NCBI GenBank assembly: GCA_964016885.1
Contig: OZ024746.1
Span: 1,984,001-2,048,000, forward strand
Source of the DNA: Eledone cirrhosa
Lineage: Eukaryota
Reading direction: 5' to 3'
DNA length: 64,000 nt
Within the stretch, counting starts at the first letter, position 1. Each line of letters starts with the position of its first letter. The translations under genes and the position numbers were made by a program. The notes under the pieces are model-generated. The model was not told where the DNA came from and ran no database searches. It saw only the letters and a program-made list of their open reading frames with translations. This document shows, piece by piece, positions 1-64,000 of the stretch.

Positions 1-164
1 ATTTATCTCAATACTGAGTCAAATTCTTGACATCTCCAGTTAATATTGCTTCCAACTATTTCTCGTCTCATAACAAATGTCAACATTACATTAAATTCTG
101 AAATCAAGATATTATTTGCTAAACTACAACCTAGTACCAAACAAAGATATAACAACCTCCCTGG

Positions 165-260
165 TGATAATTGTTTCTACTTTTGGCACAAGGCCAGCAA
201 TTACCCAGTGCATTACTGGTACTTTATTTTATCGACCCTGTGAGGATGAAAGGCAATGGT
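165..260 (-). mobile_element. tRNA-derived SINE (octopus OR-like), 3' fragment
   Basis: Near-identical to the copies at 13516-13697 and 39701-39887 (ttgtttctact..ggcacaaggccagcaattacccagtgcattactggtactttattttatcgaccc). Confidence 0.75.
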
Positions 261-479
261 AATAATATCATAAAATGCACCCAGTAAACTCTGTAAAGTA
301 CAAAATTATATGTAATATACAACCCTTAACCCATCTAATTAAATATTGACTTACCAACCACCTAACCCTTGCTAGCAAGGAAAACGGTTATTAAATGATA
401 ATAAACATATACATATATATATGAATGTGTATTTAAAAGTGTGTGTGTTGATTTAGCAAAGTAATGCAGATAAGGAAAC

Positions 480-1110
480 AAAGCCATGAACTGAAAGGCC
501 TTAAAGTAAACTTAGCAAAAAGCAGAGTCTTAGTAAGTAGGAAAATAGGCAGGATCATGCTACCAACTAGAAAATGGCCATGTTTAATTTGCAGATAAAG
601 TCATCATCATCATCGTTTAACGTCCGTGTTCCACGCTTGCATGGGTTTGGACGGGAGTTTTCCCACTTGAGGCAAGAGTGGTTGTCTTGCTCGCATAGGA
701 CTGTCTGGCGGGTTTTCTACAGTTGGATGCCCTTCCTAACACCAACCACATTTACAGTGTGGGGCTGGGAGGTTTTTACCGTGTTGCCTACACGGCCACA
801 TTACAGCGTGGACTGTCTGGCAGGTTTTCTACAGCTGGATGCCCTTCCTAACACCAACCACATTTACAGTGTGGGACTGGGAGGTTTTTACCGTGTTGCC
901 TACACGGCCACATTACAGCGTGGACTGTGTTTTTTTTTTTTGTCGTGACACCTACACGATCTCATTTGTTTCGGCCTGGATTTTGTGGCACCAACAAAAG
1001 TGTATATAGAAACTCTATACAATGCATTCAATGTAAACTTGAAGTGCCCAAGAGATATGGTGGTGTCACAGACAGGCTAACAGAGAAAAGAAGATCTTGT
1101 GTGGCATGGG
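480..1110 (+). mobile_element. Degenerate RTE-clade LINE fragment, interrupted by an insertion at 601-995
   Basis: Translates ELKGLKVNLAKSRVLV...KWPCLICR before the insertion and RNSIQCIQCK...KRYGGVTDRLTEK after it. This is the same region as the better-preserved copy at 56931-57750. Confidence 0.7.
601..995 (-). mobile_element. Short retroposon (SINE-like or LINE 3'UTR) with (GAT)n tail and internal ~110-bp duplication
   Basis: Reverse complement of 6488-6735 and 58699-58953. The segment ggactgtctggc...cattacagcgt is present twice. Confidence 0.8.
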
Positions 1111-1243
1111 GGTAAGAGCATCAATGAAATAAACTCTTTCCAAACCTGGGAAGATTACCAGTTTAGAGGATCTAATGCCTTAATCCCCACAGCTATAGTG
1201 CTTCATATAAAAAAGCACAGATCCATCACCAGTTGAAATTTAT

Positions 1244-1449
1244 TTAACCCTTTATCATTTACATTACTCTATATTTACTATTGTATTTTCACAGTAAAGG
1301 CTTTACTTCACATAATTATCTCACATAATATCGAAGCTATGAGATTTTGATGTCATTTATTTTGAGAACAATACTTCAACACCAGTTTGAACAGAAAGAG
1401 GTGAGAGAATTCTGGCCAGGTACGGCTGGTTTAAATGCTAAAGGGTTAA
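1244..1449. mobile_element. TTAA-flanked MITE (piggyBac-like), family A
   Basis: TTAA CCCTTTATCATTTA ... TAAATGCTAAAGGG TTAA. Five copies in the window. Confidence 0.85.
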
Positions 1450-3186
1450 ATATAGTTTAGTAAGAAGCCATCTCCTATGTAATTAAAAACAAAAAATGTC
1501 TGTTCTCAAAACCATCCAACTTTCTATGCTTGGCTTTCAAAACAGCTGTAAAATTATTCCTTCGCCACGTGATACATGTTATTTATAATTGTTTTCTTGA
1601 ATTCATTTATAAATATATATTCTCTTCTCAACAGAAAGAGGAAACTTTTTAGGTAAGCAGCAATAAATAACCGAAGTGAATCCAACAATATGAACCTATT
1701 CTAACAAACACATATTCTATCATCAACCAGTTACAGCAAGACCCCTTTTTCTTTTCGTATGTTGAAATGAGGTAAAGCTATTGCTAGTGTCATGATAAAA
1801 TATACCCAACATACTCTGTAAAGCAGAGGTGCTGGGCCACGATAAAAAGTTCCCAATACATGCTTTAAAGTGACTAGTGTTAGGAAGGATACCACCTGTA
1901 GAAACCAAACTAAAATGGAACATATGTGCAGGACGTGGTTACCTGACTGGTCTACCCTCTGAACATTACAGCTTATCTAACTCATGCAAGCATGGAAAAC
2001 AGATGTTAAACTGTGGTGATAATGATGATGATGACTTCTGTCTAAAACCGAGGTACCAGAGACATCTATGCTGAGAAATATAATGAACTTTAGTTTTATA
2101 AATTCAGAAGTATACAACTGAAATGTTTTTCAGAGACTTCATCGGTGGTTTAAAATTTCATCCATAAGATTCTTCACTCCTGAGGTATCAACATTAGACT
2201 GCTTAGACTTTCATATTCAGTTAGTTGATAGAGAGAACTGACAACTCATTTGCAAAGTTTAAAAGAAAAGTTCTCTGCAGAATTAAATATTTGGCATAAT
2301 TATATTCAAAGACCAGTCTCCAATGGTCCAACAGTATTACTATTGATAATACCATATTTCCAACATCAATTCTAAAACCAAAACCAAATGCCCCAGCAAG
2401 GTAGAATACATTTATAAGCATAAAGTCATTAGAAATTAATGTTTCCTATCAGATTTAATAACAAACTTTGGAATAACTAGTGCAACATTGATAGCCAAGC
2501 TGATCATAACAATAACGACATTGGTTTGATATGCTAGACAAAGCTTATTAAAGCAGATTTCTTTCTCCCAACAAATTAGGAATAGAAATGAAAATGTACG
2601 TCTTGTCAACATCAGATTCTATTACAAAACGAAATGATAATTGACTCTATACAGAATTTGAAACTTGAATCCCATGGATCTGTGCCATAAAATATCTAGT
2701 TTGATACACACATACACATTTATATGTAACTAAAAATTTGTAGGCATAACATGTTTAAATGTCATAAATTATAAAACTATAATTTACAACTGTACTTCAG
2801 AAAAGGGACTATTTCATAACAGATTAAGTGCAAGTGATAGCACCTAAAATTACTTTATGTCAAGCTAATAAATAACAGGTGATGAGGAATAGATTTATTC
2901 AGTCAATGTTTTGTTTTTAATCCCTTTTATTTCTAAAACCTATAAATCTAGTAATATCTTATTTTGTACTTCAATTTTAATTGATTGTTTGTGGCAAGAA
3001 AAGCTTTACTCTCTTAAATCAAGCATCCACTTGACTAAATATTTACAGTTTGATTTTTACAAATATTTCGCACAACTGATTAAAGTCAATATTATTCAAA
3101 CACTGACTTTCACTAGACTATGATCAGCAAACATTAAAATTAAATGTAACATAAAAATATTGTCTAAGTCAAACAAAGGTGGAAAT

Positions 3187-3414
3187 TTAACCCTTTAGCA
3201 TTTAAACCAGCCGTACCCGGCCAGAAATCTCTCACCTCTTTCTGTTCAAATTGGCCGTAACTGGCTGTTCATACTGATATCAAGGTATTGTTCTCAAATA
3301 AATTACATCAAAATCTTGTAGATTCGATATTATGTGAGATAAATATGTAAGATAAAGTCTTTACCACAAAAATACATTAGTAAATATAAAGTAATGTAAA
3401 TGCTAAAGTGTTAA
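3187..3414. mobile_element. TTAA-flanked MITE, family A
   Basis: TTAA CCCTTTAGCATTTA ... TAAATGCTAAAGTG TTAA. Opposite orientation to 1244-1449. Confidence 0.85.
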
Positions 3415-4595
3415 AGTAATTCATAAAAAATGTCCATGTTTCAGACTTTACACAAAATGATTATTAAAGCATAAAATAAATGTTGCATACATTTATCCCT
3501 TATGACTATATTTCTATGTTTTACAATCAATTTTGAAAATAGCCATGCATTTGGGAGTATTTTGTAAAATAATTAACTTTTTACTAATAAAACTGGTATT
3601 ATTAACATAAAATGATAATGGAATGTTTTGTTTTAAATATGTACCATGGTGATTGGTATCAAAAACGTTAAACATGAATATATTTAAAGTAAATAGAAAA
3701 TGAACATTTTATATATTTTCTTCTAATGCAATATAAAATAGATTCCAATATTATTTATGAAAAAAAAAGGAAGTAAAAGAAAATGAGAGAGAGAAAGACA
3801 CAAAGTAAAATATCCAACGTCTAGTCTAGTAAAATATACACTGAAAGATTTTCAGGGAAATATAATAAACAGAATAGGTTTTATACAAACGATGATATTG
3901 TTAGTGTAATTATAAAATTATATGCATTGAATATGAGCTTCTTGGGGGGGGGGGGGGGGGGGGGGGGGGTCACTTAATCTCTGAGATATCGTAACCCTAT
4001 CTCCTTCAAAACACACCCTGTCATCTATAAAGAGTAAAAGGACACTAGATACACTATGTCTAAACATAAGACAGAACCATCAGAGCTGGTATGCTTTGAT
4101 CATAGGTCCACCAGGTCAGAGATGACTGCAAGCTAAACAACAAACTATTGTATTAGGTCTCTAAGTAAGATTCATAACTACATACCTAGATAACAAGTTA
4201 TTTATTTGCAGTTGAGTGGTTAACAATAGTAAGAATATCAAGCCATAAAACCGACTGTTCAAACAGAAATGGCTTTTCAAAAGCCATTTCACTTATAACA
4301 TGAAAGAAAAATCTTTTTTATGTTTTTTCTATCTACTTCACTGAAACGTGTTTGATTTTGATAAAGAAAAATCATATTCTGAATTAAAATCTGTCTTTTT
4401 TACTCTAGTTTTTGTATTAAACGTTGTGTTTTATAAATTTTAGGGCTTTGGCCCACCAACTAATATTTACAATTTACATCGTCACTGATATTTTTCTATT
4501 TCACAGATAGTGTTCAATTTAGCATCTGAAGATAGTTTGTTGTTGAGGTCTAACATAACCCTTTTATGGGTAAGTGTCTAAAGACTACATTCACT

Positions 4596-4629
<34 letters not shown>

Positions 4630-5468
4630 GAGAGAGATATTTGCCTACTACTTGCAGAGTGTCGAACGACTGCGCACAGGCTCCCAGATTGGTTACAAGC
4701 AGCCAGGCAATTCATACTGACGAATACTTCATTAGCTTTCTAATGGTCTTCGTGTGAAGGGAGATAACTTCACATATTAGTCAGAGTTATTTCCTCTTAG
4801 ACTAACTACTCATAAAGATTAATGTTTTTTTTTTCTTGCACATTAAAGGTTCGTTGACTTTGAGCTTAACCCACTTCGTTGGTGTTAAACGACTGGGAGT
4901 ACAAGACTTCTTGGACGAAATGCTCGCCAATCGAGGGGTTGGCCCCCAGCTCATTACTTTCAGCTGAGATGACCAGGGCAACATGAATATCAGGTATATC
5001 ATATACTGGTAGAGTTAAAGCTAAATAGTGAGTTTCTATTCATAACAATTTCACATACTCCAGTGCATATATGCAATAAAATCTCTTTCTGATTCAACCC
5101 AAATCTATTATTTCCAATTTCCAGCATTGGTTGGATAGATCTGTTAATTTAGACATTTTCAAGAATTACTGACATACTTCTTAAGCAAACTTTCAATTTA
5201 GAAAGTCTTAAAATAAAAAGACTGACAGTTTGTGAATAGGGAAATGTGTTAAGTTTGTGGGTACAAATAACTGTTAGCAACAAGTGGAACATCTAACCGC
5301 AAGACCAACGTTGCTGTCTCTGCTCTAACTTTAATTCTATAAGTCAATGAGATGTAACAGTTGATAAATAAGTGGTCTGCAATAGAATCTTGTGAACCTG
5401 ATAAAAAAAATGTATACTCAATATGTGAAAAATGCCATGGATCATTGGATTTCAAGATGTATCATTAA

Positions 5469-5535
5469 CCTTACCCAAAAAATCTTCAGAAATATTTGAC
5501 TTACCTGAAAAATAAAATAAAAAAGTAGTTAGAAA
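5469..5535 (-). promoter_or_regulatory. Candidate recursive splice site (ratchet point) with 30-nt RS-exon
   Basis: Minus strand reads CTAAC (5532-5528), then tactttttTATTTTATTTTT, then CAG|GTAAGTC (junction 5505|5504). A second donor TGG|GTAAGG lies at 5475|5474. Confidence 0.65.
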
Positions 5536-5637
5536 AAATAAAGTACAAATCACAAATTAGTAGAAAATGAATTCATTTATAAAGAAAAAGGAAAATAATT
5601 ATAAACTAGGAAATCATTCAATACAATTAAAATCAAA

Positions 5638-5833
5638 TTGCTTGCTATTGTATCTTCCGCAAAGGAGTTGCATTAGGTTGCTTGCTATTGTATCTTCCTC
5701 AAAGGAGTTGCATTAGGTTGCTTGCTATTGTATCTTCCTCAAAGGAGTTTCATTAGGTTGCTTGCTATTGTATCTTCCTCAAAGGAGTTGCATTAGGTTG
5801 CTTGCTATTGTATCTTCCTCAAAGGAGTTGCAT
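5638..5833. repeat. 40-bp minisatellite, ~5 copies
   Basis: Unit ttgcttgctattgtatcttcctcaaaggagttgcattagg. Confidence 0.95.
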
Positions 5834-6289
5834 CAAAACAGAGATTTAGTTAAAACAATTTTTCCAAACAAATATGAATACCTGGTTAAATTTGTTTCTA
5901 AAAGTGATTATGATTTCTTCATTGATGTGTGATAATATGTAGTATGAGGAAAGTTAGGGGATTCTTTGCCAAGGGGTTGCTGTAGCTAGATATCTGAAGC
6001 AAAATGTGATGTCTTTGGTTTAATGAGGTATACATGTGTTGGTGGGGATTATTGTGAAATGTTATCACCTCTTTTGTTATCTGTAGTATTTGAAAACCAG
6101 GTGTTAAGTGTATTGAAGTTCATCGTCTCCAATAATAGAGTTTTTGAGTGTTTAACTGGTGTGTATAGATATATATTCCCGTCCCACCCTTGCAAGCAGG
6201 GAAAAGCGGACGTAACATGATGATGATGATGATGATATATACACATACACGTGTGTGTATATATATATATATATACACACGACTTGATA

Positions 6290-6735
6290 AATTCCGACCT
6301 CACACACTTACACCTCTCCAAGACAATGTCACTGGACCGAGATCGTTGGCGCTACACAGTAATACAGAAGACCCGCCTTGCCTAAGTACAAAGCAAAACC
6401 TAGTCAGTAGGCACCTCTTAACAAAAATACACCCCCGTCCCACTACCCCACCCCCATCTACACCACCCCTTTCGATGTAAAGTTATGTTGGTACCACAAC
6501 ATCCAGTCCTAAACAAATGAAGTCGTGTAGGTGTCATGACAAAAAAACACAGTCCACGCTGTAATGTGGCCATGTAGGTAACACGGTAAAAACCTCCCAG
6601 TCCACACTGTAAACGTGGTTGGTTAGGAAGGGCATCCAGCTGTAGAAAACCCGCCAGATAGTCCTATACGAGCAAGACAACCAATCCAAACCCATGCTAG
6701 CGTGGATGATGGACGTTAAACGATGATGATGATGA
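6290..6735 (+). mobile_element. RTE LINE 3' end (ORF2 C-terminus plus downstream tail)
   Basis: DLTHLHLSKTMSLDRDRWRYTVIQKTRLA* followed by the 601-995 family sequence and a (GAT)n tail. Confidence 0.65.
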
Positions 6736-9699
6736 TACATACACACACACACACACACGTGTGTGTGTATGTATATATATATATATACATACACACACAC
6801 ACACACATATATATAAACACACACACACACACACACATACATACATATACACATATATATATATATAAGGGGAAATGCTGCATGTATTGCACTGCAGAAG
6901 TTTTTTTTTTTCGTTTTTGCTATATATATTTTTTGTATATGTTATGATTACAAAGTCTATTTTTGTGCCTGAAACTTATTTTTAACTGTAGACCTGTAAC
7001 AAATCTGTGACAAACCTGTAACAAACCTGTAACTCTGTGACATTGAGAAGGGAGATAAGAGTAGTTCCTATTTTCATAGCTGTTGCAAACAGAGTTATTC
7101 TGTAAACTTGTCTATTTTTCTGAATTATTTTATAAATGTTGTTTGGAGTATTATAAAGACTTTGTAAGACAGCTTTGTAAAAAATGTTAGGCCCTTTTTA
7201 ATGCAGAGTTGTAGCTTTTATTGTTTTCAGATGGTATTTGCCTATGCTAAAAAAATATTTCTGTGCCTTGAAAATGTATTATTCAACTAGTATTCTAGCT
7301 TTGAACATTGTATTCAGTATTAGTTTATTCTGTATATATAACCATTTTTTTAAAATGATTGGGCAGTATGTTCCAGGTTCCAATTGTCAAGGTTTACTCC
7401 CTTCCAGACCCACTTTGTAAGCCTTGAGATATGCAATTTTTGTGCATCCCAGGACAAGTCACAGGCCCATCACCAGCTTTTGCTGCATGAAATGGAGACT
7501 GCAATATATTTTTCAAACACATCTCTCTATTTAAGGCCTAAACCCTTGTTAATCCGCATGAAGCATGATGTGGAATGGTTCTTTTTTGTTCCTCTCACCA
7601 TATTGCAGTTGCAGTTTCGGTGATCTTATTTGCACCAGCCACAAATCTGGTACTTTCTCAGGGACCGAGAACAACCAAGGTCTTGACGGTGACCAGTGTG
7701 GAAAAGAAGCGGTCAGTTAAGTCCTAGTTTTTAATTATAATTAATTACTAAATAATAGACTTTTGTCTGATGCTCTAACAATTCAACCAATTCATCTCCT
7801 TACAATAAAATTGCCAGGATAAGGGGGGGGGGGAGACTTTGGTAAGTAGATTTAGATAACATTACTTTTAGTTTAGTACTTTTAAGTGACCTTGCAGATA
7901 AAATCATAACTGTTAGTCTACGAGTTCATATTTTTTAAACAACACTACAAACTGTTAAGTAAATACAATGAACTAAAAATATATAGCATAAATGACATCA
8001 TTTCAGAAGAATGCTACAACAATACTTTGCATTTAAGTGTTCTCTTTTGATTAATTTCAAACAATCTAACTACATCTCCAGTTATGCCAAATGCTCCAAT
8101 TCTATCAATTTAAGAACTTAAAGAATCTCTCACTTTAAAAAATACATTTTTGCTGTTTTGTATCACATTTATCCTATGTTCTGACTATACTGTTTCTACA
8201 CAGATTTTACACAATTATATTGAAACAATTTCTATTAATATGTATTATATGATGTGAGAGCTGACCTCAAATCACAGACTCACAGAGGTGATGACAAAGG
8301 ATTGCGACGTGTGGTGAGATGTCGGGCTGAGAAGGACCCATCCAACCCATGCAAGCATGGAAATAAAAGTGATGATGATCATCATCATTTTTTTAATGAC
8401 AAGATTTCACACTAGCGTAGACAAAAGAAATAAAAACAAATAAAAACAAAAGAAATAAAATGTTGTGAACTAAAATTGTTACAATGTTTTATTTTTTGAT
8501 AAAACAAGTTTATATAACCTAACAAAAATACTGCGGTAATTATGAATCTTGTTAGAATGCTCATGTTAGAGATCTTGATAAAAATGGTTCTCATAGTCAT
8601 TTAATTTATAACATTTTTTCATGTTACAAATACCATTTTAGTAAATCTTTAATTAATTAAAATACAAAGTATCTCATTATAAATACTGTAATGAAAGGGT
8701 TAAAACCTTCTTTGCAGGACCAGAATCTACTTCGATGGTAGTATGCACCTATCAAGGATGAAACAAATGCTACACATTTCTAAAGTACATCAAAATAAAA
8801 ACCTATCTAACTGAGTGTTCTCACTCTCAAAACTGTCTAAACACTTTACCCAACAGAATTGCAAATCTCAACAACTCCCTCTTTATCTATGTTTTCATTA
8901 GAAATTCAAGCTATTGCCCACAACTAACCAGTCTTTGCTGTAAAATTCATGATTGTTGTTCCTCTTCAGACTAAAATGTTAAAAATATAGATAAGATTTC
9001 ATGAAAAGAACTAAGATCTCTCATGTGCCAGAATCACTGGTGTAACAAATACCAAACACCATCAGGTCTCAGAATTATTGTATGGTTTCTTTAGAAGTAA
9101 TTGATATGGTCTCTAAGCCCCACAGATCATTTTGGGAGTGGCACTAAAGTTTGAAGTGAGGGAATAAAATTCAATATTTTTGTGAAAAATAAAAACGTCA
9201 GATTGTAATATTAGAAGTTTCAGTCTGTACAGTAGTGAAACAGATAGAAAAGTCAAAAGACATTCAACAATTAGAAAATAAAAGCAAGCTAAGTAAGATT
9301 CATTTGATGTGTAATACCATCTTGAGAATAAAGTGAAGTCCAAATATTGGGAAATGTATGCAATAGATACATTGTACCAATACAGACACATGTAAATAGA
9401 TGAATGATGTATGTTAGATGAAAAGTAGATGAGGTAGAAATTGATCAAGTAAAGGAAGAGAAGGTTGTTAAAATAGATTTTACTAGGATATATTTTACAC
9501 AGGAGATAAACATGTACTAAATACTATATATTTCAAACCCACAACTCAGTGACATTAAGTTGATGATAACAATAATAATAATTTTATTCATGCTGATAAA
9601 AATAACTTTTTTGTTTTGTTTTGTCTTTAACAATGAGAAAAGTGAACAATTAAATTTTCATTAAAAAAAAACCTAATCTAACTACCTTTTAACTCATGG

Positions 9700-10190
9700 A
9701 CAACATCCAATTAAAGTCTTCAAACTCACAATAAATGCTAGGTCTCGTAATTTCTCATGGTGACCTCATATATATTATATATAAGTCTGCTACAGTCCTC
9801 TTCAGAGCCAAAAGGTACTTCAGTTATGATCAGTTGCTGACCCTCAGCGAGGTCAAGTGCAACATAGAGTACTTTTCACATGTCAGAAATAGTGCTACTG
9901 TTAAACACACACAAACATTGTCTTACAGACATGCTGTTCTATCTCTCTGTTGCTTTTATTGCTACTACAACTGCTTCTGTTTCTTTAAAGCAGCAAACAA
10001 CATAACATTTCCAACACATCCAACACAACTGCCTCATCATTCAGATTGTCTCCCATTGATCTTTTCTCTATGGTAATAACCTTCAGAAACTCAAGTTAAA
10101 TTCAACAAATTCTTGGATCTCATTCCTCATAGTCTAACTTGTTGAGTGCTGCTCTTCCTTTCCTGATTAATTACTTTCAAATATACTACT
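9700..10190 (+). mobile_element. Highly degenerate CR1/L2/Jockey-group LINE 3' fragment
   Basis: KSATVLFRAKRYFSYDQLLTL...IEYFSHVR...LSYRHAVLSLCCFYCYY resembles the post-RT region of such elements. Confidence 0.5.
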
Positions 10191-10404
10191 GATAGTACAT
10201 TTTATGTCAACATTCAGTGTTCTACAAATAACTGTTAAAGAACAAACAAACTTAAAGATACTGTGCTATAATTGTCTAAGACTGAGAAACCTTTCATTAC
10301 ATCTTTTATTTTACAACTGACTAAGTTTAATAACACTCCTGACACAGAAAGTTTAATAACACTCACTTTTTAGGGAAACAAAAGACATTCTAATGATATT
10401 CTTA

Positions 10405-10540
10405 TCCTGCTGAGGTTAACTTTGCCTTTCATCCTTACAGGGTCAATAAAATAAAGTACCAGTAATGTACTGGGGTCGATTTAATCAACTTTCCCCTCCC
10501 AAAAAATTGTTGGCGTTGTGCCTAAATCAGAAACCAATAT
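10405..10540 (+). mobile_element. OR-like SINE fragment
   Basis: gaggttaactttgcctttcatcc...aaaataaagtaccagtaatg...gtgcctaaatcagaaacc. Confidence 0.7.
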
Positions 10541-10838
10541 TTATAATTGTTAGTCCATCAATATTTATTTAAATATTCAAATTCATTTTTTTTTTCAATA
10601 AATAATTATTTTTAAGGTATTAACAGATAATTATCTAAACCAGTCATGAACTGTGGCTCATTAGGTTTTCTGAATGGTATTCCTAAATAAAAATTACCAT
10701 GAATTATTTTACTATAGTGATGTATCTCATGTGACCCACTGATAGAAAAAAGTTGACTATGCCTGGTTTAAACAAGTCATTTTAAAAACAAATTAATATA
10801 CAATTCCTAGCTTCCAAGATGTATCTTCAGCAACAATG

Positions 10839-11059
10839 TACGAGGGAGTGCTGAAAAGTTCCTGGCTTGATCGCTGCTGCAGAGGCCTGGTTGGAAGCCT
10901 AACATTCTGAGTTATTTTTACAAGGCTTAGCAAAACTGAAGGACCGCTACAATAAATGTGTGAATCTGAGAGGGGAATATGTGGAATAAAATCATAATTA
11001 ACTGATCCTCCTGTATTTTCTTTTACCCAAAGCCAGGAACTTTTCACTACCTCCTTGTA
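10839..11059 (+). mobile_element. Internally deleted mariner element (MITE-like)
   Basis: TA-flanked TIRs CGAGGGAGTGCTGAAAAGTTCCTGGCTT / AAGCCAGGAACTTTTCACTACCTCCTTG. The interior encodes the mariner C-terminus LFLQGLAKLKDRYNKCVNLRGEYVE*. Confidence 0.9.
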
Positions 11060-11269
11060 TTCTTCTGGTATGAAACAGATGAAAGATAACTACTAGGCTA
11101 TCACAGAGTATCATTCCATTTAATATGGTATCTATTTCTAACAGTTAAAGTGAGACAATGTAAATAATGTGTTCTACACAAAAAGTTAATGTCAACTTAC
11201 AACCTGTGTACATTCTCTAACTTAGTTATTTGTTCATCATATCATTAAAAAAATCCTTTAAGAGAATAT

Positions 11270-11400
11270 ACGGCTCTTTCCATTCTGAGTTCAAATCCCG
11301 CCGAGGTTGACTTTGCTTTTCATCCTTACGGGGTCGATAAAATAAAGTACCAGTAATGAACTGTGTAATTGCTGGACTTGTGCCAAAAGTAGAAACAATT
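11270..11400 (+). mobile_element. OR-like SINE
   Basis: B-box GAGTTCAAATCC followed by the family body. Confidence 0.75.
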
Positions 11401-13515
11401 ATTATGATTTAGATCAAAATTTAACAACTCATCGTCAGCAGCCTCTCGTGTTCGAGCAGAGATCATCCTCCTCTCTCTCTAAACAGGATGGTGTGAGGGA
11501 ATCAGTTGGAGTTTATTCTGGACGGCAACTCCATCTTTCACAGCCTGCTTCTCTGGTTGAAATGATATTGGCTAAATTTCTATCTCATGCATTGATCAAA
11601 ACACCTGTTCTAGCTACATTTAAGATCAAAACACCTGTTCTAGCTACATTTAAAAAATATTTTGTTTTTACTGAATACTCTAAAATCATAGATAATTAAT
11701 GAAATATTAGAATTTTTATCAGCAGAATGCCAAATTAAATGGTTCCTTTCAAATGTTTGTGCCATGATAAAATGCACCCAGTAAACTCTGTGGAGTGGCT
11801 GCCAATCAGAGAGAATAATAGAGTAGACAAGATTCTTCAATCTTACCAACTATATGACCTCTCTAGTGCTGGTAACAGGATAAACTGTACTCTATGTAAA
11901 ATGGTTGGTGTTAAGCACCCAGTGGTAGAAATCAAGCCAAATATGAAACATATGAGCAAGATGTGATGCTCTGGTTGGTCTCATATCGTAATGTCCAACC
12001 TATGCCTAATTTCAATAATAACTACACTCAACTATTTAAGCAACATTTTTACAAAGCTGTAAGTAAAACTACATTCCAATCAAATAACAGACAGGTTTAT
12101 CTTAATGTAATTTATACTTTCAAATTCCAAGAAGACTACAAAAATAAGTTTAAAAGAATACATATAAAAACAAAATACACAAGGAATTATGAATACAACC
12201 TGCCAAATCTTTACTACAGGTAAATTCAATGCCGGGGAGTATGTAAGACTACATTATCTAATGTGACTTTCCTTAGTTAAAACAGGAGGATATGATTGGA
12301 GGGAATTTTGGCTGTTATTTCTAGCAGTTCAAGTAACCACATGAAGGTTCCCATATAGTGTAGTGGTGCTGATGTATATATGTAGTAGTTGTTCCAATCC
12401 ACTCAACTGACAAAAATTTGTTATTCCTGTAATTCAAACAGCCAGCTACATTACACTGGATCTCCCTGAGAACTATGTTAAAATTTTAATGGAATGCTCA
12501 GCCACTTTCACGCTTGTTGTAAACAACAGAGGTCCAACAACATATATAGTAGTGTGTGTGTGTGTGTGTGTATGTATGTGTATGTCAGCTAGATGCCCTT
12601 CCTGGTGCCAAAGGGAGTTTCGGTCTTGAAATTATGAGGATAGACTCAGTTGATTGAAGATTTTTTTTCCACTTGCCATATTCAGAATGCAAGACTATTT
12701 GTATAGACTTCATGTAGAGCATTCCTCACAGTTATTTTCACCTCTACCCTTTGAGATATTTAATGACTTTTCTTAATCAGAGTTAGTGGATTACAATTTT
12801 TAACCAAGTCTTCTGAAGGGATAAAAGTCAAAATAAGACTCCCTCTAACTTCAGATCAAGAAGTCATAACTAATAAATAAGATTTAGTCAAATCTCTACT
12901 AAAATGTCAAATAGCTTGGGCTGAGTAAAACAAAAAACATTTTACAGTGTGCGAAAGTCAAATTTCACAGGGACTCCGAATAATATATGGAACTCAATAT
13001 ATTACTTTACAACAAAGTGGATACCACATTATCAAACCAGTTCAGATTAAGTAATGGCATATTTCAGGAAGAATCACAATCATTTTTCCTGTTCTGCAAG
13101 AACTCATCTAATGAAACAAAATAAAGAAATGAAGAGAACAATTTTTCAATCCTTTAAATACCACAGATATTTTCTAAACAAGGTATCAATAAAATATATA
13201 TCTATTTTACCTTTTGTCTGTGTTACGTATGTCCACTAAGCATCAAATTTAGGGAGGTAAATAGGGAAGCATGAGCACAAAAATAAAGGAACCAAAGATT
13301 CTAAAAAAGACATCAAAGACAGGTAAAAAATAGTAGGAACAAGCTTCAGCAATGGATGACAGCACTTCAGGCTGGTTATAGTCTGCCAAATCTCAGAGAA
13401 ACTAAAAAGCAATGTAGACACCGTCATCCTCTTTAGGCAGATCATAAAAAAAAACAAAAATACTTCCAATTTCATATCGTGTAAAATTCCTATTTATGAA
13501 GAGTCAATATGTAAT

Positions 13516-13697
13516 AATTGTTTCTACTTTAGGCACAAGGCCAGCAATTACCCAGTGCATTACTGGTACTTTATTTTATCGACCCTGTAAGGATGACAGG
13601 CAAAGTCAACCTCGGCGGGATTTGAACTCAGATCGTAAAGGGACGTAACTATGCTGGAAAGCATGGCGTCCGACCCTCTACCGATACTGCCAATCCA
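13516..13697 (-). mobile_element. OR-like tRNA-derived SINE, near full length
   Basis: A-box TGGCAGTATCGG and B-box GAGTTCAAATCC on the minus strand. Near-identical to 39701-39887. Confidence 0.85.
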
Positions 13698-13882
13698 TGT
13701 AATAATAGTTATAAAGTAGAGTAGTTTATGCAAACATTTGTTCCAAGTGTCCTTTATTATCATATCCTAGGAATTATATACTAATATACAAATAACTATA
13801 CACTAATATACAAATATTCAAATTACCCAGATTCCAAACACATGAAAGGAAGCAATAATAGGATCAAAATCAAAAAGAGCAG

Positions 13883-14166
13883 ATGCTACTTCATGGAAGC
13901 CCAGATTAAACAAGACCCCTTTATATGCTACTTCATGGAAGCCCAGATTAAACAAGACCCCTTTATATGCTACTTCATGGAAACCCAGATTAAACAAGAC
14001 CCCTTTATATGCTACTTTATGGAAGCCCAGATTAAACAAGACCCCTTTATATGCTACTTCATGGAAACCCAGATTAAACAAGACCCCTTTATATGCTACT
14101 TCATGAAAGCCCAGATTAAACAAGACCCCTTTATATGCTATTTCATGGAAACCCAGATTAAACAAG
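13883..14166. repeat. 42-bp minisatellite, ~6.8 copies
   Basis: Unit atgctacttcatggaagcccagattaaacaagacccctttat. Confidence 0.95.
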
Positions 14167-14405
14167 AATACTTTATATTTGAATTTCCATATTAGTGAAA
14201 CCTTTATCAACTTACAACAATCAATGTAAAATATATATTTTTTATTCACTTAATATTTTCATTTCCAGATGCTCTCCCTTGTTTTTAGATAAGTATAGAG
14301 CATAGATATCTCTTTGTCTTCCGGATATCACATTACTCTCAGTAGATAATGTATACAAAAAAAACTTTGGGTTATGATCAAACACTCCATAGTCACAAGT
14401 TTTCA

Positions 14406-16910
14406 TCTATATATATATAATATAAACAAGAGATGTTGGTTGGTGGCTTCACGTATCACACAAAAAGGAAAACTGCCAATCAAAAAGTAAGTACACCAAT
14501 GGAATAAGGGTATACTCATAAGTTTATTGATACACATTTTATAATATCAAAGAAGAACCCGACTGTTATTTCTAGCAGGTTAGGAGACAACCACAAGGGA
14601 TTCTTTGTGTGTGCATTGTCAGCAAGGGATTTGAACACTGGTTTACACACACACATATAATATCTATATAAAGATATGTTTGTTGGTTGGTGGCTTCGTG
14701 CATCACACAAAAAGGAAAACTGACAATCTCTCATTATAAAATTAATGCTATTTAAAATTAATCTACGATGTATATTAATTTAGTTTTTTGAGGATATTGT
14801 CGTATGTTGTTACTGACCTAATTCTGATAGAGTGTCAACCTATCCTCTAGGCCTCCTATTGGACCATGTAATCAGCTGCTATTTTGCATTTATTTGTATT
14901 TTTTATACTGTTTTGTATTGTTTGTTTTTTCACAATATTTTCCAAGAACAATTTCAACATGCCATCAAAAGTCCTCTCATCTATCAGGAGATCTACCAGG
15001 TCCACCAAACAGATGAAATCTTCAAGTGAAAGATAAAATCAAAAACAAAATAGAAAAAGACTTAAGAGTAAAAAGGCAAGACAACAAGAACGACAATCTC
15101 AACACTGACATTCAGCTGAATATGAGACAGGAAACAGAAAGATTAAGTCAAGAAGAAAGATGATTGCAACTTTCTGAAACAGAAGCTGAGATGGAAAACA
15201 GATTAAGACAAGAAAAAAGACAATTGCAACAAATGGAGGCTGAATATGAAAACCACCAAGAAGCAATGAGAGTTGTGATGCAAACCCGACGAGCACAAAG
15301 GACTAATCAATGCAGAATAAACTGGCTAAGAGCTGCGTTTCAATATGATCCATCGACGAATTATAGAAATTATCATAAAGTCGCAATTGGTAGCATGAAC
15401 ATTACATGTGTTGCTTAGGGGAAAAGGTTCGACTTCCACTGTTAGAGGACCCTGCATACTGCTTACAGACCATACTAACGAAGCTAAACACTTCAGAAGT
15501 AATGTTATGATATCCCATGGAGCATACTGACTATGGTTATTTTACATTTAAAATCCAAAGACAATGCTACCATTTAATCAGCAGTTTACTCCCCCAGCCT
15601 AATGAGGAACCAAAATTCATTAAAGTTTACTTTTTGGGCAACAAACCTCTCCTCTGCAAAATCCTTGATGCTCACGTCAATTGTGAGTACAACACATCAG
15701 TTAAATCAATTAATTATGTTTGTAAATATGTCAACAAAGGTAGTTATATGGCAACTTTTACTATTGGTGGTGATAACCAACTAAATGAAGTTAAAACATA
15801 CCTAATAGGGAGATATATTTCTAGCAATGAAGCCATATGGAGACTCTTTGGTTTTGACATACACAATAGACACCCAGCAGCAGTGAACCTTACAGTCAAT
15901 TTGGAAAATGGTCAGAGGGTATATTACACTGAAGAAAATGCACAATTGATGGCTGAGTCTCCTCTAGATACAACTCTCACTGCTTTTTTTAAAGTTTTGT
16001 GAAGAAGATGCCTTTGCTAAAACCTTGCTTTATCATGAGATTCCCACATTCTACACATGGAATAAAAAGAAATGGAGCAGACGAAAGATAGACAATCATG
16101 TGGATGACTATGAAGACATCAAAGTGGCTCAATAGGAGGAGTTGACATGTTCCATCTTAAATTATTTGGCCTACTTGAAGACAGGGAATATTGGAAAAAG
16201 ACATTGGAGGAGGCAGCTGCCACATGCTTAAAAATGTTAGACAGCTCTTCCCTGTAATGCTCACTACATGCAATATTTCAGATCTCTTGAGCCTCTGGGA
16301 AAGCTACAAGAAAGACTTGTAGGAAGATATCTAGCACAGGATCAAACTTCAAAACACTGGCTTTATGTAGATTTTTCTCTAACAATTTATAATTGTTTCT
16401 ACTTTTGGCACAAGGGCCAGCAATTATCCCAGTGCATTACAAGTATCAACCATCTGAGTAAAATTGGCCGGTCCCTTAAAGGTTGTGGTTTACCAGAACC
16501 TGAGGACATAGCTGCATACTATATGGCACAGGATATATTAAGGGAGACGAACTATGACATCAACAAGCTTACATAATATGTCAATGAAAATGAAGAGAAG
16601 CCGATTGAAGATCAAAGAATTGCTTATGAAAAAATATTGACCAGTATCGACCAGAATGAAGAAGGCCTTTACTTCTTGGATGCTCCAGGAAGAACTGGTT
16701 AAACCTTCATAATAAGCTTCATTTTGGCAAAGTAAGGCAGCGAAAACCAAGTGCTTTGGCTGTTGCATCAAGTGGCATTGCTGCTACCTTACTCCTAGGG
16801 AAGATTTATACACATGTCTCCACTGACAAAGTTGAAGAGGAAGTTATTCATTATCCTGCAGAGGTCCTTAATAGTCTGGAACTTCCTGGGCTTCTTCCAC
16901 ATATTATATA
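14406..16910 (+). mobile_element. Degenerate, internally deleted Helitron (Rep-helicase pseudogene)
   Basis: Rep-region motifs TFKIQRQCYHLISSLLP, PLLCKILDAHVNCEY..SVKSINYVCKYVNKG, GRYISSNEAIWRLFGF, HPAAVNLTVNLENGQRVYY, TTLTAFF. PIF1 motifs FLDAPGRTG*TF, AVASSGIAATLL, YPAEVLNSLELPGL. A|TCTATATA 5'-terminus-like sequences at 14406 and 14663. Confidence 0.92.
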
Positions 16911-17205
16911 ACTCTTAACATCCTGTATGAAATCACATTAATAAAACAGTCTTGAAAAGTACAAAACATTACTACAACTGCATCACATTAAACATTAAAG
17001 TCTGATATTGAACATTTTCAGTTATCTTATCCACTAAGATACAAATATTTGAATTAACAAACCTGTTTATAAATATTTTGTATTAAATCATTACAGGTTG
17101 TTAAAAGTTAAAAGACCCAGAATAAAGAATTTATAAAAACAGTACAACATTGAATTGAATAATGTAGTATAGTGTAATGTTTCTCTGTTGCAAGTTCAAA
17201 TCACC

Positions 17206-17433
17206 TTAACCCTTTAGCATTTAAACCGACCATATCCGGCCAAAGTTTTCTCACCTCTTTCTGTTCAAATTGGACCTAACTAGCCATGCATACTGATGTT
17301 AAGGTATTGTTCACAAAATAAATAATATCAAAATCTCATAGATTCAATATCATGTGAGATAATATTTCAGATAAAGTCCTTACTGCTAAAATACAATAGA
17401 GAATATAGAGTAATTTAAATGATAAAGGGTTAA
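17206..17433. mobile_element. TTAA-flanked MITE, family A, nested in an old OR-like SINE
   Basis: TIRs as above. The flanks rejoin as agttcaaatcacc-TTAA-gatcaactttacctatcatcc (SINE B-box and body). Confidence 0.85.
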
Positions 17434-19649
17434 GATCAACTTTACCTATCATCCCTCTTGAGTCAATAAAATACCAGTAATATAATTAACATCAAGTATC
17501 ATCTGCAGGAGAAACACCATAAATCACTTTAATGCTGCCCATGGTTAAATACAGGTATGTACATGATGAAACAAAGCCAAAGTAGGATTTGAACTCAAAA
17601 TACAAAGAGCCAGAACAAATTCCCTAAAGTATCCTGTATGGTACCTCACTAGTTCACCACCCTAAATTAGTACTTCATTAGCACTGAAAGGATAAAAAAC
17701 AAAAGTTGACCTGAGTGAAGTTTGAACTCAGAATGCCTGGCATTTCATCCAATAATCTAACCTACTAGTAACATAGTGAGGTTAAGTCAATCAAATGTTA
17801 TTCCCTCCCACTAAAACTAGTTCAATGTCTAGTAAAAGATATCAGAAGGTATAGTTAAATGTACATCATTTAAAGAGGAAATGGGGAGGAATAATGACCT
17901 TGAAATTACATTTGATTGAGTGCCAGTATTATTAATTATTTTAAGCTTCAGTTTTTTATTTGAATCAGGAAACTAAACAGTTATCACTTGTCACTTTACA
18001 GCACAACTATCATCACCATTATCATGGGAACTTTACACTAGATTTTGTTACATTTGGCAAATGACTCCCTTTGGTGGCTATTTTACATCAATTTAAATTC
18101 TATTTTCCATACTTGCATGAGTTAGTCGGGTTGTCACATTCTGAGGCTAGACTGGTTAGGTGACTATGTCTTATTCATATATTCCGGTTTTTTTTTTTGT
18201 TTTTGTTTTTTGGTGGAGGGGGGGGGGGGGTACACCCTTTCCTAATGCCAACCACATTGCAACATGCGCTACAAGTACTACCATTTTACAGGGTGGAGTA
18301 GGTGTTTGTTTGTTTGTTTTTTTTTGTTTGTATTTTATCATAGTACTAACACTGCCACCTTACAAAGTGGGTTGGATGTATTTTATCAGGACACCAGAAC
18401 TACCCCATTACAACTCTAGGGTGTTCTTTGCTTCCACAGCCAGGCTGAAGAAAGCAGAGATGAAAATGAGGGGCTGCAAGTTAAAAAAGAAATTCAATGA
18501 AACTAAATTTTAATCAGGCAAGGAATGCATGAAATTTACAGCTCACTCTTCTGTAAGTTTAGCTGGCCATCTAGGAGATTGTGTTTTAATGATAGAGGCC
18601 CCAATCTTTTCATGAAAACCAACAGGAAATGGAGCACTATGTTTATGTTTACTGTTCAACTGTAAAAGGTGAGGAGGCTTGAAAATCTAATGCAACAAAT
18701 GATGAATATACCAGAATTTATATTTTCGATTAAAACAAAGAGAAAACCAAATAAAGCAATAACATTTCTATGGCCTGATGTACATAGAATGCTTGTAAAC
18801 AATTAAAAACTATTTATAACTCTTGAACCATTCATTCTCACAAGTATGACAGACAATTTCAATTGCCACTCACTATTATTTAGGAAATACACAGTTCATG
18901 GAAGGTAGGAGAAATGTATTTATCTGATTTTTTATAAATTATATTAATAAATATATCGTATCATGATCATGATCAAACAATGGAAAGAGAAGTCAAATCA
19001 CAACTCATAAAATGAAAAAAAAAGATTTCTGTATTTTTTTCCTTGTACAAATTAAGAGTACCATGTCAGTCTTCTGAGAAGCTGATAATTGGAGGCACCA
19101 CTGTATCAAGCTCAAATTAGTCCAGTCAGTGAGTTATATTGATTGTACAATCCAAGATCCAATCTTTTCAATTACTCTTGGTATACCCTAATTCTTCAGC
19201 TGCTATATGGTGTTTGAGGTTCTGACACTTATTTTCAGCCATGGTTTCAGGCTATGCTAACAAGTCCAAACCATTGAAACAGTTTTGCAGTGTCTTACAT
19301 TGGATACCTTCTAGATAGTTTGTTGGTATTGAGATATATGCAAAGTTTTGCATGAGCTGAGTTGTTTTTATTGGCTATCTGAGCACCATAAAGTCAGCAG
19401 TCAAGTACACAGTTAACCCAGTAAGATCACCAAAAAGAGTCAATTTGATTGGCAGTGACACCATTGTTTGAATACCAGTTCAATAGAACAAAGTTTACAA
19501 AACCTTCCCCGTCGCTGCAATGTTCACTGAAGGTCTATCTATTGTATCACCTTTTTCTGTGGGGACATTCAATAGACTTGCAGCCCTTCCCAAGTGAACT
19601 ACATATTACACAATCTATTGATATGTCAACTTACTGTACTCAGCTTTTT

Positions 19650-19815
19650 GTCTGGTTTTATGAATTTGTTGGTGACTAATCAAACCAACCTTGGAAAAAC
19701 ACGACCACAGATACTACAAACTAAGTTTACCCACCTCTACTTTACAAATTGTGTATTTTCCTGTTGCTTGCTTAAATTCTACACCATTCTTCAACCATTT
19801 CCTCCATACCCAGAC
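19650..19815 (-). mobile_element. Degenerate RTE-like LINE C-terminus with C2H2 finger
   Basis: WRKMVEE...; LVCSICGRVF/SKVGLISHQQIH across a frameshift. Confidence 0.55.
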
Positions 19816-20072
19816 ATAGGTTTATATATATATATATATATATAAAATCTGAGAGAGAGACATATGCATGTGTGTAGTTATAATTAGACACTACATGTTC
19901 ACTCCAAGTAGAAAGACCCCATGAGATCATTGTTCGGTTAGCTTACACAGATGAGTTCAAATCCTTCCAAGGGAGAAGGAAAGGCTATACCAGTCTGATT
20001 TCTTGAAATCCGGATTTTAAAAACTATTTGTGACAACCAATAGCTTTAATGGCTTATCCATGACTATGGGCT

Positions 20073-20120
<48 letters not shown>

Positions 20121-20526
20121 AGAAATAGACAGTAATGTGTTGTCTATCAGAAATACAAATGATACAGTTAAGCTTACAAACTGCTTTTACATTTATCAGT
20201 ACTCATTGAACTCATAAGCAGAAAGCTATTAAAATGTTTCCATTTGTATTTAAAATAATTTTAAAAATTATAATTTGCAAAGCTTCAATTGACATTAAAA
20301 TTTGTAATGTAGATGAAATATTACTTGATAAGGAACATGTTCATTTGTACTAATCTAACATAGTTTATCAAACTTAAACTATGAAGTACTGATATGATCT
20401 TTCCATATCTATAAGTCCTTGTTTTAAACACTTAAGTGTCAACAATTTAGATAATTTTTGTTAATTTATTTGTTATTTCTCTTGTTTTCAGGAAACAAAT
20501 ATTTCCAGTACCAGGTATAAAATGAC

Positions 20527-20741
20527 TTAACCCTTTAGCATTTAAACCGGCCATGTCCGGCCAGAACTCACCTCTTTCTGTTCAAACCAGCTGTAACTGG
20601 CCGCTCATACCTACATTAAGGTATTGTTCTCAAAATAAGTAACATCAAAATCTCGTACATTCGAAATAATTATGTAAGATAAAGCCTTTACTATGAAAAT
20701 ACAATAGTAAATATAGAATAATGTAAATGCTAAAGAGTTAA
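20527..20741. mobile_element. TTAA-flanked MITE, family A
   Basis: TTAA CCCTTTAGCATTTA ... TAAATGCTAAAGAG TTAA. Confidence 0.85.
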
Positions 20742-21239
20742 AGTAATATATTCTTGCCAGAAGGTCAATATAAATATCCCCACAAAGAATATGTAATTAT
20801 TTTAGTAATCAAACTCTTTGGATGTTGATGGGTGAAATTTACCTTCTTTTGCTAGTCATTGTAAAAACATTCTCACTCATCAACAGCAAGGCAAGTACCT
20901 CCGTCAACAATTAGGAAGAAGGGGGAGGGGGTGCTAGCTCTAAAAAATTGTATTTACTTGAAATGAATATAATTAAACAACACCCTCCTCCAACCCTCTA
21001 TATTTTGGGAAGTGACAAATATTGTTAAACCAGAAAACAATGGCAACAGTATTTCATTGTATATTATTCTATAATGTAAGTATGTGTGAGTACATAAAAT
21101 ACATCCTCAATAACCATTTCCTTGAATGTGTTAAACACAGATTAGTCACACCTGTTTCAACTATCAACCTTACAGAGATGTAATAACAGTGTTATGTGTT
21201 AAATACAAATGCTAATTAATAAACACTACTCTAGATAAT

Positions 21240-21525
21240 GGAGGCACGTGGCCTAGTGGTAAGGTTGTTGGAATCAAACCCACAACACTGTTGTGGGTTT
21301 GATTTCTGAGGTTGGGTTGTATGTTGTGTTCTTGAGCAAAACAATTTCACAGTGCTCCAATATACTCAACTGAAAATGAATACCAGCAACAGTTGGGGGG
21401 GGGGGGGGGTAACCCTGCAATGGACTGGAGTCCTGTCCAGGGAAGAATCTTGTACTCTGTCACTTCACGCCATGAAACCAGTATAAACACCAACCTGACG
21501 AGCCTCCTGGTTTGAGACAGACTTA
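21240..21525 (+). mobile_element. tRNA-derived SINE (second head type)
   Basis: GGAGGCACGTGGCCTAGTGGTAAGG ... GGTTTGATTTC ... gtgttcttgagcaaaac ... aaccctgcaatggactgg. Related copies at 22260-22409(-), 25560-25710(+) and 33390-33660(-). Confidence 0.75.
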
Positions 21526-21939
21526 AGATATTAAACCACATCTTTTGTATTTATATTTACACCTTACTAATAAACATTAGTAGCAATCCAAGCTGGCCTA
21601 GTTGTTGACCATTCATATCCTATATTAGTGTTGTTATATTGAGTGTGGCCAAAACTAACTTCATCACATATTTATTCTCTGCCACAAATACTTGGCACTG
21701 TCCATACAGAGTCCCCTATATCCATATCACACAGCTTCCCCTTATACATATAACTAATGCCTTTAATACCTAACTACTTCCTCATTTCTTTTGTGTTCAG
21801 CCAGCATGATCTTTAGGGTCCCAACAATTACAGGTCTCATTTAACTATTTTATGTTAAACCTTTTGATACCAAACTGCCTGAAACCACCCAAGCTCTTCA
21901 ATATATGACTATATTTTAGAGTGACTATATTTATCTAAA

Positions 21940-22861
21940 CATCTTCCATCATAGCTTTATATAACTGTTATTAAGTTATATTCCGAACACCAACTTAATA
22001 ATACAAATATGTTACATGTAAATTGATTGAAGATCATAGGCAATGTCTTTCATTAGAAATATGGTAATGAAAGGGTTAACTCTTAATTTGTCAATCTTTC
22101 ACCAACTGACACAAATACTTTTAACTGCCAATTCATGACTATACATCACTATTCACAATATAGTCTTTTCTCTATGTCTTTGATACATGCCTAATTGTTG
22201 TTTTACTCACAATGACTGCTATTGGGGAAATGTGATAAACGAGATGTATTAAAAAACATTACTGGTATTCATTTTTAGCTGAGTGTACTGGAGCAACGTG
22301 AAATGAAGTGTTTTGTCCAAGAACACAACACACAAACTAGCTCAGGAATCAAACCCCCGACATTATGATCATAAGTCCAACACCCTTACCACTAGGCCAC
22401 ACACCTCCACAATGATTCATAAAGACAATTGTAATTGCTATTCATAATGAATAACTCCAATTTTAGTAACAATGTGAGTTTATAACTGCAAAAGCATGAC
22501 TACAGACAATAGCACTTGAACTCTCCATATTTGTTTTTACAGAAGAATATTTTCTTCTTCACTCACTTATTCCTTGGAGGTCCATGGGGGGGAAGAGCCC
22601 TCAAGGTACTCCTTTCAGCAGGTCCTGTCAGAAGCAACTGTTATCCATCTTGCCTAGAGGTCTACCTCTGGGTCTCCTGCTAGTTGGTTTTGCCAGTAAA
22701 AACCTATCCAGCAATTCTTTCCTGAGACATTCTAACCACATCTCCATAATAAAGGAGCTGTGATCTCTCAATTCAGAGAAGTAGCGGCCTTACCTAGAGT
22801 GGCTTTATCTGGAGTAACTCTAATCCCCAAGCTACACACTCTATAGAGTAACATTACTCCA

Positions 22862-22897
<36 letters not shown>

Positions 22898-23691
22898 ATC
22901 ATTGTTTAATGTCTATTTTCCATGCTTGTATAGGTTAGACAAGTTGTCACATTCTGAGACGAAACCAGTCAGGTGACCTTGTTTTGCTCATAAGTTGTTT
23001 CTGGCTTGCTTTCTATGTATACTGTGTATACTGGAAGCATTTTATCATGGCTCCGGCTCTACCACCTTACAGGTAGAATTGGTTGCTCTTTATTGTGGCA
23101 GTAACACTACGCCATTACAACATTAAGGTGATCATTAGCTCCTTAGCCAGGGAACAGTTTTACAACACGAGAAAGAAAAACAACAGATATATACTAGGGT
23201 TTTTTTTTCCTGGAGAACATACTACTTAACATCCAACATAGACTGGGTATTAGTAACAGTATAGTAAAAACCAAATGGACTCAGAGACAGAGAACAATCT
23301 GGAAAATGAGGGTGTGGAAATATGGGTTCAGAAACATTTTATGAGCCATGAAAAAAGTTTCCAGCATATACTGAAATGTGGTTGGGGACAGGGAAATCAT
23401 CCAGCCACAAAAAAAAACAAGCCAAAAGTAGATATGAACAAGATATGGTCAACTGACTTAACTAGCCTCATACATGACAGCCTATCTAACCTATACAACC
23501 ATGGAAAATAGACATTAAATGGTAATGGAGATATGACAAGAACAAAAAAGAAATACAAGGTGACTCTAAAAAAAAAAAATGGTCCTGTACATGTTTTGTG
23601 CCACTGATTATTCATTTTTTAGCCAATCAACCTTAAATTGCAGGATATGGCAGATACAATGTCTGAGAAGACAAGATCCCAATGGAAATTC
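21940..23691. repeat. Left arm of a large inverted duplication
   Basis: Reverse complement of 24201-26029. The mirrored ORF pairs 23275-23511/24381-24617 and 23397-23615/24277-24495 confirm this. Confidence 0.97.
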
Positions 23692-23819
23692 ACTGAAAGG
23701 AGTACCTTGAGCCCTCAAGGTACTCCTTTCAGCGAGTCCTGTCAGAAGCAACTGTTAACCAGCTGAGCTTATGGATATTACCCAACCCATCTTGCCTAGA
23801 GGTCTACCCCTGGGTCTCC

Positions 23820-24338
23820 TGCTTTTGTTTAGTCTTTATCCTGTAGGGATACTTCTAAGACCCCCTTTGACAACCCCTATGCAAGTTTCTGTGGAGAAAC
23901 CCTAGGATTGGCTTCTCCTGTGCAGTGATCATTTTGGGATCTGTTCAATTGACTCTTGAACCATATCAATAACTTCCTGTGTACATTTCCTGTGTCATCC
24001 AGGGGGGGGGGGGGTAGGATGGTTCTCTGAAATTGTATTAAGGTTCTCTACTGTCCCATAGGTCTCAAACTTCTTCACCCAGTCTTGTATATTGTCTTTG
24101 AAGGAAGATTTGTCTGTTTCCAAAAATGCATGAAATTTGCTTTTGGACCTGCTTGTGTGAGCCACACACATAGTAGTTTCACACTGAAAATCCAGTGCTG
24201 GAATTTCCATTGGGATCTTGTCTTCTCAGACATTGTATCTGCCATATCCTGAAATTTAAGGTTGATTGGCTAAAAAATGAATAATCAGTGGCACAAAACA
24301 TGTACAGGACCATTTTTTTTTTTTAGAGTCACCTTGTA
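23820..24338 (-). pseudogene. Tc1/mariner DD41D (rosa-like) element, 5' end and transposase N-terminal half
   Basis: TA-CAAGGTGACTC terminus, then QWKFQHWIFSVK, IQDWVKKFETYGTVEN, TQEVIDMVQESIEQIPK*SLHRRSQ, YPYRIK (HTH region of this family). Confidence 0.8.
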
Positions 24339-25023
24339 TTTCTTTTTTGTTCTTGTCATATCTCCATCACCATTTAATGTCTATTTTCCATGGTTGTATA
24401 GGTTAGATAGGCTGTCATGTATGAGGCTAGTTAAGTCAGTTGACCATATCTTGTTCATATCTACTTTTGGCTTGTTTTTTTTTGTGGCTGGATGATTTTC
24501 CTGTCCCCAACCACATTTCAGTATATGCTGGAAACTTTTTTCATGGCTCATAAAATGTTTCTGAACCCATATTTCCACACCCTCATTTTCCAGATTGTTC
24601 TCTGTCTCTGAGTCCATTTGGTTTTTACTATACTGTTACTAATACCCAGTCTATGTTGGATGTTAAGTAGTATGTTCTCCAGGAAAAAAAAACCCTAGTA
24701 TATATCTGTTGTTTTTCTTTCTCGTGTTGTAAAACTGTTCCCTGGCTAAGGAGCTAATGATCACCTTAATGTTGTAATGGCGTAGTGTTACTGCCACAAT
24801 AAAGAGCAACCAATTCTACCTGTAAGGTGGTAGAGCCGGAGCCATGATAAAATGCTTCCAGTATACACAGTATACATAGAAAGCAAGCCAGAAACAACTT
24901 ATGAGCAAAACAAGGTCACCTGACTGGTTTAGTCTCAGAATGTGACTACTTGTCTAACCTATACAAGCATGGAAAATAGACATTAAACAATGGTGTGTGT
25001 GTGGTGTGTGGTGTGTGGTGTGT

Positions 25024-25106
<83 letters not shown>

Positions 25107-26029
25107 TGGAGTAATGTTACTCTATAGAGTGTGTAGCTTGGGGATTAGAGTTACTCCAGATAAAGCCACTCTAGGTAAGGCCGCTACTTCTCTGAATTGA
25201 GAGATCACAGCTCCTTTATTATGGAGATGTGGTTAGAATGTCTCAGGAAAGAATTGCTGGATAGGTTTTTACTGGCAAAACCAACTAGCAGGAGACCCAG
25301 AGGTAGACCTCTAGGCAAGATGGATAACAGTTGCTTCTGACAGGACCTGCTGAAAGGAGTACCTTGAGGGCTCTTCCCCCCCATGGACCTCCAAGGAATA
25401 AGTGAGTGAAGAAGAAAATATTCTTCTGTAAAAACAAATATGGAGAGTTCAAGTGCTATTGTCTGTAGTCATGCTTTTGCAGTTATAAACTCACATTGTT
25501 ACTAAAATTGGAGTTATTCATTATGAATAGCAATTACAATTGTCTTTATGAATCATTGTGGAGGTGTGTGGCCTAGTGGTAAGGGTGTTGGACTTATGAT
25601 CATAATGTCGGGGGTTTGATTCCTGAGCTAGTTTGTGTGTTGTGTTCTTGGACAAAACACTTCATTTCACGTTGCTCCAGTACACTCAGCTAAAAATGAA
25701 TACCAGTAATGTTTTTTAATACATCTCGTTTATCACATTTCCCCAATAGCAGTCATTGTGAGTAAAACAACAATTAGGCATGTATCAAAGACATAGAGAA
25801 AAGACTATATTGTGAATAGTGATGTATAGTCATGAATTGGCAGTTAAAAGTATTTGTGTCAGTTGGTGAAAGATTGACAAATTAAGAGTTAACCCTTTCA
25901 TTACCATATTTCTAATGAAAGACATTGCCTATGATCTTCAATCAATTTACATGTAACATATTTGTATTATTAAGTTGGTGTTCAGAATATAACTTAATAA
26001 CAGTTATATAAAGCTTATGATGGAAGATG
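24201..26029. repeat. Right arm of a large inverted duplication
   Basis: As above. About 7 point differences plus an expanded (GT)n tract at ~24990-25104. Confidence 0.97.
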
Positions 26030-26089
26030 CCCACGGTAGATTAAGAAAATTTGGGTTGTTTTCAATCTTCAGCATTTTTTCAGCCATAG

Positions 26090-26587
26090 ACTTTCTCTTC
26101 GTCGTATCAGCCCACTTTCACTTAGAGGGGAAGAACAACTTTAAGAGCAGTATGTTCTGGGGGTCAGAGAAACCCCCAGAAGAGGCTGTGAAACCTCTCC
26201 ACTTGGCTAAATATACCATCTGGGTTGCCATTTCTGAGAGAGGGTTGACTGGCCCATTCTTCTTTGAAGAAAATGGTGTCATTGCTACAATCACAAAGGA
26301 ACACTATGTAGAGGTCCTGCAAAACTTCAAAAGGAGTTACAGACCATGTACCCATCTGTAATAATTTCTGGTTCCAGCAAGACAAAGCAACCCTCACACA
26401 TCCAATGAGGCATGGGAATGGCTAAAAAATAACTTTGGAAATCGTGCGATTAGTTTGAAGACTGATTTTGAGTGAGCTCCAAACAACTCTGATTTAAGCA
26501 GGTTTCTTTCTTTAGGGTTATCTGAAGGATAGGGTGAATGTCAACAAACCCAGTACTATTACTGAATTAAAGGAAAACATCAGACAA
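26090..26587 (+). pseudogene. Tc1/mariner DD41D (rosa-like) transposase C-terminal half
   Basis: SAHFHLEG..FWGSEKP..PLH..KYTIWVAISERGLTGPFFF; WFQQD..HTS..W.P..SDL; GYLKDRVNVNKPSTITELKENI. Spacing from QQD is consistent with 41 aa. Confidence 0.9.
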
Positions 26588-29500
26588 AGAGAAACTGAAA
26601 GCAAAGCTTAAGATTAGGAAAAAACCTAGAACTGAAAGGTTTCAAAGTAAATTTAAAGTTTTAGTAAGTATGAAAAAAAAAAAGGATCCTACTGCTATCA
26701 GGGAAATGGCCATATTTATTTTAATAAATTCCTCGAAATTCTTTATTAATTTAGTGTAATAGAGCATATTTCATTAAAAATACCTTTACAAAAGGATTAA
26801 CACTTTTGGTACCAACCAACTCAAAACAAGCTCTACTTCTATCAAACAAAAGCACTTGTTTTAAAAGGTTTCTATTTAAATTAATTTTACATAAGATCCA
26901 TATTTTAAGTTACTATCTTAGTGAATCCTTGAAAATACTTCATTAATTAATTAAAAGAGATAAAAGGGTTATATAGAATGAGAACTTATCAGTTAGGCAG
27001 GCTAAAGAAAAGGTAAGTATGAACTCATACCCTCTACCCCACTCTACTTCATAGATCGCAAATGTATTTTCTATTGATTTTTTAAATATCTTATGTACCC
27101 TTACAGCATTTAATTTCATTCCTCTGTATTCACAGTTCAAATCCCTGCTGGAGTCCCTTTTGCTTTTCTAACCTCAAAGGTCAATAAAATAAATATTAAT
27201 AATATACTATAATCAATTCTATTGCGTCTACTCTTCTCCTGCAAACATTGGCCCAGTGCCTAGTCAAAAGAAATCACTATGTATGCTGCTGTTTAAGTTA
27301 CTTATTAAAAAATGACCTTCTCGGATGAGTCACCTAAGTAAATAGTTTTGTTATTTAAATAACCAATCAAATGTAAACAATTTAGGCAAATTATTGATTT
27401 ATTTATACTTCAGCTAGAGAGGGGAATTACTCCCAGTACACTGATACTTATTTTATTGATCCCTGGGGTGATGAAAGATAAAATCAACAACCCTGAAATT
27501 TCAGGAAATAGATGAATGTAATAAAACAATAGTTTCATGTTTATTACTTTTATCACTTTCCTAATTTAGGCTAAATATTATCTAACTTCATCTATTTTCT
27601 TCTCCATTCATTAAGAGTTTGAAATAATGGTTCTTACATAAAATTATGATGAATTTTAGATAAATGTAATCACTTTAAAATAAACGGGGCAGTTACATGT
27701 GGTTTGATATCAAAGGGGTTAAGATATTTCTCATATAATGTGTAAAACATATTATACAGGATGGGGCATAAAGATCCCCCACATTTTGAAGGGATATAAA
27801 AAAGAATGTGGAAGATCTTTATGGCCATATATTTATAAAATACAAAATAGACCAAACATTTGGTTGTTTTATTTTTATTCTGGAATGAAACTAAGATATT
27901 TATCGAAATATTAAAGGTATTCTGTTAGATACAGAACTACTAACTACCACTATAGCATTTCAAAGTAAAGAATATTACATTAATTGCTTGTTCTAAGACT
28001 ACCTGATCCAAACATGTCCTAATCTTACTTCATGGTTGAATGGTTAACAGTGAGAAATACAGCTGCAAGTATACTTGAGCCAATATTATGCCCCAGATAT
28101 GTAAAACACATTACTGGGATAGAAATATAATAATGGTAAACTAGATATGACTACATGAAAGCTACACTCTAACAATTATGAAAAAGATAGCTATAAATAA
28201 ACAACATTAAAAACAAGACTCCAGTAGGTCATTAAACAAAAATCACATAAAATTAACCTACAGCCAGCCTATTAAGGAAAAACCAGATAATGTTTTCCTT
28301 TGCCAACAAACTAGCTAATTAATAGCGGCAAAAATATCAGCTTTGTGTAAACTGAGAAATCAATAGAGATAATTTATCAATGGCTTTCAATGACTCACTA
28401 AATTACTTCCCTAAAAATATTTGTTTACCATTCATGTAACTATTGGATGTTTTAGATTTCCTAATTTAATTATTTTTTAATATCAATGATTTTAATTAAC
28501 TCTTCTTCTTTAAATGCAAGCAGTAGTTAACTAATTTTTTTTTTCATTGCCATCAAAATAGAGTTCTCCTTGTTATATAGCAATAGCCTACTATCCTCTC
28601 TTATTGCTGCACATTCACTATAGCTGCATGCTAAATACTTTCTCACTACTACTATAGTTACAATCTCCCAATGTTTACTCATCCCTACCAAACAGCCTAT
28701 CAACATGTCTACCTTCAATTTACTTTTCTTTCCTAGATGTATAAAATTTGTCTTTCTTTTTTGTTCTAATAGATTAAATGATTTTAAATTTGTTCGAACT
28801 ATTTTCAAAGCCTTCTTATTGAAAATAATTCTACCATCATTTTTTTCATTTTTTTACAAATTCCATTCCACAAGAAATGGTTTTATATTCACTTCTACCA
28901 ACTTATCAGTTAAAGCTCCATCCTTGAAGAATTATCTGATTATAAAAGTGATCTTAAAAGCTTGTGTAGTTGTTAAGGCAAGTTATTTGAGGAAAACCAA
29001 AGAATAAATTACATAACTCTTTGAAGCTGTATCTGAATATATCTAGCTTGGAGTTTCTATATTATTTAATAGGTTAACATGTAAAGCATTAGACCTGTAA
29101 AACCTATAGTACCTTCATATCAATATATCTATTAACAGCAACTTTACAATTCAATTATAAACAGTTTTCTTGGGTGTAATATATCTAGGAAACCAAAGTC
29201 AGAATCTAAGCTACTTAACTTTGAATGTTAAAAATAATAATTTCTTACATAGCCACAGAGTGGTTAAAGTGTAGGACAAAATACCTTGCAGTATTTATTT
29301 TAGCTCTCTGCACTCCGAGTTCAAACCCCCCCCCCCACTACTTTCCTGCCCTTTACAGAGTATACTGGGTACATCATAACATCAACACTAGGGAGGTCGC
29401 TGGTCATTGATTCAACTGTAATAGGGAAAGAATGGCTGGCTTCAAGGTAGATATGTTGAGGGGGTGAGAATAGATGGGGGTAAGAAAGGTGACATGTATG

Positions 29501-30339
29501 TCATGGATGGGTGTATGAAAAGTGTAGTGGGAGTTAAGAGGGTGATATAAAAATTTTGAGGGATTTACTAAAATTATTAATTATTTCATTACTAAGATAG
29601 TAACTTAATGCAAGGTTCTTATATAAATTTATGTTGGAAGATTTTAATTTAAATTGGAAACCTTTAAAATGAGTGGTTTTATTTCATTAGAACCAGAACT
29701 GGTTTTGGCCCAATTAATAACTAAAGGATTAATTTTGGTCTGGTTTAAAAGGAAATATTTCTACAGTAATGACGCAGCATGTAATAATATCAGAGCCTTG
29801 ATGTTATTAGATATAAAAGAAAATCACTAGTTTTCTTAATTATCAAAGCAGATTTCAATACTGAACCCATAAGGAAAAATAACAAATATTGAAACAAGTT
29901 TAGGAATTACTATATATACTCATATAAAAGCTGAGAAATATGTAACAAAAAACAATTGAAGGTAAAATTCAGGGTCAGTTTATATTCAAGGTTATAAAGT
30001 AGTGTCTTTCTTAAGATATATGGTGACATATATCTTAGGTTAATTAGAATTAGTTTAATGGTTTCTTCATATTTTAATATAATGGTAGCCTAACTGTTTC
30101 ATGTTTAAGCAACCAAAACTTAAAACTTTATCAAACTTGGTCCTAAAAACTGACCTCTTGCAAAGATACCAAGAAAATCAATTTTTTTTTTAATGTATTG
30201 TTCACAGAGTAGTTCCACAGCATGCCCAAAAAAATATCTAGATAAACTGGTGATGATATATAACATATCTTTTTTACTATAGTAGCACGGTTGCACAAAC
30301 ATAATACAGACACTTCCAAACATCTGATTCCTGAAATAT

Positions 30340-30560
30340 TTAACCCCTTAGCATTTACATTACTCTATATATACTATTGTATTTGGTAAAGGTTTTATCT
30401 TACATATCTTGCATAATATCGAATCTATGAGATTTTGATATTGTTTATTTTGAGAACAATACCTTAACTTGAGTATGAGTGGCCAGTTATGGCCAATTTG
30501 AACTGAAAGAGGGGAGAGAGTTCTGGCCAGATATGGCCGGTTTAAATGCTGAAGAGTTAA
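30340..30560. mobile_element. TTAA-flanked MITE, family A
   Basis: TTAA CCCCTTAGCATTTA ... TAAATGCTGAAGAG TTAA. Confidence 0.85.
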
Positions 30561-31335
30561 AATATAAACTCTAGAATCAAAAGATCAGACATAACTACTT
30601 TAGCTGTACCCTAGTTATTCCCATCCATTATCTATATACAGGTGACATTTCATACACTGAACAATACTTTAATATCCAGTATCTCCAATTCACTTAAACT
30701 CAGTGATTCCCTCAAGTTTATACAACCAAACATAATATATTCAATTCCTTTCTTTCTAGTTACCATGTTGCCTGTTACTAGTCTACATCTGTTGTGTAAC
30801 ACAGGTTTGACATTCATATAACTCGGGGGGGGGGGGGGGGGGTTTCTCTGTTACCAAGAGATAATACTTATCTGAAAAATGTCACTACACCTCATAGTAT
30901 GGCCACCATATTACTAACAAAAGTGAAAGAAGGACATGACTGATAACACCATCTTCACTGGTGAGTTGGGGTAAGATTAGTAAAGCTAGTTTGAAGTTTA
31001 TATTTAGAAGCTAGCCTAAGTAACAACTAAAAGTGAACCTGAGAGAAATTCTCCACAACTATATCCTTGCTATCTCATGCTGTCAAATAGTACCCAAATA
31101 ACCAATCCCCTTTTCTCACTAAATATCTTGTGCATCATTTAATTACACTATCTACAGAAAATTAATTTCATATAATTTCCTATTCTGCAGGTGGAGTACA
31201 ACCATTTTTTCTTGTTATTTATACAGCTAACCCTACATTTAACTTATACACTTACATACCAACACCTTAATACTTACCTTTCAGATTTCTTACTAAACTA
31301 CAGATTGTGCAACTTTGTCGAATACCATCTTATCA

Positions 31336-32218
31336 TCTATATATCTAAAACAGAGAATCTGTCTGTCTCCCTAAAACTCGAGAACCACCCAACCGATTGT
31401 TTACAAACTTTACACATCATAATACTTAGGGTCATGTGAGTGTTTTGAGCAAAAGAATTTCAAATTTTCAATGCCCTATGGATCGCATTAGACGCCGTTT
31501 AACGATCTCCCTATAATTCTTAGTCTGTCTTTTTAGATAGATACATAGATATAATGTTGCACCCTTATAATATCTGTCTGTATGTCTGGCTGGCTGTTTG
31601 CATTATGACATTATCTGTGTGTGTGTGTATATATGTATATATAGTGTGTGTATATATGTATATATAGTGTGTATATGTATATATATAGTGTGTAACGTTT
31701 TTTCGAAATATTTACTTCTGCGTTCACAGATTGAGTTTTTTTAGTTTCAGAAGATCCTGTTAAGGGTGAAAGCAGCGATTCTTTGCTTAAACTTTAATCT
31801 TTTACTTTAATATATATAATTATATATTCGTGTACAGATATTTTTGCATACACAAAAACAAAATATAAACAAACAAGGCCAGCGATTACATAGTCAATGG
31901 TTCGGAAATCGCATGCATCACTGATGAGTTTACTCCTTACCAGTTAGTCTGAGTGTACTTCATCCTGCCCTTTAGCGACCCCTTTCTATAATTCTTAGTC
32001 TGTCTTTTTAGATAGATACATAGCTATTACGTGGCGCCCTTATAATATCTGTCTGTATGTCTGCATTACGACACTATCTGTGTGTGTGTGTGTGTGTATA
32101 TATATAGTGTGTAACGTTTTTCAAAATATTTACTTCTGCGTTCACAGATAGATTTTTTAGTTTCAGAAGATCCCGTTAAGGGTGAAAGCAGCGATTCAAT
32201 GCCGGGCCATTCTGCTAG
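31336..32218 (+). mobile_element. Non-autonomous Helitron
   Basis: A|TCTATATATCTAAAAC ... GCCGGGCCATTCTGCTAG|T, i.e. TC...CTAG inserted into an AT site. Internal ~220-280-bp duplication (31500-31780 vs 31975-32197). Confidence 0.75.
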
Positions 32219-33297
32219 TCTTATATAAAGTTGGTTGTATTTTTCCAAGAACTTTTCTTGTGGTCACTTCAACAGAAACATGTTAATTGTGGTTCTATAT
32301 TTTGCCACCTATCCAAAGTGAATGTTATCTTTTTCTACCCATAAATTGTATTTCTTCTATTTGTATCAGAAGATTTACATGAACCTGTGTCATAATAACT
32401 ATTCGTGGATGTCAGGTTGATTTTGAAGCTGATTTTCATTTCATCAACAAAGACAATATATATTAGAACTAGTTATCAATACAAAGTTTACCTTTAATGA
32501 CCTGTAGCCATGTCCATGTCTTCAGTTGCCCACCATAATGCCACCTAAACATAAGGTTGAATGAACTAACAGCAGCTTAGATGAAAGTATCCAGAGACCA
32601 TCAACATGTGTAGCCAAAACAGGAGTATGATTTTGTAGTATCACAAAGTTATATAATCAGGGACAAACAGAGTATTCTTCTGAGACATGCCTCCCAATGA
32701 TGGAGCTATCAATTCAGAAGGACCAAGTTTCACGGAAGAAGAGAAGAATTAAAAATGCCAGTGCCTGAAACATTATATGAAATGTGAGCTCCTTGCAAAA
32801 CCATAGATATGGCATGAGTCTCACAAAAGCAGCACAAGCTAGCTCAATCCATTCTTAGATTAGCTAGTTGATAAGGAAGAACCTAACAAGGTACCAGGTA
32901 AACAAACTCATCTTTCTCTAATAGTTGTCAGCTATAATTTCTTCAATAGTGGTTATGTTCATGCAAAATCTCAGTTTAGTATAAAAATAAAAATATTTTC
33001 TTTAAAACTAATTTCATTGAGGCCTGCAAACTTCATTTGATACATGATGTTGCATGCAAACATTCTTGTTAGCAAACATTAAAATTCAGAAACAAGAAGT
33101 CTTATTTTTGCAAGGGTCTCTAATACAATAAAAACAAAGTTTGGCCAGGTGTTTTAGTGAAAGAAATATTTTGCTTAACATAATTAAATGACGATAAGGT
33201 ATTAAGAAACACCTGGTCTTAAAACATTTATTCTCTATGTTAAACAAGAATAACATTAAAGTAATTAAAAAAATAAGTTGTTTCTATAGTCTTGTAT

Positions 33298-33392
33298 GAT
33301 CATGGGTTCCTTTTGTATTCACCTTCTCAGATCATGGGTTCCTTTTGTATTCACCTTCTCAGATCATGGGTTCCTTTTGTATTCACCTTCTC
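33298..33392. repeat. 32-bp tandem repeat, 3 copies
   Basis: Unit gatcatgggttccttttgtattcaccttctca. Confidence 0.9.
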
Positions 33393-33848
33393 AAAGTCTG
33401 TCTCAATCCAGGATGCTCATCAGGCCAGTGCTTATCCCAGTTACATGGCATGAAGTGACTGAGTACAAAACTTTCCCCTGGATAGGACACCAGTCTATCA
33501 CAGGGTTTCACCCCCCCCCCCCCCCCCCCCCAGCTATTGCTGGTACTCATTTTCAGCTGAGTATACTGAAACAACATGAAATGAAGTGTTTTGTTCAAGG
33601 AATTGAACCCACAACATTATGTCAGTACAACACCCTTACAACTATGCCATTCACCTCTACTAACTAAACAAAGACCCCACTGCACTAAACAATATTATTC
33701 ACATATTTCCAAAACATGTTTACAAGAAAACAAAATTATATATGTGACCTTGGAAAATATTTTAAATACACTTGTGTATAAGAAGAAATGTTTCATTAAT
33801 CAAATGCTAAGTACAAATATGTACTGAAGTAAAGAGCAAGTGCAACAA

Positions 33849-35413
33849 AACTATAACCCAATAACTTCAACAGTAAACCTCACAAGTCACAGAAGATACT
33901 AGTACTAGTACTTAACTATAACCCAATAACTTCAACAGTAAACCTCACAAGTCACAGAAGATACTAAAGTCTAGTACTTAACTATTACACAATAACTTCA
34001 ACAGTAAACCTCACAAGTCACAGAAGATACTAGTACTAGTACTTAACTATTACACAATAACTTCAACAGTAAACCTCACAAGTCACAGAAGATACTAGTA
34101 CTAGTACTTAACTATAACCCAATAACTTAAACAGTAAACCTCACAAGTCACAGAAGATACTAAAGTCTAGTACTTAACTATAACCCAATAACTTCAACAG
34201 TAAACCTCACAAGTCACAGAAGATACTAAAGTCTAGTACTTAACTATAACCCAATAACTTCAACAGTAAACCTCACAAGTCACAGAAGATACTAAAGTCT
34301 AGTACTTAACTATTACACAATAACTTCAACAGTAAACCTCACAAGTCACAGAAGATACTAAAGTCTAGTACTTAACTATAACCCAATAACTTCAACAGTA
34401 AACCTCACAAGTCACAGAAGATACTAAAGTCTAGTACTTAACTATTACACAATAACTTCAACAGTAAACCTCACAAGTCACAGAAGATACTAAAGTCTAG
34501 TACTTAACTATTACACAATAACTTCAACAGTAAACCTCACAAGTCACAGAAGATACTAAAGTCTAGTACTTAACTATTACACAATAACTTCAACAGTAAA
34601 CCTCACAAGTCACAGAAGATACTAAAGTCTAGTACTTAACTATAACCCAATAACTTCAACAGTAAACCTCACAAGTCACAGAAGATACTAAAGTCTAGTA
34701 CTTAACTATTACACAATAACTTCAACAGTAAACCTCACAAGTCACAGAAGATACTAAAGTCTAGTACTTAACTATTACACAATAACTTCAACAGTAAACC
34801 TCACAAGTCACAGAAGATACTAAAGTCTAGTACTTAACTATTACACAATAACTTCAACAGTAAACCTCACAAGTCACAGAAGATACTAGTACTAGTACTT
34901 AACTATAACCCAATAACTTCAACAGTAAACCTCACAAGTCACAGAAGATACTAAAGTCTAGTACTTAACTATTACACAATAACTTCAACAGTAAACCTCA
35001 CAAGTCACAGAAGATACTAAAGTCTAGTACTTAACTATTACACAATAACTTCAACAGTAAACCTCACAAGTCACAGAAGATACTAAAGTCTAGTACTTAA
35101 CTATTACACAATAACTTCAACAGTAAACCTCACAAGTCACAGAAGATACTAAAGTCTAGTACTTAACTATAACCCAATAACTTCAACAGTAAACCTCACA
35201 AGTCACAGAAGATACTAAAGTCTAGTACTTAACTATAACACAATAACTTCAACAGTAAACCTCACAAGTCACAGAAGATACTAAAGTCTAGTACTTAACT
35301 ATTACACAATAACTTCAACAGTAAACCTCACAAGTCACAGAAGATACTAGTACTAGTACTATAACACAATAACTTCAGTAATCCTCACAAGTCACAGAAG
35401 ATACTAAAGTCTA
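33849..35413. repeat. 65/66-bp minisatellite, ~24 copies
   Basis: Unit aactat(aacc/taca)caataacttcaacagtaaacctcacaagtcacagaagatacta(aagt/gta)ctagtactt. Confidence 0.97.
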
Positions 35414-35570
35414 GGGCTTAGCTACAAACTTTGTCGTATTACACAGATGAGATGAATCATCTCCAATCCATTGCAGCTAATAATGCCAAGGCATCTGATA
35501 TCTATTGCTACCAGATATGTAAACTGATGACTGAAAAATCAAGAGTGTGCCCAGAATTGCAAGAAAATAC

Positions 35571-35797
35571 TTAACCCTTTCATGGCTGAATTTCTAATGA
35601 AATAAACTTTCAATTAATTAATGAAGAATTTTGAGGAATTTACTCAAATTATTAATTATTTCATTACTAAGATAGTAACTTAATGTAAGGTCCTTATATA
35701 AAATTATGTTGGAAGATCTTAATATAAATTTGAAATGGGTGACATTATTTTACAGAACCAAAACTGGTTTTGGCTGGGTTGGTAGCTAAAGGGTTAA
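35571..35797. mobile_element. TTAA-flanked MITE, family B
   Basis: TTAA CCCTTTCAT ... AGCTAAAGGG TTAA. Related copies at 21855-22079, ~29550-29735, ~63350-63512 and 63921-64000. Confidence 0.75.
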
Positions 35798-37134
35798 GAT
35801 AGGGAGTTTTATTTCATAGAACCAGTGCTGGTTTTGGTTTGGTTGGTGACTAAAGGGTTAGAGATTCAAATATGAACTAATAAAAGATAAGCTGACTAAG
35901 GTTTTGTTAGGGTTGGAGTAAGGATTAGTCATTCAACCATTTTGTCTCTGTATTAAACATGGAAGCATGGCCTAGAATCAAAAGGCCTTAAAGTTAACTT
36001 GTTTAAGACTAAAGTTCTAGTTTGTAGAAAGGAAAATAGGGCACAGATGCCCTCAGGGAGGCTAAAATATCCTAAGAGAAATTTTTCAGGATATACCAAC
36101 ATCACCTTATAGTGAGAAACAGCTTAGTTTAATAAAACAATATACACCACAAACAAAAAAACCCCAAATGGCAACTATTTGAGATTAACTCATGTCAACA
36201 AATAACAGAGACCACCTTTAAAACAAACACTATTAAGTTAAAATAAAGTACATTGAAAATGACATTATAAATTAAACAACTTAATGTTGATCTAATTTAC
36301 ATAGACACTGGACCAGCTAGAAATAGCAATCAAATCTTGCTCAAAGAACAGCCTATTGTTGTAAAAAGGAAATTCATATTAAGTAACTCTAGTTACACTA
36401 GTCTAAATAATAGTCAGGATAACCACAACTGGAATCCTTTTGATCTTAGATTGGTATGATCATAACTGACCTAGGATTAAATAATAATGACCACAATCTA
36501 ATGTGATAAATATTATTCAAGAATACAAATAAAAACAACACTTATTCTAAGCAGTATTCTTGATACTTTCTTGTCATGCCATGCCCTGAAAATGTGAATG
36601 TTCCTTTCACAAAGAAGATTCTGAGGGAAAAAAAAACAGAAATCGACCCAGTCCTTGAAAAAATGAGAAACAAAGTTGGCCTCTGAAAGGTTTGATCTTG
36701 GATAAGAGCCAGAATAAATACAAAGCAATCTATCTAACGCTCTATGATCCCTCCAATTCACTACCTTAATATTCTTAGGGTTCCATATTTTTTTTATGTA
36801 GATGAACCTAAATCAAAAATTGTAGTCATCAAGTTGATAAGGATGCTGACTTACAAATGTCTAATACCAGCAGATTTTGTGGTGTCCTGTAAATAATTAT
36901 CATCAGGAGGTAGAATTCACCATGGTAAGTAAAAGAAGTAATGTATTATTGATTGCTGTGTGAATCAATAGTTCACAGTGCTAAACACAACTGAATAAAC
37001 AGACTGGAAAATTTTTCATCTCAAGTCTGTCTTTCTTTGAAAATAACAAGATAGGCATGAGGTATTATTTGTGATCTAAAGGAAAATGGTCAAGATTCAC
37101 CATAAACCAAACTTATAAATTCCTTATCTGTAGT

Positions 37135-37455
37135 TACTCTTGGGTTTCGAATAATCGTCTTCCTCCTGCTTATTAATTTTTCAAATTTTTTTCCACCCTC
37201 GTCCCTGCTTATTAAATTTTGCTACTCTATGCCTGGCGAAATTTTGTTTGTGACAATTAATTTTCATTATACATTAAAAAACATACAAAAAAAGTACATT
37301 ACTAAAAATCACATACGTTATAAAATAATCTCAATATGTAAACTAAACAACTAATTCTGGATTTTTTAAAAATCAATGGACACATTCTAGAAAAATTACT
37401 GATTTTCCAATCCTCCCGCTTATTCCAACACACCATTATTTGGGACCCGAGAGTA
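37135..37455. mobile_element. TA-flanked MITE
   Basis: TIRs TACTCTTGGGTTTCGAATAAT / ATTATTTGGGACCCGAGAGTA, with subterminal cctgcttatt repeats. Confidence 0.75.
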
Positions 37456-38004
37456 TCTACTTACTTTTTAGTAGCTCATCAAATGCATGTAACTGAAGTC
37501 AAGCATATTAGGTATGCCCTTCCTCTGGGGACATTAATGCAACCAATGTGTTAGTTTCAATTAATATTTGCTTGGTCACAATAATAGCCATCTCCTTTTG
37601 TAATAAGTAGTTTTCATTTAAAGAAAATATCTTTTTTTAACTTTGTTTGATTTATCAAGCAATTTGAATTACTATACAAGTTCTGTTACTTACTCCTCGT
37701 TTGTTTTAGCTCGTCAGCTATGAAGCAGATTTATGGTATATATGTAGAAAACCAAACTATGTCTCTGCCTAGTTAAAGGCCATATTTCACACTGGCATCC
37801 TGTGGTTAATTGTATAGGGTGCCAAGTAACAATGCTGTACTCCATTATACACTATACCTGTAAATTTTGGGTGACCACAACAACAGAAGCAAACAAGATG
37901 AACTATCAGATGGACAATTGCTGTTCCTTTTCAATTAAAGTTGACTGCTATTTATAGCTTGTTGTGTCATGTGTTCTTTTAAAATTTACAATGGAAACAT
38001 TAAG

Positions 38005-38612
38005 ACCATAGGGAAGGGTTGGCATAAATACCGAAATGAAGACAAGTTTGGCTTTTACACCTACCTCCCCTCTGAATGCTGAAGCTAGTACATTACTGCA
38101 CCAGCTCCTGCAATTCTTCCACTTAGTAATCCAGCTTACTGCCTTCCATCACTCATGAACACAGCCCCAAGATATTTGAACTTCGCCACCTGCTTCAGTG
38201 GTCATGAATCTTGGGTAAGAATACGATTGCGAATACAAGCAGCCGAAATGGGGTTTCTCTGAAGGGTCATTGGAGTAATGTTAGAGTGCATAGCTGGGAG
38301 ATCAGAGAGTCACTCCAGGTAGAGCCACTATTTCTCTGAATTGAGCGATCACAGCTCCAGTATTACAGGCATGTAGTTAGAATGTCTCAAGAAAGAGTTG
38401 CTGGATAGATTTTATAAGCAAAATCAACTGGCAGGAGACCCAGGGGTAAACCCCAAACAAGATGATTCGATAACATCCACGAACTCAGCTAGACTCGCTT
38501 GGAGATCCAGCTGGATCAGTTGGAAACAGTTGCTTCTGACAGGACCCGCTGGAAGGAGTGTTTGAAGATTCTGCCTCTACGACACTCAAGAATTAAGTGG
38601 GCGAAGAAAATG
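38005..38612 (+). mobile_element. RTE LINE 3' fragment with inverted 5' segment
   Basis: 38200-38612(+): GHESWV..RIQAAEMGFL..EIRESLQVEPL..IERSQL..GRRPRGKP. 38203-38005(-): PLKQVAKFKYLGAVFMSDGR...KAKL...PTLPYG. Confidence 0.85.
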
Positions 38613-38649
38613 AACATTCAGACCATGACATGACTGACATAATCTATAC

Positions 38650-39300
38650 TGAATCTAACATATTGTATGTATACCACTGTTATCTTTCTATTAAACAACT
38701 GTGGTACCTGTGAATGTTCTAAATACATTATGTACCATTTTGCTTTGTTTTCTAAGTCTTTATGTGTGCTGTGAAGGGTGTAGGGTGTTATATGTAAATC
38801 CTGTTTCATCTTTAGTGTATGTTTATGTTAAGTGTGATGGTTGGTTGTATTTGATATTTTGCAGTGGGTAAAAAAAAGAGAGACAGTAGATTTGGTAAAT
38901 ACTTCATTAATTCTGATTTGGTGCAAAATTTCTGTAGTTTACCAGCTGTGTTTGGAGAATGGTGAAAGGATGTATGATGTCATCTGTGTATAATGTTGTG
39001 AGAAAGTTATGTAGTTATAAGTTACAAAAAGATTATGGTGCGATGGATACTTGATTTAGGAAATTTTAAATTTTAGCTATATTGTTTTAGTATACAAAAT
39101 AGACTTCTAATGCTGCTTCAGATAGGTATCAAATTTATGATGCCTATTTCTAGTTTCCAGAATCTAGGGAATTGGCAATGTTGATATTGATGACTTACAA
39201 TAATTCTTTAAAACCTTTAGTGAATGTTTGTAATGTTAGGGTCAGGGGCATTTGATTTTTTGGATTCCTCTATAGTTTTCCTGCTGTCTAATGGAAGGAA
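38650..39300 (-). mobile_element. Very degenerate LINE RT remnant
   Basis: KSNAPDPNI and TLYTDDII (YADD-like) in the expected order, with many stops. Confidence 0.35.
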
Positions 39301-39700
39301 GAAAGAGATTATGGTTGTGATCTAGATGGAATGCATATTATTACAGTTCTTAACACTACTTGTTGGCACAGGCAGCTTCTCATACTTAAATGTTTTACTG
39401 TTATAAATGTTTTAATCATTTCTATACATATGTATACGTTGTTGTAATGTTAAATACTTCTAGTGTTCCACTACAATCAATTCTATAAATACTCTGAATA
39501 ATTGTTTCTTTCTAACATAGACGTAACGTCAGTAATGGGGGGGGGGGGGATTTTAATCAATCCCCAGTACATTAATTTATCTACCCCAGAATGATAAAGG
39601 GCAAAACTGACCTCAGCAAGATCTGAGCTCAGAATGTAAAGGACCATACACTCTGAATATAAATAGTAAAATGAATCACCAAGAGACAAGGAAAAGCAGT

Positions 39701-39887
39701 ATTGTTTCTACTTTAGGCACAAGGCCAGCAATGACCCAGTGCATTACTGGTACTTTATTATATCGACCCCGTAAGGATGAAAGGCAAAGTTAACCTCGGC
39801 GGGATTTGAACTCGGATCGTAAAGGGACGTAACTATGCTGGAAAGCATGGCGTCCGACCCTCTACCGATACTGCCAATCCACCGCCC
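39701..39887 (-). mobile_element. OR-like tRNA-derived SINE, full length
   Basis: GGGCGGTGGATTGGCAGTATCGGTAG (A box) ... GAGTTCAAATCCCGCC (B box) ... family body. CpGs are intact, suggesting a young copy. Confidence 0.88.
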
Positions 39888-40552
39888 TATTTAAACTTAA
39901 TGTTCTGAAGTATTGGGCAGTCTTGTTACTACAGACTTCCTTTGGTAATAGAAATGATGTTCATAGTAAAACAATCTAAACAGGACTGAAAATATTCTAA
40001 ACTATAATAATGTCTATAGACATTTCAATCTCTTCATATAGATTATATGGATCTGTAACATCTGGATAAATCATTTTAGGGAAGAAGTAAAGAATACAGT
40101 GACTATATAGTATAGCATGACTAAAAAGTGTTACAGACACGACATATTCTGTTTGCATCGATTTACCTTGTCTGGAAACAACTAGAACTCCTACATTAAT
40201 GGTTGGTTTTATGTAGTAGCATTCAACTACAAAATACCTTCTTCCAAGATGAAATACTAATTTAACCAGTTTCCTTTGACTCGACACCAAAAATGAGTCT
40301 ATGGATTCAATGGTAAATCTAATATATCTGTGAATAAGTTTTGGTGAATTGAAGACAACCCAATGTTTACTGAGACTAGTAATAAAATTATAGACAGGCC
40401 AGAACCGGTGACAAAATATAGGTGAGACAGAAGAAGTTGACCAAAGAAAACCTATGATGGAGTTCAGATTATTGATCTGGCTGATAGCGTTAATGGATCT
40501 ATAAGATTTGGTTGATGGCGTAAGCTGAAAGGTAGGTTATGTTGACCTACAC

Positions 40553-40557
<5 letters not shown>

Positions 40558-40613
<56 letters not shown>

Positions 40614-40781
40614 GACAATGATCAATTACTAGAGCTTACCGTAATCACACAAATATAATTCATCTAATTAATATAATGAAAAATATTTCTTTGTAAACTA
40701 AATCTGCAATTTAAATGACAATCATATATATATATACACCTAACCATATATATATATATATATATATACACACACCTAACC

Positions 40782-40855
<74 letters not shown>

Positions 40856-40861
40856 CTAACC

Positions 40862-40899
<38 letters not shown>

Positions 40900-40927
40900 C
40901 TAACCATATGTATATATATATATATAT
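40558..40927. repeat. (TA)n microsatellites and compound cacacctaaccatatg(ta)n repeat
   Basis: Direct inspection; four cacctaaccata units. Confidence 0.9.
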
Positions 40928-43100
40928 CTGTGTGTGTGTATGTCAGTATGTAAGTGTCTGGTGATCCTGTGAATACACGGGTGAAGCTCTAGAGTAACAA
41001 TGAAGATTATTAAACCCTATTTTAGTATTGAGTACTTATTCTCGCGTCCTTCAACATCACACACACAATATATATATATATATATATGTGTGTACACATA
41101 TATATACCCCGATAGTAACAAATCAATATAGCAATAAATCCACATCAAAAGGTAATATTGCAGGTAATTTAATTCCAAACTTTAACAGTCAGCTGTTATA
41201 ATATTCTATTAAATGTTAACTCTATATAATACTCCTCCAGAAGTAGCTGGAACATCGATTATTTATTTCAATTATCTTAAAACGTTGCTAAAGAATAAAT
41301 CATATTTTTCAAACCCTTGATTTATAATATTCAGCAATTTTGATATCTTAGAAAGAATGACATTATAACTTATTGATTTTGTTAAGAAAAACTGAATATA
41401 CCGACTATTTAGATCACATGTGCAGAGATTCAATATTATTATTATCATTGTGTGGAAGATAAGTCGGCCCCAGATGTGGACGATAAAAATGATTACACAC
41501 CCATATATATATACACACAAATACATATGTACATATATACACACAAATACATATGTAGATATATACACATATAACTACAAATGTACATATATATATATAT
41601 AACTACAAATGTACATATATATATACAAATATGTATGTACACACATATATATACACACACAAATACATATGTACATATATACAAATACGTATATACATAT
41701 ATACGTTTATGGATGTATATATAGAATCAAAAACATACACATCTAACCAATTATACATACATGTTCGTAATCGCAAAAAAACAAAACACGAATCTATATT
41801 GAACAGAATCTAAAAAGATGTCTTTAAAATTTTGTAAAGTAGTATATAGAAAATATTAATTTAAAAAGAACCAAATCCTAAATAAAGAAACAAATCTATA
41901 GTTTTGCAAAAAGGAAGCCATTTCATGTAACAGAAATTTTGGAAGCTTCAATAACAGAAAGTTATCATAAATAAATGTGTCTAAATATATATATATTATA
42001 TATAGAGAGAGTTACTGTCTAGACTTAACACGTTTACACCAGCACACTCAGTTATATATAAATTTCATGTTGCAACCGTTGTTGTAGAATATTTAAAGTT
42101 AACCATGTGTTATCACGAAGGCATAACATTTCGAAATGAATTGACTAATTGGGGCATCTTGCTGTTATTCAATTATAATCAATACATAATTTTAGCAAAA
42201 CTTAGCGTAAATACAAAGTGATTCTCTCTTAGTTTGCTTTTAATATAACAGAAAAAAAGTGTGACTTGAAAAAGTGATGCTAAAATAAGTCAGAGAAAGT
42301 ATGTCTTCCCGACTGTTAACAATTAACACTATCGAAGCCAAATTCATCCATCATAAATGGTGAACGGGCTTTTCACTTAACAACGGCTTAGAATTGGACC
42401 TTTATTCTTATCGTATATCAATCATAAAGATATATAACAGGAATATATTCTCTTGTCTATACATATACTAAAGAATAAAATGTTAGAATTATTAAAAGCT
42501 TTAAAAAAAAAACCCAGGAATTTAAGCCACATGAGAGCTAAATATAGAGAAAAAGTGACGTAAATAAACAACTTCCTTTCTTTATAACATCCGGAAAATT
42601 TTTATAAATTTATTCCATCTTAAGAGGATTCTAAGTATCCTAACTTTATTTAGAATTAATACAAGAATGGATTTCGATTCTATTATGTTGACTTAGATTC
42701 CTTATTGAGACGAAACTTTTAAATGTGGTTTTACATAGAACTGGTTAGAAATTATAAATCAGTCAAACGTTAGCATCTTTTAATTCTTTAAAACTTGTGA
42801 TGAAAATTATGTATTTATATATACATATATATGTTTTAATTTATGTAGTGAAATAAAACTTGGGCATAATTGAAGATTCCAAAGTAATTATTGAAAATCT
42901 GTAAAAAGTTTTAAAATGGAAATAATCTACAGAAATAATATACAATGGTTTAGATACTTTTGCCGCTAAATAGTCCGTAGTAGGGGAGTAACAGAAAAAA
43001 TAATTATAATTTAAATGTTGACAAGAGAATACAAGTAAAAGTTCTTTTTTATTTAAATCAATATAATGGCATATGGAGAGAAAGAATAAATGTGACTTAC

Positions 43101-43755
43101 GTTTACACTTGAGGCACTGTTTATAGGCTCCCCATATGAAGTCTCCACATTTGTCACACCAAGTAGGATTAGAACGAAACTCCAAGACAAAATCATGTCC
43201 AACTCCAAGCCGTAATTCTCCTTGACTCAACAGAGCCATTTCAATCTGCTCTTGATAAACAACCACGGCATCGGAATTAGGAGAGTTTGGGTGAGTGTCT
43301 TGTTCAGCCCAATGACTGTGGTGACGATGGTTACTACTGTGGTGGAGATGAACGTTGTCGTTCCGTTTCTTCTCATTTGGCGTCAGACTTCCTCCTACTC
43401 CGCAGCGACCTTCTCCTCCACCTGCCACTATTGCTCCTTCTCTACGCCTGTTGAACGGTTGCGAGAAACCAAACCCCTGGAACATGTTGTCAATATTTGT
43501 TTGGAAACGAGCCCATTTCTTTTTCATGACGTCCACCATATCCGATGATGTGTTATTATTCTCGTTGCTGCCACTGTTTACTGGGTTAAGAGACCTTGTC
43601 AAATTGTTTTGAAAATGATTATTGTTGTATGCGTCATTTTCATCTGGAGTTGTGGCCCCCGTCGGACCACCGCAATATCCAGTACCACCACCAGAACTTT
43701 CTACAGATCCGTCTATACCTCGAAAATAAAATTGCTCTAGGAATTCACGAGCCAT
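43101..43755 (-). CDS. RASSF1: First coding exon of a RASSF1/RASSF5-like Ras association domain protein (N-terminal extension plus first part of the C1 zinc-binding domain)
   Basis: ORF from ATG 43755 encodes EQIEM...GVGHDF...PTWCDKCGDFIWGAYKQCLKCK, closely resembling recalled human RASSF1A ELIEL...GRGHRF...HTWCDLCGDFIWG...LQCAH. It ends at a canonical donor AAAC|GTAAGT (43101|43100), phase 1, 655 nt. The RA and SARAH domains are not in the window, so orthology rests on the C1 motif only. Confidence 0.8.
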
Positions 43756-46700
43756 GATTAATTAATATAACACTTTTTTTTTCTTATATTCTTTACTTTC
43801 TTTGTTTTTTAATTAAAGAGTATCGAAATCAGAAAATTAAAAGAAAGTTAATATAATGAATCTCCTTGTAAAGGCATTTTTTATTCGTCCTTTGCACTGA
43901 CTGTAATTTACAAAATATATATTAAGAGACTTAACTATTTCAAACAGTTTTTTTTCTTGATTGTTTGATCTTTTCTATGTTAATAAACTAAAACTTGCGA
44001 TTATATTCTATAACCACTAATTGCGAGAACCAAAAACATCACAACATGAGGTTTTCATTAATTATTATTCTAGTTTCGTCTGGGTCATATGTCACATCGT
44101 CTGAAAAAGAAAAATTCCATAAGTAAAGAAAACACGACAAACAACATATTCTATTTTTGTTGTCTGTAGATATGTTGATTACAAATGACATTCCGATTTT
44201 AAACTATTAAGAAATATTAATGACAATTTCAAGTTTTATAACCAATATAGAAAACTGTAACAAACACACTATATATAAAGAGAGGGGTAACTAGTGTATG
44301 ACAAGCATAACATGTGCCAGGGGGAGGTGCTTGGACTAGGAGTAGTTTCTAGTCAGATAAGCTATCATCGGAGAATGAAAAAAGAAACTTCTTCAGATGT
44401 AGGATCTGTCTTTGATTATCATGGGTGAGAAGCACTATGGTGGCTGGATCATTAAACGATTTATATAAATTATCAGGCCCTTAGGTAAAAATACAGTGCT
44501 GGTTATCTTAAAGATGGGTATCAAATGTTTGTGCAGCGGCGTAATTTCACTGCTTGCCATAGGGGCGATTTTCTTAGTTACGTCTCGGGATGTATAGGTA
44601 TGTAGAGAAAGAGGGAGGACGCCCCTGTGGGGTCGCTTTCAAATTACACCCAAACATCTTCCAAAAAGGAAGAACACACTGGGTAATGTGGTCCTAAATA
44701 TGCCTTAAAAGACAGAAATGTCTATATATGCATACATATATTTATAGTAGTAAAATAGTAATAAATACAAAGACCAAAATTGTATATATATATATTAATA
44801 AAAGGAATTCCAACTTTGTCTGATTTACTCGTTTTATTTACAATCCTTTAAAATTATAATGATATTATAATGAAATAGTATGGTAGAGTGTTAAATGTTA
44901 ATTGAACAAGTACTTTCATGCTTTCGCAATCTTCAGGTTCATATTCTGTGGTGACAGTCAAGTTTGCAATTTTCGACTGTGTATATATATATATATATAC
45001 ACACACACATGTACATATACACACATACCTATACATACATACGTGAAATCCCGAAGGGGAGAAAATGTACTTTGTGAGAAAATGTGGAGAAAATGTACTT
45101 TGTGAGAAAATGTGAACTATAACTATTTTTTTAAAGTATTTTTTTTACTTTCGTTAAATATCAGTTGTCGGATGATCTATGTATGGTATAAACGTTTTAT
45201 TAAAGTAAATAACTGCTTAGTGCTTTTTATAGTGATTTAACTTCAAAATACCAATCTGCAAAGGAATATACGAGAAAAAGTAGGTTTATAATTTTAATAA
45301 GTTTCATGTATAATTATTTGTAATCTAGAAGAATGACAGATTATTAAGGTTGAAATGAATAGACAAGTGAGGACTGTTATTATCATAAGGTTTAAATAGG
45401 ACAGTTAGGTGGATAAAGTAAATAATTAAAACAAATCACTACTATGAAGTCATAGAAGGATTACCTCATCACTTAATAAACATTAACTATAACGAAGACC
45501 TTGACAAATATTTGGTGAAATAATACAGGTAACCGGTTGAAGAACTTCATTAACATCATAAAATATGATAAAAACCCAATAGATGTAATTATATGATAAA
45601 ACCTATAGATGTAAGAAAATGAAGAATTATTTAAAATTAGCTTAGAGTGGTGAGCTTTTGTATAGCTCCTACCACCACGAACATATACACACCTTTCTTA
45701 AAATAGTAATCTGTCTGCTACAGACATAATGGAATTTTATACGGGAAAATAATTAGTCCGAACTAGATATTTGTTTATTAAATGTCAGAATCAAGATAAC
45801 ATTGATATATGCATTATTATATTAATTATAACAATACAAAAGACAGGTTCAATTGAAAGTAGAATGTCTTGATGACAATTCATTTTTCTTGTAATAATCA
45901 CAGTACAATTTTATTTGTAATTTACATATTAAAAAGGAAATCTTTTATCGGCTTATTTATTTCAAAGACCAAATATAACAAGAGGACAGATCGAAATATA
46001 GTATTATGAGGTAAGATGATACGAGGTGGCGAATATTAAAAATACTCAGCTGTTGCTTTAAAGGCAATAGAAAATTAGTCGGTCATCCTGTGTATGTGAA
46101 GTGGTCCTTTAAAATGATTAAAAGACATATGTCAAGTCACATTTTTTTATCTTCAAACACTAACATCCAAAATTATGTGACAACTGTTGGTTCAGATATT
46201 CTGAATGAAACACTCAAGCAGCTTATAGTAGTCGCATATCCAAGATTTTACATGTGTGAGTAAAAAATATAGCGGCTGAAAATTAATAAAAATATGTCAA
46301 AATTCCTCAAGGTTATAATTTTGTAATACATACCTTATTTTACATAATAACTCCTAATTCCCCCAATCTTGGGGGATCTGTTCTTCATTGGCAAAATATG
46401 TAAAGGATGCGTATCCTTAAGTTGAAATATGTACTGAATGGAAAATGTAATGAAATAGATTCACATCAAGATCGGGATATTTTGATAACTAAATACTTAA
46501 AACGAAATGTTGGTTTTGTAAACGTGTGTTACGTTTAACTAAGTTTAGTCCCACTTAACAGACGTCGCTCATTAGCATTGGTACGCCATCACACTTGAGA
46601 CACGATTAAAGCTGCTGCTACTGGCTTCTCGTTGCTTTCCTCGCACTCCAACTCGAGTTGGTTCTTACATGTCAACACACACCACATACTAAACACAACA

Positions 46701-46922
46701 GCACTATCATCCTATAGAGAGAAGAAGCTGCAACTCACTTATTTTGTACTACCTCCTACTACTACTAATGTCAAACATCGATTTTGAGTAAATCTCTCAT
46801 CAATTACCTTCCTCAATTTATCTGAAGCTTCAAGCAACTTTATCTCTCACTTTTCTTTAAAAATTAAACATTGCCATCTTTCATTTGTCTCTCTCTCGTA
46901 TATATATATATATATATATATA

Positions 46923-47118
46923 TGGGTGAAGAAATGCCAGGAAATCCCAGTGGAAGGAAGCCACAATAGAGGATGTCTAAGAAAGTCCTGGGCAGAGATT
47001 GTGAAAGCGAACCTCAAATTACTAAGACTGGCAGAGATGACGACGGATCGTGACAAGTTGGGAGATGCCGTGTTGAGAAGGACCCGTCCAACCCACACAA
47101 GCATGAAAAAGCGGATGA
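46923..47118 (+). mobile_element. RTE LINE 3' end fragment
   Basis: WVKKCQEIPVEG..RG..RKSWAEIVKANLKLLRLAEMTTDRDK. Homologous to 56931-57155. Confidence 0.85.
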
Positions 47119-47253
47119 TATATGTGCGTGTGTGTATGTATGTATGTATATTGTTGACGGATAAGAGAAAGGAGTACTCAATACCGAAAATGACCCTGCG
47201 ATAAACAGGCAAAACTCCAGTATAACAAGACTCACTATTTATCCTTAATAAAA

Positions 47254-47347
<94 letters not shown>

Positions 47348-47948
47348 AATCAGTTGAGTAGGCACAAAATAACTGAAAGCAACAGTAGGTAAGTAAAAGC
47401 ACAAATAAAAATTTGGTAAAATTAATAGTTAAATATTATATATAAATATTTGGAGATTATACTCCTTAAAACACATTCACTTTTTTATTTTGTTATATTT
47501 TTACGATGTTTTTCTTTCCTTTTAATTTCAATTAAGATAATGGTTTCTTTATTTCAATTAGGATAATGAAAACTAAACCTTTATTAAGTTTATTTTAAAG
47601 TGAATCTTTCAAAAATTGATCGCGTTTCCCTTTCCCATTTATCAAGAACAGAACAAATTTTAAAATAATAAGTTTATAGTTCCTTAGTGCTGCCTCCATG
47701 CCCACCCCACTCCCAATCTTGGCAAAGTTTTCACTTTGGAGAATTGCGGAATCTATTACAATTTAATGGGTCAATGTTAGATGGTTGGTAGATTAGCGAA
47801 AGAGTTTTGAAAACCAAAATAAGACTTACAGTCAACCATACCTAATAAAGCCAGAGTGTGAATTAGCTGCCATTTAAGATAAAAACTACTTCTTTAACAT
47901 CAATATCAGTGTGTCATCACCTAAACATTTCTTAGATAACATACACAC

Positions 47949-48004
<56 letters not shown>

Positions 48005-48525
48005 GTGTGTATGTTATCTATATATATATATACACACATGCACACACACACACACACATGCACACACATACATGCACTCACGCATACACATATATATATC
48101 ATCATTTAACATATGCTTTCCCTAGTAGTAAGGGTTGGACATAACTATATATTAGTAATTGCAGTACCAGTTTTATATATATAGAGAGAGAGATATATAT
48201 ATAGAGAGAGAGATAGTAAATTCAACTGGAAAATCCTGTTGAGGTGAAACACATGTTCTGAAGTATAGTGTGGTAATTAACTCTATACCTAGTCGTTTGG
48301 ACTGAATATTCACCAACTTTGGATATAATCTTCTGACCTTTCATTCACTACTATATATATATATATATAAAATATATGGAACTTCTTTAACCATTTTTTA
48401 ATTTCTTCTTTAATATATACTCCAGTTCTACCAACTGTTGAGTGCTACTTTTCTGATATATGCATAGTTTTATTGTTCTACAATATTACTCACCTTCTAC
48501 ATATACTGTATATATATATATATAT

Positions 48526-49258
48526 CTAAGGCGGGTAAAATTCTCGAGATCCATGGACGAGCTCTCTCCAGCGGTCTCTGTCCCTCATTATCGCTGCCAT
48601 GTCCTGCATCTCCAACAGACCAGTGTCTGTCCTTAGGGCATCAATATATGTTAACTTTTGTCTTCCTCTTCCAGTGTGTCCATGTAGGGGCTCCCACAGG
48701 AGCACTGAGTGCAGTGTCAACTCTGGATGTCGGTGAGTATGTCCAGCTAACCTCAGTCTCCTCTGTGTGATTTTTTAGCTGACTTTTGGGAGGCTCCCAT
48801 ACAGCTCTGAGTTCTTCATCCTCAGTGTATACTGATTAATGTTCAGAACCATCCTCAGCATTCTCGTGTAGCACCCATCCACCATCAGAGTGAGTTTCAT
48901 GGTCAGTGTTCAAGTCTAAGACCCGTACAGCAGCACAGACTCCACTACAGCAACGAAGAGGCGGATCTTCAGGTCTTTATGAAGGTCTGACTTCCACAAC
49001 AATCTCAAACTGTGGCACGCCACCCAGGCTTTGCTCTTCCTCTCGACCACACATCTTCCGTATTCCCAATCTTTGCTCCCAAATACAGGAAGTCCTCAAC
49101 CAATTCTAGTGGCTTCCCGCCTACATTAGTAATCTTTTCTGGCTTCTTAATATTCTCTACCAGATATTTTGTCTTAATCTCATTCATTCTCAGCCCCACA
49201 CTCATCGAAACAGTTTCCACCTCTTGCATCAAATCCTCTGCCTCCTTCACTGTGTTTG
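48526..49258 (-). mobile_element. RTE-group LINE, post-YADD 3' part
   Basis: SNTVKEAEDLMQEVE..VGLRMNEIKTKYL..ELVEDFLYLG; GCYTRMLRMVLNI; RRLRLAGH; LLWEP.HG..GRGR..LTYID.L..DTGL..DRDRWR. Confidence 0.88.
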
Positions 49259-49590
49259 AGGAAGGAGAATGTGGAGGTGATGAGGGAAGAACTCTGTACC
49301 GCTTACAGTGAGGCCAGAGAGCAGCCACTGATAGAGATCAGAAGTGTGGAGAGAGCAGTTGGCAGGTTTGGATGTAAGGAGAGCTGGATGATCATGAACG
49401 AGATCACAGGGAACAAGAGAAGGTGTTCTAGTCAGATCCAGGGAACAGGGCCCGAGGATAGGAAGGGGAAATGGCTGGTTCATTTTAGGACCCTAGTAGG
49501 AGAGCCGCCCTCCACAGCCCAGAACACTGGGGAGATCAGGCGGCTGTTTGAGGAACTGGATATTAAGACAGAGCCATTCACCAGAGAGTC
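49256..49590 (+). mobile_element. LINE ORF2 pre-RT segment, inverted relative to 48526-49258
   Basis: ESWMIMNEITG..QIQG...EDR..KW..HFRTLVGEPP...LDIKTEPFT resembles the linker upstream of RT in the same group. Confidence 0.65.
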
Positions 49591-49594
49591 AAGG

Positions 49595-50573
49595 AGGGCA
49601 AAGAATGCCACAGTACTGAAATATGCAGATGACATCAAGCTGTACCTTGAAATCAAAAGGACAGATCCTGAAATCTATAACTCTTTCCTACAATCAGACC
49701 TGGACACAATGCAGCAATGGATCACAGACTTGCAACTGAAGCTGGCTGTGGACAAGTGTACCACCATGCATTTTGGGAGGAAAATTCCAGCGTCCACATA
49801 CTCCCTCCACAACACTGATATCAAGAAGTCCTCTGGTGAACGTAACCTGGACATTACTGTCAGCAGCGATTTGCGTTGAACAAAGCACATCTCTAAAATT
49901 GTCAAAAAGGCCGAGGGTGTCTTGGCATCACTCAGCAAGACCTTTGTTAGTCGCTCTCCAGCCATCTATTTAAAGCTGTATATAGCTATGGTACAACCAC
50001 ACTTAGAATTCGCATCATCAGTCTGGAACCCCTATCTTGCTCAGAACCTTGACCTCCTGAAAACTGTTCAGAGACGTGCAACCAAACGAATACCCTCCAT
50101 CAGGCATCTACCATACTCTGAGCGCCTTGCTTCACTGGGCATGGATACATTGAAGCTCTGACGCCTGGCAACTGACTTGGTAAACACCCACAAAATTGTT
50201 AACCATCTTGCCAACAACAACCCTGAGTACCTTTTTGATTTCCATGTGTCTAACACACGTGGGCATGCCCACAAAGTCAGAAAAAAGTACAGTTCCCATG
50301 ACATTCGGAAACATTTTTTCACACTCAGAGTTGCTGAAGCATGGAACAAACTACCTGCATTGGTTGTTAGCTGTCGAGACACTGCATCCTTTAAGGCCTC
50401 CATGCTTCCCGAGATTCGCCCACACTACACCTAATGTACCCCCCTCCATACACATACACACATGTATATCATGACTCAAACACTATTCACTTCCCTGACA
50501 TTTGTATATTATTCTATGTACTATACATGCACCTTTGACGAGTTGTAGTGCACCTGAGCACTTTACACAATAA

Positions 50574-50617
<44 letters not shown>
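49595..50617 (+). mobile_element. CR1-group LINE 3' fragment
   Basis: KYADDIKLY..LQSDLD..W..QLKL..DKC..MHFG; LKLY..MVQPHLEF..SVWNPY..L..VQRRATK; NTRGH..K..RKHFF..RV..AWNKLP; (TTA)n tail at 50575-50617. Confidence 0.92.
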
Positions 50618-50620
<3 letters not shown>

Positions 50621-50946
50621 CTCCCTTTCTTTGTTTTTAGTATCATCTCTCTATCCTTTCTTTCTCTCCTCTATTAAGCTCTCTCTCTCTCATTTGCTTA
50701 TTCTCTAATACGAATGTTTACATATTTAATTATTTAAATTTTTAACAGTTATGTACTTATATGTTTATATCTTTATTTATACTTATAGTATTATTCTATA
50801 CACGTTGTCCTACGCACCCTCTCAATTATATGTAGTTTGTCATGTTGCTACTTATGCTATATAAATATTGACTTTTGTCATAACTAATCACTGCCAAAAC
50901 TGGAATTAAAACCATCAGCACAGTTTAGGTATGTCAGACATCAATT

Positions 50947-51012
50947 TATTTTATCTGATGAGGACGTACTGATGAAACAGCACAGTACCTCTGAAATATA
51001 TATAATAAAATA
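50947..51012 (+). ncRNA. Minimal type I hammerhead ribozyme motif (Penelope-like pLTR)
   Basis: Stem I TATTTTAT/ATAAAATA, core CTGATGA, 10-bp stem II GGAcGTACTG/CAGTACcTCT, GAAA, palindromic TATATA, then TA cleavage site. Confidence 0.7.
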
Positions 51013-51053
51013 TATTTGATCATGTGAATGTCTATATTAATATTTTGAAATAA

Positions 51054-51111
<58 letters not shown>

Positions 51112-51224
51112 TATATATATATATATATATATATATACTATATATATTATATATATATATACTATATATATATACTACATATATATACTATATATATATA
51201 TACTATATACTATATATATATAAT

Positions 51225-51255
<31 letters not shown>

Positions 51256-51304
51256 GATATATATATATATATACTATATATATATATATACTATATATTT
51301 ATAC

Positions 51305-51343
<39 letters not shown>

Positions 51344-51346
51344 CTG

Positions 51347-51378
<32 letters not shown>

Positions 51379-51769
51379 CTATATATATATATATATATAT
51401 ATACTATATATATATATTTATATTATATATATATACTATATATATATATATATACTATATATATATATATATCTATATACTATATATATATATATATATA
51501 CTTTATATATATATATATATATACTATATAATATATTAACTATATATATATATATATATACTATATTTATTAATATTTTAATCTTCAATTTTATTTGGAT
51601 TTTAGTCTTCAAATTTATTATTATTACTATATATACTATATATATATACTATATATATATACTATATATATATACTATATATATATATTATATATATATA
51701 CTATATATATATACTATATACTATATATATATATATACTATATATATATATATACTATATATATATATA

Positions 51770-51807
<38 letters not shown>

Positions 51808-51943
51808 TATATATATATATATATATACGCTATATATGATATATATATACCCTATATATGATATATATATATATATATACATACGATATATATATATATC
51901 TATATATATATATGCGATATATATATATATATATATATGTGTG

Positions 51944-51976
<33 letters not shown>

Positions 51977-52056
51977 CGATATATATATATATATATACAT
52001 AATATATATACTTGATATATATATATATATACGATATATATATATATATATATATA

Positions 52057-52090
<34 letters not shown>

Positions 52091-52109
52091 GATATATATA
52101 TATATATAT

Positions 52110-52457
52110 CATCATTTCATCATCATCATCATTTTACGTCAGCTTTTCCCTGCTTGCAAGGGTGGGACGGGAACTGATTCTGGCTTGATTTCTACAGCTG
52201 GATGCCCTTCCTAACACCAACCTCATTTACAGTCAGTGCTGGGTGCTTTTTCGTGGCGCCTCCACGACCACTTTACAGTGGAATGATAGGGACTCCAGTC
52301 CCTATCATCTCATTTCTACAGCTGAGTAAACTGAAGGTATGTGAAATAAAGTGTCTTGCTCAAGGAAACAACACATCACCCGTCTGAGAATTGAACTCAC
52401 TACCTTTCGATTGCAAGGCCAATGCTCTAAGCTCTAACCACTAAGCCATGTGCCTCC
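52110..52457 (-). mobile_element. Full-length tRNA-derived SINE with RTE-derived tail
   Basis: Reverse complement of 59099-59452. Confidence 0.9.
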
Positions 52458-52468
52458 ATATATATATA

Positions 52469-52533
52469 GAATCGCTGCTTTCAGCCTTAACGGGATCTTC
52501 TGAAACTAACAAAGTCAATCTGTAAACGCAGAA

Positions 52534-52534
<1 letters not shown>
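52469..52534 (-). mobile_element. Fragment of the 31336-32218 Helitron internal repeat
   Basis: Reverse complement of ttctgcgttcacagat...tttcagaagatcccgttaagggtgaaagcagcgattc. Confidence 0.75.
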
Positions 52535-52598
<64 letters not shown>

Positions 52599-52599
52599 G

Positions 52600-52637
<38 letters not shown>

Positions 52638-52658
52638 CGATATATATATATATATATA

Positions 52659-52696
<38 letters not shown>

Positions 52697-52779
52697 TATA
52701 TATATATATATATATATCGTATATATATATATATATATATATACACGATATATATAATATATATCTATATATATATATA

Positions 52780-52837
<58 letters not shown>

Positions 52838-52859
52838 GATATATATATATATATATATA

Positions 52860-52937
<78 letters not shown>

Positions 52938-53040
52938 AATATAGTATATATATATATAGTATATATATATATATATAGTGTATATATATATGTATATATA
53001 TATATATATATATATAGTATATATGTATATATATATATAG

Positions 53041-53074
<34 letters not shown>

Positions 53075-53151
53075 GTATATATATATATATGGATTTTAGT
53101 CTTCAAATTTATTATTATTACTATATATATATATATGTATATATATGTATA

Positions 53152-53259
<108 letters not shown>

Positions 53260-53312
53260 GTATATATATATAGTTTATATATATCTATATCTATAGAGTA
53301 TATATATATATA

Positions 53313-53354
<42 letters not shown>

Positions 53355-53381
53355 TATATATATATATATATATAGTATATA

Positions 53382-53485
<104 letters not shown>

Positions 53486-53504
53486 TATATACTATATATA
53501 TAGA

Positions 53505-53535
<31 letters not shown>

Positions 53536-53727
53536 ATATATAGTATATATATATATATATATAGATATAGTATATATATATATAGTATATATATATATAG
53601 TGTATATATATAGTGTATATATATATATATATATAGTGTGTATATATAGTGTATATATATATATATATAGTATATATATATAGTATATATATATAGTATA
53701 TATATATATATATTATATATATGTATG

Positions 53728-53759
<32 letters not shown>

Positions 53760-53812
53760 GTATATATATATAGTTTATATATATCTATATCTATAGAGTA
53801 TATATATATATA

Positions 53813-53852
<40 letters not shown>

Positions 53853-53874
53853 TATATATATATATATATATATA

Positions 53875-53937
<63 letters not shown>

Positions 53938-53954
53938 TATACTATATATATAGA

Positions 53955-53985
<31 letters not shown>

Positions 53986-54338
53986 ATATATAGTATATAT
54001 ATATATATATATAGATATAGTATATATATATATATATATATATATAGTATATATATAGATATAGTTTATATATATACATAGTATATATAGTTTATATATA
54101 TATATATAGTATATATATATATATAAATATATAGTTTATATATATATATATATATAGTATATATATATAGTTTATATATATCTATATCTATATATAGTAT
54201 ATATATATATATATATAAACTATATATTTATATATATATATATATACAATATATATTTATATATATATACTATATATATATATATAAACTATATATTTAT
54301 ATATATATATATATACAATATATATATATATATATATA

Positions 54339-54420
<82 letters not shown>

Positions 54421-54500
54421 TATATATATATCTATATCTTTATCTATATATATATATCTATATCTTTATCTATATATATATATATATATATCTATCTATA

Positions 54501-54543
<43 letters not shown>

Positions 54544-54606
54544 TCTATATATATATATACTCTATAGATATATATAAACTATATATATATACTATATATA
54601 TATATC

Positions 54607-54698
<92 letters not shown>

Positions 54699-54877
54699 CT
54701 ATATATATATACATATATATACTATATATATATACATATATATACTATATATATATATATATATATACTATATATATATATATACTATATATATATATAT
54801 ATATATATATACTATATATATATATATACTATATATAGATATATATATACACTATTTATATACACTATATATATATA

Positions 54878-54919
<42 letters not shown>

Positions 54920-55085
54920 TATATATATATATATATATACATATATATACTATATATATATATATATATACATATATATACATATAAAATATATATATAT
55001 ATATATATAGTAATAATAATAAATTTGAAGACTAAAATCCATATATATAAATATATATACTATATATATATACATATATACTCTC

Positions 55086-55148
<63 letters not shown>

Positions 55149-55506
55149 CTATATATATATATACATATATATACTATATATATATACTATATATATATAC
55201 TATATACATATATATACACTATATATATATATATATATACACTATATATATATATATATACTATATATATATATATACTATATATATATACTATATATAC
55301 TATATATATATATATATACTATATATACTATATATATATACTATATATACTATATACTATATATACTATAAATATATATACTATATATACTATATATACT
55401 ATATATACCATATATATACTATATTTATTAATATTTTAGTCTCCAACTTTATTTGGATTTTAGTCTTCAAATTTATTATTATTACTATATATAGTATATA
55501 TATATA

Positions 55507-55542
<36 letters not shown>

Positions 55543-55630
55543 TATAAATATATATATACTATAAATATATATATATATACAATATATATACTATAAATAT
55601 ATATATATACTATATATATATATATATATA

Positions 55631-55672
<42 letters not shown>

Positions 55673-55764
55673 TATATAGATATACTATATAGATATACTA
55701 TATAGATATACTATATATATACTATATATATACTATAAATATATATATACTATAAATATATATA

Positions 55765-55795
<31 letters not shown>

Positions 55796-55940
55796 CTATA
55801 TACTATATATATATGTATATATACTATATACTATATATATATGTATATATATATATAGTATATACATATATATATATACTATATACATATATATATATAT
55901 ATATACTATATACATATATATATATATATATATATACTAT

Positions 55941-55971
<31 letters not shown>

Positions 55972-56000
55972 TACTATATACATATATATATATATACTAT

Positions 56001-56033
<33 letters not shown>

Positions 56034-56115
56034 TATATCCATATACATATATACTATATACATATATACATATATATATATACATATATACATATACATA
56101 TATATACATATATAC

Positions 56116-56150
<35 letters not shown>

Positions 56151-56159
56151 CTATATATA

Positions 56160-56377
56160 GGAACGATCGACTTTCGTCAAATCGGACCGAGGGAACAATG
56201 TTTCCGTTGGTCTTTCCAATTGCTAATACTATCTATCGGTCTCAACTCCAGGTAGAAGGAGCAACGTGAAATAAAGTGTCTTGCTCAAGGACATAACACA
56301 TCGCCTGGTCCAGGAATTGAACTCACAACCTTACGATTGCGAATCCAATTCTCTAACCACTCAGCCACACGCCTTCA
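56160..56377 (-). mobile_element. tRNA-derived SINE with the same head and a different body
   Basis: Minus strand GAAGGCGTGTGGCTGAGTGGTTAGAG ... GAGTTCAATTCC ... gtccttgagcaagacactttatttcacgttgctcc, then a divergent 3' part. Confidence 0.75.
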
Positions 56378-56497
56378 CTATACTATATATATATATACAT
56401 ATATATATACTATATACATATATATATATACTATATACATATACATATATATATACTATATACATATATACATATATACTATATATATATATTGGAT

Positions 56498-56830
56498 GGA
56501 GGCACATGGCTTAGTGGTTAGAGCATTGGCCTTGCAATCGAAAGGTTGTGAGTTCAATTCTCAGACCAGGTGATGTGTTGTTTCCTTGAGCAAGACACTT
56601 TATTTCACATTGCTCCAGTTTACTCAGCTGTAGAAATGAGATGATATGGACTGGGGTCCTATCATTCCACTGTAAAGTGGTCGTGGAGGCCCCACAGCAA
56701 AAAAGCACCCAGCCCTCGCTGTAAATGAGGAAGGGCATCCAGCTGTAGAAATCAAGCCAGAATCAGTTCCCGTCCCACCCTTGCAAGCAGGGAAAAGCGG
56801 ACGTAAAATGAAATGATGATGAAATGATGA
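56498..56830 (+). mobile_element. Full-length tRNA-derived SINE with RTE-derived tail
   Basis: A box TGGCTTAGTGG, B box GAGTTCAATTC, tail ccgtcccacccttgcaagcagggaaaagcggacgtaaaatg. Confidence 0.9.
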
Positions 56831-56910
56831 TATATACATATACATATATACATATATATATATACATACATATATATATATATACATATATACGTATATA
56901 CATATATATA

Positions 56911-57750
56911 TCATCATCATCATCATCATTTTACGTCCGCTTTTCCCTGCTTGCAAGGGTGGGACGGGTCTTATTCAGCACAGCATCTCTCCACTCGTCA
57001 CGGTCCCTCGTCATCTCCACCGTGAGCTTCAATGATCTGAGGTCTGTTCTCACCACCTCCGCCCATGTTTTTCGTGGTCTACCTCTACCACGTCTTCCTT
57101 CAACTGGCATTTCCTGGCACTTCTTCACCCATCGGTCATCCTCCATGCGCATCACATGTCCATACCACCTCAGTCTCCTCTCCCGTACACTACATTCTAT
57201 CCCTCTCAGACAGTTTCTCTCTCAACACATTTATGCTGGGTCGTTCACGCACATTTACACTGCACATCCAACGGAGCATGCTTGCCTCATTTCTCTCCAG
57301 CCGTCGCATATCCTCTGCGGTTGCTGCCCATGTCTCACTACCATGCAGCATCGCGCTCCTCACACAGGCATCATACAACCGGCCTTTCGTACGCAGGGAG
57401 AAACCCTTCTTCGTCAACAGAGGAAGCAGCTCCCTAAACTTCTTCCAACCCGTCCTTATTCTAGATACTATGGCCTCGGAACACCCTCCTCCCATGCTAA
57501 TCTGATCTCCTAGGTACCGGAAGCTATCCACCACTTCTATAGCACCCGCCTGCATTTGAAAAATGTGTCTATCAATGCGACTTCTACTGTCTAATTTCCC
57601 TGTACATCTACTGCATACGTATTTCTCCCTACCTGTTAGTTTGCCTGCTATCCCACTACATCTCTTGTGTACCCAGGATCTGCATTGTGTGCATTTTATA
57701 GAATTTATGCCAGTTCCTTTTCTGCATATCGAACATGGCCATTTCCCTAC
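56911..57750 (-). mobile_element. Young RTE-clade LINE 3' fragment (PHD-like Cys cluster plus post-RT domain)
   Basis: KWPCSICRKG..NSIKCTQC..WVHKRCSG..C..C; EVVDSFRYLG..RIRTGWKKFREL..KGRLYDACVRSAMLHGSETW; GRRGRGRPRKTW..DRDEWR; (GAT)n tail. One frameshift near 57190. Confidence 0.93.
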
Positions 57751-57812
57751 ATACATATATATATATATATATATACATATATACGTATATACATATATAT
57801 ATATATATATAC

Positions 57813-57840
<28 letters not shown>

Positions 57841-57849
<9 letters not shown>

Positions 57850-58261
57850 TAAAAGAATAATGAATAAAACAATGAAACAGTTCCTTATATTAAACAAAAA
57901 AAGTTCATTATTTAACGACCGTTTCTAGGATATATATGTGTTAGAATTGGCATGCATATTCAACAGATCTATGTACAAAATTATACAAAATTATACAAAC
58001 TATCAAGATTAAATATACATACCAAACACACATATATGCCGTCTTCATTATTTCTGAAGACGGCATATATGTGTGTTTGGTATGTATATTTAATCTTGAT
58101 AGTTTGTATAATTTTGTATAATTTTGTACATAGATCTGTTGAACATGCATGCCAATTCTAACACATATATATCCTAGAAACGATCGTTAAATAATGAACT
58201 TTTTTTGTTTAATATAAGGAACTGTTTCATTGTTTTATTCATTATTCTTTTAATATTTTAT
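57841..58261. repeat. 421-bp near-perfect palindrome (Penelope-like inverted pLTR)
   Basis: Arms 57841-58047 and 58055-58261 (207 bp, 2 mismatches), 7-nt loop ttatttc. Confidence 0.95.
58044..58198 (+). ncRNA. Type I hammerhead ribozyme-like motif (Penelope-like pLTR)
   Basis: Stem I TTCATTATTT/AAATAATGAA, core CTGAAGA, long stem II (ggcatatatgtgt/acacatatatatcc, imperfect at its base), GAAA, palindromic CGATCG, then TT. Confidence 0.6.
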
Positions 58262-58392
58262 CTTGACTCTGTATTCCGTTTATCTTTCACCGAAAGTGAT
58301 TTTTCATTGCATCTCTTCTTTCCATGATATCCGGACTACATTGAGTTCTTCATACGGATTGGACACTACCGTAAACTCTTGGTAGATTTATC

Positions 58393-58441
<49 letters not shown>

Positions 58442-58442
58442 G

Positions 58443-58477
<35 letters not shown>

Positions 58478-58698
58478 TATATACGTATATATATACACAT
58501 ATTATATACGTATATATATATATACACACATATATATATACGTATATAATATGTATATATATATATATACGTATATAATATGTATATATATATATATATA
58601 CGTATATAATATATACGTATATATATATATACATATATATATACGTATATATATATACACGTATATATATATATATATACGTATATAATATGTATGAG

Positions 58699-59098
<400 letters not shown>

Positions 59099-59450
59099 GG
59101 AGGCACATGGCTTAGTGGTTAGAGCATTGGCCTTGCAATCGAAAGGTTGTGAGTTCAATTCTCAGACTGGGTGATGTGTTGTTTCCTTGAGCATCAAAGA
59201 GCAAGACACTTTATTTCAGATTGCTCCAGTTTACTCAGCTGTAGAAATGAGATGATAGGGACTGGGGTCCCTATCATTCCACTGCAAAGTGGTCGTGGAG
59301 GTGTCACGGCAAAAAAGCACCCAGTACTCACTGTAAATGAGGTTGGTGTTAGGAAGGGCATCCAGCTGTAGAAATCAAGCCAGTATCAGTTCCCGTCCCA
59401 ACCTTGCAAGCAGGGAAAACGGACGTAAAATGATGATGATGAAATGATGA

Positions 59451-59452
<2 letters not shown>
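59099..59452 (+). mobile_element. Full-length tRNA-derived SINE with RTE-derived tail
   Basis: Same family as 56498-56830 and 52110-52457. Confidence 0.9.
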
Positions 59453-59491
<39 letters not shown>

Positions 59492-60729
59492 GAGAAAAAG
59501 ACGATTATTAGGAAGAAAAAATTTTTTTTTTCCTTTTATTTTTTTCTCTTTTTTCTGGGTTAGAAAATGTTTAAAAGAAAATATTTTACTTTGTGTGAAG
59601 TGTTAAGGTATTAGTTAATTTATTTATTAATTAACAATGGCATTAATTTATTTATATATTTAATAATTGTCTATTACCGGTTTCAGCATTTTATGCATTA
59701 TCAAAGGGGGAATTTGTATTGGTATAAAATGTTAAGGAAATGGGAAAGAAAGAATAATATTATTTATAAACAAGGTTTTTGAAGTAAAAAGAAAAGAAAG
59801 GGTGTGATGTGGAACATGATAAGATATTGGGAAAGAAAGAATAATATTATTTACAGGCATAGTTCTTGAGGATAAGCAGTTCAAAAAGTGTTATTATGGC
59901 AAGAGCGCTTGGTTATCCTCGAGAACTATGCCTGTAAATAATATTATTCTATATGTATGGACCTGTTATTTTTATCTAAAGACGCCCACCTAAACAACAT
60001 TTACTTTCTCTCTCAATAACACCTCTTCTGACCAGCTGCCTTCAGTCACTAATCAGTTTACACCAAGGTCTTCTTATACAAGATAATATTACATGACATA
60101 AATTGCCGAGTATCAGGTTAATAATACTTATAACATCCTTTAATGATTTAGCAGAACATATCTAAAAATAGGTTTTTTCATTTAAACATTTACAATATCT
60201 ATACTAGTAGATATATCATTGTGAAAAATATGCAAGATTTCAATTTTTAATGGTGTTGTTTTATACTTTTCAAAAATATCTTGTTAATGTGGTTTCATGA
60301 TACAGGGCGTTCAAAGTTAAAAACAAAATGCTAATTATATTTAGGTTGCTTCTGATAAGCGTAGTAAACTTGTACTCACATGAAACTTAATAATTATTAG
60401 TAATTACTTGTGAAATATTACAAATTTACAGATTACTTTACCAACAGTTGGGTGCAGTAATTAGTTGTTGGCAAAACAAAAATGTACCATTTACTTTTAG
60501 TTCCTTAATACAGCCACTCCATTTCTGTACCTGATACCCTTGGAAAAAGCATCAACACTACAAATTCTATTTTTTCTCCTCATATACAGTATATTCTTGT
60601 ATATAAGTTGAGAAATATGTGACAAAAAATAAATGTTAAAATGGGGAGTTGGCTTATATTTGAAGTTTTTGCTGATTTTCACCAACTTCAAAATTCTACA
60701 TAAATGAGATGCTAAAATATTTTCGTTTT

Positions 60730-61165
60730 GGGAGTAAATATTACACCAGTTTCACTTTGTGGGTAAATATTACACCAGTTTCACTTTGGAGGTGAACATT
60801 ACACCTGTTTCACTTTAGGGGTAAATATTACACCAGTTTCACTTTGTGGGTAAATATTACACCAGTTTCACTTTGGAGGTGAACATTACACCTGTTTCAC
60901 TTTAGGGGTAAATATTACACCAGTTTCACTTTGTGGGTAAATATTACACCAGTTTCACTTTGGAGGTGAACATTACACCTGTTTCACTTTAGGGGTAAAT
61001 ATTACACCAGTTTCACTTTGTGGGTAAATATTACACTGGTTTCACTTTGGAGGTGAACATTACACCTGTTTCACTTTAGGGGTAAATATTACACCAGTTT
61101 CACTTTAGGGGTAAATATTACACTGGTTTAACTTTGGTGGTAAATATTACACTGGTTTAACTTTG
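60730..61165. repeat. 29-bp minisatellite with 87-bp (3-mer) higher-order period
   Basis: The ggtgaacattacacctg variant recurs at 60791, 60878, 60965 and 61052. Confidence 0.93.
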
Positions 61166-61235
61166 GACATGAAATTTATATTGCCTACTGCGTTTTGATG
61201 TTTTGAATGAATATGGACTTCAAAACTGACCTGGA

Positions 61236-62461
61236 GCTGGCCTTTAGTCATAAGTTAGTTGAACCATAGCTGGCCTTTGGTCATGTCAGTTGAACCATAG
61301 CTGGCCTTTGGTCATAAGTTAGTTGAACCATAGCTGGCCTTTGGTCATAAGTTAGTTGAACCATAGCTGGCCTTTGGTCATAAGTTAGTTGAACCAGTGC
61401 TGACCTTTAGTCATAAGTTAGTTGAACCAGTGCTGACCTTTAGTCATAAGTTAGTTGAACCAGTGCTGACCTTTAGTCATAAGTTAGTTGAACCAGTGCT
61501 GACCTTTAGTCATAAGTTAGTTGAACCAGTGCTGACCTTTAGTCATAAGTTAGTTGAACCAGTGCTGACCTTTAGTCATAAGTTAGTTGAACCAGAGCTG
61601 ACCTTTAGTCATAAGTTAGTTGAACCAGTGCTGACCTTTAGTCATAAGTTAGTTGAACCAGTGCTGACCTTTAGTCATAAGTTAGTTGAACCAGTGCTGA
61701 CCTTTAGTCATAAGTTAGTTGAACCAGTGCTGACCTTTAGTCATAAGTTAGTTGAACCAGTGCTGACCTTTAGTCATAAGTTAGTTGAACCAGAGCTGAC
61801 CTTTAGTCATAAGTTAGTTGAACCAGTGCTGACCTTTAGTCATAAGTTAGTTGAACCAGTGCTGACCTTTAGTCATAAGTTAGTTGAACCAGTGCTGACC
61901 TTTAGTCATAAGTTAGTTGAACCAGTGCTGACCTTTAGTCATAAGTTAGTTGAACCAGAGCTGACCTTTAGTCATAAGTTAGTTGAACCAGTGCTGACCT
62001 TTAGTCATAAGTTAGTTGAACCAGTGCTGACCTTTAGTCATAAGTTAGTTGAACCAGTGCTGACCTTTAGTCATAAGTTAGTTGAACCAGTGCTGACCTT
62101 TAGTCATAAGTTAGTTGAACCAGTGCTGACCTTTAGTCATAAGTTAGTTGAACCAGAGCTGACCTTTAGTCATAAGTTAGTTGAACCAGTGCTGACCTTT
62201 AGTCATAAGTTAGTTGAACCAGTGCTGACCTTTAGTCATAAGTTAGTTGAACCAGAGCTGACCTTTAGTCATAAGTTAGTTGAACCAGTGCTGACCTTTA
62301 GTCATAAGTTAGTTGAACCAGAGCTGACCTTTAGTCGTAAGTTAGTTGAACCAGAGCTGACCTTTAGTCGTAAGTTAGTTGAACCAGAGCTGACCTTTAG
62401 TCGTAAGTTAGTTTAACCATAGCTGGCCTTTAGTCATAAGTTAGTTCCACCAGAGCTGACC
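61236..62461. repeat. 33-bp minisatellite, ~37 copies
   Basis: Unit gctgacctttagtcataagttagttgaaccag(t/a). Confidence 0.97.
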
Positions 62462-64000
62462 TGGAGCTAAACAAAGGTCAGAAGAATCACAGGTAGCCAA
62501 ATTGTTATGGTGCCAAAGTAGCAAGACCACAGTAGGTTTGATATTGACTGTATTGGCATTGTGGCCCAGCAAGATACATCTCATCTGTTATAAAACATCT
62601 AAACTGAATACAGAATTTACTGTTTCCATCATAACCTTTGATAAAATAAAATAAAATAAAAACCATCAATAACTCATGTAGTAAAGAAGCTATCTACATT
62701 TGGCACTGATTTGAATATTCTCACCTCCACCTCCTCCTCATTATACTGTGCATGCCATAGCAGCTTGCTTTGGTTTACTGTCAAAATTATTGGAGAAATA
62801 TATTTTTCTCTTCATTGTGCATTCATCATCATCATCATCATTTAACGTCCGTTTTCCCTGCTAGCAAAGGTTGGAGGGTCGTCACAAATTGAGTCAGTAC
62901 TCATGTGGTGCTACAGGCCTCTCAGATTGGCCAGGGGCCAGCATCTTGCTTCTACTGAGTACTCAGATGGGCTGGGGCCTACATCTCACATATGTCCCCA
63001 TGCTCAGCAGAGTGCATGAGCTGTATTATTATCTTAGCAGCAGCACTAGGGAGGTTGTCCTGTCTTTAACACAGTTGAAGAGTCCTTCTGACACTTTTGT
63101 TTGGCAGGTTTCCCATGGTTTGAAGCCCTTCTTATTATCAACCACTTTGCATTGTGTATTGAGTGCATTTATTGGGTAGATCAACAACACTAGAGGGGTT
63201 GTCATAACTGAAGAGTCCTCTTAACCTTGCCTCTACCCTATATGAGTTCATCTCCTTTGTATGTATTTCTTAACTGAAGAGTTGAGTCTTATCTTGTGAC
63301 TGGCATTACACCATGTCCATAGCACAGACTCTCAACAGTTGAGTTCATTGAATAATTTTAGTAAAATTATTCATCATTTCATTACTAACTTAATGTGAGG
63401 GGTTCTTATATAAAATTGTTGGAAGATTTTAGTTTAAATTGGAAACCTTTAAAATGGGTGGTTATATTTCATAGAACCAGAGTTGGGTTTGGCTGGGTTG
63501 GTAACTAAACGGTAGTTCTCAGTTCAGTGTGACAACACATTTTTGTCAGCTAAATGAACAGGAATAATTTGAAATAAAGAGTCTTGCTCAAGAACACAAT
63601 GCACTGCCAGGAATCCAAGCTATAATCATGATTTGAACTAACTACTAAGCCCTGTAACATCACAGCAAGCACACTAAACATTCAATGATCTGCTATATCC
63701 ATGTGTAAATTACTTTAGTGATTTACAGCCAGATGGATTTAAACATTTCAGTGAAACGTTTTGGATATAAATATACTTCAATACAAATGTTATGACATGA
63801 ACTGCCTATCTCAGCTGGTTGTCCAATACCCCTTGACTAAACTATGCTTTCAGATAAAACTGGTCTGAATAATAGGCCATTACCAAAAGCTCTGTCTTTA
63901 TGTCATAAGTATGTCAAGTGTTAACCCTTTTGATACCAAACTGCCTGAAACTAGTTTTATAATAGAAAACTATTTGTTTTAAAGTTATATTTATCTAAAA

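Follow-up and report, generated by a model that had tools for sequence, protein, structure and literature searches.

A candidate recursive splice site in the long first intron of a RASSF1/5-like gene of Eledone cirrhosa, with two paralogues elsewhere in the genome

A fused splice acceptor and donor deep in the first intron of a RASSF1/5-like gene of Eledone cirrhosa is, in the reading that we favour with moderate confidence, a recursive splice site whose cryptic exon is normally skipped and which was dispersed when a small element was duplicated. The site lies in the 64,000-nucleotide stretch of DNA analysed here (the window; coordinates without a prefix are window positions). Its anatomy and its position in the gene exceed chance, and on sequence grounds the candidate is probably functional. 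It shows the sequence features of ratchet points and RS-sites, a class itself defined by features of RNA, and we infer that the intron would be removed stepwise.

The signals follow one another on the minus strand of the window. A CTAAC branch-point motif (5528..5532) has its A at 5529, position -25, and a U-rich tract with a 101-nt AG-free zone (5508..5606) lies upstream of the acceptor. The fused acceptor and donor, CAG|GTAAGT (5499..5507; CAG at 5507-5505 and GTAAGT at 5504-5499), places the junction of the candidate ratchet point between 5505 and 5504. A second donor, TGG|GTAAGG (5469..5474), has its GT at 5474, exactly 30 nt past the junction, and closes a predicted cryptic RS-exon of 30 nt (5475..5504) that is stop-free in the phase-1 frame only, where it reads KSNISEDFL. 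An earlier reading of this DNA from its letters (the sequence-only reading) had described the branch motif and tract with CAG fused to GTAAGT, the second donor 30 nt later and the stop-free RS-exon, all of which we saw again. Its remark that the site lies in non-repetitive sequence did not hold, as ~450 bp around the site has two paralogues in the genome.

The host gene was identified from its first coding exon (43101..43755, minus strand), an ORF that encodes the first half of a C1 domain (Pfam C1_1, E 1e-06), ends inside that domain in phase 1 and lies in a CpG-rich promoter zone. Its homologues in molluscs are named ras association domain-containing protein 1, and the exon is single-copy in the genome. 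The exon-1 donor, AAC|GTAAGT (43095..43100, minus strand), has its GT at 43100. Local tblastn placed exon 2 near G000:C6:1921851, beyond the window and 67.7 kb downstream of the site, and five further RASSF exons within 200 kb downstream. The host gene and orientation assumed by the sequence-only reading held: the site is on the sense strand of RASSF1/5-like intron 1. This intron measures ~105.2 kb without an internal N gap, and homologous proteins splice exon 1 straight to exon 2. The predicted first intron segment (5505..43100, minus strand) is 37,596 nt long, in agreement with the earlier figure of ~37.6 kb from the exon-1 donor.

Splice signals were scored with a rough matrix of our own making, which limits the weight that the scores lend to the recursive reading. 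On this matrix the fused site reached 16.5 bits and ranked first among the 426 AG|GT of the intron, with a runner-up of 6.7 bits, which bears out the earlier impression that it is the only such strong AG|GT there. It also ranked first among 1,903 AG|GT on both strands of 264 kb, its acceptor is one of the two strongest in the intron, and the window's minus strand holds no other YAG|GTAAGT. No AG|GT as strong arose in 80 simulated introns (40 order-2 and 40 order-5 Markov). We also considered a tandem mini-intron, running from GTAAGT to an AG ~110 nt on, and found it unsupported: the acceptors available scored 3.5, 3.7 and 7.3, near a background of ~1 per kb scoring at least 4.

In the proposed mechanism, the acceptor and the second donor would first define the 30-nt cryptic exon that they enclose. 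Exon 1 would then be spliced to the AG of the fused site, removing 37.6 kb; this joining would regenerate AAC|GTAAGT, a 9-mer identical to the exon-1 donor, which would be spliced to exon 2 with removal of the remaining 67.7 kb. Since the regenerated donor would be reused to reach exon 2, the mRNA would keep no trace of the first step. The second donor scores 4.2 bits and the regenerated donor 3.6 on the rough matrix, so partial inclusion of the in-frame 30 nt is possible as a leak. Removal of 37,596 nt as one unit is part of this prediction. The length of the second segment argues against the recursive reading, as 67.7 kb exceeds the longest fly segment given in the available text of a Drosophila survey, 63.6 kb (10.1101/006163). 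In three sequencing runs from one sample, single contigs without joints spanned the stretch; the runs behave as DNA and are possibly the source of the assembly. One RAD-seq run (1 of 3) had 0 reads over the stretch, and a metagenome pattern scan for the site gave 0 matches.

An acceptor-like tract before a perfect donor could also belong to something more ordinary. GTAAGT could be an ordinary donor whose non-coding exon ends in a U-rich stretch and is missing from annotation; a 5'-UTR exon belonging to a long isoform that starts 8.5 kb downstream is one possibility, and a perfect CAG|GTAAGT donor would suit such an exon. A candidate start for that isoform is present: an alternative first coding exon of ~2.7 kb and ~890 codons begins 8.5 kb downstream of the site (G000:C6:1980971-1978313, minus strand; L010 6971-4313). 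However, both known first exons have a CpG-rich promoter zone and no such zone was seen at the fused site; the long isoform already has a donor of its own close upstream, as well as its own CpG-rich zone; and an acceptor is what the branch motif, the tract and the 101-nt AG-free zone indicate. We therefore regard the UTR-exon explanation as very improbable.

The alternative first exon is annotated as an isoform in Octopus and Argonauta. It matches the N-terminal start of all nine octopod proteins retrieved, eight of which join exon 2 directly, and exon 1 with its C1 half was present in none of the nine. The octopod C1-containing isoform may be unannotated or may have been missed by our search. 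The alternative first exon gives a C1-less RASSF isoform like human RASSF1C; in the accessible text on human RASSF1, isoform C lacks the C1 domain and arises from an internal promoter (PMC2586335).

A 261-bp query from the window found, by genome search, a copy at G000:C6:62.57 Mb (copy 2) that is 74% identical, and a copy 2 query found another at G000:C7:31.79 Mb (copy 3). Together they define a dispersed element of ~440 bp (5215..5654 of the window, minus strand) whose homology spans ~-150 to +290 around the junction, is best from -150 to +100 and reaches 72-80% identity in the core. TAAC at the branch position, the tract and CAG|GTAAGT are kept in all three copies, with AG-free zones of 101, 74 and 53 nt, and each fused site is the best AG|GT within the 264-400 kb scanned around it. 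A donor-like site recurs at +29 or +30: the window has TGG|GTAAGG, copy 2 has TTG|GTGAGG and copy 3 has TGG|GCAAGG. The 30-nt segments of copies 2 and 3 have stops in all three frames, and small changes in the window copy removed a stop present in both paralogues. The ends of the element are obscured by a 40-bp tandem repeat of ~4.5 units on the 5' side in the window (5640..5830, minus strand) and by unrelated TTAA-type miniature elements adjoining copies 2 and 3.

The element probably has few copies in the genome. An upstream 25-mer searched with three mismatches gave three matches, namely the two known copies and one unrelated sequence, and this return of no new copy is what points to a small family. 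The core pattern, also with three mismatches, gave seven matches in the genome, two of them real, with three for the control and no new copy, and a three-copy profile found no further copy in 1.27 Mb of loci, in five large regions or in two further regions. The count of three is a lower bound, as the genome DNA search cannot see copies that lack an extended exact match: queried with the downstream part of copy 2, it returned that part alone and missed the two known copies, so copies without the core may be hidden.

As to what the element is, no terminal repeat (by eye) and no ORF were seen in the three copies found, and Rfam gave no match inside the element. Three other possibilities were tried and set aside. 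A structured RNA was not indicated by fold z-scores of -0.65, 1.18 and 0.29, by folds that differ among the copies or by a covariation term of +0.23. A high-copy repeat was rejected when many search matches were traced to miniature elements, unrelated to this one, that border copies 3 and 2, and duplication of the gene was rejected as the source of the copies, exon 1 being single-copy and copy 2 lying near a forkhead gene.

In the recursive reading, an old duplication or transposition would have dispersed the segment. A lone strong acceptor in a sense intron would create a harmful pseudoexon; because the acceptor is fused to a donor, the element would be self-erasing and tolerated in sense inside introns. 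Copy 2 shares its strand with a forkhead gene (Pfam E 1.4e-29) that appears FoxN2/3-like from its motifs. The first coding exon of this gene lies 79 kb downstream of the copy; 187 kb upstream of the copy is a CpG-rich stretch, a putative first exon, which ends in a consensus donor. An exon scan found no coding exon between the CpG-rich stretch and the forkhead first coding exon, and AT skew around copy 2 is of the minus-strand type, in the same direction in 20 of 20 bins. Copy 2 is thus probably in sense within a ~266-kb 5'-UTR intron of this gene (G000:C6:62760886-62494368, minus strand), a location in which stops in the 30 nt would not matter. This probable intron is followed by ~81 kb in which no exon was detected, up to the one completing the forkhead domain, and the ESM Atlas gave no match for the forkhead N-terminal piece.

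Copy 3 fits the recursive reading less well. No host exon was found within 400 kb on either side (exon scans of 800 kb), only transposon ORFs; the copy sits among transposon remnants, strand skew is inconsistent and the second donor is a GC. It may be dead, or it may lie in an intron longer than the scan range. When checked on the RASSF region, the exon finder recovered five RASSF internal exons, and most of its 34 top candidates there were noise.

These observations raise the alternative that the site is an inert fossil, left over from an element that dispersed or from a piece of a gene that was duplicated; its splice signals would have served the source locus, and the spliceosome would now ignore the copy here. 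The existence of paralogues and the failure to find a host gene for copy 3 in 800 kb speak for this, and our search itself favours copies with an intact core. At -18..+24, 36 of 42 columns are invariant in all three copies; the near flanks have 118 of 208 such columns and the part beyond +100 has 56 of 190. The peak of invariance at the junction had a permutation p of 0.009. Because the copies had been found via long exact words, neutral trios were simulated, with substitutions only, conditional on detection and on the motif in the window. Both other copies kept YAG|GTAAGT in 11-14% of neutral trios, so retention of the motif alone is weak evidence; it fits the neutral decay expected of a fossil and counts to that extent against the recursive reading. 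Both longest words spanned the junction in about 3% of trios and the core reached 36/42 in 1-4%, giving p of about 0.01-0.04 after ascertainment.

The peak of invariance thus remains unusual after correction, and the sequence comparison gives moderate evidence for selection on the core. Further points oppose the fossil. As the strongest acceptor|donor of the intron, and in sense, the fused site would be hard for the spliceosome to overlook. No terminal repeat, ORF or Rfam family marks it as transposon debris, and the family returned by the upstream 25-mer is small. We judge an inert fossil to be unlikely.

Fused sites of this kind are rare in the genome. T7CAGGTAAGT has 15 matches, 11 of them independent, which is not clearly above a Markov expectation of 5-9 and hence indicates rarity. 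The broader pattern T7CAGGT-VVV-T has 93 genome matches, or 88 independent ones after two local clusters were collapsed. Donor consensus follows T7CAGGT in 19 of these 88, against 8.7 expected from local sequence (p 0.0008), a roughly two-fold excess; the AAG ending alone accounts for 11 against 3.7 expected. This excess speaks for the recursive reading, but it is small and can include ordinary UTR-exon donors. We examined the flanks of two of six other RS-like sites. The CAG|GTAAGT at C6:77.74 Mb (G000:C6:77742279) shares only its splice core with the element; the 100-kb stretch that holds it has no convincing exons and shows sense-type skew in 10 of 10 bins, a point in favour of the recursive reading. 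The site at C1:112.29 Mb, of equal score, showed no sign of a host gene in 100 kb, a further point against reading such motifs as recursive. Together with the one at G000:C6:77742279, strong unrelated acceptor|donor fusions with long U-tracts at L142, L144, L148, L149 and L156 are candidates for recursive sites.

The frame of the 30 nt raises another alternative. In C1 domains, both of the cysteines that flank the exon junction bind one zinc. Inclusion of the 30 nt would preserve the reading frame and add ten residues between these two zinc-binding cysteines, so that a regulated microexon included in some tissue would change CxxC to C-x12-C and disable the C1 zinc site. A C1 switch of this type had been suggested by the sequence-only reading. 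In its favour, the segment is in frame, it is stop-free only in this copy, which lies in a coding intron, and its second donor scores about the same as the regenerated donor, or slightly above it (4.2 against 3.6 bits). Partial text of published work offers some parallels, as donor competition decides inclusion in flies (PMC8605326), neural microexons have a long AG-free zone and a CUAAY branch (PMC8797185) and in human RASSF1D exon 2 gains four residues at its 5' end (PMC2586335).

However, the peptide was present in none of 136 proteins surveyed, although none of the nine octopod proteins is a C1 isoform. Two residues between the cysteines are kept in 97 intact C1 domains, including two cuttlefish-cluster proteins; the rest of the 136 comprise one odd count from a non-C1 isoform, 31 with the second half only and seven with no match. 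The site also differs from eMIC exons in having a strong acceptor and no UGC nearby (the 100 nt upstream contain no TGC), a C1-less isoform is already made from the alternative first exon, and by our estimate a stop-free multiple of three would arise by chance about one time in six. The stops in the paralogues, in all frames, and the C1 homologues that keep CxxC make a conserved C1-switch microexon unlikely. A regulated microexon of any sort we consider improbable.

The recursive reading finds close counterparts in flies. Ratchet points with cryptic RS-exons are described for Ubx, kuz, Bx and luna in the portions of the Drosophila literature available (10.1101/006163; PMC8605326; PMC6110457). 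Like the present site, they combine a fused AG|GT, a long first intron and a short cryptic exon closed by a second donor, and their branch point lies 21-36 nt upstream, compared with -25 here. The segments of fly introns are shorter, averaging 18 kb with a maximum of 63.6 kb in the text available, whereas here a single site would divide 105 kb (10.1101/006163). The present site differs further in that its cryptic exon is in frame, it belongs to a family of paralogous sites and it is known from its sequence. The Ubx microexons mI and mII (51 nt) resemble the predicted RS-exon in being short, frame-preserving and begun by a donor, with donor competition setting the outcome; in contrast to the paralogues here, which have stops, and to a peptide found in no protein examined, they are described in the available text as ultraconserved coding sequence (PMC8605326).

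Vertebrate RS-sites (Sibley et al. 2015, taken from citing papers including 10.1101/2024.12.11.627982) are likewise rare, fixed in position, confined to very long introns and defined through an RS-exon, and recursive sites are rare in vertebrates and lungfish too in the available text of the latter source. The small genome-wide excess seen here resembles this sparse state. The host here is instead a mollusc, and sites in unrelated genes share common ancestry. Human RASSF1 A, C and D offer a parallel at the gene itself, with a C1 domain split over exons 1 and 2 and, in isoform D, residues added at the 5' end of exon 2; RASSF1D adds four residues, whereas the segment in Eledone is separate, 67.7 kb from exon 2, and would add ten (PMC2586335, partial text).

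Our literature search found no study of molluscan recursive splice sites; most subscription papers and supplementary site tables were outside its scope. Cephalopods and recursive splicing co-occurred only in the reference list of one paper, and no study of a transposon or repeat origin of recursive sites, or of paralogous recursive sites, was found among titles and abstract openings. If confirmed, the site would be new for molluscs, and its paralogous origin would be unexpected. Cephalopod introns are very long, their removal is untested in the literature searched, and this locus supplies exact junctions to look for. If the copies work, they show that a recursive site can originate when a ready-made cassette is duplicated, without having to be built up one point at a time, and the three copies form a natural comparison: one in a coding intron, one in a UTR intron and one that lacks a host. 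Should they prove inactive, the case shows that duplication can leave a textbook motif behind as a fossil.

We put forward tentatively a bolder version of the recursive reading, in which recursive sites are mobile: a self-erasing cassette would have been copied into the giant first introns of the RASSF and forkhead genes and would act as a ratchet in both, and the RASSF copy would have drifted to an in-frame exon able to leak into the C1 zinc knuckle. If true, a mobile cassette would represent the first molluscan recursive splicing together with a traceable origin of such sites.

Several other features of these loci were recorded. A near-perfect palindrome of 4 kb lies in intron 1 (21953-26015); identity in its arms is 100% over 942 nt and 99% over 803 nt, and the spacer is 509 nt. 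Either an inverted duplication of recent date or an artefact of the assembly could account for it; if genuine, it could give ~1.7 kb of double-stranded RNA in the pre-mRNA, a likely substrate for A-to-I editing. Broken ORFs that look like remnants of Helitron helicase, mariner transposase and LINE sequences, together with a (TA)n field of 5 kb and a tandem array of 33-bp units, occupy window ranges 15511-16576, 25993-26361, 49178-50474, 56800-57900, 51000-56200 and 61367-62416. In the second intron segment, on the sense strand, a 26-bp tandem repeat (G000:C6:1955045-1955565) carries ~21 AG|GTGAG units and no pyrimidine tract. At G000:C18:19909172-19913541 (L150-L154), five repeat copies in both orientations each carry T7CAG|GTAAGT followed by a tRNA-like GC-rich head, and by this arrangement the repeat appears as a second case of a repeat bearing a fused splice signal.
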